From IMG/VR virus record IMGVR_UViG_3300009181_001959, positions 1 to 54,525 of that record: a stretch of DNA of 54,525 nt. The stretch is one strand, 5' to 3'. Position 1 is the first letter of the stretch, and each line of letters begins with the position of its first letter. Shown here piece by piece: positions 1-54,525 of this stretch. The position numbers and the translations under genes were made by a program. Under the pieces are notes generated by a model. The model ran no database searches, was not told the DNA's origin, and saw only the letters and a list, made by a program, of their open reading frames with translations. The DNA is from a virus. Taxonomy: Duplodnaviria; Caudoviricetes.

Positions 1-248
1 ATGACAATCAAATTGCAGACGTTTGGCTATTGTTTAAAGAGTACATTGACAAAAAAGAAGTTGCCGCAATAGCGGAAAAATATGTTGATCTACTTGCAGA
101 CTATGGCGTTAAAGACAAAGTATTAGAAGGTGCTCGTGGTGTGGATGCCGATTTGGATCATGCTATTGAGTATTACCTTGAAAATGACGAAGAAGAAATT
201 GTTGAAGAATACGAAGACATAGACGACGAAGAAGAAGAAGATTATTAA
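1..248 (+). CDS. 5'-truncated acidic hypothetical protein upstream of uvsY
   Basis: Frame of ORF 30..248 stays open to the left edge (DNQIADVWLLFKE...); acidic tail; TAATG coupling to the next gene. Confidence 0.75.
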   Translation, partial: DNQIADVWLLFKEYIDKKEVAAIAEKYVDLLADYGVKDKVLEGARGVDADLDHAIEYYLENDEEEIVEEYEDIDDEEEEDY

Positions 249-700
249 TGTGGTATAACAAGATTAGTAAGGATATAAGTCATATTCCTGACGCTGTGCT
301 ACACTACGAAGCCGAGCTACAGGCAGCAAAAAGCGATGTCCGTATAACGGGAAATATTGAAAAGGCAGCTGCCAATATGCCTGGTGTTGTGGAACATAGA
401 TTTAATCAACTTCAAGAGATTGAAGCTATTCTTGAATATTTAAACATTGAATTACGACGTCTTCGTAGTCAACACTTTCGTAAGTACTTGGAAAATTACC
501 AGAGAGCTCTTACCAGCCGCGATGTTGAAAAATACGTGGATGGTGAGAGCGATGTGGTTGATTTTGAAAAAATTATCAATGAATTTGCACTACTACGAAA
601 CAAGTGGCTGGGCATTACCAAAGCATTAGATATTAAACAATGGCAGTTAAGTAACGTAATTAAACTACGTACTGCTGGCATGGAAGATGCTTCTTTATAA
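248..700 (+). CDS. uvsY: Recombination mediator UvsY-like protein
   Basis: 150 aa helical protein; KYLENYQRALTSRDVEKYVDGE and C-terminal KALDIKQWQLSNVIKLRTAG resemble T4-type UvsY; uvsW nearby. Confidence 0.8.
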   Translation: MWYNKISKDISHIPDAVLHYEAELQAAKSDVRITGNIEKAAANMPGVVEHRFNQLQEIEAILEYLNIELRRLRSQHFRKYLENYQRALTSRDVEKYVDGESDVVDFEKIINEFALLRNKWLGITKALDIKQWQLSNVIKLRTAGMEDASL

Positions 701-1143
701 TGAACAATGAAGAACTGCTTGATCTTGCTAAAAAATTAACACCCCTCATTGCTTTTGAATTAACTAAAACACCAGTAATGTACGGGAATTACGGAAAAGT
801 TGAATGCGAGTCAAACGTAAAATTATCCAATACATTTTTTAATTTAAATTCTGGATCAGTATCAATTGGTGAATTTACTTTTTTTGGAAACAATGTTACA
901 GTAATAACTGGGTCGCATGATATTAGTAAAACTAAAAAAGAAAGATGGGCGTTTCCTAGAAAAGGTAACGATATTGTTATAGGGAAAGGCGTTTGGATTG
1001 CAAGTAATGCAATTATTCTAGGACCATGTACTATTGGCGATAATGCTGTAATTGCTTCAGGTTCTGTAGTGTTATCTGGAACTTATGAATCAAATACTTT
1101 GTATGCAGGCGTTCCAGCAAAATACAAAAGAAAAATAATTTAG
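700..1143 (+). CDS. Hexapeptide-repeat (left-handed beta-helix) sugar O-acetyltransferase
   Basis: IVIGKGVWIASNAIILGPCTIGDNAVIASGSVV and YAGVPAK motifs. Confidence 0.85.
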   Translation: MNNEELLDLAKKLTPLIAFELTKTPVMYGNYGKVECESNVKLSNTFFNLNSGSVSIGEFTFFGNNVTVITGSHDISKTKKERWAFPRKGNDIVIGKGVWIASNAIILGPCTIGDNAVIASGSVVLSGTYESNTLYAGVPAKYKRKII

Positions 1144-1159
1144 TAGAGTAATCTACGTA

Positions 1160-1167
1160 TATAAATA
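1160..1167 (+). promoter_or_regulatory. T4-type late promoter TATAAATA
   Basis: Exact TATAAATA 5 nt before the ATG at 1173. Confidence 0.65.
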
Positions 1168-1172
1168 TCACT

Positions 1173-1928
1173 ATGAAAATAGTGATTGTTACAGGTGGGT
1201 TTGACCCCATACACTCTGGGCACATTGCCCTACTCAAAGAAGCTAAAAATTTAGGCCATGCTCTTGCAGTTGGCTTAAACTCTGACGAATGGCTGCGTCG
1301 AAAGAAAGGTCACGAGTTTATGCCGTGGTCTGAACGTTCTGCTATTATTGAAAATTTAAAAATGGTAGACATCGTATTTTCTTTTGATGACAGCGATGGA
1401 TCAGCCATTGATGCTATTAAACGTGTTAAAGAAGTTTATCCAGATGATGAATTAATCTTTGCCAACGGCGGCGATAGAACAAAAGACAACATACCAGAAA
1501 TGATTTTTGAAGATGTTGAATTTGTTTTTGGCGTTGGTGGTGAAGACAAAAAAAACTCAAGCAGTTGGATCCTTGAAGAATGGAAAAGTCCAAAAACCAC
1601 TAGACCATGGGGCTATTATAAAGTATTACATCAAGTAGGCGCAGAAGTAAAACTCAAAGAGTTAACTGTTGAACCAGGTAAAAGTCTAAGTATGCAAAAG
1701 CATAAACAGCGTTCAGAGTTTTGGTTTGTTAGTGAAGGTGAAGCAACTGTCTATACACTTAATAGAAAGACAGATTCTGAATTAGTTGGCAAATTTACAC
1801 AATTTGACCACACATGGATTGCCAATAACGAGTGGCATCAGTTAGTCAATGAAACATTGGAACCATTACGTATCATAGAAATACAATATGGATCAAACTG
1901 CTCTGAAGAGGACATAGAAAGAAAATGA
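1173..1928 (+). CDS. Cytidylyltransferase (HIGH family) fused to a mannose-6-phosphate-isomerase-type cupin
   Basis: TGGFDPIHSGH, GLNSD, FANGGDR; C-terminal RPWGYY...SLSMQKHKQRSEFW...IEIQYG..EEDIER. Confidence 0.85.
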   Translation: MKIVIVTGGFDPIHSGHIALLKEAKNLGHALAVGLNSDEWLRRKKGHEFMPWSERSAIIENLKMVDIVFSFDDSDGSAIDAIKRVKEVYPDDELIFANGGDRTKDNIPEMIFEDVEFVFGVGGEDKKNSSSWILEEWKSPKTTRPWGYYKVLHQVGAEVKLKELTVEPGKSLSMQKHKQRSEFWFVSEGEATVYTLNRKTDSELVGKFTQFDHTWIANNEWHQLVNETLEPLRIIEIQYGSNCSEEDIERK

Positions 1929-3577
1929 AAGTATTTGTAGGCTACGATGATCGAGAAGATATTGCATACAAGGTATGCGAATATTCTGTTAAACGTAATA
2001 ATAAAAAAGCACAAGTGTTTCCTTTAAAGCAGGAAGAACTTAAAGAGGCTAACCTATACTGGCGAGAAAAAGATCCGCTGAGTTCAACAGCATTTACATT
2101 TACACGCTTCCTAGTACCAGCACTAATGAACTATGAAGGCTGGGCAATATTTTGTGATTGTGACATCATATGGATGCTTGATCCGGCTGAAATTATGAAG
2201 TATGCTGATGAAAAATATGCAGTAATGGTTGTTAAACATGACTACACTCCACCTGAAGGTTTAAAGATGGACGGACAAAAACAGTTGCCGTATCCAAGAA
2301 AAAACTGGAGCTCAGTAATACTATGGAACTGTGGACACCCATCAAATAAAAAAGTTACGCCCGACCTAGTTAACACAGAAACTGGTCAATACCTACATAG
2401 ATTCAATTGGCTTAAAAACGAAGAGATTGGTGAGTTAACACACCATTGGAATTGGTTAGTTAATCACTATCATGAACCAAAAGACGGAACACCACATGTT
2501 ATACACTACACTGAAGGTGGGCCTTGGTTTGACAATTATAAGCATTGTGAGTACGGTTATCATTGGGAAATGATACGTAACGAGATGGTAATAGCAAATA
2601 CATCTCCACCGCCTCCTCACAAGTATGCAAACTTGCCAGAAGAGATTAATAATATTATTGATAAAATGGTTGAGTACCGTATGGACTCAAATAATGAATA
2701 TTATAAAACTACAAGAGATGACTTAATTAAAGAAATTGATACAAACTTATCACCTAAACGTGTATATGCTGTTGACAGTGAATTTAGATACGCTAGGAAA
2801 GGAAATGTGTACGACCCTATGTTAGAAAACTTTATGATTGGTTCAGGTGGCCAAATAACAACCTGGGATATGATTGAGGGCAATAACTCGCCAGTGGTCA
2901 TTAGAGGCATTGCAAAACGTAAGCAAATACATACTTGTTGGGAAACCAAGAGAGATTTTTACTATATAGATACTGGTTACTTTGGTAATGGCAAACGTAA
3001 ACTATATCATCGAATAACAAAAAATCATTTACAAAACATCTATCCAATTATTAATCGTCCACGAGATAGATTAATGGCAACTGGGTATCAGCCACATAAA
3101 TTTAGTCGAGGATCAAATATATTGATCTGTCCACCGTCAGCAAAAGTAATGAAATTTTATGATCTTGATTTGGATCAGTGGATGGAAGAAACATTGCTAG
3201 AACTTAAAAAACACACTGATAGAAACATTGTTATACGATTAAAACAAAGCAGAGAAGTGCGTATGCACACTGACACATTAGAAGATGCATTGTCAAAAGA
3301 TGTGCATTGTTTGATTACATTTAACAGTATTGCGGCAACGGAAGCGTTGTTATTGGGCAAACCAGCAATTACTTTAGGACCCAATGCCGCACACTTTTTA
3401 TGTAAACATTCTTTAGCTGATGTAGAAGATCTATATACCCCAACGCTTGATGAAGTTGAAGAGTGGGCCGCTAACTTGGCATATAGTCAATTTACTGAAT
3501 TAGAGATGCGCAACGGGTACGCATGGTCAATATTAAATGAAAATAGCAATTTACCTAACAGCGATTCCAAAGAATAA
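1925..3577 (+). CDS. GT-A glycosyltransferase (GT8-like) fused to a capsule-synthesis (KpsS/KpsC-like) domain
   Basis: VFVGYD, FTFTRFLVP, DCD, YPRKNWSS, HYTEGGPW; C-terminal IDTGYF, ITFNSIAATEALLLGKP, LAYSQFT. Confidence 0.75.
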   Translation: MKVFVGYDDREDIAYKVCEYSVKRNNKKAQVFPLKQEELKEANLYWREKDPLSSTAFTFTRFLVPALMNYEGWAIFCDCDIIWMLDPAEIMKYADEKYAVMVVKHDYTPPEGLKMDGQKQLPYPRKNWSSVILWNCGHPSNKKVTPDLVNTETGQYLHRFNWLKNEEIGELTHHWNWLVNHYHEPKDGTPHVIHYTEGGPWFDNYKHCEYGYHWEMIRNEMVIANTSPPPPHKYANLPEEINNIIDKMVEYRMDSNNEYYKTTRDDLIKEIDTNLSPKRVYAVDSEFRYARKGNVYDPMLENFMIGSGGQITTWDMIEGNNSPVVIRGIAKRKQIHTCWETKRDFYYIDTGYFGNGKRKLYHRITKNHLQNIYPIINRPRDRLMATGYQPHKFSRGSNILICPPSAKVMKFYDLDLDQWMEETLLELKKHTDRNIVIRLKQSREVRMHTDTLEDALSKDVHCLITFNSIAATEALLLGKPAITLGPNAAHFLCKHSLADVEDLYTPTLDEVEEWAANLAYSQFTELEMRNGYAWSILNENSNLPNSDSKE

Positions 3578-4451
3578 AAGTGAAACTAAGTTAGCTGTTC
3601 TTAAAAGATTTGGTGAAGGTATTTTAAAATCATCAGATCAAGTAGAATTTGTTAATGGGTTTAACTTAGTTGACTGCAATGTTGCGGTTATGCAAGGGTT
3701 TGTGCATAGTGATACAACACCCCCACACTTACAATTACGTAGGCGCATACTTGATAATCATGAAAATGTAATAGTTATTGACAGTAATTTATTTCAATTT
3801 GCCAGCCCAAGTTTAGCAAACTACTACTTGCGATACAGTCTTAATGGCATATTTCCAACAACTGGATTCTATTTTGACAATAAGATAGACACTACAAGAT
3901 GGGAATCTATTAGTGATACACTAAACATTAAATTAAAAGATTATAGAACAACTGGTGAACATATCCTAGTGTGCTTACAGCGTGTAGACGGTTGGAGTAT
4001 GTGCGGAACTAATGTTCAAGAATGGTTAGACAATACAATAAAAGAAATAAGAAAAAACACCAACAGACCAATAGTAGTTAGAAAGCATCCTGGAGATAGG
4101 CGTCAAGAGCATTTGAAATTTTCAAATGAGTACAGGGTTAGTTCAAACCCAAATTTGATTGACGACTTACAAAATTGTTGGGCAACTGTTACATACAACA
4201 GCAGTCCAGGAATCGCTAGTTTAATTCACGGAGTCCCAGTATTTGTGACTGACGCTATGCCTAGACAAAGTCAAACATGGCCAGTATGTAATACAGATTT
4301 AAAAAATATAGCAAATCCAATCATGCATGATAGGACTGAATGGATCAATAAAGTTAGCCAAAGCCACTGGAATGATGACGAGGTTTCAAATGGATCTGCT
4401 TGGAGATTTATTAGAGAACGCCTTTGTATTTTAACACCCAATCTTTATTAA
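3537..4451 (+). CDS. Capsule-synthesis-like (GT-B) protein
   Basis: RPIVVRKHP, VTYNSSPGIASLIHGVPVF; paralogous to the C-terminal half of 1925..3577 and to 5908..6771. Confidence 0.6.
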   Translation: MKIAIYLTAIPKNKSETKLAVLKRFGEGILKSSDQVEFVNGFNLVDCNVAVMQGFVHSDTTPPHLQLRRRILDNHENVIVIDSNLFQFASPSLANYYLRYSLNGIFPTTGFYFDNKIDTTRWESISDTLNIKLKDYRTTGEHILVCLQRVDGWSMCGTNVQEWLDNTIKEIRKNTNRPIVVRKHPGDRRQEHLKFSNEYRVSSNPNLIDDLQNCWATVTYNSSPGIASLIHGVPVFVTDAMPRQSQTWPVCNTDLKNIANPIMHDRTEWINKVSQSHWNDDEVSNGSAWRFIRERLCILTPNLY

Positions 4452-5073
4452 ACTGTTCCACTACTTGGTAACCCCAGCCTTCTAATATTTTAATTGCTGG
4501 AGTTTCGTTCATATCATTTTGATACTCGTGTTTTTGTTGCTCAATTACTAGCACTGGTTTATTTTGTTCAATAGTTTTCATAGCACCGGCAAGTATCTCA
4601 CCTTCAAACCCTTCAACATCGATCTTAATCATGTCTACGTTTGTTAGATTAAAACTATCTAAAGTTTTTAAAGGAATGGTTCCTTTACCCATTGATGTTT
4701 GATCAATATGAGTGTGACCAGTGTTTCCCTGTACAATATTCATTTCTATAAAACTTTCAGTGCGCCCCAAAGCCATTTGATGAATAGTGTAATTAGTTTT
4801 AGAAACATTTTTCTTAAAACATTCAATAAACTCTGCTACAGGTTCAAACGCTATAATATGGTCAAATGACTTGACAAGATCACATGACCATAAACCTACG
4901 TTTGCTCCTATGTCAATGCATATTCTTTTTTGAATACACGCATCAACAGCCGCATCTCTTGCCCGCCATTGATATCTAGCAACGCCATCCTTTAATATAC
5001 TTTTATCAAGCATCCTTGGAAAGTGATCGTCATAGTCTGGAAACCAAAAATTATATGATTGTTTCATTGCCAA
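4411..5073 (-). CDS. FkbM-family SAM methyltransferase
   Basis: IDIGANVG, AFEP, KIDVEGFE motifs. Confidence 0.9.
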   Translation of the reverse strand: MAMKQSYNFWFPDYDDHFPRMLDKSILKDGVARYQWRARDAAVDACIQKRICIDIGANVGLWSCDLVKSFDHIIAFEPVAEFIECFKKNVSKTNYTIHQMALGRTESFIEMNIVQGNTGHTHIDQTSMGKGTIPLKTLDSFNLTNVDMIKIDVEGFEGEILAGAMKTIEQNKPVLVIEQQKHEYQNDMNETPAIKILEGWGYQVVEQFNKDWVLKYKGVL

Positions 5074-5861
5074 TAACTCTCTTCTCTTTTTATTTTTAAA
5101 TCAGATGCAAGGCTTTTACCGTAATCTTTTCTTTTGCCTTTAAGATGATCTAAGTATTTTCCTAAATCAGTATTAATAAAAGGATGCCCCTCACCAGTAA
5201 TTAAATTAGAACTCCAATCAAGTTCATTTAGTTGCATGGGTTTTCTTACTGCATCAAATACATAACTATCATGCCATTCATCTAAAGTAAAGATACCATT
5301 ATCAGCATCATCATAAACTTCTTGAAACCGTTTTAAAAAATTCTGTGTGTTTTTAGATTTTAAATTTAGCGAATAAAATCCACATTCGCTAAATTTATCT
5401 TTACGTCCAAGAAAACAAACATCCTTATCTTCTGGAATAAACGTATCTAAAAACTCTATAGGCATTGCACTATGACAAATTGTATCAGCATCCATCCATA
5501 TTAGTACATCGGCATCAGTTCTTTTTGCGGCTGCGAATATAGCATACACTTTATGACTAAACCTAATTGCGTCCCATTTAAAACCTTTGCCTGCATCACG
5601 GCGTTTTGATCTAACGGGATCATTAGTAACATCACCGTTGGCTTTGGGCACATTAGCCCATTTGGTTTTAAATGCAACTAGTTCAGAACTTTCCTTTACT
5701 AAATCAAACCACTCTACATTATTAGTTGGTTCAGGAGTACAATCTTCGGCATAGGCCATAAGTTGTATAGGCATGTTAATAGCAAAACTATTAATGAATC
5801 GCCTAGCGTAAGCATCTAAACCGTTTTGATTAAATGTTGTGACTGCTGTAAATTTTCTCAA
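5064..5861 (-). CDS. Putative GT-A glycosyltransferase
   Basis: RFSHKVYAI, WMDAD (DxD), EWHDSYVFD, DHLKG; TTG start with GAGG RBS. Confidence 0.65.
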   Translation of the reverse strand: MRKFTAVTTFNQNGLDAYARRFINSFAINMPIQLMAYAEDCTPEPTNNVEWFDLVKESSELVAFKTKWANVPKANGDVTNDPVRSKRRDAGKGFKWDAIRFSHKVYAIFAAAKRTDADVLIWMDADTICHSAMPIEFLDTFIPEDKDVCFLGRKDKFSECGFYSLNLKSKNTQNFLKRFQEVYDDADNGIFTLDEWHDSYVFDAVRKPMQLNELDWSSNLITGEGHPFINTDLGKYLDHLKGKRKDYGKSLASDLKIKREESYWQ

Positions 5862-5907
5862 GGCTTACCTCTGTACAGTTAAATATGTAGTTATTTATGG
5901 ACGACAA

Positions 5908-6771
5908 ATGATCTTTGGTTTATTTAAACAGCACGGTGCATTAAACTCTGTCCCAGTATTTTCAGCATTTGAACAAGGTGTACAGCATCTAGGACACACT
6001 GCTCATGACAATGATTTAAATGCCGATGTGGCTGTTATATGGAGTGTGCTTTGGTACGGAAGAATGTCTAAAAATAAAGCAGTATGGGATCATTTTACAA
6101 AACAAAGCAAGCCCATAATAGTATTAGAAGTTGGCGCATTAAAGAGAAATGTCACATGGAAAGTGGCTGTTGGTGGTATTAACAATGAGGCATACTTTGG
6201 ACACGCTACTAATAACGATAACGCTCGCCTAACAGCATTGGGTATTAATATACAGGACTGGAAAGATACAAAAGAAGATAACAGCATTATAATTTGTGGT
6301 CAACATCAAGCTAGTCATCAATGGAGAAATATGCCACCAGTTAGTGATTGGATTTCAAATACTATACAGGAAATAAGACAGTATACTGATAGACCTATAA
6401 AAGTTAGGAGTCATCCTCGCTACCCGTTTAATTTTAATAACAAAGAGTCAAACGTAGTAGAATCAATGCCTAAAAGAATTGACATAGTACAGGACTTTTA
6501 TGATTTTGGCACTGAACTTTCAACAGCCCACTGTGTAGTCAATTGGAGTTCTAACCCGGCCATTGAAGCAGTGCTGGACGGTGTACCAGTATTTACAGGG
6601 CCTGATAGTTTGGCACATGCTGTGGCAAACTATTCGTTTGATACAATTGAAACACCACTCAAACCCAACAGACAGCAATGGGCAAACGACCTCGCATATA
6701 CCGAATGGACAGTGGATGAAATTGCCAAGAGTACTCCACTTAATCGCATATTAAATAAAATAAACACTTGA
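5908..6771 (+). CDS. Capsule-synthesis-like (GT-B) protein
   Basis: Likely start MIFGLF at 5908; RPIKVRSHP, VNWSSNPAIEAVLDGVPVF, LAYTEW. Confidence 0.6.
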   Translation: MIFGLFKQHGALNSVPVFSAFEQGVQHLGHTAHDNDLNADVAVIWSVLWYGRMSKNKAVWDHFTKQSKPIIVLEVGALKRNVTWKVAVGGINNEAYFGHATNNDNARLTALGINIQDWKDTKEDNSIIICGQHQASHQWRNMPPVSDWISNTIQEIRQYTDRPIKVRSHPRYPFNFNNKESNVVESMPKRIDIVQDFYDFGTELSTAHCVVNWSSNPAIEAVLDGVPVFTGPDSLAHAVANYSFDTIETPLKPNRQQWANDLAYTEWTVDEIAKSTPLNRILNKINT

Positions 6772-6796
6772 CATTTAGTGTCAGATAGTATAAAAT
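6768..6796 (+). promoter_or_regulatory. Sigma70-type promoter; the stop codon of the upstream gene lies in its -35 box
   Basis: TTGACA(6768-73)-17 nt-TAAAAT(6791-96); ATG 6 nt downstream. Confidence 0.7.
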
Positions 6797-6802
6797 TGTA
6801 TC

Positions 6803-7993
6803 ATGCTGACAATAGATAATATCCTACTAACTATCGAACAACACGGTATTGATAAACTAAATTCATCAGTGCCAGTTAAAGATCGCAGAATTTTAAAGAA
6901 TTTGGTGCGCATGATTCAAATGCCTGCCTTTATTACAGAGTCTCAAGGAAGATTACTAATAAAAATTTTACAAGAAAATATGGAAGCACTGGACTTTATA
7001 GGTAGTGAACTTATACCCAGTCTTAAAAATCCCAGCTGGTCTAGAAGTTTTAAAACTGTAGAGATTGTTAAACAAATATCAATAATTAAAAATTCAGCTG
7101 GAGAGTCTTTTATAGATATTGAATGTTCGTTTAATAAGGAGATAAAAAAATCCTTAACAACTATTACTAGAAATATTGAAGGATCAGCGTCTACTGTTAC
7201 TTTAGGTAGGCGTACGAGTTTTTTACTCACTGAAAAGAATTTGTATAACATAGTAAAAGAATTTGATAAACACAACTTTGACAAGTCTGAACAAGTAATA
7301 AAATTATACAACGACGTCTGCAGTTTAGATTTATCAGGAACAAAGAACTCACTTGACATTCATAAAACAACAAATGTTAAATTAAAAAATAGATTAATTA
7401 AAAATATTGGAGTCATTGATTCAACCAATATGCTATTATTAGAAGACAGAAAAATTGAATTTCAATATAATGTTAACAGTAATTTAGACGATAGCACACT
7501 GGCAAACAAAATAGCAAAACGAACAAACACTAAAATTTTTATTAACTCATCTGAGTATACACTACTTGATGTTGCACAAGCAATTAGACAATTAAGAAAA
7601 ATGCCAGCACTATGTATTTTTGACGAGTATGATGCCGGTGCGTCAGTTAAAAATTTAAAAATAGTAAAAACAGTTGTTGATGCAGTTGATCCAACAATAA
7701 ACGTAGGTGTATATTTTAGATTCAATAATGCTGGCGACGGCGAGCAATTTAATAAACTAATCAGTGAATACAGTTTCAATAAACAATTGGACAACAATAA
7801 TAGAGTGTCAGTTATAGCAAATGGAAAAATACCTAAATTCTTTTTAAAGTCTGATTGGTATCCTAAAACAGTGATTAGTTTTTCAAATCAATTTAGAAAT
7901 AATAAAACAAGTGTGTATTGCAATAGTTGCGATTTGATAGTATACTATACTAGTTCAAAACCAATGATAGGAACCGTAGATGTCATCGTGTAA
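6803..7993 (+). CDS. Hypothetical protein upstream of uvsW
   Basis: 396 aa ORF with its own promoter, overlapping the uvsW start; no motif recognised. Confidence 0.75.
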   Translation: MLTIDNILLTIEQHGIDKLNSSVPVKDRRILKNLVRMIQMPAFITESQGRLLIKILQENMEALDFIGSELIPSLKNPSWSRSFKTVEIVKQISIIKNSAGESFIDIECSFNKEIKKSLTTITRNIEGSASTVTLGRRTSFLLTEKNLYNIVKEFDKHNFDKSEQVIKLYNDVCSLDLSGTKNSLDIHKTTNVKLKNRLIKNIGVIDSTNMLLLEDRKIEFQYNVNSNLDDSTLANKIAKRTNTKIFINSSEYTLLDVAQAIRQLRKMPALCIFDEYDAGASVKNLKIVKTVVDAVDPTINVGVYFRFNNAGDGEQFNKLISEYSFNKQLDNNNRVSVIANGKIPKFFLKSDWYPKTVISFSNQFRNNKTSVYCNSCDLIVYYTSSKPMIGTVDVIV

Positions 7994-9449
7994 GTTAATT
8001 ATTAAAGACGAAGTTAACATCAAGCTAGAAGGTCTTGAGCTTGAGGCACGACGTAAACTGGCAAATACATTCAAATATGAAATACCCCATGCAAGGTACC
8101 ACCCAGCATTCAAGTTGGGACGTTGGGATGGCATGACCAGTTTGTTTGGTATTGGGGGCAATGGATACCTAAATCAACTAGAAAAGATTATTGAAATACT
8201 CACTAACATGGGTATTGAGATCGCTGACGTAGAAGATTTAAGACAACCTGTTAAATTAACATTTGATGAAGTAACTGAAACATATTGGGCTGATCAAGGT
8301 AAAGTATGGCCCAAAGGTCATCAACAAGAAGGTCAACCAATTATGTTGCGTGACTATCAAGTTGACGCTGTTAATATATTTTTAAAGAATCCTCAAGCGT
8401 TACAAGAGATTGCTACTGGTGCTGGTAAAACAATTACCACTGCAACACTGAGTCAACTGTGCGAACAATATGGTCGTACTATTACTATTGTGCCCAACAA
8501 AAGTCTAGTTGAACAAACAGAAGAAGATTTTATTAATGTTGGCTTAGACGTTGGTGTTTACTACGGTGATCGTAAAGATTTAAATAAAACTCACACTATA
8601 TGTACATGGCAAAGTTTAAACATACTTGAAAAGAAAAGTAAGAATCACGAGCATGATATTTTAACACTTGCAGAGTTTTTAGATGGTGTACGCACAGTTA
8701 TAGTTGACGAAGTACACATGGCTAAAGCTGAAGTGTTAAAGAACTTGCTAACTAAAAATCTCAGCAATGCATGTATTCGTTGGGGGCTTACTGGTACTGT
8801 ACCTAAAGAAGCATTTGAAAGTGAAAGCATTTTTGCAAGCATTGGACCGGTAGTGGGCGGTATTAAAGCACATGAACTACAGGAAAAGGGTGTACTAAGT
8901 AACTGTCACGTTAACGTTGTACAGATGATTGACTTACCTGAGTTTAGAGATTATCAATCAGAATTAAAATATCTTGTTACTAATGATGAACGTATGGCTT
9001 ATATTAGTAACTTGATTAAACAGATATCCAACAGTGGCAATACTCTTGTATTAGTAAACAGAATTGATTCTGGAAAATTCTTAATTAATGAATTACCAGA
9101 TGCAGTATTTGTCAGTGGTGAGGTAAAGACCAAAGATAGAAAAGACGAATATGATGAAATTAAAACAAGCACTAACAAGATTATTGTGGCGACTTACGGT
9201 GTGGCCGCTGTTGGTATTAATATCCCAAGGATTTTTAATCTGGTTCTTCTTGAGCCCGGAAAGAGCTTTGTCAGGGTTATACAAAGTATTGGGCGAGGCA
9301 TTAGACGAGCAGAGGACAAAGACTTTGTCCAAATATGGGACGTTACCAGTACGTGTAAGTTTGCCAAACGGCACCTTACAGCAAGGAAGAAATTTTACAA
9401 GGAAGCCAAATATCCATTTACATTAGATAAAGTGGATTGGCAAAAATAA
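7980..9449 (+). CDS. uvsW: UvsW-like SF2 DNA helicase
   Basis: LRDYQ (Q motif), ATGAGKT, DEVH, GLTGT, QSIGRGIR; N-terminal RWDG typical of UvsW. Confidence 0.88.
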   Translation: MSSCKLIIKDEVNIKLEGLELEARRKLANTFKYEIPHARYHPAFKLGRWDGMTSLFGIGGNGYLNQLEKIIEILTNMGIEIADVEDLRQPVKLTFDEVTETYWADQGKVWPKGHQQEGQPIMLRDYQVDAVNIFLKNPQALQEIATGAGKTITTATLSQLCEQYGRTITIVPNKSLVEQTEEDFINVGLDVGVYYGDRKDLNKTHTICTWQSLNILEKKSKNHEHDILTLAEFLDGVRTVIVDEVHMAKAEVLKNLLTKNLSNACIRWGLTGTVPKEAFESESIFASIGPVVGGIKAHELQEKGVLSNCHVNVVQMIDLPEFRDYQSELKYLVTNDERMAYISNLIKQISNSGNTLVLVNRIDSGKFLINELPDAVFVSGEVKTKDRKDEYDEIKTSTNKIIVATYGVAAVGINIPRIFNLVLLEPGKSFVRVIQSIGRGIRRAEDKDFVQIWDVTSTCKFAKRHLTARKKFYKEAKYPFTLDKVDWQK

Positions 9450-9455
9450 GGAATT

Positions 9456-9962
9456 ATGCAGATATTAACATTAGAAAACAAACTTTTTTCATTAAATAAT
9501 TTACCTGATGAGGTAGATGAGAATACAAGATTCGCAGTTTTAGATAACAGTGATCCAAAAGAACCAGACTTCTTTTTTATGCCTCTAATATTTTTAGAGT
9601 CGTTCAATAGTCCAGCAATGGTTCTTAGAATTGGTAATCAAGAAATTGCCATGCCCATTGATTGGAGCATAGCAGTAGGAGATGCATCAAGTGGATGCGA
9701 TGTGGAAATATTACCATTGACCAGTTTAAATGATCGGGGGTTTGATGCATTAATCTTTAATCCATTGAGTAGTTTTAGAGTAGAGTTTAGAAAGATTGAA
9801 ATTGTAAACTTTTATAACGATGTCAAATGGTACTTTCCTAAAATGAAAAATAATCAACTATTAGCAACTCCGCTAAGTACTGATCACAAACCAGAATGTG
9901 CTTACTTTGTCAAAGAGATAAGTAGACAAAGTGAAATAATCGACGTTAGTAAGATTTTATAG
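9456..9962 (+). CDS. Conserved-looking phage hypothetical protein
   Basis: 168 aa ORF, AAGGA RBS. Confidence 0.7.
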   Translation: MQILTLENKLFSLNNLPDEVDENTRFAVLDNSDPKEPDFFFMPLIFLESFNSPAMVLRIGNQEIAMPIDWSIAVGDASSGCDVEILPLTSLNDRGFDALIFNPLSSFRVEFRKIEIVNFYNDVKWYFPKMKNNQLLATPLSTDHKPECAYFVKEISRQSEIIDVSKIL

Positions 9963-9971
9963 GATAGTAGT

Positions 9972-10175
9972 ATGGCAGATATAATTGATGATGCTCAAGA
10001 ATTTGAAGAGCGTAGAATAGCAGAGGCTTTGGCCAAAAGAATGAAAGTTCCAGAAAAAACTGGACTTTGTTTGGCCTGTGACGAACCAATCACACAGGGT
10101 GTATTTTGTGATTCAGATTGCAGAGAGTTTCATGAAAGAGCTGATCGCATTAGAGCAATAAGGGGACAAAAATGA
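9972..10175 (+). CDS. TraR/DksA-like C4 zinc-finger protein
   Basis: N-terminal ADIIDDAQ (DxxDxA) helix followed by CLAC...CDSDC. Confidence 0.65.
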   Translation: MADIIDDAQEFEERRIAEALAKRMKVPEKTGLCLACDEPITQGVFCDSDCREFHERADRIRAIRGQK

Positions 10176-10516
10176 AAGCAGGTAAAGTGTGGGGAGTAAC
10201 TGAACTCCTTGAAGCAAACGGTGTGCTGGAGTTTCATCGTATTGAAGCCCAAGCAGGCGGAACGTGTAGTAAACACACGCACAAATATAAATGGAATGGC
10301 TTCTTTGTTGAGAAGGGCAAAATGATTATTCGTGTTTGGAAGAACAATTATGATCTAGTGGACGAAACTGTATTGACTGCTGGGCAGTATACAAAGGTAG
10401 CTCCTGGAGAATATCATCAGTTTGAAGCCATTGAAGATTGTGTTGCATTTGAATTGTACTGGGCAGAGTTTGACCACAACGATATTGAAAGGGAAACAGT
10501 AGGGTTTGCTAAATGA
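10172..10516 (+). CDS. Cupin-fold protein (sugar isomerase-like)
   Basis: KVWG, CSKHTHKYK, PGEYHQF. Confidence 0.75.
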   Translation: MKAGKVWGVTELLEANGVLEFHRIEAQAGGTCSKHTHKYKWNGFFVEKGKMIIRVWKNNYDLVDETVLTAGQYTKVAPGEYHQFEAIEDCVAFELYWAEFDHNDIERETVGFAK

Positions 10517-11079
10517 CTATCGTTTTTTCATTTGTAGGTAGAAAACGTCCTATTGATGAATGGGATTTTCTATTTAATGAGTTAGGTTGTACTAATGTGT
10601 CTTTTAAAGACGATGATAACACTTGGTATTTGGATCCTAAATTTAAAAATCAAATACAAGATAAATTAGATAAACACGGCCCGCCTGATATTTCTTTTGG
10701 ACAAAGTATGGGCGGCTGGGCCGCATTGTATTACCAACCCCAAATACAAGCAAATCAAATTATAGCATTTAACCCCCAAGCTACAACAATATCTAAAGAG
10801 GTTGAAGACATTGGTGGTGTAAAAGCAGACCAGTGGGCAATTGATCTTGAGAATATAAATGGATGCCGCTTGCCGTCACCAGATGGTAGAGCAACTATAT
10901 ATTTTGGAAATCATAAAGAGGATGGCCACGGTGATCACGGGCACAGACTTATTATTGAATCTGCTGGATATAAAACAACTATACTAAACACAATTAAACC
11001 ATGGTCTCATAATATTATTGGAATATTGCATCATGAAGGCCGATTATTGGATATAATGCATCAACATATTAAGACATAA
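10513..11079 (+). CDS. Alpha/beta-hydrolase-fold protein
   Basis: GQSMGG nucleophile elbow, AFNPQ, C-terminal His. Confidence 0.6.
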   Translation: MTIVFSFVGRKRPIDEWDFLFNELGCTNVSFKDDDNTWYLDPKFKNQIQDKLDKHGPPDISFGQSMGGWAALYYQPQIQANQIIAFNPQATTISKEVEDIGGVKADQWAIDLENINGCRLPSPDGRATIYFGNHKEDGHGDHGHRLIIESAGYKTTILNTIKPWSHNIIGILHHEGRLLDIMHQHIKT

Positions 11080-11825
11080 TGGAAAATGTGATTAAGAAAT
11101 TAGATGGATTTTCTGGAAGTAAGGTTTATTTGATTGAAAATTCAACTCATCTATTTGTTAGAAAAATTAATAATGTTGATAGAAATTATGAACGACTAAC
11201 TGTTTTAAAGGAACAAGGATTTAAAGTACCAACAATTTATAGTAAAATAGATTGTCAATTAGATATGGAATACATCCATGGTTTGGATTTAAAAACTTAT
11301 TTAAAATCTAGAACCCCAGAGCACTTGATTAATTTTATTAAAGAAACTGTTAATAGATTGTCTACAAATTCTGTTGAAAAAGATTATACTGATGTTTACT
11401 ATTCAAACTTAAAAAATATTAAACTTCACCCATTGATTCCATTTTCAATAGATGAGTTGATTGATAGATTGCCTAAAAAATTGCCACAATCAATGTATCA
11501 CGGCGATTTTACATTAGAGAATATTATATATTCAGATCTTGATGACTTTTATCTTATTGATTGTGTAACTACCACATACGATTCTTGGGTGTTTGATATT
11601 GCTAAGATGCGACAAGATTTAGAATGTAAATGGTTTGTAAGAAAAGAACATTTAAAATTAGATGTTAAATTGGAATATATACAAAATAAAATTTTAGATG
11701 AATTCCCATTAGCAAACAATGACTATTTGCTAATTTTAATGTTGCTACGTGTTTGGAACTACACTATTCCAAAAACTAAAGAACAAAGATTTATTTTAGA
11801 GAATATAATAAAATTATGGAAATAA
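11079..11825 (+). CDS. APH/choline-kinase-like phosphotransferase
   Basis: GFSGS loop, HGDFTLENI, LID, DIAKMRQDL. Confidence 0.75.
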   Translation: MENVIKKLDGFSGSKVYLIENSTHLFVRKINNVDRNYERLTVLKEQGFKVPTIYSKIDCQLDMEYIHGLDLKTYLKSRTPEHLINFIKETVNRLSTNSVEKDYTDVYYSNLKNIKLHPLIPFSIDELIDRLPKKLPQSMYHGDFTLENIIYSDLDDFYLIDCVTTTYDSWVFDIAKMRQDLECKWFVRKEHLKLDVKLEYIQNKILDEFPLANNDYLLILMLLRVWNYTIPKTKEQRFILENIIKLWK

Positions 11826-12838
11826 TTATACCCGCCGCAGGATTATCTACAAGATTTCCTAATATGCGTCCCAAATATACGTTAACTGACTATACGGGAA
11901 AAATGATGATTGAAAAAAGTATTGAACCATTTTTAAATAATTATAATATAACTATTGGTATTTTAAGAGAACACGAAACTGCTTACAATATAACTCGTTA
12001 TTTAAATAATGAGTTTCCTAATATAAATGTTGTTATTTTAGAAGAACGTACAAACGGTCCAGCTGAGACTGTATATAAAATTATTAAACAATCTAAAATA
12101 GATTTATCATCTGGTATTTTAATTAAAGATTGCGATAGTTATTTTAATCATGATATAAGTGATGGTAATTATGTATGTATTTCTACTATTGCTGAACATG
12201 AAGTATTAAAAAGATTATCATCAAAAAGTTTTATTATTTCCAACGATCAAGGAATTATTACCAACATTATTGAAAAAGAAGTAATATCAAATAAATTTTG
12301 TGTTGGCGGTTACAAATTTGAATCTGCAAAATTATTTTGCAATACTTTTGAAAATTTACAACATAGAGATGTAGGAGAAATATTTGTCAGTCATATAATT
12401 GAAGACTGTTTAAATAATCACAAAATATTTTTAGAAAAACACGTAACAGATTATATTGACGTAGGGACTGCTGAAGAATGGTTTTTGTTTAATGATAAGT
12501 CTTGCATTTTCTGTGATATTGACGGAACAATAATTAAAGCACAACCTAAAGGCAGTTATGGAGATGATCCATCTCCATTAACTGAAAATATAAAAAGAAT
12601 AAAAGCCCTCATAGACTCAGGATCTACAATCATATTTACAACAGCACGACCTAAAAAATATGATGACAGAACTAAAGAAATATTAATGTCTTTAGGATTT
12701 AAAGATTTTAATTTAATCAGCGGATTGCCAAATAGCAAACGAGTATTAATTAACGACTTTAATGAGGCCAATCCTTACCCAAGAGCTATTGCTGTTAACA
12801 TAAAAAGGAATTCAGATAATTTAAAGGATTATTTATGA
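11816..12838 (+). CDS. Sugar-phosphate nucleotidyltransferase fused to a HAD phosphatase
   Basis: IIPAAGLSTRF..PK, DCD, DVGT; C-terminal FCDIDGT, FTTAR, LIND. Confidence 0.8.
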   Translation: MEIIIPAAGLSTRFPNMRPKYTLTDYTGKMMIEKSIEPFLNNYNITIGILREHETAYNITRYLNNEFPNINVVILEERTNGPAETVYKIIKQSKIDLSSGILIKDCDSYFNHDISDGNYVCISTIAEHEVLKRLSSKSFIISNDQGIITNIIEKEVISNKFCVGGYKFESAKLFCNTFENLQHRDVGEIFVSHIIEDCLNNHKIFLEKHVTDYIDVGTAEEWFLFNDKSCIFCDIDGTIIKAQPKGSYGDDPSPLTENIKRIKALIDSGSTIIFTTARPKKYDDRTKEILMSLGFKDFNLISGLPNSKRVLINDFNEANPYPRAIAVNIKRNSDNLKDYL

Positions 12839-13605
12839 TTGCACTAATTTATAACGGCGATGTTAGGTTTAATCAAAATGTAGTTAAACAAAATCATCAA
12901 ATACTTATAGATAGATTAAAAGATTTTGGTGAGGTTACAACATATAATTTTACAAAAAATGACCCTAATAGACCAGTTTGCCCATATGATGAGGGTGGTT
13001 TAGATACAGCAGATCAAGGAACATATCGTCGAGCAGCCGGTGGCGCTGTACAAGTATGGGATTTTATTCAAAGTGTTGAAAGAACAGTAGAGCCTATTAT
13101 CATTAGAATGAGAACTGATTCGTGGTTTACTGATGACAGTATTGAAATTATTATAAAAGAAATGCAGGATATTGTAGATAAAAAAGCAGGAGTTTATTTC
13201 TTTGGGTCAGATTTAATTAATGACAATGCTGGTAGAAAATATAAAAAAACATACTTGTCACATGTTGATGAGAACAATATAATACCAAACACTGTACAGG
13301 ATTTTATTATTATAGGACGTAGAGAATGTATTATTAGTTTAGAAAAAATAAATGCAAAACTATCACAATTGAATGGAAATAAATTGCGAAGCGGTAATAA
13401 ATTATTTCGATGGGTTGTTGTTCAAAATAGTATTGCCGCAACAGTAATTTGCAATATATTTTTAATTAGAAAACATTTTAATTTATATCCTACAGATATA
13501 GAAATATATTGGGAATATATAAACAGTTATAATAACGGTAAAAAGCCAGATTTAATAGATCCAGCACTTGCGTATTATCATTCTTGGAAAGAGACTATCA
13601 AATGA
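12835..13605 (+). CDS. Hypothetical glycan-related protein (RxRxD motif), paralog 1
   Basis: MIALIYNG..RF, YNFTK, RPVCPYD, GAVQVWD, IRMRTD, QDF shared with the next ORF. Confidence 0.6.
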   Translation: MIALIYNGDVRFNQNVVKQNHQILIDRLKDFGEVTTYNFTKNDPNRPVCPYDEGGLDTADQGTYRRAAGGAVQVWDFIQSVERTVEPIIIRMRTDSWFTDDSIEIIIKEMQDIVDKKAGVYFFGSDLINDNAGRKYKKTYLSHVDENNIIPNTVQDFIIIGRRECIISLEKINAKLSQLNGNKLRSGNKLFRWVVVQNSIAATVICNIFLIRKHFNLYPTDIEIYWEYINSYNNGKKPDLIDPALAYYHSWKETIK

Positions 13606-14312
13606 TTGCAATCATTTACACAGGGTTTGATCGTTTTAGAGATGTTGTGCAATCAACGCATGACCGATTGTTTGATAGTTTAAGAGCTATAGACGAAATA
13701 CAAATATATAATTTTACCAAACCTAATAAAGATAGGCCGTTTTGCAAATACGACAAGCACGATGCACGTGGCGCAATTCAGTTATTTGATTTGATATGGG
13801 CGATTGATTCTATACCTGAAACATTTTTTATAAAAATTAGAACTGATATTTGGTTCACTGACGACGCAATAAAAGCAATTGTTGACGAGTTTCATAAAGT
13901 TAAAATGGGTGAGCAAGATATGTCTTTATTGGGCTGGCATTTTCATAGCTGGGATTTTAACCAACCTTATGGAAAAATGTCTGCGGCAGAAGCAGGAAAG
14001 CACACGCAGGATTTTGTTGTAATTGCTAAAAAAGAAACAATAGATACAACAGAAAATATCTTTGAAAAAATGGATATCAGAGAAAAGAGTGGAATTAGCG
14101 GACTATACACTGGAAATAACGTTATTAGATATATCATAAAAAATCTTAACAATGCATATACTGTTAAAACTCATATGTATCTAATTAGGGACGGCATAAC
14201 TACTAACAGTAATATTGATGAAATTGTTGCCGCGTATATGGCATCATACGGTGGCAAAGGCAAAGCTCACCCGTATCGAGATTGGTATAAAGCAAAACGA
14301 GGAATAAAATGA
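13602..14312 (+). CDS. Hypothetical glycan-related protein (KxRxD motif), paralog 2
   Basis: Start MIAIIY at 13602 (ATGA overlap); IKIRTD, QDF. Confidence 0.6.
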   Translation: MIAIIYTGFDRFRDVVQSTHDRLFDSLRAIDEIQIYNFTKPNKDRPFCKYDKHDARGAIQLFDLIWAIDSIPETFFIKIRTDIWFTDDAIKAIVDEFHKVKMGEQDMSLLGWHFHSWDFNQPYGKMSAAEAGKHTQDFVVIAKKETIDTTENIFEKMDIREKSGISGLYTGNNVIRYIIKNLNNAYTVKTHMYLIRDGITTNSNIDEIVAAYMASYGGKGKAHPYRDWYKAKRGIK

Positions 14313-14869
14313 CAACACTAATTAATGATGAATATAAGAAACAACTTCAAGAAATGCATCAAAAACCTAAAATGTTTTATAGAGGAACAAAGGTAGCATC
14401 AAAACTTGAAGATTTTCTTAAAACATATAATCCATCAAGTCTAATAGACTTTGGATGCGGCAAGGGTGATTTGCACAAACTATTAGGTGAAACGATCCCT
14501 AAAGTAACAGGATATGACCCTGGTATGCCTGAGTTTGAAAATTTACCTAACGATACTTATGAAGTATTAGTATCAACAGACGTATTAGAACATATTGAAC
14601 CAGAAATGATAGATGAAACACTTAAAGCAATTAATAATCTTTTTACAAAATCTTGTTATCTTTTAATTGCCAGTTATCCTGCTAAAAAGCATTTGCCAGA
14701 CGGCCGAAACGCTCATTTAATAATTGAAAGTTTTGATTGGTGGAAAAATAAATTAGAAACGTTTGTCAACGGAAAAATTGTTTATACAGTCAACACTCCT
14801 GTAGTAAAGACACCTAAAAGAGGTCCGTCATTACATGGACATGAATATATCTTTGTTATAGAAAAATGA
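14309..14869 (+). CDS. Class I SAM methyltransferase
   Basis: IDFGCGKG, GYDPG, STDVLEHI. Confidence 0.85.
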   Translation: MTTLINDEYKKQLQEMHQKPKMFYRGTKVASKLEDFLKTYNPSSLIDFGCGKGDLHKLLGETIPKVTGYDPGMPEFENLPNDTYEVLVSTDVLEHIEPEMIDETLKAINNLFTKSCYLLIASYPAKKHLPDGRNAHLIIESFDWWKNKLETFVNGKIVYTVNTPVVKTPKRGPSLHGHEYIFVIEK

Positions 14870-15543
14870 AATCAAACTACTACGACAAATCCGTACAACT
14901 TGGTACAGAGTTTCAAAAAAATAATCCTAAGAATTGGGCAGGATATGATGTGGTCAAGTATCAAGATCAAATCAAAGATCTAGTACAAAGATACAACGCT
15001 AAGACTATACTAGACTACGGTTGTGGTAAAGGGTTGCAATACACTGAAAAATTACCTTGGGGCATGGTCAACGGTGTTGAACTGCCCGTAGATCAATGGA
15101 CTACCTTTGACGAATGGCTAGGTGTTGAGGTATACAAGTACGATCCCTGTGTTCCAGGATTAGATGTACCGCCACCTGACAATATGAAGTTTGATGGTGT
15201 TATATGTACACAAGTGCTACAAACTATTCCAGATGCTGATATACCATGGGTATCACAAAAACTATTATCACATACTAACAAGTTTTGTTTTGTCAGTTTA
15301 AATTTCCAAAATGTTGCAAAAAAGAAAAAGTTCTTTTATGATCCTGAATTATTTAAAGAGCCACGTACAAGAGAGTTTTTTAAACAGTATTTTGCAAATT
15401 GGCCAAAGGAAAAATTATTTTGGTGGTGGAAAGATCGTATGCATTACACAGGATGGATTGATGATCAACTAACTGGCACTTGGACTGACTTACCAAAAGA
15501 ATGGGTTGGCAAGTATGCATACGTTGAAAGTATATACGGATAA
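14866..15543 (+). CDS. Class I SAM methyltransferase
   Basis: LDYGCGKG, YDP, FDGVICTQVL. Confidence 0.85.
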   Translation: MKSNYYDKSVQLGTEFQKNNPKNWAGYDVVKYQDQIKDLVQRYNAKTILDYGCGKGLQYTEKLPWGMVNGVELPVDQWTTFDEWLGVEVYKYDPCVPGLDVPPPDNMKFDGVICTQVLQTIPDADIPWVSQKLLSHTNKFCFVSLNFQNVAKKKKFFYDPELFKEPRTREFFKQYFANWPKEKLFWWWKDRMHYTGWIDDQLTGTWTDLPKEWVGKYAYVESIYG

Positions 15544-15546
15544 CAT

Positions 15547-15831
15547 ATGGGCGCACTTAAACCTGGAGCAACTTACATATACGAGCGAAATGGTGATGAG
15601 GTATATGCCCGCGAGTTTGGCGAAAAGGATCGTACATTGATTGGCTACAAATACGAGATGGAAAATAAACCAGACCCTCGCACCAATGACGGTAGGCCAC
15701 TACACGAACACATAATGGAAGACAAGATGTGGGGTGAGATTCGGAGAGAAGCACGAACCAATATCACTTTACAAAAGGCCCTGGATCGTGCTATAATGAT
15801 ATATAGGCTTAGCAAGGATAAACCATTATGA
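15547..15831 (+). CDS. Hypothetical protein
   Basis: 94 aa ORF in the operon, ATGA-coupled to the next gene. Confidence 0.7.
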   Translation: MGALKPGATYIYERNGDEVYAREFGEKDRTLIGYKYEMENKPDPRTNDGRPLHEHIMEDKMWGEIRREARTNITLQKALDRAIMIYRLSKDKPL

Positions 15832-16292
15832 GTAAGTTAGCACTAAAAGATATATTGGAAGCAGTGGATCAAGGCGGCAGAGATCTTTGGGATTTGTTTG
15901 ATGAAGAACAAAAGAAAGATGTGAAATTCTTCTTGCTTAATAGATATGTTAGTAGTGTAAGGACCAGCAACAGAGAAGTACAAGAACACTTTGTATTGGC
16001 CACAAATGAATATTTTAACAAGCATTGGAACTTGTTGTACAAACATCCAAAGCTGTTGTGGCAACTGCTGTGTTGCTGTGGTTATGAAAACAAACAGGCA
16101 TACTTTCATGAATGGATTGGCAATAAAAAGAAAGCTGGCGAAGGTAAAAAATTAAAACTACTACAAGAGATGTATCCCAGTAGAAAGATGGATGAATTAG
16201 AAATGCTAGCAGATATGATGACTACCAAAGAGCTAAAACATCTAGCAGAAGAACAATGTTGGGACGATAAAAAAATTGATAAGTTTTTCTAA
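15828..16292 (+). CDS. Possible clamp-loader small subunit (T4 gp62-like)
   Basis: FFLLNRYVS motif, WIGNKKK and size resemble the gp62 family; replication context. Confidence 0.45.
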   Translation: MSKLALKDILEAVDQGGRDLWDLFDEEQKKDVKFFLLNRYVSSVRTSNREVQEHFVLATNEYFNKHWNLLYKHPKLLWQLLCCCGYENKQAYFHEWIGNKKKAGEGKKLKLLQEMYPSRKMDELEMLADMMTTKELKHLAEEQCWDDKKIDKFF

Positions 16293-16990
16293 TGTTACAG
16301 TTAAAAGTGATTGATCAACCATACATTTGTGAACACTGCAAAAGTAAATTCTCTAAAGAAAAAACTTTAGTTGTGCATATGTGTGAACAAAAGCGTAGGC
16401 ATCTTGCCAAAGGTGAGAAACATGTTCAAATTGGATATCAAGCATATGTTAGGTTTTATCAAATAGCACAAAAGCAAGATAAGATTAAAACATATGATGA
16501 ATTTGCACACAGCTCTTACTACAATGCATTTGTTAAGTTTGGTAGCTTTGTTAGTAATGTCAATCCCCTATACCCAGATCAATACATTGACTATGTTGTT
16601 AAAAGCGGAGTTAGATTGGATCATTGGTGCAGAGATGGATTGTATGAACAATATGTGTTGCATTTGATTAAAACAGAAAGTGTTGAGACTGCTCTACAAA
16701 GAAGCATTGGCCACATGATGGAATGGGCAGACAATAACAACAGCGTGTGGCATCACTATTTTAATTATGTAAGTGTCAATAGAGCAGTATTTGATGTTAA
16801 GGATGGAAAGGTAAGTCCTTGGTTGTTGTTAAACTGTAGCTCAGGAAAGAAATTGTTATCCAACTTCAGTGATGAACAATTGGCAGCGATAAGTACAATG
16901 ATTGATCCGCCATATTGGATCAAGCAGTTTAAGAAGTTAAGTGACGATGTAGACTTAGTTAGGCAAGTTGCCAAGGAGTCAAACCTATGA
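16292..16990 (+). CDS. Protein with N-terminal zinc finger
   Basis: YICEHCKSKF...LVVHMC. Confidence 0.7.
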   Translation: MLQLKVIDQPYICEHCKSKFSKEKTLVVHMCEQKRRHLAKGEKHVQIGYQAYVRFYQIAQKQDKIKTYDEFAHSSYYNAFVKFGSFVSNVNPLYPDQYIDYVVKSGVRLDHWCRDGLYEQYVLHLIKTESVETALQRSIGHMMEWADNNNSVWHHYFNYVSVNRAVFDVKDGKVSPWLLLNCSSGKKLLSNFSDEQLAAISTMIDPPYWIKQFKKLSDDVDLVRQVAKESNL

Positions 16991-17157
16991 GTCCAGAACC
17001 AGTTCCACTAAACATGGAAGTAATAGTAAGTGAAGAAGACCTAGCAGTATATGTAAAGTTTACAGGATTTGATGATGTAGATTTTGCCAAGCAATGGGCA
17101 GATAGAATGGTAGATGAGTTACCATTAAAACTTTTTGAGTCAGAGATAAAACACTAA
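16987..17157 (+). CDS. 56-aa hypothetical protein absent from the ORF track
   Basis: MSPEPVPLNMEV...ESEIKH*; AGGAG RBS, ATGA and TAATG coupling at the two ends. Confidence 0.7.
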   Translation: MSPEPVPLNMEVIVSEEDLAVYVKFTGFDDVDFAKQWADRMVDELPLKLFESEIKH

Positions 17158-17735
17158 TGCCAGATATTGATATTGACTTTGCTGATAGAGATCTTGCTCT
17201 TAATAAACTAGAGCACGTTAAGGCCATGCGGCTTGCAGACTCGAGCCCAGTTGCACATGCCACAGGCATTTATGCACATCGTATTCCCTATGATCCCGTT
17301 AACAACATTGCGGGTATTGATTATAAAACAGCAGAAGATCGAGGTTATTTTAAAATAGACTTTTTAAATGTTGGTGTGTATGAACATGTACGAGATGAAG
17401 CGCATTTGATAAAACTTATGGAGACAGAACCATTATGGGATCTACTACAGGACGACAGTTTTACGAGTTTGTTGTTTCACATAAACGGGTATGGAGACTT
17501 GCTACGCAAGCAGAAGCCAACGAGTATCTTAGAACTGGCCGTGTGCCTAGCTTTGATCCGCCCAGGCAAGCGATACCTACAAGAGATGACGAAGATAGAT
17601 ATTATGGAACAGATATGGGAGAAACCAACGACTGGTGAGTACCATTTTAAGAAGAGTCATGCTGTGGCCTATGCCACAGCCATAGTGGTGCAGATGAATC
17701 AGATCTGTGAAAGCGTCAGTTACGGGTATAGTTAA
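17157..17735 (+). CDS. Miniature DNA polymerase III alpha (DnaE)-like protein
   Basis: MPDIDIDF, HATG, GYFKIDFL, ALIRPG, FKKSHAVAYA motifs in only 192 aa. Confidence 0.8.
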   Translation: MPDIDIDFADRDLALNKLEHVKAMRLADSSPVAHATGIYAHRIPYDPVNNIAGIDYKTAEDRGYFKIDFLNVGVYEHVRDEAHLIKLMETEPLWDLLQDDSFTSLLFHINGYGDLLRKQKPTSILELAVCLALIRPGKRYLQEMTKIDIMEQIWEKPTTGEYHFKKSHAVAYATAIVVQMNQICESVSYGYS

Positions 17736-18103
17736 CGTTTGCGTACCAGTTGAACGCTTTTTCGTTTGATGCGTCTAACTGATAAGTTTAGTAAATTAAC
17801 AACTGGTCCCAGTAATATACGCACATCTTTACTGTTAAAAGTCTTAATACAGTATCGAAAAGGTTCTATTTCACGGCGAAGAAATATGTTTATTGGGATT
17901 TGTCTGTTACTTTCCCACCACCATGTTTCACCTATTTCTAAAAATATGGTCTTTTCATCAGGCGTTTTAATAGCATCAATGTCGTAAAAGCTGGTCACGT
18001 ATTGATCCTGATTTATAATGATACCGACGTACTCTAACTCCCCGTAGTTAATGACGCTAATAAAGGGTAATTGTTGTTCTGTGGTCTGTCTTAGTTTAAC
18101 CAT
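17732..18103 (-). CDS. Hypothetical protein
   Basis: Likely start MVKLRQ at 18103; basic C-terminus. Confidence 0.65.
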   Translation of the reverse strand: MVKLRQTTEQQLPFISVINYGELEYVGIIINQDQYVTSFYDIDAIKTPDEKTIFLEIGETWWWESNRQIPINIFLRREIEPFRYCIKTFNSKDVRILLGPVVNLLNLSVRRIKRKSVQLVRKR

Positions 18104-18110
18104 ATAAATA
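18103..18110 (+). promoter_or_regulatory. T4-type late promoter TATAAATA
   Basis: Exact motif upstream of the GAGG RBS and the ATG at 18127. Confidence 0.6.
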
Positions 18111-18126
18111 TATGTTGAGGCTTCCA

Positions 18127-18960
18127 ATGCAAAAAATTTCAAGTTATTTATATTCAAATCGAATCCAACTCATGGCAGATGTGATAGTGTTGGACTCGGC
18201 CTACCCTGTGGAGTGGAAAATTGTGTACCAAAGACCAATAAAAATTTATAAAGGCGTGGACAACGTCATTGAACTAGATGTTAAGAACGCTGATCAAAAG
18301 CGCATAGACATTTACGGTAAGACAATCAAATTTGTAGTCATGGATCAAACTGATAAAGAAGTTAACACATACACTGCCACTGTGCTGGATGATGGCAGTA
18401 GTATAGGTGTTAAGGGGTTGGCCAAGGTAACGATCAGCGCCGCAGACACAACTGCATTGCAAGCACAGTATTTGAAGTTTAGTGTGTACATGCTCAACAG
18501 CAACTCAACCAAGACACTACTATATGGTGACTCAAGGTTTGGCGCACACGGCACACTTGAACTACTTGGTGGAGTGTTGCCAGTAACACGACCAATACAA
18601 CGTTACGATGACTTCCAACAAGAAACAAACTATCAGGGATTGGCCATATCAGATAGGATCATAACACACTACAGTAGCGCAATACCAGTTAAATATTATG
18701 AAGCAGTGCCAACTACCACTGTTGATGTATCTGTATCGGTAACTGGCTTTATTGGTTCCGTTACTATTCAAGCAACCAAAAATATTGTAACCGGACATGA
18801 AGCGTTCCTACATCCAATAACGATTCAAACTCAAACATTTACTACAGCTAGAAGTACTCCGGTGTTGTTTACCGACATTGATATAACTGACTACACTTAC
18901 ATACGAGTTAGTTACATCAAGACAACCGGAACTGTTGACTTTTTCACTGTAGCCAGTTAA
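18127..18960 (+). CDS. Beta-rich late protein, possibly virion structural
   Basis: Start MQKISS with GAGG RBS; Thr/Val-rich; late promoter. Confidence 0.6.
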   Translation: MQKISSYLYSNRIQLMADVIVLDSAYPVEWKIVYQRPIKIYKGVDNVIELDVKNADQKRIDIYGKTIKFVVMDQTDKEVNTYTATVLDDGSSIGVKGLAKVTISAADTTALQAQYLKFSVYMLNSNSTKTLLYGDSRFGAHGTLELLGGVLPVTRPIQRYDDFQQETNYQGLAISDRIITHYSSAIPVKYYEAVPTTTVDVSVSVTGFIGSVTIQATKNIVTGHEAFLHPITIQTQTFTTARSTPVLFTDIDITDYTYIRVSYIKTTGTVDFFTVAS

Positions 18961-18963
18961 AAT
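18935..18963 (+). promoter_or_regulatory. Sigma70-type promoter for primase
   Basis: TTGACT-17-TAAAAT; ATG 7 nt downstream, no SD. Confidence 0.6.
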
Positions 18964-18970
18964 AAGGCAT

Positions 18971-19966
18971 ATGAGCCTTATCGCTGACACACTACTAGCC
19001 TACTTACCTCCCAAGCGAAAATACACCCCTAGTGGGTGGATTAGTTTCAATGCGCCTTGTTGTGTACACAATGGCAATAACATTGACAAGCGTATGCGTG
19101 GTGGCTTTATTGTGAATGGTGGCGATGCTGTCAGTTATCATTGCTTTAACTGTGGATTCAAAAGCAGTTGGCAACCTGGAAGATTGGTTGGACCAAAACT
19201 TAAGAATCTAATGCGTTGGCTCAGTATCCCCGACGATCTCATTAACAAAATGGTATTTGATGCCATGCGTGTTAAAGAAGATTCTGAATTGGGAAGTAAA
19301 CTACAACTGGTACCCACATTCACTCCTAGAGCATTGCCCTTAAACAGTGAACCCATTGAACATTGGTTAGAAGGCAAAGTGAACAAACATCTAATGCCCG
19401 TGTTGGAATATATCAACAGTAGAGCATTATACTTGGAAGATTATCCATTTTATTGGAGCAATGATCTAGGATTTAGAAGTAGGCTCATAGTTCCGTTTTA
19501 TCATAACAAACAAATTGTGGGTTGGACTGCCCGTAGTGTTAATGGACAGACGCCCAAGTATCTAAGTGAGCAACAGCCTGGCTATGTGTTTAACCTAGAT
19601 AGACAGCACTGGGATCGCAAGTATGTTATAGTGTGTGAAGGACCGTTTGATGCTATCAGCATTGACGGAGTGGCCTTATTGGGCAGTGAGATCAAGCAGG
19701 GTCAACACTTGCTGATCAATCAACTACAGAGACAGATCATACTGGTTCCAGACAGGGATGCCGCTGGAGAGAAGACTGTGGAACAGGCAATTGAATTTGG
19801 GTGGAGCGTGAGTTTCCCACCGTGGCCCGAAGACGTTAAAGACGTTAATGATGCTGTCAGGATCTTAGGAAGACCAGCTACACTGTGGCTAATTATTAAC
19901 TCCGCAGTACAAACAGAACTTAAAATTAAATTACAATCAAGAAACTGGTTTAGGAAAGAACAATGA
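18971..19966 (+). CDS. DNA primase (zinc finger + TOPRIM)
   Basis: CCVH...HCFNC, VCEGPFDA, PDRDAAG, KDVND. Confidence 0.9.
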   Translation: MSLIADTLLAYLPPKRKYTPSGWISFNAPCCVHNGNNIDKRMRGGFIVNGGDAVSYHCFNCGFKSSWQPGRLVGPKLKNLMRWLSIPDDLINKMVFDAMRVKEDSELGSKLQLVPTFTPRALPLNSEPIEHWLEGKVNKHLMPVLEYINSRALYLEDYPFYWSNDLGFRSRLIVPFYHNKQIVGWTARSVNGQTPKYLSEQQPGYVFNLDRQHWDRKYVIVCEGPFDAISIDGVALLGSEIKQGQHLLINQLQRQIILVPDRDAAGEKTVEQAIEFGWSVSFPPWPEDVKDVNDAVRILGRPATLWLIINSAVQTELKIKLQSRNWFRKEQ

Positions 19967-21381
19967 AACAAAATGTAGATTACGGATATGATGTACAGCG
20001 TATATATTTGGAAATGATGTTGGCAGATGCACAGACCTATGTGCGTTGCCAAAGCATCTTTGACCCCACGCTGTTTGATAGAAAGCTACAAAAGTCTGCA
20101 GAGTTTCTGCAACACTATGTAAGCGAACACAATGTATTACCCACTCCAGATATTATTAACGCAACAACTGGCAGTGACTTTAAAACAATCACGGACATGC
20201 GTGAAGAACACTTTGATTGGCTCTTGGGAGACTTTGAAACTTTTATTAGACACAAGGGTCTTGAACGTGCCATTCTTGAAAGTGCAGACTTGTTGGAGAA
20301 GGGTGAGTATGGTCCAGTAGAAGAAAAGATCAAACAGGCAGTACAAATTGGCTTACAAAAAGACATGGGCACTGATTACTTTTTGGATCCGCGGGCACGT
20401 TTGATGAGGATCAAAGATAAGAATGGACAAGTGAGTACAGGTTGGAAAAGCGTTGACGACAAACTGTTTGGCGGAATGAACAGAGGCGAGCTTAACATCT
20501 TTGCAGGCGGATCGGGAGCAGGTAAGAGTTTGTTCCTGGCCAATCTAGGCTGTAACTGGGCGTTAGCCGGACTCAATGTGATATATCTAACATTGGAACT
20601 GAGTGAAGAACTTGTTAGTATGCGTGTGGACAGTATGCTTACTGGAATCCCCACTAGAGAGATTTTTAAAAGCATTGACGATGTTGAAATGAAAGTGCGG
20701 GTGATTGGCAAGAAGAGTGGACACTTCCAAGTCAAATACATGCCCAGTGGTAAGACTGCAAACGATGTACGTGCTTACTTGAAAGAATATGAAATCAAAA
20801 TGGGACACCGGGTAGATGTGCTGTTAGTGGACTACTTGGACTTGTTGATGCCAATCTCTAAGAAGATTAGTCCAGCAGACTTGTTTATCAAGGACAAGTA
20901 TGTAAGTGAAGAACTGCGTAACCTAGCAGTGGAAAAGAACTGTGTGTTTGTCACAGCGGCACAATTGAACCGTGGTGCTGTTGAAGAAGTAGAGTTTGAT
21001 CACAGCCACATATCGGGTGGACTCTCTAAGATCCAAACTGCGGACAATGTGTTTGGTATCTTTACATCGAGAGCCATGCGTGAGCGGGGACGTTATCAAA
21101 TACAACTAATGAAAACTCGTAGCAGTAGCGGTGTTGGTATGAAGATTGATTTGGAATTTGATTTGGACAGTTTGCGTATTAGAGACTTGGATGAAAGTGA
21201 AGATGTCAACGGCGCTGCCACTAGACCAGGTAGCAGTATGTTGGACACAATCAGACAACGACAGAGCACAGTGACTCCAGCGGCATTAGAAGACGGTGTC
21301 AATGCTCCAAAGATTACGGCACAGGTTGAAAGTACAAAACTTAGACAGTTACTCAACAACATGGGATCTGATGATATATAA
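19963..21381 (+). CDS. Replicative DnaB/gp41-like helicase
   Basis: GGSGAGKS, TLELSE, VDYLDL, AAQLNR, QLMKTR. Confidence 0.92.
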   Translation: MKQNVDYGYDVQRIYLEMMLADAQTYVRCQSIFDPTLFDRKLQKSAEFLQHYVSEHNVLPTPDIINATTGSDFKTITDMREEHFDWLLGDFETFIRHKGLERAILESADLLEKGEYGPVEEKIKQAVQIGLQKDMGTDYFLDPRARLMRIKDKNGQVSTGWKSVDDKLFGGMNRGELNIFAGGSGAGKSLFLANLGCNWALAGLNVIYLTLELSEELVSMRVDSMLTGIPTREIFKSIDDVEMKVRVIGKKSGHFQVKYMPSGKTANDVRAYLKEYEIKMGHRVDVLLVDYLDLLMPISKKISPADLFIKDKYVSEELRNLAVEKNCVFVTAAQLNRGAVEEVEFDHSHISGGLSKIQTADNVFGIFTSRAMRERGRYQIQLMKTRSSSGVGMKIDLEFDLDSLRIRDLDESEDVNGAATRPGSSMLDTIRQRQSTVTPAALEDGVNAPKITAQVESTKLRQLLNNMGSDDI

Positions 21382-21391
21382 AGTGCTATTT

Positions 21392-21399
21392 TATAAATA
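21392..21399 (+). promoter_or_regulatory. T4-type late promoter TATAAATA
   Basis: Exact motif in the intergenic gap before 21439. Confidence 0.55.
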
Positions 21400-21438
21400 C
21401 AAGCATTAAGTTTACACAAAATAAGGAAATGCATTAAA

Positions 21439-21909
21439 ATGCTTGAATGTATCACACGCTTAGACGATCCACGCACTGAGATAATCCGAGATGATCCAGT
21501 ACGTCCAAACATAGCCCTAACAGATAGAATCAACGAGCGGGCCAAGATTTATCTATGGTGTGAAGAAGATAAAATACGTAGTGCAGTCTGCGTGGCACTT
21601 TGCGATGCTATCCCCGATAGTGAAAACACATTATTGAGTACCCCAGTGGGCGAGCTTACTGTGGCAGTGGCCTATACCATTTGGAGTTATAGTGCGGGCG
21701 CGGCACAAAAGTTGATCTTTGCGCTACGTGACCAGTTGCCTGAAAGTGTTGTCAAGATGGTGACACTGAGCCCACAAACAGAAATGGCCCGCAAGTTCCA
21801 TGAACGTAACGGCGCCAAATTGGTGCGTGAAAATGCGGATACTTGGAATTTTGAGTATGCCATTGTGAAGGATGTTGTTGAATTAACGCAACAACAGGCC
21901 CAACATTAA
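21439..21909 (+). CDS. Hypothetical protein, possibly GNAT-fold
   Basis: YTIWSY..GAA, TLSP, MARKFHERNGA resembles a GNAT C-terminal motif. Confidence 0.5.
   Translation: MLECITRLDDPRTEIIRDDPVRPNIALTDRINERAKIYLWCEEDKIRSAVCVALCDAIPDSENTLLSTPVGELTVAVAYTIWSYSAGAAQKLIFALRDQLPESVVKMVTLSPQTEMARKFHERNGAKLVRENADTWNFEYAIVKDVVELTQQQAQH
21873..21896. promoter_or_regulatory. Palindromic site TGTTG-N8-CAACA (8-bp arms)
   Basis: tgttgttg-aattaacg-caacaaca; same motif at 24071, 27934, 33508, 35647. Confidence 0.5.
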
Positions 21910-22130
21910 TTCATTCTTTGATTGACCAGTTCCAATCTAGTTTCCAATTCACGCACACGGTTGGCCAATCTATTATAGTTACGCTGTAGCAGTTCTAACT
22001 GTGCGTATACTCTCTGTATATCAGGTGTAAGGTCTCGGGCGTTATTAACTGGGCCAGTTGATCCCACGGGACTGCTGGTAGCTCCGGCATCGTCTGGGCT
22101 AGAGTATTGTGTGCTGATACTTGGGTTCAT
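21906..22130 (-). CDS. Hypothetical coiled-coil protein
   Basis: 74 aa with heptad C-terminus; ATGA-coupled. Confidence 0.6.
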   Translation of the reverse strand: MNPSISTQYSSPDDAGATSSPVGSTGPVNNARDLTPDIQRVYAQLELLQRNYNRLANRVRELETRLELVNQRMN

Positions 22131-22345
22131 ATAGTAGTTATCCGTAAGTTGCTGGAGGGATAAAATAATATCAGCTTGGTTAGATCTCTATCTGCTATCA
22201 CAATATCAGTGTCGTTTATTCTTGTATACTCAATGCCCAAATGCCCTAGATCCACTAGCCAACATTCTCTATTCAGCTCTCCAACTATGTAGCCCAAGGG
22301 TCCGAGAGTATTGTCAATGCCAAAGTCAATATGTACATGGGCCAT
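22127..22345 (-). CDS. Hypothetical protein
   Basis: 72 aa; TTAAATA late-type motif at 22351-22357. Confidence 0.6.
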   Translation of the reverse strand: MAHVHIDFGIDNTLGPLGYIVGELNRECWLVDLGHLGIEYTRINDTDIVIADRDLTKLILFYPSSNLRITTI

Positions 22346-22384
22346 GACAATATTTAACTAAGTATGTGACTAAAAGGAAAACGC

Positions 22385-22615
22385 ATGTTTATTACACTAA
22401 CCAATATTGCACCGGCACACAAGGAAAAGAAAGTTGTGCTGAACAGTGACATCATTGTGAGCATGTTCACTGCCACAGTGACCAGAGAAGCAGTTGAAGA
22501 AGAACCCGCTGTGGTTGAAGACGTTACATTTATCCATTGCCCACCACATGGCACATGGGAAGTGAAGGAAAGCATGAGCTATATCACTAGGCTACTAAAC
22601 GGAGATGTGGCTTGA
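22385..22615 (+). CDS. Small FlbD/SwrD-like protein
   Basis: MFITLT...VVLNSDII...T.I......VKES pattern; AAGGA RBS. Confidence 0.5.
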   Translation: MFITLTNIAPAHKEKKVVLNSDIIVSMFTATVTREAVEEEPAVVEDVTFIHCPPHGTWEVKESMSYITRLLNGDVA

Positions 22616-22754
22616 TCTCTTGTGGCGGAGGAGTAGTGTACTCATCTTCCACACTGTGTAGTGTGCCACCCCACATGGTTCTATAAGTTTCTGCGCAGGC
22701 CAATACATAAAACTTATACTCATTACCATTCTTAGTGGTGAGGACATAGTGCAT
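22587..22754 (-). CDS. 55-aa hypothetical protein absent from the ORF track
   Basis: MHYVLTTKNGNEYKFYVLACAE...PHLRLVA*; AAGGAG RBS; TAAATA at 22776-81. Confidence 0.6.
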   Translation of the reverse strand: MHYVLTTKNGNEYKFYVLACAETYRTMWGGTLHSVEDEYTTPPPQEIKPHLRLVA

Positions 22755-22832
22755 GGCATTCTCCTTGTGGTGTAATATTTATTACATTATGATTACATTA
22801 TAGCAGATATAGACTAAAATGTAAATACTAGT

Positions 22833-23279
22833 ATGCTGAATCAGGCCTACTTTGACGCAATCAATACTTTGGTACATGAATGCCAGTCAGTGATGGGTCT
22901 TGATCTACCTAAACCCATCACTGTGTACTGCACGGCCATATTGGCGGACAAGTTGGACAAGCCGCAGTGGGAGCCACAACCCACTTGGGCTGAACGTTAT
23001 CTAACCATGAGATCAGCCCAAGACGCCAAGGACTTGGGAGACACAGCATTGTGGGCAGTGGGCATATGTCCCATGTACTTGACACGCAGAGGCATGAGCC
23101 GCAGTTACTATGTGCAAATAGGACAGGGTGCTTACTCAAAGGCCGCTGATGAACTTAATCAAGAGTTGTATATGCTGTTGAGCACACATTTCTTGTACAT
23201 AAGTGAATTTTTAAAACAGTGTGTGAGCATACAGAACGACTACGTGCCCGTGATGAGATCCACCGTTTCATCCACGTAA
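22833..23279 (+). CDS. Hypothetical protein
   Basis: 148 aa; TAAATA 5 nt upstream. Confidence 0.7.
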   Translation: MLNQAYFDAINTLVHECQSVMGLDLPKPITVYCTAILADKLDKPQWEPQPTWAERYLTMRSAQDAKDLGDTALWAVGICPMYLTRRGMSRSYYVQIGQGAYSKAADELNQELYMLLSTHFLYISEFLKQCVSIQNDYVPVMRSTVSST

Positions 23280-23446
23280 TGACAACAATCCCCAAAACGT
23301 ATTACCAGCTCAGTAAGCACTGATCCTTCTGGTACCCAAAAGCGAGTGCGGTTTAGGTGTACTTCAAAACGTAGCCTATGATAATCAATAAAGTTGAATA
23401 CTTCACCACGACGTGGATCAGCTGTTAGTATGTAGTAGTGTCTCAT
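23240..23446 (-). CDS. Hypothetical protein
   Basis: 68 aa; TTAAATA just upstream. Confidence 0.65.
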   Translation of the reverse strand: MRHYYILTADPRRGEVFNFIDYHRLRFEVHLNRTRFWVPEGSVLTELVIRFGDCCHYVDETVDLITGT

Positions 23447-23560
23447 AGTGTATTTAATAGATAGAGAAGAGCCTAGGGAGGATGTTGGTCGAGACTCTAC
23501 ACGCGAAGCGTCAGCGCAAAAAATTTTGCTACTATGCGCCTCGTGGGTGTAACTGTGATT

Positions 23561-23604
23561 TACTGTGCGTACTGTGCGTACTGTGCGTACTGTGCGTACT
23601 GTGC
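23561..23604. repeat. Tandem repeat (TACTGTGCG) x about 5
   Basis: Four perfect 9-mers plus 8/9 of a fifth. Confidence 0.95.
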
Positions 23605-23622
23605 AACAGCTCTAGAACAACT

Positions 23623-23928
23623 TCAACCAACTATTTTTCTAAGCATGGTTACGGCCATTTGTAACACTTGCGCTGATTGAGGATTGTTCTGTTGTTGCTC
23701 TATGAACTTGATAACATCTGCCACTTGAGGGATTTCAAGTTCAATCTTTTTAAGATTTCTAATCATGGCATAAAGATCTTGACGAGCTTCGTTGGGAGGC
23801 AATCGATCTAAAGGACGCATGTTGCCAAGAATTGCTCTAAGTTTATATGTGTCAACAGACTTTGCAACAGCGGCGGCACCTTTGACTAGTGTGCTGGCTA
23901 GATTTTCGGTAAGTTCATGTATTCGCAT
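23623..23928 (-). CDS. Late protein with CTS-like N-terminus (MRIHELTE)
   Basis: TATAAATA at 23936-43 (minus) 7 nt before the ATG at 23928. Confidence 0.7.
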   Translation of the reverse strand: MRIHELTENLASTLVKGAAAVAKSVDTYKLRAILGNMRPLDRLPPNEARQDLYAMIRNLKKIELEIPQVADVIKFIEQQQNNPQSAQVLQMAVTMLRKIVG

Positions 23929-24069
23929 AGTAGTGTATTTATATGCCGAAAGGGTCCTGCAGGGTAAAAAATATTGTACGCAAAAAATAGTGTACAAGTA
24001 CTTAGAGATCGGGTGGGGGGTTTTAGCACATATGGGACGTTTTTAGCGGGGGATTTTAAGACGTTTGCG

Positions 24070-24089
24070 CTGTTGTTTTTTCGCAACAG
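24070..24089. promoter_or_regulatory. Palindromic site CTGTTG-N8-CAACAG
   Basis: ctgttg-ttttttcg-caacag. Confidence 0.5.
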
Positions 24090-24145
24090 TTTTGTTTGTA
24101 TAGCCCCCGACCCCTATAATCTTTTCTTAATTATATTCTCCACCA

Positions 24146-24180
24146 CCAAAAAGAATCCGGCCATTGAGACCGGATTGTTC
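24146..24180 (-). terminator. Intrinsic terminator closing the early cassette array
   Basis: AATCCGGT-CTCAATG-GCCGGATT followed by CTTTTT on the minus strand. Confidence 0.7.
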
Positions 24181-24195
24181 TTTATCGTTCAGCTG

Positions 24196-24516
24196 TTAGT
24201 CTAGTCGACTGCAACCATATGCCTTCAGGCCTAATGCTGTGAGGTATGTGGCGTAGGCATCTGCGCCAGCTTCCTTTACGCTAATGCTCTGCGTGGGCAC
24301 GCCAGCTGGATCCCACATGGTCAAGCACTTGGGCTTGTAGTCCTTGCGGAAGCCTGCGGCAATCAGCTCTTTAGCCTGAGCACTGTTAGTGCGGTCCACG
24401 TAGACCTCTACCCAACCAAAGCCGCAAGCATCGCGCTCGCCTATGCGTTGATACATGGCCAAGCCTGCTTGCTCTGCAATGGCCTTACCGCTACGGATCT
24501 GTTCTGCTGTAATCAT
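24196..24516 (-). CDS. Early hypothetical protein
   Basis: ACGFGWV...SRLD; cassette promoter and GGAG RBS. Confidence 0.85.
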   Translation of the reverse strand: MITAEQIRSGKAIAEQAGLAMYQRIGERDACGFGWVEVYVDRTNSAQAKELIAAGFRKDYKPKCLTMWDPAGVPTQSISVKEAGADAYATYLTALGLKAYGCSRLD

Positions 24517-24571
24517 CTATCGCTCCTTTTGTTTAACTTAGCCTATAGTATAGCACCGTCTTGCCAATATG

Positions 24572-24826
24572 TCAACTCAATACCACTACACGGCGTAGGG
24601 TTTCATCAACAACTTCGTTGCCCTCATCATCGAACTCTGTGTCGCCATCATCCTCTAGCATCTTGTCCATACGGTGATACTCACTGTAGACCACCGCGCC
24701 GTTATCCACACGGCTCAACTTGGGAGCCACTTCTGTGCGCCAGTGGTCGCCATAGTTATAGGCAAAGTGTACGTCTGACTCAGGGTTCATGTCCTGCAAC
24801 ATTTCTATCAGTTCTTTAACTTGCAT
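24572..24826 (-). CDS. Early hypothetical protein
   Basis: MQVKELIEML..YNYGDHWRT; TGA stop inside the next TTGACA. Confidence 0.85.
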   Translation of the reverse strand: MQVKELIEMLQDMNPESDVHFAYNYGDHWRTEVAPKLSRVDNGAVVYSEYHRMDKMLEDDGDTEFDDEGNEVVDETLRRVVVLS

Positions 24827-24881
24827 CGCTCTCTCCTTTTGTTTAACTTAACTTACAGTATAACATCACTCAACCAATTTG

Positions 24882-25076
24882 TCAACTGACATCTACTACC
24901 CATTGTAGGCAATTGTTGTAAAGATTGTACTCGGCTCTGAGGCTATCGCCGGGGAAGAACGGGTTGCTTACTATAGCATATGGAGCATCATCTGCATCCA
25001 TCTTGAAGCTGTGAACATCCACTTCCCACATGCCTAGGTCCTGTGCTATACCGCTGTCGATAAAGTGTACGTTCAT
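24882..25076 (-). CDS. Early hypothetical protein
   Basis: ATGA-coupled; TGA stop inside TTGACA. Confidence 0.75.
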   Translation of the reverse strand: MNVHFIDSGIAQDLGMWEVDVHSFKMDADDAPYAIVSNPFFPGDSLRAEYNLYNNCLQWVVDVS

Positions 25077-25447
25077 ACCCAGCTCTCCACCACGGTAACA
25101 GGCTTCTTCAAGACTCGTTTCACAAAGTCTTCGGGCTCGTCATCACAGCGTACCAGCACGAATCCCATGCTCTCTACCAAGTCCACCTCGCAGACCTGTA
25201 GGTCAATGCCACCAGCTTCAAACGCCACATTCATCTTGCTCAGTGCATACTTGACGCCTGCTTGGAAGGCCTCGTACTCGTTTGCACCCGTTTCATCAAA
25301 GTCGAACTCTGTTTGCATAATGTGCGCAAACTCTTGTCCATCTGCTACAATGAACTTGTTGATCTTTTTCCAGTTGGATTGCTTCTCGCTGTCAAAGTGG
25401 TCACAGCATTCGTTGATATCAAATGAGGCAAAGTTATCGTAGTTCAT
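25073..25447 (-). CDS. Early acidic hypothetical protein
   Basis: AAGGAGC RBS. Confidence 0.8.
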   Translation of the reverse strand: MNYDNFASFDINECCDHFDSEKQSNWKKINKFIVADGQEFAHIMQTEFDFDETGANEYEAFQAGVKYALSKMNVAFEAGGIDLQVCEVDLVESMGFVLVRCDDEPEDFVKRVLKKPVTVVESWV

Positions 25448-25456
25448 AATTGCTCC

Positions 25457-25732
25457 TTAAGCGGCTTCTAACATGTTAGCGGGCACACGCCACATACCTG
25501 CTGGGGTACGCACCGTCACATACTTAATGGCAATCTTAGTGACATCGCCAACCATTGTCTGACCAGTCTTGCTGGATGTGAACTTGACCATTTGACCTGG
25601 CTTGATCGAGTTCTTTACGTCTTTAGTCAGTTGGGCTCTGTTCCACTTGACCGCATCAATCATGCTGGACAGCTCTACGTTGGTCCATGTGCCAAACATG
25701 ATTGCACTATTAACTTCTTGGATTGTTTTCAT
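25457..25732 (-). CDS. Early protein with SH3/KOW-like C-terminus
   Basis: IKPGQMVKF...GDVTKIAIKYVTV....WRVPANML; cassette promoter. Confidence 0.8.
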   Translation of the reverse strand: MKTIQEVNSAIMFGTWTNVELSSMIDAVKWNRAQLTKDVKNSIKPGQMVKFTSSKTGQTMVGDVTKIAIKYVTVRTPAGMWRVPANMLEAA

Positions 25733-25797
25733 CGCTCGCTCCTTTTGTTTAACTTAACCTATAGTATAGCACCACTTGACCAAAATGTCAACCGATA

Positions 25798-26010
25798 TCA
25801 GCAGTCTGCGTCAAAGCTCTCCCACTCCTGAGCTTCGTCGGGTTGTCCATCATCCTCGTCAAGATCCTCGTCTTCGAGGATGTCGTTGCACTGCATCATG
25901 TCTGCCACTTCATCTTCGCTCATGTAGCTCAGTGCCATCTCTGCAACGGCTTGGGCACTGATGACACCATCCGCTATCATGTCCAACAGTCTAGTAGTTT
26001 GGGTTCGCAT
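25798..26010 (-). CDS. Early acidic hypothetical protein
   Basis: Ends DGQPDEAQEWESFDADC; cassette promoter. Confidence 0.8.
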   Translation of the reverse strand: MRTQTTRLLDMIADGVISAQAVAEMALSYMSEDEVADMMQCNDILEDEDLDEDDGQPDEAQEWESFDADC

Positions 26011-26051
26011 AAGGTTCGCTCCTTTTGTTTAACTTAACCTATAGTATAGCG

Positions 26052-26219
26052 TCACTTCGTGGTATTGTCAACCGATTTCATTGCTTGAACACCCCACCAC
26101 ATGATGAGCAAGCCAAAGAACGCATACCATAAGATGGCGCTAATGGGAGCGGCATCATCGGCGCCCATGGCACTGGCAACTAAGAGGAATCCCAGTAACA
26201 GTCTCAACGACCCTTTCAT
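26052..26219 (-). CDS. Small two-TM membrane protein
   Basis: Start MKGSLR at 26219 (ATGA overlap, GGAG RBS); two hydrophobic segments. Confidence 0.7.
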   Translation of the reverse strand: MKGSLRLLLGFLLVASAMGADDAAPISAILWYAFFGLLIMWWGVQAMKSVDNTTK

Positions 26220-26596
26220 ACAGTCTCCTTCACAACAAAGTAACGGTAGGGCAGGCCCAGGGTATAGCAAAGGTACTCGTCGTCCCCGTTGGTTTCTTCT
26301 GCTTCGTGGATCCAACGCATGGCCATCTCACGGTCCGTAGCACCCGAACGGAACAGGTCCTGCATACGCATCTCGAACTCATGCATGGCCACTTCTTCAG
26401 CGGCTTCGCGGTCCTTGTTCTCCCGATCAATGATCTTGGCAAGGTAGACGAACTCAGCTTCAAACCCTGCTTCAGTCCAGTCTGTGGTGTCGATACCGCG
26501 TGGGCGAACGCCGTAGGCATCCTTATACATATCCCAGAACTGGCAAGCATACTGCTCCAGGGTGCTCATCTCTTCCCAGCTTTTGAACTCTTCCAT
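26216..26596 (-). CDS. Early hypothetical protein
   Basis: WDMYKDAYGVRPR; cassette promoter. Confidence 0.85.
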   Translation of the reverse strand: MEEFKSWEEMSTLEQYACQFWDMYKDAYGVRPRGIDTTDWTEAGFEAEFVYLAKIIDRENKDREAAEEVAMHEFEMRMQDLFRSGATDREMAMRWIHEAEETNGDDEYLCYTLGLPYRYFVVKETV

Positions 26597-26653
26597 GTTG
26601 CGCTCCTTGTTTGCTAGTGTAAGTGTATATTATACAACCAAAACGCCAAACTG

Positions 26654-27103
26654 TCAACCAATCATTTTGGCACGTAGCAGGTCGCCTAGGCGTGGCTGAT
26701 GCTCTCCTGGAACAACCACACCCTCCACGAACAGGTCCACTCGCTCGCTGTAGTAGCCGTTGCTCTCACCCAACCAACGCACATCCACATATCCCTTGCG
26801 GGTAGCGAACTTGTAGAAGGTGTAAGTGTAGCTTTCGTAGTGCTCTTCGTCTGGCTCAGTAGCACCCGACACTTCTTCAGCGATCAGGAGTGGCTCACCT
26901 ACCAAGTCCTCGAGGACACCTGTGATGTCGTTGATGCGTACAGTCTCACAGCAGTCTTGCATGTGAGCAAAGAGGAATCGCTCGCCTTGTGCTGTTTCGA
27001 ACAGCATCTCGTCGCTATCAACGGAACCTGTCACTTGCACAAAGGTCTTGCCCAGCATCTGTGCCATGCCCCGTTGTGTGTCTACTGTGTTTTCGTAATC
27101 CAT
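26654..27103 (-). CDS. Early hypothetical protein
   Basis: Start MDYEN at 27103 after AGGAGC; HMQDCCE, WLGESNGYYSE; TGA inside TTGACA. Confidence 0.85.
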   Translation of the reverse strand: MDYENTVDTQRGMAQMLGKTFVQVTGSVDSDEMLFETAQGERFLFAHMQDCCETVRINDITGVLEDLVGEPLLIAEEVSGATEPDEEHYESYTYTFYKFATRKGYVDVRWLGESNGYYSERVDLFVEGVVVPGEHQPRLGDLLRAKMIG

Positions 27104-27171
27104 TGTGTGCTCCTGTGTGTTTGTGTCCATGTGTGTATTATAGCAAGGTTCAACCAATTTGTCAACCAAAA

Positions 27172-27576
27172 TTAAATGTCCGCGCACTCAGCGTGAACAG
27201 CTTCAACATGCGCAGGGTCCAAACGCTCAAGCCCTGCAATAAATGGCGCACCCACATCCAAGCTCACATAGTTGTCTGTTTGCATGCCTTGTTCGCTGTA
27301 GCTTACATCCATAGCTTCTGCTTCAGAGAAGCCGATCGTTTGCAAGTATGCACGGAGCTCCTGCAGGAACAATTTGTCTGTGTAAATGAGACCGTCAACT
27401 TCAGTTTCCCAGCAATTGCATCCCAGCTCGTCCGTTGCAAAGTACACGCACAGCTCGCCAAAGTCTTTGTCTATGTTGCAGTACTGCAAGTCCATTTTGG
27501 TAACGTCTACTGCTGTAGCTGTGCGGCTCCAAAAGCCACGGCCGTTTGTGTTTAGTGTTGTTGATACTTTGATCAT
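27172..27576 (-). CDS. Early hypothetical protein
   Basis: GLIYTD...YSEQGMQ; cassette promoter. Confidence 0.85.
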   Translation of the reverse strand: MIKVSTTLNTNGRGFWSRTATAVDVTKMDLQYCNIDKDFGELCVYFATDELGCNCWETEVDGLIYTDKLFLQELRAYLQTIGFSEAEAMDVSYSEQGMQTDNYVSLDVGAPFIAGLERLDPAHVEAVHAECADI

Positions 27577-27630
27577 TGTTCGCTCTTTGTACTGTTTAAA
27601 AACTTATTATAGCACGGGTCAACCAAAATG

Positions 27631-27870
27631 TCAACCAAATGCTTTGTATAACCCTACTAGCCCTATGGCTAATGATATGATGTTGACCACTGCCTGTGGC
27701 TTGTTCTTGACCCTAAAGGCCCATGTGAGGAACAGGATTGTGCCCACAGCAAAGGTTATGATGTTGTAGGGATATACAGCTGGGCCTATGGCATTGAGCA
27801 CGTGGCCCGCTACAATGAAGCCTGCTCCGGACCACTGTAGGGATTCGTCTGTTTGGGATTGTGTTAACAT
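27631..27870 (-). CDS. Small membrane protein (3 TM)
   Basis: Hydrophobic segments; TGA inside TTGACA. Confidence 0.8.
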   Translation of the reverse strand: MLTQSQTDESLQWSGAGFIVAGHVLNAIGPAVYPYNIITFAVGTILFLTWAFRVKNKPQAVVNIISLAIGLVGLYKAFG

Positions 27871-27933
27871 GTCTATTCGCTTTCTTAGTGTTTACAGTAT
27901 AGCACCACTTGCTCGAAATGTCAACCAAAAAAG

Positions 27934-27951
27934 TGTTGCGTTTTCACAACA
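27934..27951. promoter_or_regulatory. Palindromic site TGTTG-N8-CAACA
   Basis: tgttg-cgttttca-caaca, 9 bp upstream of the -35 at 27919-24. Confidence 0.55.
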
Positions 27952-27953
27952 GT

Positions 27954-28031
27954 TGGTGGGCCCCCCGTGAGTCGAACACGGCACCAATGGATTATGAGTC
28001 CACTGCTCTAACCAACATGAGCTAGGGGCCC
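27954..28031 (-). tRNA. tRNA with CAT anticodon, probably tRNA-Ile2 (lysidine type)
   Basis: GGGCCCC acceptor stem, GTGGA-CT-CAT-AA-TCCAT, GTTCGA T loop, encoded ACCA; resembles bacterial ileX more than tRNA-Met. Confidence 0.9.
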
Positions 28032-28038
28032 ATTGAGT

Positions 28039-28230
28039 TTAACTGAACTCTTTAATCAACTCGTATTCACCGTCTACGGTTTCTTCGTACACTGTGACGA
28101 TTGCACTCGTTTCCTTGTGCTCTTTCTCAGCTATGGCCAGTGCTTCTTTGCGACTAGCGGTAGTGAGGACTAGTTCTTGATGTCCTGCTCCGTCCTCAGA
28201 CCAGACTTCATATTGAACCCAATTACTCAT
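28039..28230 (-). CDS. Early hypothetical protein
   Basis: 63 aa ORF on the array strand. Confidence 0.7.
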   Translation of the reverse strand: MSNWVQYEVWSEDGAGHQELVLTTASRKEALAIAEKEHKETSAIVTVYEETVDGEYELIKEFS

Positions 28231-28283
28231 TTCTGTTCTCGTAGTATTGGGGGCATTGCGCCCCCATGGTTGTCACGCCAGGA

Positions 28284-28655
28284 TTAGAACGGAGTGTCGT
28301 CATCCTCAGTAACTTTGGCCTTAGCCTTAACTGGCGCCTTAGCCTTGACTGGAGCCTTGGCAACTGCTTTCTTAGTTGCTGTGGGAGTTGACACTGGGTT
28401 AGTGCGGGGAGTATTGCGCTCCACGTACTCCACGATGGTGGCCTGTGCCGCAACGTCTTGGAACTCTTCTAGTGCCTTAAGGGCAATAGCTGCCTCCATC
28501 TTGCTTACGGGCTCGTCCAGCTCTGCCAAACGGATGTCTGTGTGTCCACCCTTTGTAAGTACTTTGATACGCATGATATCATTTGCAAAGCGAACCTTGT
28601 ACTCGCCCATGTGTTTAGAAATACCAACTACCTTGAAAAGTTTATCTGTAGCCAT
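28284..28655 (-). CDS. Protein with Lys/Ala/Pro-rich tail (AKAPVK repeats), possibly DNA-binding
   Basis: KKAVAKAPVKAKAPVKAKAK; own promoter and AAAGAGG RBS. Confidence 0.8.
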   Translation of the reverse strand: MATDKLFKVVGISKHMGEYKVRFANDIMRIKVLTKGGHTDIRLAELDEPVSKMEAAIALKALEEFQDVAAQATIVEYVERNTPRTNPVSTPTATKKAVAKAPVKAKAPVKAKAKVTEDDDTPF

Positions 28656-28720
28656 TGTGTGTGCCTCTTTCTGTGTTTAAAAATAACGTTAGGAACATCC
28701 CAACGTATGCATTAATTATA

Positions 28721-28984
28721 CTACCGTTTTGGTTTGATGTCAACCGTTTTCTTACCTTTTTGAGCAACCTTCTTGGGCCGCTCAAACTCGCTTTGGACAT
28801 AATGAGCGATCAAACTTCGCTGGATCATTGTGACCAAATCGCCGTGATCTTCAGGGACCACAAACCTTACAGGGCATTCACCCCATGAGCTTGTCTTAAC
28901 GAATTGGTAATACCAACGACGATGCGCCTTGTTTGCCGGATTGAATATCGTCCAGGGCCTACCAAAAAGTTCCAAGCGACTCAT
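28721..28984 (-). CDS. Hypothetical protein
   Basis: SWGECPVRF; ATGA-coupled. Confidence 0.75.
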   Translation of the reverse strand: MSRLELFGRPWTIFNPANKAHRRWYYQFVKTSSWGECPVRFVVPEDHGDLVTMIQRSLIAHYVQSEFERPKKVAQKGKKTVDIKPKR

Positions 28985-29112
28985 TTCCTATTCAGGACCC
29001 ACTGTCTGATCACAGCCTCCAATGGTTGCCAGACATACTCGGGACCTTTGGGCCGCACTCGTTCCTTCTGTTTGGTATCGAACTCTTGATTCTTTTGTTT
29101 ATTTGTTTTCAT
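28981..29112 (-). CDS. Small basic protein
   Basis: Start MKTNKQ at 29112 overlapping the upstream stop region. Confidence 0.55.
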   Translation of the reverse strand: MKTNKQKNQEFDTKQKERVRPKGPEYVWQPLEAVIRQWVLNRK

Positions 29113-29686
29113 CTTCTTCTTCCGCCTCTTCGGCTTCATATTCGGCCATCGTTTCCGATATGCCAAACATCTCATCAAGTTCAGAAGGAATTTCTTCTGC
29201 TACTTGTTCAGATGTCATGTTACCGAGTTCGTAATAGGCATCATGCCCATCTTCGTATATGCCAGCAAAGGCCATACCTGGCTCGTAGTAATAAAGGCGC
29301 ACTGAGAAACCCAATGCTTCAAACTTGTCCATGGCCGTAGTAGGCGGAGCCCACGCACTGTCAAAACTCATCGTGATCTTGTTGGGTGTCTCCTGATGGG
29401 GTTCGTTATAGTCATCACCACCCACATCCCACTTGGTACCCCACTCGTTCACACAATAGTCATACCAGTTGCCATAGCCGTGGATTTCAATGTTACGGGC
29501 AGTGTCCTCTTCCAACTTCCTCTGCTCGTCACCGTCACCAACCCTGCCTGCCACAATATGCAGGCTCTCTGGCACTGGAGCAAACTCATTCAACAGTTTA
29601 CCATCTGCAAAGGCTTTCCTAGCCCGCTCAATCATTGCTGGGTCTTCGTGATGAAGTTCCAATGTGTTATTGCACCAATTAGGCAT
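29099..29686 (-). CDS. DUF1281/YubB(Api92)-like ferredoxin-fold protein
   Basis: MPNWCNN, NWYDYCVNEWGTKWD, FDSAWAPP, YYEPGMAFAG. Confidence 0.75.
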   Translation of the reverse strand: MPNWCNNTLELHHEDPAMIERARKAFADGKLLNEFAPVPESLHIVAGRVGDGDEQRKLEEDTARNIEIHGYGNWYDYCVNEWGTKWDVGGDDYNEPHQETPNKITMSFDSAWAPPTTAMDKFEALGFSVRLYYYEPGMAFAGIYEDGHDAYYELGNMTSEQVAEEIPSELDEMFGISETMAEYEAEEAEEEDENK

Positions 29687-29695
29687 AAGGGCTCC

Positions 29696-29959
29696 TTAGT
29701 TGAATTCGTAAAAGGTTACTGAAGAATCAATGCTCTGCAACTCCTGTGCCGCACGGGTCAGCATCTTGTAGCGAGCTTGAACTTGACTGCGTGGCAGCTC
29801 ACCATCGCATGTGAGGTTCTCTGGGCTAAGGTCACTGTCAATGCTGTCTGCAATCTTTTGACGATCCGTTGCACTCAACAGGCTCAGTGGCTTATTCCCA
29901 AACAGTTTGCCCCAACTGTTCTTTTTTTCTACATACTGCTCTATTGTGCTTATGTTCAT
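29696..29959 (-). CDS. Early hypothetical protein
   Basis: LSPENLTCDGE; cassette promoter. Confidence 0.85.
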   Translation of the reverse strand: MNISTIEQYVEKKNSWGKLFGNKPLSLLSATDRQKIADSIDSDLSPENLTCDGELPRSQVQARYKMLTRAAQELQSIDSSVTFYEFN

Positions 29960-30020
29960 CTCTGCTCCTTTTGTTTAACTTAACCTATAGTATAGCGTCA
30001 CTCAACCAAAATGTCAACCG

Positions 30021-30245
30021 TTATGCGTAGAAGTCTGTTGTAAATTTGCAACGGTCATAGATCACTTCGCGCACTGCGGTGTCGTTGATCTCACCATATT
30101 GATCTCGCTTTTGATCACCGATGAATCGCATAATGCTCATGGTCTGTTTCCAGTTGAGGCCTGCGGCTTGGGCCAGTGCCACTACCTTCTCGGCTACCAC
30201 TTCACCTTGGTCGGTGAACATGCCAAAGTCGTTTACATCGTTCAT
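30021..30245 (-). CDS. Early hypothetical protein
   Basis: FGMFT..G; DTAVRE; ATGA-coupled. Confidence 0.8.
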   Translation of the reverse strand: MNDVNDFGMFTDQGEVVAEKVVALAQAAGLNWKQTMSIMRFIGDQKRDQYGEINDTAVREVIYDRCKFTTDFYA

Positions 30246-30505
30246 GCTTGCTCCTTAAAGTAAATTGCCTTAGTGCGACCACCTTCTTCAACGTATGCAA
30301 TATTGTCTTGCCATTTTACGTTGGGGTGTGCAAGGATCTTCTTAGCAATGATCCTAACACTGCGCTCGTTGACAGCATCCGTTACATCATAGCCTGGACC
30401 GTGATTCGTAGCCCCGTCAGCAGTGTATGAATACTTACCTAAGCACCCGCACATACAACCGCGCTTGCCACTGTAAGTCTTTACAATTTTAGTGATGTCT
30501 AACAT
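30242..30505 (-). CDS. Early hypothetical protein with CxCGC motif
   Basis: YSGKRGCMCGCLGKY; cassette promoter. Confidence 0.85.
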   Translation of the reverse strand: MLDITKIVKTYSGKRGCMCGCLGKYSYTADGATNHGPGYDVTDAVNERSVRIIAKKILAHPNVKWQDNIAYVEEGGRTKAIYFKEQA

Positions 30506-30559
30506 GTCTGCTCCTTTTGTTTAACTTAGCCTATAGTATAGCACCACTCAACCAAACTG

Positions 30560-30757
30560 TCAACCTTCAATCCAACAATCCCTGGCTGACTGTGTGGTTA
30601 TTTCTTGCCCGCCTATGTAGTCACCATCAAACCCGTTGATGTTCTCCAGGGTCAGCCGATCCCCATCAATGCGGACAATCTTGCCTGATTGCTCAATGTC
30701 AGACTTGAAGCTGACCCAGTCCCCAACCTGCACTCGCTTGCCTTCTACTGTTGCCAT
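30560..30757 (-). CDS. Early SH3-like small protein
   Basis: VGDWVSFKSDIEQSGKI; TGA inside TTGACA. Confidence 0.85.
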   Translation of the reverse strand: MATVEGKRVQVGDWVSFKSDIEQSGKIVRIDGDRLTLENINGFDGDYIGGQEITTQSARDCWIEG

Positions 30758-30817
30758 CGCTCTCTCCGTTTGTTAACTTAGCCTATAGTATAGCACCAGT
30801 CCTTCGATGTGTCAACC

Positions 30818-30904
30818 AAAAAAAAGCCCGGGGAGCGAATCCGGGCCCCAAAAACCCTACTAGGGTTTTTAGACTTGAGGTCTAGTCTTCTGGGAGCGAA
30901 TCAG
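30818..30904 (-). ncRNA. Structured 3' UTR / candidate sRNA: four hairpins, two with loop AUUCGCUCC, ending in an intrinsic terminator
   Basis: CUG-AUUCGCUCC-CAG (30890-904), AGACU hairpin (30871-88), AAAAACCCUA palindrome (30850-70), GCCCGG-AUUCGCUCC-CCGGGC-U8 (30818-46). Confidence 0.55.
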
Positions 30905-31795
30905 TTAACCACGACGCATACAAGTCATCTCTGCAATGCCAGTCCAGCGGTCAGGGAACCCTGCTTTAAGATCCGCTAGCTTGAGCACCATACGTAGGCT
31001 GAGTTCTCTCAGCTTCTTCTTGTTTTGATCGATGAAGTCCAGGATCTCTTCTTTTGCACCCGGCTCAAACTCATACTTGTCTAGCATGCCGTCTTCAACG
31101 ATCTGTTTAATGCGCAACACCTTCTCACGCTCTGTGTCAATGGTAAGGTCAAGATAGTGACAGCGTGACTCCAATGCCTCAAGGTGATCACGAAGCTTCT
31201 TGCTTCTAACGTTTTCAAATTTGATGTTGGTGATAAAGATAGCACCACCCTTGAACTCAAAGCTGTCAGGCACACCTTCGCGACGCAACATGTGTGAGTC
31301 TGTGTTCCAATGAATCATACGCTTTGACCCGCTGTCCAATGCTGCCTTGAGAATGTTAAGGCTGAGGTCATCCAACAGCACACTGTCACAGTCATCAAAC
31401 ACTAGAATGTTTTTCTTGTCACTGAAGTTGTAGAGCTTGCAATACAGGCCCAACGCACTCATTGCACCCTTGACCACTTCATACTTCTTCAGCTTGTCAT
31501 TGCCAGCGATGTCTGCCATCATGTCATGCTTGCCCAAGACCTTCTCTACACCAAAGCTCTTGCCCACACCCGGGGGGCCGGATACGATCATGGCACGTAC
31601 AGCACCCTTTTTCACAGCACGGGTCATGTCGTCCAGTATGTTGAAACGTTCACGCAAGCGACCCATGATCTGGTCATCACTCTCGTTGAGCACCTTATCA
31701 ACCTTGTCCATCTCTAGACTTTTGACTTCGCCCTTAGAGGCTCTCTTTGCTGTAGTCATCTCTGCCATCATCTCCATAGTTACAACTCTCGCCAT
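30905..31795 (-). CDS. AAA+ / P-loop ATPase
   Basis: Walker A GPPGVGKS, Walker B LVFDDCD, FITN sensor, ALESR Arg finger. Confidence 0.9.
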   Translation of the reverse strand: MARVVTMEMMAEMTTAKRASKGEVKSLEMDKVDKVLNESDDQIMGRLRERFNILDDMTRAVKKGAVRAMIVSGPPGVGKSFGVEKVLGKHDMMADIAGNDKLKKYEVVKGAMSALGLYCKLYNFSDKKNILVFDDCDSVLLDDLSLNILKAALDSGSKRMIHWNTDSHMLRREGVPDSFEFKGGAIFITNIKFENVRSKKLRDHLEALESRCHYLDLTIDTEREKVLRIKQIVEDGMLDKYEFEPGAKEEILDFIDQNKKKLRELSLRMVLKLADLKAGFPDRWTGIAEMTCMRRG

Positions 31796-31848
31796 TTGTC
31801 GCTCCTAACTTGTTTAAAAATTAATTATACAGCCTTTTCGCTGTTTTG

Positions 31849-31992
31849 TCAATAGTTTTCCATCAAGCTTCGAATGTTTTCTTTACCATATTGAGCGGCC
31901 ACTTGGCACTCGGCAAAGTACTTATTCTCAGCTTGAACAGTCACGCTCAGTAGAGTGCCATTGACTTCAACGACTGCTCTCCATGTTTGCAT
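31849..31992 (-). CDS. 47-aa early protein absent from the ORF track
   Basis: MQTWRAVVEVNG...RSLMENY*; TAATG-coupled; TGA inside TTGACA at 31847-52. Confidence 0.75.
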   Translation of the reverse strand: MQTWRAVVEVNGTLLSVTVQAENKYFAECQVAAQYGKENIRSLMENY

Positions 31993-32465
31993 TATGCCGT
32001 TTCCTTAACTGTGGCAAGGGCTTCTGTCAATGGTACCAGCTTTTGATAGAACTGCTCGTCCGTCTTGTGGCAGTTGCCCACGTACCATACACCGTCCCGC
32101 ATGATGTAGTACCACTCGCCCCACGAGCCTTCAACCTCTGCAAAGAAGTCTACGAAGTTGGTATGTGTCTTCCACTCTGTACCCTTCTCGCCACGGTCAC
32201 GTCCGTAGAAGGTGCACATGTTGCCAAATTGTGTTTCGTAGTCCTCTGCGGATATCTCTGTGCCGTGATAGCCAAAGGCATGCTGGATGCCAATCTCGGG
32301 CTTCAAGCTGGACAAGTCGCCCAGTGCCACCAGTTGATTTGCTTTGACGCTGTCATAGTGCTCCTGGAGGATTGCTCCGTTGTGCTCTAGATAGCCGTCC
32401 CAGTGACAATATACGCTCTTGACATTGTCTCCGTGCATTACGCCAATTCTGCTTCGTGTTCCCAT
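31992..32465 (-). CDS. Early hypothetical protein
   Basis: MGTRSRIG...YCHWDGY...YGRDRGE; cassette promoter. Confidence 0.85.
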   Translation of the reverse strand: MGTRSRIGVMHGDNVKSVYCHWDGYLEHNGAILQEHYDSVKANQLVALGDLSSLKPEIGIQHAFGYHGTEISAEDYETQFGNMCTFYGRDRGEKGTEWKTHTNFVDFFAEVEGSWGEWYYIMRDGVWYVGNCHKTDEQFYQKLVPLTEALATVKETA

Positions 32466-32533
32466 ATCGCGCTCCTTTTGTTTAACTTAACCTATAGTAT
32501 ACGTTCACTTCGTGATTTTGTCAACCACTAACT

Positions 32534-32608
32534 TGGCGCCAAGGACGGGGATCGAACCCGCCTAGGTCGGATAGACAATCCGTTGCCCTCCCAGAGGACT
32601 ACCTTGGC
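32534..32608 (-). tRNA. tRNA-Asp (GTC)
   Basis: GCCAAGG/CCTTGGC acceptor, G73-CCA, loop TT-GTC-TA, GGTTCGATC T arm. Confidence 0.85.
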
Positions 32609-32617
32609 ATTATAAAA

Positions 32618-32940
32618 TGGGCTCAGTCACAGACTGATTTAATACTCCCTGCTCAGCGTTTTGACATGCATCCCTTGCGGGCTGACCTTCAAGGTCCATT
32701 TAATGCGTCCTGCTTTGCGTTCTGGAGTAACCCTAACTCAAATGGCCCAACACCATAGAAAAACACACTAACAACATGGGCAATTGGATCTCCCTGTCTA
32801 ACCGAACCAACTTCGGCAGTGTGTTTATCTATGTTGTCGCGGAGGCCGAGTCTCCAAACTCGCTTCGTATCCCTTGGTTACAACCCTTTTTGCATTTCTG
32901 CTGGGTTCTTACATTTGAGGATCGCCTTTATCTTTTAACT
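32618..32940 (-). ncRNA. Candidate structured non-coding RNA(s) co-transcribed upstream of tRNA-Asp
   Basis: Promoter at 32948-32976 with no convincing ORF downstream; many stems, GNRA loops, 16-bp closing helix 32754-69/32818-33. Confidence 0.5.
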
Positions 32941-32956
32941 TGTTCTTATTGTAGCT

Positions 32957-33211
32957 TCACTTCTTGAACTTGTCAAGCACGGATTTAATAACCTTGTTCG
33001 CTTCCTGGGTATTTTCAATCTCCATGCCCTTACGATACTGCTCCACCAACTCCATCTTCATCATCTCCACGATGCTTTCACACTCGGCCCGCTCTCGCTT
33101 GGGCAGGGTTGCAATGAACCGCTCCACGTCGGTCCATTCCTCGATACTCCACATGATGTCGGCCAGCACCCGCTGACGATCATTCAAACCTTCTAGTACA
33201 ATCTCTTCCAT
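32957..33211 (-). CDS. Early hypothetical protein
   Basis: AAGGAG RBS; runs through the next -35 box. Confidence 0.8.
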   Translation of the reverse strand: MEEIVLEGLNDRQRVLADIMWSIEEWTDVERFIATLPKRERAECESIVEMMKMELVEQYRKGMEIENTQEANKVIKSVLDKFKK

Positions 33212-33221
33212 GCTCTACTCC

Positions 33222-33419
33222 TTATTGTGCAAAGATTTCTTTACTGAGAATCTCGTCTTCAACCACTTGATGGCATGCGTTGAGTGTGAGCATGACAAAG
33301 TGAGTGGCCAGTGCTCGCTCCGCACCCGATAGGCATCCCAACATCTTCTGCAGAGACTCCAAATTAGGTGTTGCCCACATACCACTACGGGGGATTGGGT
33401 TTTTAACTGTATCATACAT
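33222..33419 (-). CDS. Early hypothetical protein
   Basis: MYDTVKNPIPRSG; full cassette leader. Confidence 0.8.
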   Translation of the reverse strand: MYDTVKNPIPRSGMWATPNLESLQKMLGCLSGAERALATHFVMLTLNACHQVVEDEILSKEIFAQ

Positions 33420-33476
33420 AAGTGTCGCTCCTTTTGTTTAACTTAACCTATAGTATAGCACCACTCAACCAAAATG

Positions 33477-33644
33477 TCAAGCACCGTTGTAGGGGCTGAA
33501 CTCTTCCTGTTGTGTTTCTGCAACACCCTGTTCGGTCAGCCAATCATAGACGAACGACACTGGGCAAGCCAGTTGGGTTGCAATCTCCCGGGGGCTCAGC
33601 CCGTCAATGTAGAGCTGTTCGATATCATATGCTAGTTCACTCAT
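33477..33644 (-). CDS. 55-aa helix-turn-helix protein absent from the ORF track
   Basis: MSELAYDIEQLYIDGLSPREIATQLACPVSFVYDWL...; GAGG RBS; TGA inside TTGACA. Confidence 0.75.
   Translation of the reverse strand: MSELAYDIEQLYIDGLSPREIATQLACPVSFVYDWLTEQGVAETQQEEFSPYNGA
33508..33525. promoter_or_regulatory. Palindromic site TGTTG-N8-CAACA
   Basis: tgttg-tgtttctg-caaca, 27 bp upstream of the -35 at 33475-80. Confidence 0.5.
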
Positions 33645-33909
33645 CAAAGGCCTCCTCGCCCATTTCGGTTACTGTTTCGGTTGTAATGCCCAAGTCAATG
33701 ATTCGAGCTGTTTGATCTTCGTTACTGACACCGTGGAAAGCGCCACGGAACGACTGATGCTCTGCTAGGAAGTCGTATACATCGTATCGATCCCAGCTGT
33801 CCGGCACTTCAAGTTCTTGATATAGCTCTGTTCGTACAATAACCTTCTTCATACCCAGCTCCTTTAGTTTATCAACCGCACTCGTTTTCTTACTACGAAA
33901 TCCTGTCAT
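33637..33909 (-). CDS. Early hypothetical protein
   Basis: ATGA-coupled; an internal start at MKKVIV is possible. Confidence 0.7.
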   Translation of the reverse strand: MTGFRSKKTSAVDKLKELGMKKVIVRTELYQELEVPDSWDRYDVYDFLAEHQSFRGAFHGVSNEDQTARIIDLGITTETVTEMGEEAFDE

Positions 33910-34607
33910 GCCGCCTCCGCCACACGGATTACGAACCCGCTATAATCTTTCTTAGCACGACCCTTGGCCTTAAGTCCAAGCATAATGCCTTTAGGATCTA
34001 AGAAGCGCAAGTCATCCAAGTCCGCACTGGGCACACCCGCTGGGATCTTGTCGTAGACTGCAACCACGCTCATGCCTTGCAAGAGTGCTTCTGCAACATC
34101 CGAATCGTTGCCGTCAGCTTTGCTGAAGGTCAAATGGTAGTTTTCGATATGCTTGACTTTGCGTCCCAAGACCTTGGTGTAGTCGTAGAACTGAATGCCT
34201 GCGAACACGTCAAACACATTCTTGCCTTCAGTCATAGTGTACTTCTCCCACGACAAGTCGCTGGTACCATTCAAACGGAACACTGGCTCCAAGCCCAGCT
34301 TGTTGGCAAGTCGTATGCCCTTCTTGATGTCTTGCATCAAATCAAACATGAAGCCTGCACGGTCATTGTAGAAATAATTAGTCTTGCGGATGCGTGCCTT
34401 CTGTATGACATTGGTAGTCTCGCCACGTTTGAACATGCCACCACGCCCTGCGGTGTTAAGGCAAGCGGCCGTGCAACCCTTTGTGGCCTTGGGGCAAGTA
34501 TTGTGCCCGCTAAGGGTGGATGGGGCAAGGTGTAAGATGAATGATAAGTATCCACGCTCTGTACCCTTTTGGATCTTGGGGTTCGCTGTTGAAAGTAATT
34601 TAAACAA
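33906..34607 (-). CDS. Phage Gp88-like protein (Cys triad, radical-SAM-like)
   Basis: CPKATKGCTAACL, RLNGTSDL, QFYDYTK, NYHLTFS, DDLRFLD; TTG start after the cassette leader. Confidence 0.75.
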   Translation of the reverse strand: MFKLLSTANPKIQKGTERGYLSFILHLAPSTLSGHNTCPKATKGCTAACLNTAGRGGMFKRGETTNVIQKARIRKTNYFYNDRAGFMFDLMQDIKKGIRLANKLGLEPVFRLNGTSDLSWEKYTMTEGKNVFDVFAGIQFYDYTKVLGRKVKHIENYHLTFSKADGNDSDVAEALLQGMSVVAVYDKIPAGVPSADLDDLRFLDPKGIMLGLKAKGRAKKDYSGFVIRVAEAA

Positions 34608-34700
34608 GGTTCGCTCCTTTTGTTAACTTAACCATAGTATAGCACCAGTTCACCAAGCTGTCAAGCACTCGTTGAAGAAGCCTGACAGTTTGGAAGGGTA

Positions 34701-34964
34701 TTACATACTCCAGTAGGATTCACAGCTGGGCGAGCAATAGTTGGGAGTATCATATCGTTCCGTGTACTTGCCGCCACCCATCATGTTGGTTCGCTCCACC
34801 ATTGTCTCGTGGATCTCATAGCGGAAGCCTTGGCTTGGACGCCACGTATGCTTGACGGTATGCTCCAGCATACTCTTATTGTCTGTATCGTAGTCCGTCT
34901 TGCTGACAAGGCGCTCGCCTGTCTTAGTACGAGCATCCTTTTTATAAATTTCAACTGTATACAT
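34701..34964 (-). CDS. Early hypothetical protein
   Basis: Ends DTPNYCSPSCESYWSM; cassette promoter. Confidence 0.85.
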   Translation of the reverse strand: MYTVEIYKKDARTKTGERLVSKTDYDTDNKSMLEHTVKHTWRPSQGFRYEIHETMVERTNMMGGGKYTERYDTPNYCSPSCESYWSM

Positions 34965-35017
34965 ATCGCGCTCCTTTAGTGTTTAAGTGTATAGTATAAC
35001 ACCATCCGACCGTTTTG

Positions 35018-35248
35018 TCAATCCCAGCTTTTCTTCCCGCCGTATTGCTCGTTCCAATTGTAGCCTGCCGTATAGGCCACGATCTCATCCACAGTCATGT
35101 TGGCCAGTTCAACACGGCTACCGCTGTCCCCACCCACTCCGCCGTAGTGGGGATTGAATGGCCGGCTGTACCAACTGTCCGCTGAGCCACGATCAAATGG
35201 TGTACCGTGTTTGGTATCGAATCGCTCTCGTATGTCTTCTGCTATCAT
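35018..35248 (-). CDS. Early hypothetical protein
   Basis: HGTPFDRGSADSWY; TGA inside TTGACA. Confidence 0.85.
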   Translation of the reverse strand: MIAEDIRERFDTKHGTPFDRGSADSWYSRPFNPHYGGVGGDSGSRVELANMTVDEIVAYTAGYNWNEQYGGKKSWD

Positions 35249-35257
35249 ATGCGCTCC

Positions 35258-35593
35258 TTAAAGGTATTGGTCATTGAGTTGGGGTCTAACAGTCTTAACG
35301 ATCTCGCGCTCACGAGCATAAGCTTCTGCCCTACCCCTAACTATCTCTATTATACGATGAGTCCATGACATTGTCAATCCGCCAGTCTTCAAGTATACAT
35401 ATAAGGCCCACTTACGATCTTCGTTACGGGCTCTGCTGGTATGCTTGCGCCAACGCTCCTTAACTGCCTTGTCCGCAGTCAACGAGCCCTTGCGTGTCAA
35501 GCCAATGTATGAGTCTCCAGCTTCGCTGACTACTTCATATATGATATATGAGCAGTCCTTGCGTGGGGTTCTACGTGTCTTTGTTTCCATCAT
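35258..35593 (-). CDS. Small GIY-YIG-like nuclease
   Basis: YIIY...SYIGLT, ERWRKH, AYARERE, PQLN; ATG 6 nt after the -10 (leaderless). Confidence 0.75.
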   Translation of the reverse strand: MMETKTRRTPRKDCSYIIYEVVSEAGDSYIGLTRKGSLTADKAVKERWRKHTSRARNEDRKWALYVYLKTGGLTMSWTHRIIEIVRGRAEAYAREREIVKTVRPQLNDQYL

Positions 35594-35646
35594 ATCATAA
35601 TTATAGTGTCACTTGCGGATCTTGTCAACCAAAATCCGCACTCGTT

Positions 35647-35664
35647 TGTTGTTAATTTACAACA
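35647..35664. promoter_or_regulatory. Palindromic site TGTTG-N8-CAACA
   Basis: tgttg-ttaattta-caaca, 18 bp upstream of the -35 at 35623-28. Confidence 0.55.
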
Positions 35665-35792
35665 TCGTCTAGTACAATAGCGAGGTCGTTAAATGCTGTC
35701 TGTATAGCGTCGTGCTCGTCTAAGCCCGCTTGGTCCAACAAGTCTTGTAACTGTAGCATTAAGCTGTCGATTCTGCGCTTGACTTCTGTCAT
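35652..35792 (-). CDS. 46-aa early protein absent from the ORF track; first gene of the array
   Basis: MTEVKRRIDSLMLQLQ...DDVVN*; promoter 35819-47 and AAAGGA RBS. Confidence 0.7.
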   Translation of the reverse strand: MTEVKRRIDSLMLQLQDLLDQAGLDEHDAIQTAFNDLAIVLDDVVN

Positions 35793-35892
35793 GTGTTTCC
35801 TTTAGTGTTTAAGTGTATAGTATAGCATGACTCAACCAAAATGTCAACAGCAAAATAATACCCATGATGCCGTCATGGGTTCATCAAGGGGG

Positions 35893-35921
35893 TTGACAAA
35901 CTGGCTGAGTGACACTATAAT
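35893..35921 (+). promoter_or_regulatory. Consensus sigma70 promoter divergent from the array
   Basis: TTGACA-17-TATAAT; no sizeable ORF downstream. Confidence 0.8.
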
Positions 35922-36006
35922 TAAGACATAATAAGAAAACGGGTAGACCGCAATAGTGTTCGAACTACTTAAGGGGATGGACGGCGAGGCTGGGCGAACG
36001 GTTCTT

Positions 36007-36034
36007 GGTTAGTTGGCGCTAACTAACCGTTTTG
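36007..36034 (+). terminator. 22-bp near-perfect palindrome plus T-run (terminator or protein site)
   Basis: GGTTAGTTGGC/GCTAACTAACC then GTTTT. Confidence 0.45.
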
Positions 36035-36837
36035 GTTCGGAAATTGGTTTGGAAAATACAACACCTTCACCAAAAATCGGTTGACAATTCGGCGGACCGT
36101 TATCTACCTTTCTCCACTTTGGTAACCGCCTAATGACCTCCCAAGACCTTTGTGTCTAAATTCGCCTTGATAACCTCCGAATGGATTACTAGTTAGTGCA
36201 GACAATCATAATGATAATGAACACACAAGTCAATAAGTCTAGTATACTATACACTAGTGGGTCACCGTATAGTATATCATACACTGTATAGGCCATGTTG
36301 ACTGTATATACTGTATAGCTAGACGGCTCAAACTAACCTTATGACTCTGTATATAAGAGTCTATACAGTCTCTAGGTTGCGGTGCCCCGCCTCTCGTGTA
36401 TATACACTGTAGAGCAGAGTGTAGACTGAGTGTAGAACCACACTAGAACACCGTTAAAAGGCGGTAGAAAAGTGTGAAAGAGTGTGATAAAGTGCAACAG
36501 ATTCGCGATTTCGCACCGTTTGAAAGGCCTAGGATGCAGAATAATGCACGTAAATTTTTTGGAGGCTCATGGTGACGAGAGGCTATGTTCAAATACTCTC
36601 TCAATGCTCATCTACGCAAGCCAAATACTCTCCCTACGCATCGCTACGCACACGCCATTCTCCTATAGTCCTCCCGTGTATATACAGTAACGTAAGGTGC
36701 CGCATCCATTTAGCCCTAGGATCAAAACCTTAACAAGAACTCTAATCAATATTGTCTACCTTGTGTACACGCTACACCCAAGACACCACAGCTAGCTCTT
36801 TGCTACGCAGTTCATACGCAGTGTGTACGTGCAAGAC

Positions 36838-37113
36838 CCCACAGCTAGACCATTAGTATATACAGGACTATATACACTATGCGCCTATACTGTTATAAAT
36901 GTACTTGCCATTGGACCACTCGTGAGTTGTTATGGAATCTTGTACGGGATAAAAATGGTTTTATCAGTGATCAGATCAGTCACATGTTGTTTTGGTTTCC
37001 AGAGTCTTGTAGGGACTTTGCATTGTTAATTGATCCCACGCTGGAACCCGTACCACGGGAAGATTATATTGTATAGTGCTATACACGCATACCCACAGCT
37101 AGACCATTAGTAT
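36838..37113 (+). repeat. 22-bp direct repeat CCCACAGCTAGACCATTAGTAT flanking a small ORF
   Basis: Exact copies at 36838-59 and 37092-113; partial copy at about 36779-95. Confidence 0.9.
36879..37076 (+). CDS. Small hypothetical protein
   Basis: 65 aa; loosely similar in pattern to 23240..23446 (MR.Y...FW.PE). Confidence 0.55.
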   Translation: MRLYCYKCTCHWTTRELLWNLVRDKNGFISDQISHMLFWFPESCRDFALLIDPTLEPVPREDYIV

Positions 37114-37236
37114 CAGTGTGCCCAATAACAAGCCCACGCCAAATGCTTGTACGCACATGAACATTAACGCTACACAATAGTATAGTTCATTGTCCAGTAT
37201 GGTGTATACGAAGTTCATGATAGTTGTTGACTGCAT
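37099..37236 (-). CDS. 45-aa putative membrane protein absent from the ORF track
   Basis: MQSTTIMNF...GVGLLLGTLILMV*; TAAATA at 37241-46. Confidence 0.4.
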   Translation of the reverse strand: MQSTTIMNFVYTILDNELYYCVALMFMCVQAFGVGLLLGTLILMV

Positions 37237-37260
37237 GTGATATTTACTATATAATATACT

Positions 37261-37320
37261 ATGAATTACATCATTTTATTTGTTATTTGGATCGCTATCT
37301 ATGTCATACTCATTGCTTGA
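37261..37320 (+). CDS. 19-aa hydrophobic peptide MNYIILFVIWIAIYVILIA
   Basis: TTGACT(37227)-17-TATAAT(37250) with ATG 5 nt downstream. Confidence 0.45.
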   Translation: MNYIILFVIWIAIYVILIA

Positions 37321-37422
37321 CATGTATTATACTTTAGCACGACTAGGACTTGGTCTTAGCGGAATTGTTTATGACATACAAATACCGCGGACGCGGTGCG
37401 CTTCGCGCAGTGAGGGCATAGC

Positions 37423-37956
37423 ATGAACTTGATCAACTATAATCTCAGCTGGCATCGTAAGGTAGTGCTCATACACGATTACTTTCCCCAAAATGTACTA
37501 GAGGATCTTGATCTTATGACGGCCACTAGTGCTTGGGGTTCTTATGCACAGGCACATAGAAGTGTCATGTCTGGTCATACGGGTGTCACTGACACCTATC
37601 TCAATACTATCGCAAGATCTCATGTGAGTGCTTGGGCAGGTAGGGCTTTGGTGTTAACCTCATGGCAGTTGTGGCGGGACACTGAGGGGTTAACTTATAG
37701 ATGGCACACGGATGCCAGGAAGTTCAAACCCGCTGAATATCACATGCAGATCTATTTGGGCCATGGAGATGCAAGTATGGGCACACGTTTTCATCACAGC
37801 ATATTCTCACCCAAGCCCACTATAGAACTGAGTTACACACGCAACGCCGGCTACTTCATGAGCAGACCACAGAACATATTACACAGCGTGGCGCCGGTGC
37901 CACCAAATCAATGCCGTGTCAGTGTGATAGCAAGGTACACACATGAGCCACAATAA
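37423..37956 (+). CDS. 2OG-Fe(II) oxygenase
   Basis: WHTD (HxD), GTRF, LHSV, RVS. Confidence 0.75.
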   Translation: MNLINYNLSWHRKVVLIHDYFPQNVLEDLDLMTATSAWGSYAQAHRSVMSGHTGVTDTYLNTIARSHVSAWAGRALVLTSWQLWRDTEGLTYRWHTDARKFKPAEYHMQIYLGHGDASMGTRFHHSIFSPKPTIELSYTRNAGYFMSRPQNILHSVAPVPPNQCRVSVIARYTHEPQ

Positions 37957-37976
37957 CTTTACATTAGGATAAAAAT

Positions 37977-38558
37977 ATGGGAATGAATATCAAACAAGCA
38001 TTGGACGATCATCTAACTAGAATAGACTCTGAGGCTTGGCTGGAAATAGGCACTGACAATGGATCAGAACAGACTGCACTACTCAGTGATCTGTGCCCCA
38101 CTCGTTTGTACAGCGTGGACATAGATCCTCAACGCATAGATAGAAACATCCACTACTATAGAGATAGAACCAATATAGAGTTTGTTTGTCAAGATGGCAG
38201 TGAGTTTGTTCAGCAACATCAGGGTCAGTTCAGCCTAGTGTTCTTGGACAACTTTGATTGGGACAACTGTAATTCAAAACCCTTTGAAGATAAAAGAACA
38301 CACATACAACAACAAATTGTTCGATACAAACAGTTAAACATGCACATGAACAATCTGCAGAGTCAAACTGTGCATTTGATCCAGTTGATGGCTGTACTGC
38401 CCTTGATGACTGAGCGTAGTGTGATCATAATTGATGACACTTATCTAACCCATGATGGAGTGTATGCAGGCAAGGGTGGGGCATGTGTACCCTTGCTGTT
38501 GTCACGGGGTTGGCAGTTCAAGGATTATGCAAACGGAGTGGCATGTTGGAAACTGTAA
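37977..38558 (+). CDS. SAM-dependent methyltransferase-like protein
   Basis: LEIGTD, SVDID, FLDNFD, IIIDDT, GKG. Confidence 0.75.
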   Translation: MGMNIKQALDDHLTRIDSEAWLEIGTDNGSEQTALLSDLCPTRLYSVDIDPQRIDRNIHYYRDRTNIEFVCQDGSEFVQQHQGQFSLVFLDNFDWDNCNSKPFEDKRTHIQQQIVRYKQLNMHMNNLQSQTVHLIQLMAVLPLMTERSVIIIDDTYLTHDGVYAGKGGACVPLLLSRGWQFKDYANGVACWKL

Positions 38559-39769
38559 AATTAACTCACTGGTGGTTTAAACATGCAGTGGGCACACACT
38601 ACAGTAATATTACAGATCTTAAGGAAGAAGACCTAGGACGCTTCAGCAAGCAACGACAACTATTAATGGTCAATAGTGAGATACACATGACCAGGCCCAA
38701 GTGTCAGTACATCTATGAGATATACCTGCCCTTTAACAGTCTAAGTGAAGCGTTGGATCTGTTACTCGAGAGTAGGGATGCATTGACATTAAACAACGTT
38801 TGTGACGAGGTTGTGGAAGATGTTCGTGCTGGCAGTTGCTTTCTCTTTTTGAACAACTGTTGTGAAGCTTGGTTTGACTCACTGTTTATAGGTCAAATAG
38901 TTGAATACTTCACCAGCAAGCAGATACCATTACAGCAGATCATATATTTCAGCAATGCTGCCAATCATGCCAGTTTGCCCAGCGGCGGCATGCAGACTTG
39001 TCATGCGCCTGTGTTTTTAAGAGATCATAGAAGATTTTACAAGATGCTGCCTTCTAACACGGAATTGGATCACGTGCAGAATCGGCAGTTGAACGCACAT
39101 AGTTTTCTCTGTTACAACTACAATCATCATGCACAGCGTGTGCTGTTACTGGCTCTTCTAGCTCGAGAAGGCATATTGGGTCAGGGGCTGGTCAGTATGC
39201 CCGCCAAAAGCTACAGAGGAACATATCTAGAGGCCTATGAAGAATATAGGGATAAAATAGACACTGTGGAGTTGGGGTTGGATGCGCATTGGGGTCAAGT
39301 GGTCAATAGTCAGTTGCCCTTAGAGCTCATAGCCAATTTCAATAGAAGCATCCAGGATCGTGCTGACAATGCCATTGAACAGTATCTAAACACCATGTTT
39401 AGCCTAGTCACTGAAACATTTTTCTTTAGAGATGAAGTTCACCTAACTGAAAAAATATACAAGCCCATTAGCTTCAAGCATCCATTTGTATTGGTCAGTA
39501 CACCAGGATCATTGGCCTGGTTAAAAAGTCAAGGATTTAAAACTTTCCATGACTACTGGGACGAAAGTTATGATCTTGAAACTAACCATGCCAAGAGGTT
39601 GACCCAAATAGTCAACTTGGTCAAAACAATCACAGCTTGGGATTTGAGCCAACGCCAAGATTTTATATATAGTGTTTGGCCCATCTTGGAGCACAACTAC
39701 CAGCGTCTAAGAGAACTAGAAATGTCTGATAGTTGGGGTCAAGAGTTTATTGAACGTTACGGTGTCTAG
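38543..39769 (+). CDS. Glycosyltransferase-like protein (GT10-like C-terminus)
   Basis: Start MLETVK after GGAG; LVTETFF, LTEKIYKPI, HPF, GFKTF, DESYD. Confidence 0.6.
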   Translation: MLETVKLTHWWFKHAVGTHYSNITDLKEEDLGRFSKQRQLLMVNSEIHMTRPKCQYIYEIYLPFNSLSEALDLLLESRDALTLNNVCDEVVEDVRAGSCFLFLNNCCEAWFDSLFIGQIVEYFTSKQIPLQQIIYFSNAANHASLPSGGMQTCHAPVFLRDHRRFYKMLPSNTELDHVQNRQLNAHSFLCYNYNHHAQRVLLLALLAREGILGQGLVSMPAKSYRGTYLEAYEEYRDKIDTVELGLDAHWGQVVNSQLPLELIANFNRSIQDRADNAIEQYLNTMFSLVTETFFFRDEVHLTEKIYKPISFKHPFVLVSTPGSLAWLKSQGFKTFHDYWDESYDLETNHAKRLTQIVNLVKTITAWDLSQRQDFIYSVWPILEHNYQRLRELEMSDSWGQEFIERYGV

Positions 39770-40979
39770 TGTTGCCCCAGTGTACTACCTGTAAGGTAGT
39801 GTTGGCATATTTGCGCCAAGGGTCAACCACCACGCTGCCTGTCTCTATAGCACAGTACAATTGGTCTTCCACAGTCTCGGCGTATTTGTAGGTCGTGCTG
39901 GCGCTGTGTGCCAATAAAACAATGCCTTTGATGCTAATGGGTGTGTGGGGTTCAGTTAGTGGATCAATGTAGGTGACTGGATACCCCATGTGCTCACAGT
40001 AGTGGCCCACCAGCAGACTATAACTACCTGTGACATATTCCACACGGGGCTTGTAGGCCTTGCCATGAATGAATATGGGTAGTTCATGCTCATGTGCCAA
40101 ACGAACCAATTCTTTGGCCAGATTCTCTGCTTGAATCTCTCTGGCATGCATGATGCTGTCAAATAGGTCATAGCCCAAATCTAACCGTTGTGCCATGTAG
40201 CGTAGGGCTATGTTGTCTCTGGGGTGGCAAGCACCACCATCTCCCATGCCCGCTGTCATGTACTGTGGTCCCATGATGCGCATGGTACTCTTGGCCAGGG
40301 CACTAGTAACCACATCCACATTGATGTTGCCCTGCTTTTGAGCCACATCCAATATCATGTTGACCAAACCAATCTTGGCTGATATAAAGGTGTTGTAAAA
40401 CACTTTGATACATTCACATTCATCCCATGTGCCAATTTCATAGCGAGGATCGTTTTGCATTATGCTCTTGTAAAAGTCCACCAATTGTTCAGCATCACCG
40501 GTCAGGCTTCCATCTTCAGTACCAATCATAACCATTTCTGGGTTCACCATGTCCCATGCCACACTGCCCATAGCAATCAAATAGGGATTGTAAACAAACC
40601 TAGCATTGGTAATGCAGGGTATAAACTGTTGTCTTACTGTGCCAGGCAGTACTGTTGATATAAGAACCAATAGTTGATTCTTATTCATATATTGGTTTGC
40701 CTGTTTTAAAACATCAACCACAATGTCATAGGCAAAGTCTTTGGGATCCAATAGCGCAGTTGGGCCACTGCCATCATACTGTGGGTCATGTGGAGTTGGA
40801 ACTGCAACAAACACAATGTCTCTATCCTTGACACACTCTTGTATGTTAGACACTACACAAACATGTTCACTGGTTCGTAACTCAACATCATAACCAATTA
40901 CTTCATGTCCACCCATGGCCATTTGTTCTGCACAGGGCATGCCTAACTTGCCCAAACCAATAAATCCAACCTTAGTCAA
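39747..40979 (-). CDS. ugd: UDP-glucose/GDP-mannose 6-dehydrogenase
   Basis: GLGKLG, AVPTP, STVLPGT, NP, KVFYN, GGACHPRD, YKP. Confidence 0.9.
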   Translation of the reverse strand: MTKVGFIGLGKLGMPCAEQMAMGGHEVIGYDVELRTSEHVCVVSNIQECVKDRDIVFVAVPTPHDPQYDGSGPTALLDPKDFAYDIVVDVLKQANQYMNKNQLLVLISTVLPGTVRQQFIPCITNARFVYNPYLIAMGSVAWDMVNPEMVMIGTEDGSLTGDAEQLVDFYKSIMQNDPRYEIGTWDECECIKVFYNTFISAKIGLVNMILDVAQKQGNINVDVVTSALAKSTMRIMGPQYMTAGMGDGGACHPRDNIALRYMAQRLDLGYDLFDSIMHAREIQAENLAKELVRLAHEHELPIFIHGKAYKPRVEYVTGSYSLLVGHYCEHMGYPVTYIDPLTEPHTPISIKGIVLLAHSASTTYKYAETVEDQLYCAIETGSVVVDPWRKYANTTLQVVHWGNTRHRNVQ

Positions 40980-41275
40980 TTAAATGTCTCCAATAACAAA
41001 CGAACATAACCGCTGAGGTCAATGATGGTCATGCAAATGCTCAATACCACAATGCCCATGCTGCCGCGGCTGATGCCACAGAATATCATTAGGATTGTGC
41101 CACTGAGCCAGATGGGGTAAGTCCATAAGAATGGCACATTGGGTGCTGTTAGTGCAAAGATAATGGCTGCTGTCAGTGTGGCTATGCAGTTCCAAGTCTC
41201 ACCGGCCAGTCTCCATGGGTTGGAGTGCCAGTCGTTTTTAATCCATTGTATGGTTGTTTGTAATGCTAATTTCAT
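40976..41275 (-). CDS. Small membrane protein (3 TM)
   Basis: Hydrophobic segments. Confidence 0.75.
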   Translation of the reverse strand: MKLALQTTIQWIKNDWHSNPWRLAGETWNCIATLTAAIIFALTAPNVPFLWTYPIWLSGTILMIFCGISRGSMGIVVLSICMTIIDLSGYVRLLLETFN

Positions 41276-41772
41276 TGTGTCCTTAGTTGATCAATGTATT
41301 CAATAATTATGCCTGCGGCCTTCATGTTGCCATAAAAATCGATACGATTGTCACTGGACTCATAGTCAGGATAGCTGACTCTATATACTCTAGTTAGTTT
41401 GAGATAGTTCATTATTTCTTGATCTACCAACCCCCAAGTAAAACCAATATTAGTTTCTTCAGGATCAATAAAATGAACTGTGGGAATTTGTCTATCTCTC
41501 AATAATGTTTCAATATCCAATTGTGTTTTGAGATATTGTTCTTGTTCTAAAGCACCTTCAGTATGGTGTGCATGGAATACCAATGCTATGTCAATCTCAG
41601 GTACTGTTTGAATACGATCCAAAATGCCCTGCTCACTGATGCCATTGGGAACACCTTTGGCCACCAATGTGGCAGTTGCTCCGTAATGAGTCAGTATGAG
41701 ATCCACAAAGGTACTAACGGGTTTGCTGTTGCGTCTGCCACAAATGACATCGCCAAAAAATGCTAGGTTCAT
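41272..41772 (-). CDS. Hypothetical protein (degenerate SGNH-like)
   Basis: Start MNLAFFGD after TAAGTA; catalytic Ser not evident. Confidence 0.55.
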   Translation of the reverse strand: MNLAFFGDVICGRRNSKPVSTFVDLILTHYGATATLVAKGVPNGISEQGILDRIQTVPEIDIALVFHAHHTEGALEQEQYLKTQLDIETLLRDRQIPTVHFIDPEETNIGFTWGLVDQEIMNYLKLTRVYRVSYPDYESSDNRIDFYGNMKAAGIIIEYIDQLRTQ

Positions 41773-41786
41773 ACAATACTTAGTCA

Positions 41787-41811
41787 AATAAAAAGCACCC
41801 TAAGGTGCTTT
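41787..41811 (-). terminator. Intrinsic terminator
   Basis: AAAGCACC-TTAG-GGTGCTTT-TTATT. Confidence 0.75.
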
Positions 41812-41829
41812 CTACATGCTAACGTCTAA

Positions 41830-42111
41830 TTAAAGACTGTTAACAGTCAAGCCCATTGACTTGGCTTTGTAGCCAAGAGCAACGATTTCACGGCTAGGAC
41901 GGCCCATTGCATACTCAGTTACTTGAACACCGTTACCAGCTTTGCGGCCGTTGGTGTAAACCGCATAGCCCATGTGGCGAATGCGACTTGCTTCAGCGGC
42001 AAGGTTTTTAATGCCAAAACGCTTTTCAGCTTGGCTAGCAGTAACAGTTTCGCCTTTGTAAAGTGCCGAGAACAGTTTGAACGTCTTTGTTTCTGGATTG
42101 AATAATTTCAT
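41830..42111 (-). CDS. Winged-helix DNA-binding protein
   Basis: GETVTASQAEKRFGIKNLAAEASRIRHMGYAV; own promoter. Confidence 0.7.
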   Translation of the reverse strand: MKLFNPETKTFKLFSALYKGETVTASQAEKRFGIKNLAAEASRIRHMGYAVYTNGRKAGNGVQVTEYAMGRPSREIVALGYKAKSMGLTVNSL

Positions 42112-42160
42112 TTTTTGTTTCCTCTTTGTGTGTATTGGTGCTACTCACCAACGTAAGACT

Positions 42161-42189
42161 AGTATAACATTACTAAGCCTGCAGGTCAA
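42161..42189 (-). promoter_or_regulatory. Sigma70-type promoter; upstream stop in the -35 box
   Basis: TTGACC-17-TATACT. Confidence 0.7.
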
Positions 42190-42560
42190 GCAATTTGGTT
42201 ATCTTGCTTGAGTTCAGGATGCCAAAAACGCTGGCCAGGAAACCTTTCGGAGACCGCTACCATGACATGATGTAAATTGTGTGCTTGTGCCAAAAATTCG
42301 CCAGTGGCCTTGTTGTAGGCAAATACAGCATCATTCACCTGTTCAATTACTACTTCAATGGCATCCTCGGGCAAGTTATTTTCTTCTATTATTTTCAAAC
42401 GGGCCAACTCAGTTTTCAGCTGGGTCAACAAATCAATCATGCTGTCTGGATCTTTGCTGACTTTGGTGATAAACTTGTGTGCTTGTCTAAACTCGCCAAC
42501 AACTATGCCCGCAATAAAACAAACAATGCTGACAATAATCAATGTGGTATCAATATCCAT
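42186..42560 (-). CDS. Membrane-anchored hypothetical protein
   Basis: Start MDIDTT; N-terminal TM helix. Confidence 0.75.
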   Translation of the reverse strand: MDIDTTLIIVSIVCFIAGIVVGEFRQAHKFITKVSKDPDSMIDLLTQLKTELARLKIIEENNLPEDAIEVVIEQVNDAVFAYNKATGEFLAQAHNLHHVMVAVSERFPGQRFWHPELKQDNQIA

Positions 42561-42561
42561 T

Positions 42562-42735
42562 TTAAGTTTCCTGAAATGTAAAGCGTGATAAAAATGCACC
42601 AACCAAACAGTTGTAATGTTTGTCTGTGCCCTTCAAAGTGTAATAGATAATAGTGCCAGCGTCAGTTGTCGTTACCGATGTAACGACAAACAATCGTCTT
42701 TCACTGCTGGTCCAACATGAACCCGTCTTAACCAT
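42562..42735 (-). CDS. Small hypothetical protein
   Basis: Start MVKTGS; ends CLVGAFLSRF. Confidence 0.6.
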   Translation of the reverse strand: MVKTGSCWTSSERRLFVVTSVTTTDAGTIIYYTLKGTDKHYNCLVGAFLSRFTFQET

Positions 42736-43027
42736 GTATGCGTCCCAAATGTTTAATGTATTTAAACAAGTTCTTGTTATCTTTGGGTTGCCAAAACTTA
42801 CCCTCTTCTCCGCAACGGTCATCAAGTTTGGGATGGCCAATACGTGCAACACCACAGGTTTCATATCTAGATTCAACTTTGATTTCGCCCAATACAGGAT
42901 CCTGTTCAAAGTGTTCAGGAGTAAATGCCTTACGACAAGTAAAGGCGTGCCTATTGGATCCGTGTGCCATCCAATTGGCGAATGTTCTAAAACTGTGTTT
43001 ACAATCTTTACAAAGTACCTGTTCCAT
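42728..43027 (-). CDS. Cys-rich hypothetical protein
   Basis: CKDCKH...C...C...CGEEGKFW. Confidence 0.75.
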   Translation of the reverse strand: MEQVLCKDCKHSFRTFANWMAHGSNRHAFTCRKAFTPEHFEQDPVLGEIKVESRYETCGVARIGHPKLDDRCGEEGKFWQPKDNKNLFKYIKHLGRIHG

Positions 43028-43478
43028 TGTGCTCTTTCGTTAGTTGTGCAATTAAAATAAAACGTTCGTAGGCCTTACGAACACTGGGATTGGTCATGAG
43101 TTTTTCAGCTTCCGCCATCATAGCGTTAATACCAGCTTCCGCATGATCTCTGGCACTACCATAGGTCAACGGACATAATTCATCACCAAGCTCTTTGGCT
43201 AGCTTACTCCAGGCCTTCTTCTGTCCAGGGGTAACAGGAGTACGAGAAGGCCTCATTTCGCTGGCTTTACTAATAGCCTGGCAAATAGCATCTTCAGCTA
43301 CACGGCCTGCGGCAATCATGGGAGCATAGGCAGGATCAATATTGTATCTACGACTAGAACCACCAGGGTATACTTGTACCAAGTGATTACCTTTAGTAAA
43401 ACTGTCCATAAAGTCGCTGTCATGTTCGGCAACAGGCACATACTTGCGTCCAACTTTTTCGTAGTAAATCTTTTTCAT
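43008..43478 (-). CDS. Hypothetical protein
   Basis: 156 aa, AGGA RBS. Confidence 0.8.
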   Translation of the reverse strand: MKKIYYEKVGRKYVPVAEHDSDFMDSFTKGNHLVQVYPGGSSRRYNIDPAYAPMIAAGRVAEDAICQAISKASEMRPSRTPVTPGQKKAWSKLAKELGDELCPLTYGSARDHAEAGINAMMAEAEKLMTNPSVRKAYERFILIAQLTKEHNGTGTL

Positions 43479-43497
43479 ATAATCCTGTCTGTGTTAA

Positions 43498-43572
43498 TGG
43501 TCCGCCCACCAAGAATCGAACTTGGAAATCAGACTTAGAAGGTCTGTGTTATATCCATTTAACTATGGGCAG
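43498..43572 (-). tRNA. tRNA-Arg (TCT)
   Basis: CTGCCCA/TGGGCGG acceptor, CAGAC-CT-TCT-AA-GTCTG, GTTCGATTC, encoded CCA. Confidence 0.92.
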
Positions 43573-43582
43573 ATGTTAGTTA

Positions 43583-43611
43583 ATTATACTGTCACTTGAT
43601 GAGACTGTCAA
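43583..43611 (-). promoter_or_regulatory. Sigma70 promoter for tRNA-Arg
   Basis: TTGACA-17-TATAAT. Confidence 0.8.
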
Positions 43612-44005
43612 CGTATTTCTGGCCCCATTTGAGTTGCCAAAATGTATGATCGGAGCCTTTGAGCCATGCTTGAACAACATAGTCTGTGTGATAACTTGAT
43701 GGATTTTGATATCGGTGCCACATGGGAACTTCCACACTCTTTTCCATTATCCATTTTCCAACTTCACTGTTTTGCCATTCATATAATGGTTGTGCGGCAT
43801 ACAGGTCTGGATCTTCCACATCACCCATTCTAAAACGGTGTACTATAATTTTGTGTATTTGGTGTACCTTGTCATCTATTATCATATAATCATTTATCCT
43901 GATACCTTTTGATTTACCAAAATGTCCAGACTTGTAATAATGATTCTTGAGATATGACGCAGTGGTAAAGTCTCCGTTTGGCAGTTTAATAACGGGTTCA
44001 TTCAA
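43592..44005 (-). CDS. Hypothetical protein (FxLKW family)
   Basis: GDVEDPDLYAA; TFWQLKW. Confidence 0.75.
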   Translation of the reverse strand: MNEPVIKLPNGDFTTASYLKNHYYKSGHFGKSKGIRINDYMIIDDKVHQIHKIIVHRFRMGDVEDPDLYAAQPLYEWQNSEVGKWIMEKSVEVPMWHRYQNPSSYHTDYVVQAWLKGSDHTFWQLKWGQKYVDSLIK

Positions 44006-44360
44006 TTGCTTCTCCGGTTACTATGCGTTGCAGTAACTCAAAGTTGTCTTCTGCTTTCTTTAATTTTTCCAATGCTTTCATCAGTGCGGGATTGTTCTGT
44101 GCAATGGTCATTCTATTCAAAGCCATTTGCCGTTGTGCCCTGGCCCACATGAGCAAGTCCTGTGTTTCTTGATCCAAACTCACAGTGGCATAGCTGGTAG
44201 TCATGTTCATCCAAGCACTGCCATCAAACACCTGCATGTCGTTGCCCCAAATACGAATCATGCCTTGCATGGGGGTTGAGTGATTTTGATTAACATAGGG
44301 TACGCTGGTATTGCCATTACCAACCACAATACCTTTCTCACCCATTAGGCCTTTGATCAT
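43998..44360 (-). CDS. Hypothetical protein
   Basis: MQVFDGSAW; NPALMKALE. Confidence 0.75.
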   Translation of the reverse strand: MIKGLMGEKGIVVGNGNTSVPYVNQNHSTPMQGMIRIWGNDMQVFDGSAWMNMTTSYATVSLDQETQDLLMWARAQRQMALNRMTIAQNNPALMKALEKLKKAEDNFELLQRIVTGEAIE

Positions 44361-44563
44361 TTCCTAAACCTCGGCATGACATTGTGTCCTGTATATTGAA
44401 AAGAATCCAGCATGGGTAATAGTCCAGCTAAATCGTCACTAGGATGTCGTCCGATTATAGGGAAAGCATCCCCGTCTCGGAGCATAAAGTACAGCTTCTC
44501 TGTGCCTTCTTCAATTTGATATTCAAAGATATATTGCAAGTCTTCGAGTGTCATCCTTGGCAC
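44357..44563 (-). CDS. Hypothetical protein
   Basis: 68 aa, GTG start. Confidence 0.55.
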   Translation of the reverse strand: MPRMTLEDLQYIFEYQIEEGTEKLYFMLRDGDAFPIIGRHPSDDLAGLLPMLDSFQYTGHNVMPRFRK

Positions 44564-44840
44564 CTAACAACGTGTGAGAACATGGTCCTGCCGTTTTTCT
44601 GAGTATAGGTAAACCGCAAAAAGCATCGTGGACATGTGACCCGTATTGTATGTGTCATAGTTCAACTTTATCTTTGGGAATCTGGTTATAGGGCATATTG
44701 TGTTTGAAGCTTTGTTCCATAATATGAGCCAAATCTTCTTCAAATTTGGTATATCCGGGATTGGCTCGTAGTCGTAGCCAAAATGGACTATTGGTGTCAT
44801 TGCTGAACACTTCTTTGATACTGGTTTTATATGCTGTCAT
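44564..44840 (-). CDS. Small hypothetical gene; reading frame ambiguous (44564..44800 vs 44655..44840)
   Basis: The ATG at 44840 is coupled to the upstream stop, but 44564..44800 abuts the next gene. Confidence 0.4.
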
Positions 44841-45037
44841 TCTTCAACTCCAAAATGTTGTTTAATTCGATATCCAGCCATCCAACTTCCTTGTTCTGCA
44901 CATTTGTCTGCTTCAGCAGCACACTCCTTGACAATCAGTTCGGCGAACTTTTCCATTTCTTCATTAATGCCCATCGACTCAATAACGAAATCGTATAGCC
45001 CAGCCTGCTCCATAAGTTCTCGAATTCGTTTGTTCAT
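44837..45037 (-). CDS. MNERIREL/FAELIV/HFGVEE family protein
   Basis: Start MNKRIREL at 45037; KFAELIVKECA; HFGVEE. Confidence 0.8.
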   Translation of the reverse strand: MNKRIRELMEQAGLYDFVIESMGINEEMEKFAELIVKECAAEADKCAEQGSWMAGYRIKQHFGVEE

Positions 45038-45255
45038 AGTTTCTCTCCACAATGCGGACACTTCTTAGCTGACGCATTACGCATTTCTTTCAATGTGCGG
45101 TTTAGTTTACGTGCATCAGCAATAGATCTGCGTATGCTTTTACGATCTCTGTCGTGTTTAGCCTTGCCCAATTCTTCTTTAAGGTGTAGCTTCATTTTGG
45201 TCAGTCTACCCTCAAAGATTTCAATGAATCCTGTTATACCAGTGTTACTGCTCAT
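45034..45255 (-). CDS. Basic helical protein ending in CPHCG
   Basis: ATGA-coupled at both ends. Confidence 0.75.
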   Translation of the reverse strand: MSSNTGITGFIEIFEGRLTKMKLHLKEELGKAKHDRDRKSIRRSIADARKLNRTLKEMRNASAKKCPHCGEKL

Positions 45256-45473
45256 ATGATACGTCCAAGTCCTAGATAGATCAGAGCTTCCAGTTCAGTT
45301 TGATAGTCCTGACCCAATCTACGCTTTTCATAGATAGCCATTAAGACATCTTTACCATCACCATAGTCTGTGGCACCTGCCCCACGGCTTTCCAATTCTT
45401 CAATGAGATCATCAGTGTCAAACTCCGAAAGCTCAACATCTACTTCAACTTCTGTGTAAATTGTTTTGTACAT
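45252..45473 (-). CDS. Acidic hypothetical protein
   Basis: Start MYKTIY; DDLIEELESRG. Confidence 0.75.
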   Translation of the reverse strand: MYKTIYTEVEVDVELSEFDTDDLIEELESRGAGATDYGDGKDVLMAIYEKRRLGQDYQTELEALIYLGLGRII

Positions 45474-45481
45474 ATATTTCC

Positions 45482-45745
45482 TTATACAGTTCCCCAACGC
45501 AACACAAACCAATTTGCATCACGTTCATTTTCAAATATAAAATCTCTGCCATTGCGTTCAAAAGAATTTTTACAATTCAATGCTAGCCAGTGTGTAATAT
45601 CCACAGCATGATTATTGTCTATTAAACGCGGTAGCATAACACGACACCATCCTATACCTTGTAACATTCCCCAAAGTATTTCTCGATCAATATCATTGGC
45701 CATTTGTTTTCCGGCCTTATTGATTAGTTCTTCTTGTATATTCAT
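45482..45745 (-). CDS. Hypothetical protein (WFxLRW family)
   Basis: FENERDANWFVLRWG. Confidence 0.75.
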   Translation of the reverse strand: MNIQEELINKAGKQMANDIDREILWGMLQGIGWCRVMLPRLIDNNHAVDITHWLALNCKNSFERNGRDFIFENERDANWFVLRWGTV

Positions 45746-46134
45746 TTACGGGCTAACTCCAACAGTATCACATATTTTTGATATGCTTTTTCCACTGCGG
45801 GATTCTTGTCTCGTACCATCTGGTCTCTGCTTGCGTCAGCCCATATCTTCTTGCTATACTCACGATCATCACTGAGCCGTTGCATGTGTTCCTGTTCTCC
45901 CACTAACCTTGCTAAGTTGTCCCGAGTCAAATGTATGGCTTTCATGGGCACAATCTCAGTTTCTATTTTGGAACGGTCAGTGTCATAGAAGTCTCGATAG
46001 TAAGATTGTGCCTGCTTCACGTACTGATTGTACTCTCGACTGTCTTCAACACGGCATTCAAACTTGGAAATAAAATACTCTAGTTCTCCAGCAGTGTCTC
46101 TGTGTTTGACGTAGTTATGTTTCATGAGCTCCAC
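45742..46134 (-). CDS. Hypothetical protein
   Basis: Ends NPAVEKAYQKYVILLEL. Confidence 0.75.
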   Translation of the reverse strand: MELMKHNYVKHRDTAGELEYFISKFECRVEDSREYNQYVKQAQSYYRDFYDTDRSKIETEIVPMKAIHLTRDNLARLVGEQEHMQRLSDDREYSKKIWADASRDQMVRDKNPAVEKAYQKYVILLELARK

Positions 46135-46138
46135 CTAA

Positions 46139-46369
46139 TCAAAAATACTCATCTGGTTCTGCAAAGTAATCCCAGCCCTTGCCGCCTAACTCGGCCCACA
46201 TAATCCATTTGGCTTCTTCTTGTTTACACGACTCGGGCATGGCGTCACTGCTTACTACGCATTCGCATTGAGCGCAGAAGTAGTTCATGCCATTAGTTGG
46301 CTCATCATAATAGGCAACACCGCCACAGGGCATGACCATGTAGTCTGTATAATCAATCACGATGACCAC
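46139..46369 (-). CDS. Small Cys-containing protein
   Basis: PCGG...CAQC...C; start uncertain. Confidence 0.65.
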   Translation of the reverse strand: MVIVIDYTDYMVMPCGGVAYYDEPTNGMNYFCAQCECVVSSDAMPESCKQEEAKWIMWAELGGKGWDYFAEPDEYF

Positions 46370-46671
46370 CTAATCAAAAACATAGTCATATGCTTGCGAC
46401 TTTTAAACTGCCAAATATTAAAACTAATACGTTTGCCACAATTGGATTGTTCACACCATGCTTGTACAGGATCCATATCATCTTCACGGAGCCCACGTTC
46501 AAAGCCTCTTGGTTGTATGTCATCCACATAGGCTTGCAGTTTAAGCCCTGGAAGCTCTTGCCATTTGATCTTGGGCATAGGAGTCATGTTGGCATAGAAA
46601 TGTTTAATCAGATCGTTGACTTGTGACTTTCCCATACGCCTACCTGTTAAGACCACCGCAGGATAAACCAT
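46357..46671 (-). CDS. Hypothetical protein (FxxRW family)
   Basis: QAWC...FKSRKHMTMFLIRWS. Confidence 0.7.
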   Translation of the reverse strand: MVYPAVVLTGRRMGKSQVNDLIKHFYANMTPMPKIKWQELPGLKLQAYVDDIQPRGFERGLREDDMDPVQAWCEQSNCGKRISFNIWQFKSRKHMTMFLIRWSS

Positions 46672-46847
46672 TCTCTTTGTGCCTCAGTTCGAAAACTCCA
46701 AAGCACATCAGTCATGCGGGTTCCAACTGCTTGTTCACTGGCCAGCCAAGCATCCAACTCCTCAATCTTTTCTGGAGTCATTTCTTCTTTATCCAAAATA
46801 AGCCCTGGCAGTTTGAACAGGCCAACTTCGCACTGTTGCATCTTCAT
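46647..46847 (-). CDS. Hypothetical protein (WFxLRW family)
   Basis: Start MKMQQ (ATGA overlap); FRTEAQREWFILRWS. Confidence 0.7.
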   Translation of the reverse strand: MKMQQCEVGLFKLPGLILDKEEMTPEKIEELDAWLASEQAVGTRMTDVLWSFRTEAQREWFILRWS

Positions 46848-47014
46848 AATTGCATTATTCTTTCTATAACTGTTCGTGCTTCCGGACAATCATTACGTTC
46901 CACTTGTGCTTCAATGGCCCGCTCTAATGCTTCGTGTAATTGTCTAAGGTACGGCCGCTCTTTGTAATTTGAATATGGTTGCGTCCAACGGATAGTGTAT
47001 AAATGTTTGTTCAT
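46844..47014 (-). CDS. 56-aa protein absent from the ORF track
   Basis: MNKHLYTIRWTQPY...ERIMQL*; ATGA-coupled at both ends. Confidence 0.7.
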   Translation of the reverse strand: MNKHLYTIRWTQPYSNYKERPYLRQLHEALERAIEAQVERNDCPEARTVIERIMQL

Positions 47015-47223
47015 TGTTCAACTCCTAATGTTGTTGGCGCATGATCTAATACTGAGTTAAGATAAAAATACGCATCTTCATCACATATTGTAACACACAA
47101 GTCACTATGTTGCAAATCATAATCTACAAAATTGTGTTCAACATCGTACACACGGAACATGTATTTTCCAGTTTGCGTGTAGATCAAGTGTCCTTGTACA
47201 CCGTTGGCTGACTTTGGTTTCAT
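47011..47223 (-). CDS. Hypothetical protein
   Basis: Start MKPKSA; FRVYD...LDHAPTTLGVEQ. Confidence 0.7.
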   Translation of the reverse strand: MKPKSANGVQGHLIYTQTGKYMFRVYDVEHNFVDYDLQHSDLCVTICDEDAYFYLNSVLDHAPTTLGVEQ

Positions 47224-47420
47224 TTGGTTGTGCTTTGTGGGTAATAGTAATAACAATAAGAACGGTTGGTGTTCCAATCTCCTGCTATGCCATCCAAATC
47301 TTGTAGACTTGACACAGCACGATCTGTCATGCTGGCATGCTGATGCACAATCCATGGTGTGGCACGCCTTGCCCGCAAGTATTGCATAAGATAGGCCTTG
47401 CTTTGCTCAAGTCGATTCAT
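47220..47420 (-). CDS. Hypothetical protein
   Basis: ATGA-coupled at both ends. Confidence 0.6.
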   Translation of the reverse strand: MNRLEQSKAYLMQYLRARRATPWIVHQHASMTDRAVSSLQDLDGIAGDWNTNRSYCYYYYPQSTTK

Positions 47421-47698
47421 TCTTCAACTCCGAAATGTTCTTTAATCTTGTCCACAATATGTTGGCTTTGCTGGATTCTTGCTTTATTCCAGACTTCATC
47501 ATGCGGATTATATACTTTCATATCCTCTACCCACTTTTTTTGTTCTAGGGCAATCTCAGCACATTTCCGAACAATCAACTCGGCGAACTTTTGTTCGAAC
47601 AAGTCCGAATTTACAGACAATATGATATTTGATACAGGGTGCCGTGTAGTAGCATATTCTCTAGCCTGTTCAGCAAGTTGTCGAATTCGTTCGTTCAT
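47417..47698 (-). CDS. MNERIREL/FAELIV/HFGVEE family protein
   Basis: All three conserved blocks present. Confidence 0.85.
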   Translation of the reverse strand: MNERIRQLAEQAREYATTRHPVSNIILSVNSDLFEQKFAELIVRKCAEIALEQKKWVEDMKVYNPHDEVWNKARIQQSQHIVDKIKEHFGVEE

Positions 47699-47931
47699 TC
47701 TTTAACTCCGAAATGTTCTGCTATCCGATCAATAGCCTGTTCAACATAATACACACTATCTTCTGGTGTGCCCATATAATTTGGACTGGCAACTTCCATA
47801 CAATCTCGCACAATCAACTCAGCAAACCGTTCAGCAAACTTCTGCAAGTCTTGCATGTCCATTGTGGACCAAGTACCGGAGAATTTCTCATCCAGCGTCT
47901 GGCCCATCAGTGCTTTAATTTGTTCGTTCAT
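47695..47931 (-). CDS. MNERIREL/FAELIV/HFGVEE family protein
   Basis: MNEQIKAL, FAELIVRDC, HFGVKE. Confidence 0.85.
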   Translation of the reverse strand: MNEQIKALMGQTLDEKFSGTWSTMDMQDLQKFAERFAELIVRDCMEVASPNYMGTPEDSVYYVEQAIDRIAEHFGVKE

Positions 47932-48287
47932 TCTTTAACTCCAAATGCTTTCTTTGCGGCCTCAATGGTAAACAATTTGCTAGATGTAATACCAGATAAT
48001 AGTGCTTCCTCATCGGCTGACAAAATTGGAATAGCACGGTCTTCTACTCCGAAATGTTCTTTTAGCATATCACCTTGCGTCTTACCGCCTTCAGCAAGTA
48101 TCCAATCAACTTGTTTGGCACATTCCCGCACAATCAACTCGGCGAACTTTTCGTTAAACTGTGTATGCCAATCTACGTGTCCATCTTCCCAAATCTTGCC
48201 AGGAGTTTTACTTCTAACAGGTGGAGTATATACTTCATTCACATAGTCACCAGCCTCTAGGGCAAGTTCTCGAATTCGTTCGTTCAT
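47928..48287 (-). CDS. MNERIREL/FAELIV/HFGVEE family protein with extended tail
   Basis: Internal HFGVED plus terminal AFGVKE. Confidence 0.85.
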   Translation of the reverse strand: MNERIRELALEAGDYVNEVYTPPVRSKTPGKIWEDGHVDWHTQFNEKFAELIVRECAKQVDWILAEGGKTQGDMLKEHFGVEDRAIPILSADEEALLSGITSSKLFTIEAAKKAFGVKE

Positions 48288-48667
48288 TCTTCAACTCCAT
48301 TTAGTTTGTCTTCCTCTACGGGTTGATCAGGAATGTTGTTGGAGTCACCATTGTCAGCAACCACAAATCCCATGCCCAACATTGTGTCCATTTCTGGAGG
48401 TGTGCAGTGTGGCCGGAATATAAACAGTCGACGAGTAAGATTATCTTTGGAATAGTATGTTCTGTAGCTGACACGCACCACAGCTAACCGTTGTTCAAGT
48501 TCGGCTATTGTGACACCTTGTGACCATTCGTCAGCAACTGATTCTCTGGTCTGCTCAAAGTAAAAATCCCGCATGGTTTGAACGCTATTTCCTGTCTTCC
48601 AAAATGCGTTTTGCTCACACCATGCCATTTTACGGTCCAACATTTCTGCTGTGATTTCATTGTTCAT
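48284..48667 (-). CDS. Hypothetical protein ending in GVEE
   Basis: 127 aa; shares only the junction block. Confidence 0.75.
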   Translation of the reverse strand: MNNEITAEMLDRKMAWCEQNAFWKTGNSVQTMRDFYFEQTRESVADEWSQGVTIAELEQRLAVVRVSYRTYYSKDNLTRRLFIFRPHCTPPEMDTMLGMGFVVADNGDSNNIPDQPVEEDKLNGVEE

Positions 48668-49020
48668 TCTACTGCACCTTCTACCCGTTTGCTTTCTTTA
48701 ATAGTACGCATTAATTGCCTATTGCGTTCTTTTTGCTCTGCGGCAGTACGTTTTTCATCTGTGCTAATTCGGCACATCATATCGTAATCACGTGCCCACT
48801 TTACACCAGCTAGCCAATCCTCTAGTCGTTCTATGCTACCCACAAACAATTCCGCATCGCGGGAATAAATTGGCAATGCATCTGCATCTTTTGGTATTAG
48901 GCTTAGGGCTCCGTGATCTTCTGTCCAATCACTATGCTTGCTCTTGCTGAACTTAAAGCCAATCTCGTCAACTAATTGTTCAACACGTTTGATTCTTTGT
49001 ATTGTGTTCCATCCGCTCAT
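48664..49020 (-). CDS. Hypothetical protein
   Basis: LPIYSRDAELF; GVKWARDYD. Confidence 0.8.
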   Translation of the reverse strand: MSGWNTIQRIKRVEQLVDEIGFKFSKSKHSDWTEDHGALSLIPKDADALPIYSRDAELFVGSIERLEDWLAGVKWARDYDMMCRISTDEKRTAAEQKERNRQLMRTIKESKRVEGAVE

Positions 49021-49367
49021 ACTGTCTCCAATGTGTGTTTACATGATTTTCTAAATTGAAAGCCTGGGCAAGTGCAATGCGGTGTAGCACCCAGTGTTAC
49101 CACATACTCATCACCCTTACTGCCTTTGACAATTTTGGTTTTTGGTTTGCCGCCTTCAAAACTAAACAGCATGTCATCAATCTTAACAATGTTCTTTCTT
49201 TCAATCACACGGAATGAAAATTCTGGATTGCCAGTGGACAGGGCCAATTGATTGGGGGTAACCCATTTGACTTTTACTTCATCGCCTTCATATTCATTGA
49301 ACTCATGCACTTGAAAAAAGTAAGAGCTACGACGTTCCCACATGGTGTTCTTAACTATTACTTTCAT
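49017..49367 (-). CDS. SWIM zinc-finger protein
   Basis: Start MKVIVK; GSKG..Y.V...CTCPGFQFRKSCKH. Confidence 0.8.
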   Translation of the reverse strand: MKVIVKNTMWERRSSYFFQVHEFNEYEGDEVKVKWVTPNQLALSTGNPEFSFRVIERKNIVKIDDMLFSFEGGKPKTKIVKGSKGDEYVVTLGATPHCTCPGFQFRKSCKHTLETV

Positions 49368-49579
49368 GGCTGACCCCATATGCAATTGATGTTGGGTTGT
49401 ATGCCAGCGTTGCACTTTTGTTCACGTTGCAATGCTTCATAGGGAAAGTTGCTGAGTCGTTGGAATTGCTCTCCACGACACACTTGCGGATCATAATATC
49501 TTGAGCCAGGACAAAGAGGAGCAGGCAATGAGCCACAGCCAGTAAGTACAATTACTGATAGTGCTAAAAGTGTTTTCAT
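49364..49579 (-). CDS. Small lipoprotein
   Basis: MKTLLALSVIVLTGC lipobox; promoter 49611-39. Confidence 0.75.
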   Translation of the reverse strand: MKTLLALSVIVLTGCGSLPAPLCPGSRYYDPQVCRGEQFQRLSNFPYEALQREQKCNAGIQPNINCIWGQP

Positions 49580-49610
49580 CTAACTCTTTCTGTGTGGTTG
49601 CTATGTTGTT

Positions 49611-49639
49611 ATTATAGCACTGAAAGTGAACTATGTCAA
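49611..49639 (-). promoter_or_regulatory. Sigma70 promoter
   Basis: TTGACA-17-TATAAT with TG extension. Confidence 0.8.
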
Positions 49640-50038
49640 GTATGGAATTGTCAAATTGGACGCCAAGAATGTATCAAAATGGATAACTTCCGCTTGAGTA
49701 TGCTGTTGGAGATAGCGCACTTGCTCAATATCGCTTTCAACAAATATGGTAATGCCATTTTGGTTAATGATATTTGATTTATAAACTTGTGGCAGTTCCT
49801 CCAAACACTCGTGCCAAACTTGTATGGGCTTATTGGTAAAGTGCCTGTTGATCCAATCTATTGTTGTTGCTCTATAACGAGCAGGTCTGCCAGTTATAAT
49901 GTGCCATTCAAAGTCTGGTTTGAATACAGGCTTCATGTACACAGTCATGATTAGGAAGTCACCCAGGCCGCCCACATTGGGAATGGGATCACAGTCTGGA
50001 ATGAACACTCCATCCAAATCAAATGCTATCTTATTCAT
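49631..50038 (-). CDS. HAD-superfamily phosphatase
   Basis: Start MNKIAFDLDGVF; IITGR, YK, FVESD. Confidence 0.8.
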   Translation of the reverse strand: MNKIAFDLDGVFIPDCDPIPNVGGLGDFLIMTVYMKPVFKPDFEWHIITGRPARYRATTIDWINRHFTNKPIQVWHECLEELPQVYKSNIINQNGITIFVESDIEQVRYLQQHTQAEVIHFDTFLASNLTIPYLT

Positions 50039-50507
50039 CTCTATATCTAATGCCATAATCTTTGCTAACTTTTCTGCTACCCCACATTGGCTCTTCAGCA
50101 AAATAAGGTAATCGAACTCCTTGTATAATTCCATTTTGGATCTCCTTGGGAGTGTGCCAGTCACTAAACAGTACTGCCCACTTCCATTCAACATTGGGCC
50201 AATATGTTTCCATATACTGTTTGGTAGCCAAGTAAGTGGTACCTTGTAGTATATTGTCATCAACAAAGACAATGCGTTCTGGATCTCTAGTATTGAACAT
50301 ATCGGATAAGTTTGGCCAATATGCACCTAAAGGTAGTTTGAGTATTTGAGCAGTCCACATGGCGTAACTAAATCCGCTACGTGCCACAGCCACAATCTCT
50401 GTAGGTTTGAACTCATCAATCTTAGCGACCATATTATTAAAATACAGTTCACCCTCAGCTGAGGTCATTTGTCTTGGTTGTTCAGGGAAGTCTTTATATT
50501 TGTCCAT
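50031..50507 (-). CDS. Type I phosphoribosyltransferase (Gpt/Hpt-like)
   Basis: IVAVARSG; PRPP motif IVFVDDNILQGTT; leaderless start MDKYK 6 nt after the -10 of TTGACA(50537)-17-TATAAT(50514). Confidence 0.8.
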   Translation of the reverse strand: MDKYKDFPEQPRQMTSAEGELYFNNMVAKIDEFKPTEIVAVARSGFSYAMWTAQILKLPLGAYWPNLSDMFNTRDPERIVFVDDNILQGTTYLATKQYMETYWPNVEWKWAVLFSDWHTPKEIQNGIIQGVRLPYFAEEPMWGSRKVSKDYGIRYRDE

Positions 50508-50573
50508 ACGTCTATTATATGTTATTATTTTACGCTTGTCAACCACTGCCAATAAATATTGAAAAGGTCAATT

Positions 50574-51401
50574 ATGAAGATACTAGTAACGGGACACGAG
50601 GGATTTATTGGTCGTAACATGGCAGCTTTTTTGAGCAAGCAAGAAGGTTTTCAAATCGACGGATATGAATGGGATCCACAGGAACGTCCAAATGTCAAAG
50701 CCTATGATTGGGTAATACATCTAGGAGCAATAGCTGATAACAGTTCAACTGATGTTGAATCAATTATGCAACAGAACTTTGACTTTAGTTGCTGGTTGTT
50801 TAATGAATGTCAAACACATGGCACATATCTACAGTATGCCAGTTCCAGTACTGTCTATGGGAACACACGGAACTTTGAAGAAACTGCGGCCTGTAGTCCA
50901 CAGACTCCCTATGCTTGGAGCAAATACTTATTTGATCGTTGGGTGTTTAATCAGCACCCCACAATCTTTGTACAAGGATTTAGATACTTCAATGTGTATG
51001 GCAAGTGGATGCACATACGTGGCAAGAGAGCCAACGCTATCTATAAATGGCGACAGCAAGCACGTAAGGAAGGCAAGATCACTGTGTGGGAAAACGCTGA
51101 ACTGGTCAAGCGAGACTGGACTTGGGTTGGGGACATTTGCCAACTACAACTGGAGTTTATCAATACAGTTAAAGGTAGTGGCATTTGGAATGTGGGTTCT
51201 GGATTACCGCACAGTTTCTTAGACATTGCTGAATACATTGCAGAACAAGAAGGGGTGCCTATAGAGTATGAACCAGTGTCAAAACAAGAACTAACGCGGT
51301 TTCGTAACAAAACTTGTGCGGATCTAAAGCATCTAAAGGAAACAGTGGGAACCCGTAAATGGCTCAATGTTTACGAGTGGTTAGACTACGAAAAAAGTTA
51401 A
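50574..51401 (+). CDS. NAD-dependent epimerase, ADP-heptose 6-epimerase (HldD/RfaD)-like
   Basis: ILVTGHEGFIG, HLGA, YASS, YAWSK (YxxxK), FRYFNVYG, KRDW, TCAD. Confidence 0.85.
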   Translation: MKILVTGHEGFIGRNMAAFLSKQEGFQIDGYEWDPQERPNVKAYDWVIHLGAIADNSSTDVESIMQQNFDFSCWLFNECQTHGTYLQYASSSTVYGNTRNFEETAACSPQTPYAWSKYLFDRWVFNQHPTIFVQGFRYFNVYGKWMHIRGKRANAIYKWRQQARKEGKITVWENAELVKRDWTWVGDICQLQLEFINTVKGSGIWNVGSGLPHSFLDIAEYIAEQEGVPIEYEPVSKQELTRFRNKTCADLKHLKETVGTRKWLNVYEWLDYEKS

Positions 51402-51405
51402 ATAC

Positions 51406-51762
51406 ATGATGAGAGCAAAAGACTTTATTACAGAACATAAGAAAGGTGTACGGGCCAAGAAGTACAACAAGAAGCCTGTGGCACCTATCAAACCCAGCGA
51501 TCAGTTTGAAAAAGAAAAAGCCAAGATCAATACTCCAGTTGGAGAACAAGGCAAAGCTACCCGCAAACTATGCAAGAGTACCAAGCCTGACAGTGAGTTG
51601 GGAGCAAGTCAACTAAGTAGTTGTATCAGTCAAGGCTTCCGTGCAAGAGACACTGAAAAGAAGTTTACCATTAATCGTAAACGTCAAAAGGTCAAAGGCA
51701 AAAAGGTCAAAGGCGGCAACTATGGAGGCCCACTTCCAGTATGGAAGGGCAATGCAGAATGA
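51406..51762 (+). CDS. Basic late protein with CTS-like N-terminus (MRAKDFITE)
   Basis: TTAAATA directly upstream; Lys-rich. Confidence 0.75.
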   Translation: MMRAKDFITEHKKGVRAKKYNKKPVAPIKPSDQFEKEKAKINTPVGEQGKATRKLCKSTKPDSELGASQLSSCISQGFRARDTEKKFTINRKRQKVKGKKVKGGNYGGPLPVWKGNAE

Positions 51763-52445
51763 GATTTGTTGAATTTATCATAAACGAAGATGTCAATACA
51801 GATATAAAGAAACTGCAAATTGAGTTAAAGGCAGCTGGCGCAGATTTAGGTCGATTTGGACCCAACGGCAATGGTATAGATGGAAAGATGGGGCCTTTAA
51901 CACAACAAGCAATGTTGAAGTTCCCAAAGATTGCTGACAAATATAAACAATCTATTGCTGTTGCTACCACTGATCCTAGCAAAGTAAAGATTGGTCAGAA
52001 TACAAATATTGATAATGCTACTAGAGATAGAGCACGAGCTTCTGTACAGCATCTTAATAAAAAAGACAGTGGCAGTGTCCTACCAGTTGACGGTCGTGTA
52101 TCAAGTCCATTTGGGCATAGAACACTTGGCGGCAATTCGCGGGACCATAACGGAACAGATTTTGCAGTACCAGTAGGCACTCCCATAGTTGCTCCTGCAG
52201 CCGGCACAGTATCCCGTACAGGAAATAACGGCGGGCCAGAAGGCACGTTTGTTGTATTAGATGCAAGCGGGGTTGTTCATAAGTTTTTTCATCTTTCTAA
52301 GATTATGGTAGAAAAAGGTGAGTTGGTAGAAAAAGGACAAACTATAGGTCTTAGTGGAAATACAGGACGTAGTACCGGCGCACATTTGCATTGGGAAAAA
52401 CATGTGGCTGGCCTGCCAGTTGACCCAATGACAAACAAAGGTTAA
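51759..52445 (+). CDS. M23 metallopeptidase with a PG-binding-like N-terminal region
   Basis: Start MRFVEF (ATGA overlap); HNGTD, HLS, STGAHLHWE; LQIELKAAG...DGKMGPLT. Confidence 0.9.
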   Translation: MRFVEFIINEDVNTDIKKLQIELKAAGADLGRFGPNGNGIDGKMGPLTQQAMLKFPKIADKYKQSIAVATTDPSKVKIGQNTNIDNATRDRARASVQHLNKKDSGSVLPVDGRVSSPFGHRTLGGNSRDHNGTDFAVPVGTPIVAPAAGTVSRTGNNGGPEGTFVVLDASGVVHKFFHLSKIMVEKGELVEKGQTIGLSGNTGRSTGAHLHWEKHVAGLPVDPMTNKG

Positions 52446-52447
52446 TT

Positions 52448-53788
52448 ATGAGATTTGTTGAATTTAAAGAAACAGCTACAGCCACAAAAATATATGCCAT
52501 TGGTGACAGTCATGCCGTGGCCGTTGCCGGCACAGGTAAATTTATCAGTCTAGCAACAAATGGTAGAAGTGCAATGAATGGAGCCAATGATGATGCTGTT
52601 GGAAAAGTAACTCCAGGCAGTACTGTGGTGTTAAGTGCTGGTGCCAACGACATGGCAAATCCCAACAAGCAACAAGTCGTGAGTCGTATCTCTAGCCTAA
52701 TCAGTGCATTACAACAAAAAGATTGTAAGGTGTTTTATATTCTATTTGCTGAAACAGATAATCCCAAATTTGCACAAGACCGAAACCAATTGAGACAACT
52801 GGTAAAAGCAAGTTTACCAGCTGGTGTTGAAGTTATTGACATGGGCAAACTAAGTGTGGCCAGCGGAGACGGCATCCATGCTCCAATGGGTTGGTACGCA
52901 AGTGCATCGGCAAAAGTGACAGCCGGAGCAAAGCCAGGACAAGCACCAACACCAGATTCAAAAGCAACAAAGCGAGGGTTATTTGATCCCCCAGCTAATT
53001 ATATTCAAGTACCAACTGGTCCTAAAATGGGCAGTAGAGGAGTTGAAGTTATCAACTTGCAACGTGCATTGATGGCATTGGGCTATGATATTGGACGAAC
53101 AAAGGACGACGGTATTCTTGGCAAGTATACGAGTGCGGCTATTTCAAAGTTCCAAGCAGATAACAAATTACAAGCAACCGGCATTGCAACACCTGAAACT
53201 GTTGAAGCAGTAAACAAGGCAGTTGCCGCTAACCCAAACAAAACTAAATTAGAAAAAGCCAAGCCAGAAGAGTTCAAAGGTAAGATTGAAGTCAGTGCAT
53301 TGGGCGATAAAGAATCAAGAGCAGTCTTGAGTAAAGAAGCAGGAAGTCAAGGCATTAAGGGCAAAGAGCTTGCGGCCTTCCTGGCACAATGTAGTCATGA
53401 AAGCGGCGGCTTTAGATACCTAAGTGAAATATGGGGACCAACAGCCGCACAGCAAGGTTACGAAGGTCGTAGAGATTTAGGTAATACACAAAAGGGTGAC
53501 GGCTATCGTTATAGGGGTCGAGGATACATTCAGCTAACTGGTAAACATAATTACGCACAAGCTGGCCAAGCACTGGGTTTAGATTTACTTAAAAATCCAG
53601 ATCAAGCCTCAACACCAGCTATTGGTGCAAAAACTTCCGTTTGGTTTTGGAAGACCAATGTACAATCCAGGGTCAGTAACTGGGATGACGTCACGGCTAT
53701 AACTAAAATAGTAAACGGAGGATATAACGGATTAGACGATCGCAAGATGCGTTATGCCGCCTTTACACAAGCGATGAATGTGGCCTAA
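52448..53788 (+). CDS. SGNH esterase + PG-binding + GH19 glycoside hydrolase fusion
   Basis: IGDSH, GAND, DGIH; LQRALMALGY..DGILG..T; AFLAQCSHESGG, YRGRGYIQLTG, VNGG.NGL.DR. Confidence 0.88.
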   Translation: MRFVEFKETATATKIYAIGDSHAVAVAGTGKFISLATNGRSAMNGANDDAVGKVTPGSTVVLSAGANDMANPNKQQVVSRISSLISALQQKDCKVFYILFAETDNPKFAQDRNQLRQLVKASLPAGVEVIDMGKLSVASGDGIHAPMGWYASASAKVTAGAKPGQAPTPDSKATKRGLFDPPANYIQVPTGPKMGSRGVEVINLQRALMALGYDIGRTKDDGILGKYTSAAISKFQADNKLQATGIATPETVEAVNKAVAANPNKTKLEKAKPEEFKGKIEVSALGDKESRAVLSKEAGSQGIKGKELAAFLAQCSHESGGFRYLSEIWGPTAAQQGYEGRRDLGNTQKGDGYRYRGRGYIQLTGKHNYAQAGQALGLDLLKNPDQASTPAIGAKTSVWFWKTNVQSRVSNWDDVTAITKIVNGGYNGLDDRKMRYAAFTQAMNVA

Positions 53789-53789
53789 T

Positions 53790-54338
53790 ATGAGTCTAGC
53801 TGGAACACTACTAATAGCACCGCCCAAGTTAAAAAATAACTTTTGGTATAAGAGTGTGATATTTTTAACAGAGCACCATAAGAATGGTAGCATGGGCCTT
53901 ATACTGAACAAACGTAGCCAAATGAGTGTTAGTGAGTTCAGTGAACAAGTGGGCATTCGTTTGAACATTCCTGGATTTATCTACTTGGGCGGACCAGTTA
54001 ACATCAAAGCTCTAAGTATGCTACACAGCAGTGAATGGACTTGCACAAATACCATGCAAATCAACAAGCAATTTGCAATCAGTAGTGCAGAAGATTTGTT
54101 AGTTAGATTGGGTGACGGAGATTCTCCCAAACACTTTAGATTGTTTTTGGGCCTTTGTGGTTGGGCACCAAAACAACTAATGGAAGAACTCAAAGGTACT
54201 CCGCCTAGAGATCATAGTTTTAGTTGGCTCACAGCAAGTGCGGACCACGAAAGCGTTTTTGAAAATGATCTTAAAGATCAATGGAACTCCGCCGTGGAAC
54301 GTAGCGGCAACGAGTTTGTTCAATCAATCTTGGCTTAA
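53790..54338 (+). CDS. YqgE/AlgH (DUF179) family protein
   Basis: GTLLIAPP, SVIFLTEH, GSMGLILNK, GGPV, GWAPKQL..E. Confidence 0.85.
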   Translation: MSLAGTLLIAPPKLKNNFWYKSVIFLTEHHKNGSMGLILNKRSQMSVSEFSEQVGIRLNIPGFIYLGGPVNIKALSMLHSSEWTCTNTMQINKQFAISSAEDLLVRLGDGDSPKHFRLFLGLCGWAPKQLMEELKGTPPRDHSFSWLTASADHESVFENDLKDQWNSAVERSGNEFVQSILA

Positions 54339-54358
54339 ATACAGTTCTGTAGTATAAT
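54330..54358 (+). promoter_or_regulatory. Possible sigma70 promoter (also contains TAAATA)
   Basis: TTGGCT-17-TATAAT. Confidence 0.45.
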
Positions 54359-54389
54359 CAACTGTTAAAAGCAGTTTTAAGGAATCAAA

Positions 54390-54525
54390 GTGGACACGCT
54401 AGTACTAAATGCTGACGGAGCCCCCGTCAACTTTTTACCCCTGAGTACGATAAATTGGCAAGAAGCCATACGCTATATGGTGCTGGACAAAGCACACGTG
54501 GTCGCATGGCATGACGATTGGATCG
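54390..54525 (+). CDS. 3'-truncated HNH endonuclease-like protein
   Basis: GTG after AAGGA; TLVLNADG.P...PLS.INWQEAI resembles the N-terminus of McrA-like HNH proteins; HNH motif lies outside the window. Confidence 0.6.
   Translation, partial: MDTLVLNADGAPVNFLPLSTINWQEAIRYMVLDKAHVVAWHDDWI

What the first reader, a model, noticed from the sequence alone, without database searches (positions are those of the whole stretch)
30818..30904. Candidate 3' UTR-derived sRNA with two loops antisense to the shared RBS of the early gene array
Seen: right after the AAA+ ATPase stop codon the minus-strand transcript has four hairpins. Two show the identical loop AUUCGCUCC (an 11-nt exact repeat at 30831-41 and 30892-902), and the second is the loop of the U8 terminator. 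That loop is the reverse complement of GGAGCGAAU. Array leaders carry the matching extended RBS: GGAGCGAA (genes starting 26010, 34607), GGAGCGA (24516, 25732, 33419 and the ATPase itself at 31795) and GGAGCG (26596, 32465, 34964, 35248). Two leaders with a weak SD still keep GAGCGAA (27576) or AGCGAAU (27870). RBSs I read outside the array lack the CGA extension. Established: C/U-rich loops that seed on SD sequences are how S. aureus RNAIII and RsaE block translation. Inference: one phage RNA could switch off many early genes together, including its own gene. Alternative: a plus-strand RNA showing GGAGCGAAU loops could titrate a CsrA/RegA-like protein.
Basis: partly seen in the sequence, partly recalled or inferred. 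Interest (0 to 1): 0.88.

Follow-up and report, generated by a model that had tools for sequence, protein, structure and literature searches.

The report
Conserved phage anti-Shine-Dalgarno RNA hairpins
Just after an ATPase gene, a group of giant freshwater phages keeps two or three RNA hairpins whose identical loops mirror the ribosome-binding sequence of the phages' early genes, which suggests, but does not prove, an RNA that turns those genes down together.

Summary
The 11-mer GATTCGCTCCC occurs exactly twice on the minus strand (30892-30902 and 30831-30841). Each copy presents AUUCGCUCC as a 9-nt loop, and the second hairpin is the U8 terminator.

A local 11-nt repeat alone is not remarkable: there are 8 in the window and about 1.4 are expected. 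Comparison with relatives is decisive. In 30 of 31 related viral loci found through the ATPase protein, 2-3 copies of UCGCUCC follow the ATPase stop codon, on stems of unrelated sequence that covary. A T-run follows the last hairpin in 86 of 91 loci.

The same clade uses GGAGCGA as its dominant Shine-Dalgarno form (350 of 841 GGAG-type leaders). The ATPase's own leader carries GGAGCG in 58 of 64 cases. An outgroup clade with a homologous ATPase lacks both features. No Rfam family or paper describes the element.

The best reading (about 0.5) is a 3'-UTR RNA whose loops pair with the extended Shine-Dalgarno of early mRNAs, including its own. A separate stable sRNA, and repression itself, are not shown. 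Metatranscriptome contigs give only weak hints of discrete 3' ends at 30893 and 30880.

The parts
30905..31795 (-). Gene for a 296-aa AAA-type ATPase, homologous to T2/T4 NrdC.10 and of unknown function. The RNA element is its 3' UTR.
   Evidence: ORF. Pfam AAA_16 scores 28.3 bits, below the 32.6 cutoff. phrog_1250 (unknown function) matches at E = 1.3e-80. tblastn gives 35% identity to the T2 gene annotated nrdC.10 and 50% to a PA5oct gene annotated 'thioredoxin'.
31824..31852 (-). Consensus sigma-70 promoter of the ATPase gene (TTGACA-17-TATAAT, 12 of 12).
31799..31805 (-). The ATPase's own Shine-Dalgarno GGAGCGA, a predicted target of the loops.
   Evidence: Duplex energy is -13.1 kcal/mol, or -9.0 after the mRNA opening cost. 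The ATPase leader holds GGAGCGA in 48 and GGAGCG in 58 of 64 distinct ingroup leaders.
30872..30926 (-). Hairpin 1. It is an imperfect stem built partly from the last codons of the ATPase gene, and its apex is CUG-AUUCGCUCC-CAG.
   Evidence: -15 kcal/mol, z = -2.34, MFE structure frequency 0.43. Covariance model R1 scores 32.4 bits, E = 2.3e-6, at 30881-30913.
30893..30901 (-). Loop 1, AUUCGCUCC, the reverse complement of GGAGCGAAU.
   Evidence: Opening energy is 0.02 kcal/mol.
30850..30870 (-). Hairpin AAAAACCCUAGUAGGGUUUUU, an A-run, stem and U-run that looks like a terminator in both directions. It is kept, with changed stem and loop letters, in L002, L004 and L006.
30818..30846 (-). Terminator hairpin GCCCGG-AUUCGCUCC-CCGGGC plus U8. 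Loop 2 lies at 30832-30840.
   Evidence: R1 scores 29.9 bits, E = 1.2e-5, at 30820-30852. It is not in the terminator scan, because that scan allows loops of only 3-8 nt.
30787..30815 (-). Promoter of the next early gene (TTGACA-17-TATACT, 11 of 12), which abuts the U-run.
24520..24526 (-). GGAGCGA in the leader of the gene starting at 24516.
   Evidence: net -11.4 kcal/mol.
25736..25742 (-). GGAGCGA in the leader of the gene starting at 25732.
   Evidence: net -10.6.
26015..26022 (-). GGAGCGAA in the leader of the gene starting at 26010.
   Evidence: net -9.9.
33425..33431 (-). GGAGCGA in the leader of the gene starting at 33419.
   Evidence: net -10.3.
34610..34617 (-). GGAGCGAA in the leader of the gene starting at 34607 (TTG start).
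   Evidence: net -10.6.
24547..35847 (-). Early-gene array. It holds 21 minus-strand promoter-like sites with 11 or 12 of 12 consensus matches; a 22nd lies just outside, at 22797-22825. Many are followed by the shared leader ATAGGTTAAGTTAAACAAAAGGAGCG(A).
   Evidence: GGAGCG leaders are confined to this array.

Best explanation
This is a conserved, structured RNA element forming the 3' UTR of an NrdC.10-like ATPase gene in one clade of freshwater jumbo phages; complete or near-complete relatives are 300-372 kb. It consists of two or three hairpins, each presenting the nearly invariant 9-nt loop AUUCGCUCC closed by a G-C pair. The last hairpin doubles as the intrinsic terminator.

Inferred mechanism: the open loops pair with the extended Shine-Dalgarno sequence AGGAGCG(A) that this clade uses on its sigma-70-driven early mRNAs. 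The ATPase's own mRNA is the most consistent carrier of that sequence. Pairing covers the site that the 30S subunit needs, so translation of these mRNAs falls as the RNA accumulates. That would give autoregulation of the ATPase and a coordinated damping of part of the early gene set. It would be an RNA counterpart of what RegB does by cutting GGAG in T4 early leaders.

Shown here: the element, its structure, its strand, its linkage to the ATPase gene, and the co-occurrence of the loop with the Shine-Dalgarno extension. Inferred: that pairing happens, that its effect is negative, and whether the RNA acts as part of the mRNA or as a processed sRNA.
For: Conservation:
- 30 of 31 loci found through the ATPase protein alone (49-100% identity) have 2-3 UCGCUCC motifs within 190 nt after the stop codon. 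The one exception is the most distant locus, L030.
- A broader set has 96 non-identical ATPase-linked loci, but part of it was selected for carrying the motif.

Structure:
- The motif is an exact 9-nt hairpin loop in the MFE fold of 135 of 180 distinct instances. With shuffled flanks the figure is 166 of 1800, and with right flanks swapped between instances it is 420 of 1800.
- On 38 distinct hairpins from the unbiased set, 107 cells changed on both sides of a pair, against 57 +/- 6.6 in shuffles (0 of 500 shuffles reach the observed value). The covariation score is 0.417, against 0.191 in shuffles and 0.12-0.18 for slid partners.
- The closing pair is G-C in 36 hairpins and A-U in 2, and never unpaired.

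Strand: a run of 5 or more T follows the last motif in 86 of 91 loci, while a run of 5 or more A precedes the first in 1 of 91.

Target side:
- Among 841 sense-strand GGAGnnn(2-6)ATG sites in 754 kb of ingroup loci, nnn is CGA in 350 and CGx in 430. The antisense strand shows no preference, with 8 of 121.
- In 713 distinct leaders, the position after GGAG is C at 0.71 and G at only 0.05. The next position is G at 0.54, in leaders otherwise about 0.1 G. By my recalled 16S 3' end, pairing with 16S rRNA does not explain this extension.
- The ATPase's own leader has GGAGCGA in 48 and GGAGCG in 58 of 64 distinct ingroup leaders.

Joint absence:
- The 10 outgroup loci with a homologous ATPase have no hairpin motif, and 0 of their 71 GGAGnnn-ATG sites are CGx.
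- Model R1 finds nothing significant in the seven outgroup loci searched, in L269 or in PA5oct.

In whole relatives:
- Hairpin-type loops occur only at the ATPase 3' UTR.
- 6 of the 9 other exact ATTCGCTCC sites are the reverse strand of GGAGCGAAU leaders followed by ATG.

Energetics in the window:
- 12 of 31 array leaders reach -10 kcal/mol or better with the loop, against 2.7% of background windows.
- Net energies after the mRNA opening cost are -9.0 to -11.4 kcal/mol for the six GGAGCGA leaders, and the loops cost 0.02 to open.
Against: - No experiment or read-level datum shows pairing, repression or a free sRNA.
- The loop core never varies in what I found, so there is no loop/Shine-Dalgarno co-variation. 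Joint presence and joint absence may reflect a single evolutionary event.
- The most distant carrier (G004/L028) keeps three perfect hairpins. Yet it has only 2 GGAGCGA..ATG sites in 372 kb, its local leaders read GGAGCGU/C, and its ATPase leader is only GGAGCAA.
- L020 and L023 keep the loops, but their ATPase leader is AAAGGAACAC.
- Loop position A13 is invariant and the G-C closing pair nearly so. Sequences next to the apical stem (CCAACG..CGGCAA, UAAGYCCG..CGGCA) are also conserved. Pairing to the Shine-Dalgarno does not explain any of this. It suggests a defined shape such as a protein would read.
- G-U counts do not favour the sense strand: 265 sense against 377 antisense, and the sense fold is the more stable in only 72 of 180.
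- The RNA comes from an early promoter at the same time as its proposed targets, and it offers two loops against 20 or more strongly transcribed leaders. Regulon-wide shut-off would therefore need the RNA to outlive the mRNAs.
- Many loci come from related lake samples, so the counts are not independent.
Confidence: 0.5

Rival explanations
1. The hairpins are binding sites for an RNA-binding protein of the phage or the host. This could be the ATPase itself, a translational repressor, or a processing or stability factor. The protein would read the loop AUUCGCUCC together with the closing G-C pair and the neighbouring internal loop. The complementarity to the Shine-Dalgarno sequence would then be secondary or incidental.
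For: - A13 is invariant, G12-C22 is nearly so, and there are conserved unpaired sequences around a short apical stem. Such features are typical of protein-recognised hairpins and are not needed for pairing.
- The element is strictly linked to one gene: 97 ATPase-linked cases, and none of the hairpin type without the ATPase except 2 that lie at locus edges.
- G004 keeps three perfect hairpins with few matching leaders.
Against: - It does not explain why the same clade, and only that clade, has C-G(-A) after GGAG in its leaders.
- ATPase homologues at 35-50% identity (T4-like phages, PA5oct, the L030 clade, L269) lack the element, so the ATPase family does not need it.
- No candidate protein was identified.
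Confidence: 0.2
2. The element acts only locally, as a 3'-end module of the ATPase mRNA. It would be tandem terminators plus hairpins that block 3' exonucleases and set mRNA half-life. The loop sequence would be conserved for reasons of folding or termination efficiency, with no pairing to leaders.
For: - The last hairpin is a terminator in 86 of 91 loci.
- The window has a second terminator-like hairpin at 30850-30870.
- RNA contigs of three studies stop at 30892/30893, and an adapter junction lies at 30880, the 3' foot of hairpin 1. That is what exonuclease trimming to a hairpin would leave.
Against: - Terminators and protective hairpins do not need an invariant 9-nt loop while their stems change freely.
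- The other terminators of the array have unrelated loops.
- The exact complementarity to the clade's dominant Shine-Dalgarno form would be coincidence.
Confidence: 0.12
3. Pairing is real but its effect is positive or protective. The loops would cover GGAG in the leaders against a RegB-like nuclease or a host endonuclease, or hold mRNAs in reserve. Early expression would then be prolonged or timed rather than shut off.
For: - It shares the same complementarity evidence.
- T4 RegB cuts inside GGAG in early leaders, with the consensus GG*AGRAYARAA (passages of PMC3014915 read). Here the base after GGAG is C in 71% of leaders rather than a purine. That would fit leaders shaped by a GGAG-directed nuclease.
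Against: - No RegB-like gene was looked for or found.
- A duplex over the Shine-Dalgarno also blocks the ribosome, so net activation needs an extra release step.
Confidence: 0.1
4. The functional molecule is the opposite strand, or the DNA itself. One form is a plus-strand RNA showing GGAGCGAAU loops that titrates a CsrA- or RegA-like protein. The other is repeated protein sites or hairpins in DNA, such as iterons or a single-strand origin.
For: - G-U counts do not discriminate between the strands.
- In the window's own subclade, the hairpin at 30850-30870 could terminate a plus-strand transcript just after the 30831-30841 loop.
Against: - The A-run/T-run asymmetry is 1 against 86 of 91.
- No plus-strand promoter better than 9 of 12 lies nearby.
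- An adapter-flanked fragment in X4 puts read 1 on the plus strand. For the usual stranded libraries that means a minus-strand RNA (the library type is assumed).
- Covarying stems are not needed for sites in double-stranded DNA.
Confidence: 0.06

Closest known systems
Staphylococcus aureus RNAIII and RsaE: regulatory RNAs with C-rich (UCCC) motifs in open loops that pair with Shine-Dalgarno sequences. This is recalled knowledge and was not tested by any search.
   Same: Several copies of a C/U-rich motif (here CUCC inside UCGCUCC) are shown in hairpin loops. They are complementary to the ribosome-binding sites of a set of mRNAs. One RNA would act on many targets.
   Different: There is no sequence or structural homology and no Rfam match. 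The element is phage-encoded and sits in a 3' UTR. The match is 6-9 nt and reaches past GGAG into a clade-specific extension. No experimental support exists.
3'-UTR-derived sRNAs of enterobacteria, such as SdhX and NarS. I saw only the titles and abstracts of PMC6393394 and PMC7038943, in the listings.
   Same: It lies at the 3' end of an mRNA, shares that mRNA's intrinsic terminator, and has a conserved short seed. It could link the parent gene's expression to other mRNAs.
   Different: Processing, a free RNA species and chaperone dependence are all unknown here. The seed is repeated in loops rather than being a single linear stretch. The parent mRNA's own leader is a predicted target.
T4 RegB endoribonuclease (passages of PMC3014915 read).
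   Same: The proposed purpose is the same: functional inactivation of early mRNAs through the GGAG in their ribosome-binding sites, including the regulator's own mRNA.
   Different: RegB is a protein that cuts RNA. Here an RNA would mask the site. The two share no relationship in sequence.
sRNAs reported in giant Pseudomonas phages (201phi2-1 and phiKZ; passages of PMC11512511 read).
   Same: They are conserved small structured RNAs in jumbo phages, tied to a homologous neighbouring gene.
   Different: Those come from 5' UTRs or intergenic regions, have no known target, and belong to unrelated phages. No anti-Shine-Dalgarno loop is described in the passages I read.

Membership tests
Intrinsic (Rho-independent) terminator | A G+C-rich stem followed directly by a U-run on the transcribed strand. 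| tested here: met
   The sequence is GCCCGG/CCGGGC plus U8 at 30846-30818. A T-run of 5 or more follows the last hairpin in 86 of 91 relatives. The 9-nt loop is longer than the limit of the scan.
3'-UTR-derived sRNA | It lies downstream of a stop codon and shares the mRNA's terminator. | tested here: met
   The first motif begins 3-99 nt after the end of the ATPase alignment in 79 of 80 hairpin-type loci.
3'-UTR-derived sRNA | A discrete small RNA species, made by processing or from an internal promoter. | tested here: inconclusive
   Only contigs were available. Contigs of three studies end at 30892/30893, there is one adapter junction at 30880, and one X1 contig bridges 30527-31096. No internal promoter appears.
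3'-UTR-derived sRNA | Dependence on an RNA chaperone (Hfq or ProQ). | not testable with these tools
   The host is unknown.
Anti-Shine-Dalgarno base-pairing RNAs (RNAIII/RsaE type) | A C/U-rich motif exposed in unpaired loops, in several copies. | tested here: met
   The loop is an exact 9 nt in 135 of 180 instances. The opening cost is 0.02 kcal/mol. There are 2 copies in 86 loci and 3 copies in 5 loci.
Anti-Shine-Dalgarno base-pairing RNAs (RNAIII/RsaE type) | Complementarity to the ribosome-binding sites of a set of mRNAs, beyond chance. | tested here: met
Anti-Shine-Dalgarno base-pairing RNAs (RNAIII/RsaE type) | Demonstrated pairing and translational repression. | not testable with these tools
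   This needs reporters, toeprinting or interactome data.
Any Rfam 15 family | A covariance-model match at or near the gathering score. | tested here: not met
   Eight loci were scanned at E up to 1. The hits were tRNAs, two sub-threshold Plastid-ycf2 matches on the opposite strand of two of those tRNAs, and a 26.1-bit anti-hemB match (gathering score 49.5) on the L006 terminator.
CsrB/RsmZ-type protein sponge | GGA motifs in loops of the transcribed strand. | tested here: not met
   The sense loops carry no GGA. The strand that would show GGAGCGAAU lacks terminator polarity, at 1 of 91.
CRISPR repeat or repeat-mimic RNA | A repeated unit with a conserved stem sequence. | tested here: not met
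   The stems differ between copies and between genomes; only the loop is kept.
Type III toxin-antitoxin RNA repeats (ToxI type) | Exact tandem repeats of about 36 nt upstream of a toxin gene. | tested here: not met
   The copies share only 11-13 nt, and they lie downstream of the gene.

The most novel reading that the evidence does not exclude
The phage clade runs a private recognition code for its early mRNAs. Its leaders carry a Shine-Dalgarno form (AGGAGCGA) that departs from the canonical one after GGAG. A phage RNA displays, two or three times, a loop resembling the 16S rRNA tail in its outer positions (my recalled comparison, from no call). That loop matches the phage's own leaders better than the ribosome does. 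The RNA would then act as a competitor of the ribosome's anti-Shine-Dalgarno tail that is specific for phage early messages. It would time the early-to-middle switch without any protein, and its sign (masking, or protection from a GGAG-directed nuclease) would decide whether early expression is cut short or prolonged.
Probability: 0.12. Interest if true: 0.9.

Novelty: new variant of a known kind. Interest (0 to 1): 0.78.

Why it matters
Very few phage-encoded regulatory RNAs have a known target, and temporal control in large lytic phages is normally attributed to proteins such as sigma factors, anti-sigma factors and nucleases like RegB. Here a compact RNA element and a clade-wide peculiarity of ribosome-binding sites fit each other base for base, across about a hundred uncultured jumbo-phage genomes.

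If the pairing is real, it gives a protein-free way to damp an early gene set and to autoregulate a conserved ATPase of unknown function. It would also explain why these leaders avoid the canonical GGAGG. The model can be tested in E. coli reporters, without the uncultured host.

Even if the pairing is not real, the hairpin family is a well-defined new RNA motif with strong covariation, and it is absent from Rfam.

Tried and rejected
tRNA T-arms as the source of the motif: only 2 of 532 tandem-motif instances in viral contigs had a T-arm-like context. Rejected.

By my classification, 117 of 216 locus-strands were neither hairpin-type nor next to an ATPase homologue; the samples I read were coding tandem repeats or isolated chance pairs. 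These were set aside. Loci from these scans were selected for carrying ATTCGCTCC, so they are not used for the 'k of n conserved' claim. That claim rests's 31 loci.

Bacterial and archaeal genomes: the scan for two GATTCGCTCCC copies 20-50 nt apart gave 83 stretches, and I examined 81 locus-strands. Of these, 61 were tandem repeats with identical flanks and 20 were other repeat families. None had the ATPase by tblastn. I conclude there is no prophage or host copy in that collection.

Search for a sister clade with a different loop core, which would have allowed a test of loop/leader co-variation: the relatives of L030 and of L028 yielded only loci without the element. The test could not be made.

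G-U asymmetry as a strand test: uninformative.

RNA evidence: all four runs laid are contigs. X2, X3 and X4 have no cover over 30609-30869, and no free ~85-nt species can be seen or excluded. The 'goes back' joint from 32501 to 30000 touches the first base of the laid stretch and lies in two similar promoter cassettes. I treat it as a possible mapping artefact.

blastn of the region against the phage collection found nothing. PA5oct, the nearest named phage by ATPase protein identity at 50%, has an unrelated hairpin after the gene.

Literature: four full-text searches found no paper describing the motif strings GGAGCGA, UCGCUCC, TCGCTCC or GGAGCG in this sense, nor a phage anti-Shine-Dalgarno RNA. 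Supplementary files were not consulted.

Antitermination (nut/boxB-like): rejected. Each downstream gene has its own consensus promoter, and no other terminator in the array carries the loop.

I did not look for RegB-, Hfq- or CsrA-like genes in the window.
Full report
WHAT IS IN THE WINDOW. The minus strand between about 24.5 and 35.9 kb is an array of small genes. The scan found 22 minus-strand sites matching TTGACA-17-TATAAT in 11 or 12 of 12 positions. In all it found 47 promoter-like sites, against 24.2 +/- 4.5 in shuffles. Many of these promoters are followed by a shared leader, ATAGGTTAAGTTAAACAAAAGGAGCG(A)...ATG. One gene of the array (30905-31795) encodes a 296-aa AAA-type ATPase. It belongs to phrog_1250, of unknown function. 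It is 35% identical to the T2 gene annotated nrdC.10 and 50% identical to a PA5oct gene mislabelled 'thioredoxin'.

After its stop codon the transcript reads CUG-AUUCGCUCC-CAG. Next comes a small hairpin, then AAAAACCCUAGUAGGGUUUUU, then GCCCGG-AUUCGCUCC-CCGGGC-U8, and directly after that the next promoter. The 11-mer GATTCGCTCCC occurs at 30892-30902 and 30831-30841 and nowhere else in the window on either strand.

IS IT MORE THAN CHANCE? Not from the window alone. It holds 8 exact 11-nt direct repeats within 100 nt, where a first-order Markov simulation gives 1.36 +/- 1.15. The 101-nt fold is only mildly better than shuffles, at z = -1.7.

The link to the leaders is significant, however. Among GGAG sites followed 8-14 nt later by a start codon and an ORF of at least 40 codons, GGAGCG occurs in 10 of 26 in the array and 0 of 31 elsewhere, p = 1.2e-4. 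Also, 12 of 31 array leaders pair with the loop at -10 kcal/mol or better, against 2.7% of all 30-nt windows. After the cost of opening the mRNA, the six GGAGCGA leaders give -9.0 to -11.4 kcal/mol. The loops themselves cost 0.02 kcal/mol to open. The first loop has only a 3-bp stem of its own. Folded with the last codons of the gene, it tops an imperfect hairpin spanning 30926-30872, at -15 kcal/mol and z = -2.3.

RELATIVES. A search of viral contigs with the ATPase protein gave 31 loci at 49-100% identity. In 30 of them UCGCUCC occurs twice within 190 nt after the stop codon (three times in L028 and L029). The exception is the most distant, L030. MFE folds of the 24 non-identical loci place the motif in apical loops on stems whose sequences have nothing in common. 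In L028, for example, there are three perfect 12-15-bp stems.

I took 38 distinct hairpins from this unbiased set and aligned them on the loop.
- The loop positions A13 and U15-C21 are invariant.
- The closing pair is G-C in 36 and A-U in 2, and never broken.
- The next pair is C-G in 23, G-C in 5, U-A in 5, A-U in 1 and unpaired in 4.
- Over 12 symmetric pairs there are 107 cells changed on both sides, against 57 +/- 6.6 in shuffles (0 of 500 shuffles reach this).
- The covariation score is 0.417, against 0.191 in shuffles and 0.12-0.18 with slid partners.

Two pattern scans for tandem ATTCGCTCC added many more loci, mixed with unrelated tandem repeats. After classification, 82 locus-strands were hairpin-type with a T-run. 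Of these, 80 had the ATPase homologue directly upstream and 2 lay at a locus edge. Another 17 were ATPase-linked but failed my strict criteria.

Over 180 distinct instances the motif is an exact 9-nt hairpin loop in 135. With shuffled flanks the figure is 166 of 1800, and with right flanks swapped between instances it is 420 of 1800. The last hairpin is followed by a run of 5 or more T in 86 of 91 loci, and a run of 5 or more A precedes the first in only 1 of 91. The RNA therefore runs with the ATPase gene. G-U counts did not help to decide the strand.

Four relatives are near-complete or complete records of 300-372 kb, so the window is a piece of a jumbo phage. In them, hairpin-type copies are found only at the ATPase 3' UTR.

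THE TARGET SIDE IN RELATIVES.
- In 96 non-identical ATPase-linked loci (754 kb), sense-strand GGAGnnn(2-6)ATG occurs 841 times. Here nnn is CGA in 350, CGx in 430 and Cxx in 614. On the other strand there are 121 sites, 8 of them CGA.
- In 713 distinct leaders, the base after GGAG is C at 0.71 and G at 0.05. The next is G at 0.54, then A at 0.53 and A at 0.52, in leaders otherwise poor in G.
- By my recalled 16S 3' end, this extension is not complementary to 16S rRNA beyond GGAG. That is knowledge, not a call.
- The ATPase's own leader carries GGAGCGA in 48 and GGAGCG in 58 of 64 distinct ingroup leaders. This is more consistent than leaders in general.
- Whole relatives have 12, 11 and 16 GGAGCGA(2-6)ATG sites, where the reversed-pattern control gives 0, 2 and 3. 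In G003 the sites cluster around the ATPase locus. G004, the most distant carrier of the hairpins, has only 2, and its local leaders read GGAGCGU/C.
- Six of the nine exact ATTCGCTCC sites outside the 3' UTRs in G001-G003 are simply the reverse strand of GGAGCGAAU leaders followed by ATG.

JOINT ABSENCE. Ten loci related to L030 (ATPase 39-100% identical to L030's) have no motif after the gene, and 0 of their 71 GGAGnnn-ATG sites are CGx. L269 (44% identity to L028's ATPase) and PA5oct also lack the element. A covariance model built from the 38 hairpins was searched over the window, seven of the ten outgroup loci, L269, PA5oct and five ingroup loci. It finds the two window copies at 32.4 and 29.9 bits. 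It finds copies in the ingroup loci L037, L093, L139, L183 and L185. It finds nothing significant in the outgroup loci searched, in L269 or in PA5oct. This is one clade against its outgroup, so it may amount to a single event.

RNA DATA. Lake and freshwater metatranscriptome runs hold parts of the region. Laid as contigs, all four cover the ATPase gene. X1 has a contig bridging 30527-31096. In X2, X3 and X4, which come from three studies, a contig ends at 30892 or 30893, the 3' edge of loop 1, and nothing covers 30609-30869. X4 also has an adapter-flanked fragment at 30880-31091. Its lower end is the 3' foot of hairpin 1, and its read-1 side lies on the plus strand. By the tool's own standard these are weak hints of discrete minus-strand 3' ends. 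They cannot show a free small RNA or exclude one.

WHAT IT MOST LIKELY IS. The element is a real, conserved, structured RNA on the ATPase strand. I am about 95% sure of that.

The simplest account of an invariant open loop that is the exact complement of the clade's peculiar Shine-Dalgarno form is that the two pair. The effect would be to mask the ribosome-binding site. I put this at about 0.5. The ATPase's own mRNA is the most consistent target, and a subset of early mRNAs are further targets.

Several observations point to an additional or alternative reader such as a protein (0.2):
- the invariant A13 and the nearly invariant closing pair;
- the conserved internal-loop sequences;
- the poor target set in G004.

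A purely local 3'-end role (0.12), a protective rather than repressive pairing (0.1), and opposite-strand or DNA-level roles (0.06) remain possible.

COMPARISON WITH WHAT IS KNOWN. No Rfam family matches. Four full-text searches found no description of the motif.

In mode of action it would resemble RNAIII and RsaE-type RNAs, which have C-rich loops (recalled). In location it would resemble 3'-UTR-derived sRNAs (listings). In purpose it would resemble T4 RegB, which inactivates early mRNAs at GGAG, including its own (passages of PMC3014915). sRNAs reported in giant Pseudomonas phages are 5'-UTR or intergenic species without known targets (passages of PMC11512511).

I therefore rate it a new variant of a known kind: a base-pairing regulatory RNA in a new carrier, with a new architecture and a new, clade-specific target code.

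LIMITS.
- Counts rest on related uncultured genomes and are not independent.
- Part of the locus set was selected for carrying the motif.
- Gene starts come from my own crude rules.
- The host is unknown.
- Paper supplements were not seen.

Noticed in passing
window 22797-35847, minus strand: There are 22 promoter-like sites with 11 or 12 of 12 matches to TTGACA-17-TATAAT, many with a near-identical spacer and leader (TTTTGGTTGAGTGGTGC...ATAGGTTAAGTTAAAC). These repeated promoter-leader cassettes in front of small genes could also serve as recombination points for shuffling gene modules.
   Followed up: partly
window 27954-28031, 32534-32608, 43498-43572 (all minus strand): Three tRNA genes (Met-CAT, Asp-GTC, Arg-TCT). 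The first two sit inside the early array, each directly upstream of a promoter cassette.
   Followed up: no
window 30892/30893 and 30880: RNA contigs of three separate studies end at the 3' edge of loop 1. One run also has an adapter junction at the 3' foot of hairpin 1. This may reflect processing or exonuclease trimming, or an assembly effect.
   Followed up: partly
window 32501 joined to 30000 (table 5): Contigs in X1, X3 and X4 join the promoter cassette at about 32500 to the one at about 30000, with 5 letters in between. This is either a strain with a different order of gene modules or a mapping artefact at the edge of the laid stretch.
   Followed up: no
L013, L014, L018-L020, L022 (first motif hairpin) and L007-L027 (last motif hairpin): Sequences beside the 2-3-bp apical stem are conserved although they are unpaired: CCAACG..CGGCAA in the first hairpin and UAAGYCCG..CGGCA in the last. 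A third hairpin type, with CCAAGUC...ACGGCAAGG, recurs as the middle or terminator hairpin. Pairing to leaders does not explain this.
   Followed up: partly
L185 6449-6463 (+): A further hairpin with the same loop (CUCG-AUUCGCUCC-CGAG) lies about 2 kb upstream of the ATPase 3' UTR, next to a tRNA gene. It is the only hairpin-type copy I saw away from the 3' UTR (R1 partial hit, 17.4 bits).
   Followed up: partly
L272, L274, L279, L293, L299, L304, L319, L322, L334, L335, L340 (genome contigs): Several contigs of one Natronospirales genome and three Thalassolituus maritimus genomes carry many copies of a repeat, CGCGAAT(C/A)...GATTCGCTCCCACAGGG. It is an unrelated interspersed or tandem repeat family that happens to contain the 11-mer.
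   Followed up: no
phage records under hits H1-H80: The NrdC.10-like ATPase family is annotated 'thioredoxin' in many T4-like and PA5oct-like records. The window's member shows only AAA ATPase and clamp-loader-like signals, so this looks like a propagated mis-annotation.
   Followed up: partly
window 1-22000 and 36000-54525: By my crude gene calls, genes outside the array have weak or no GGAG-type ribosome-binding sequences (mostly AAGG, AGGA or none). The strong AAGGAGC(G) leader is therefore a property of the early array only.
   Followed up: partly
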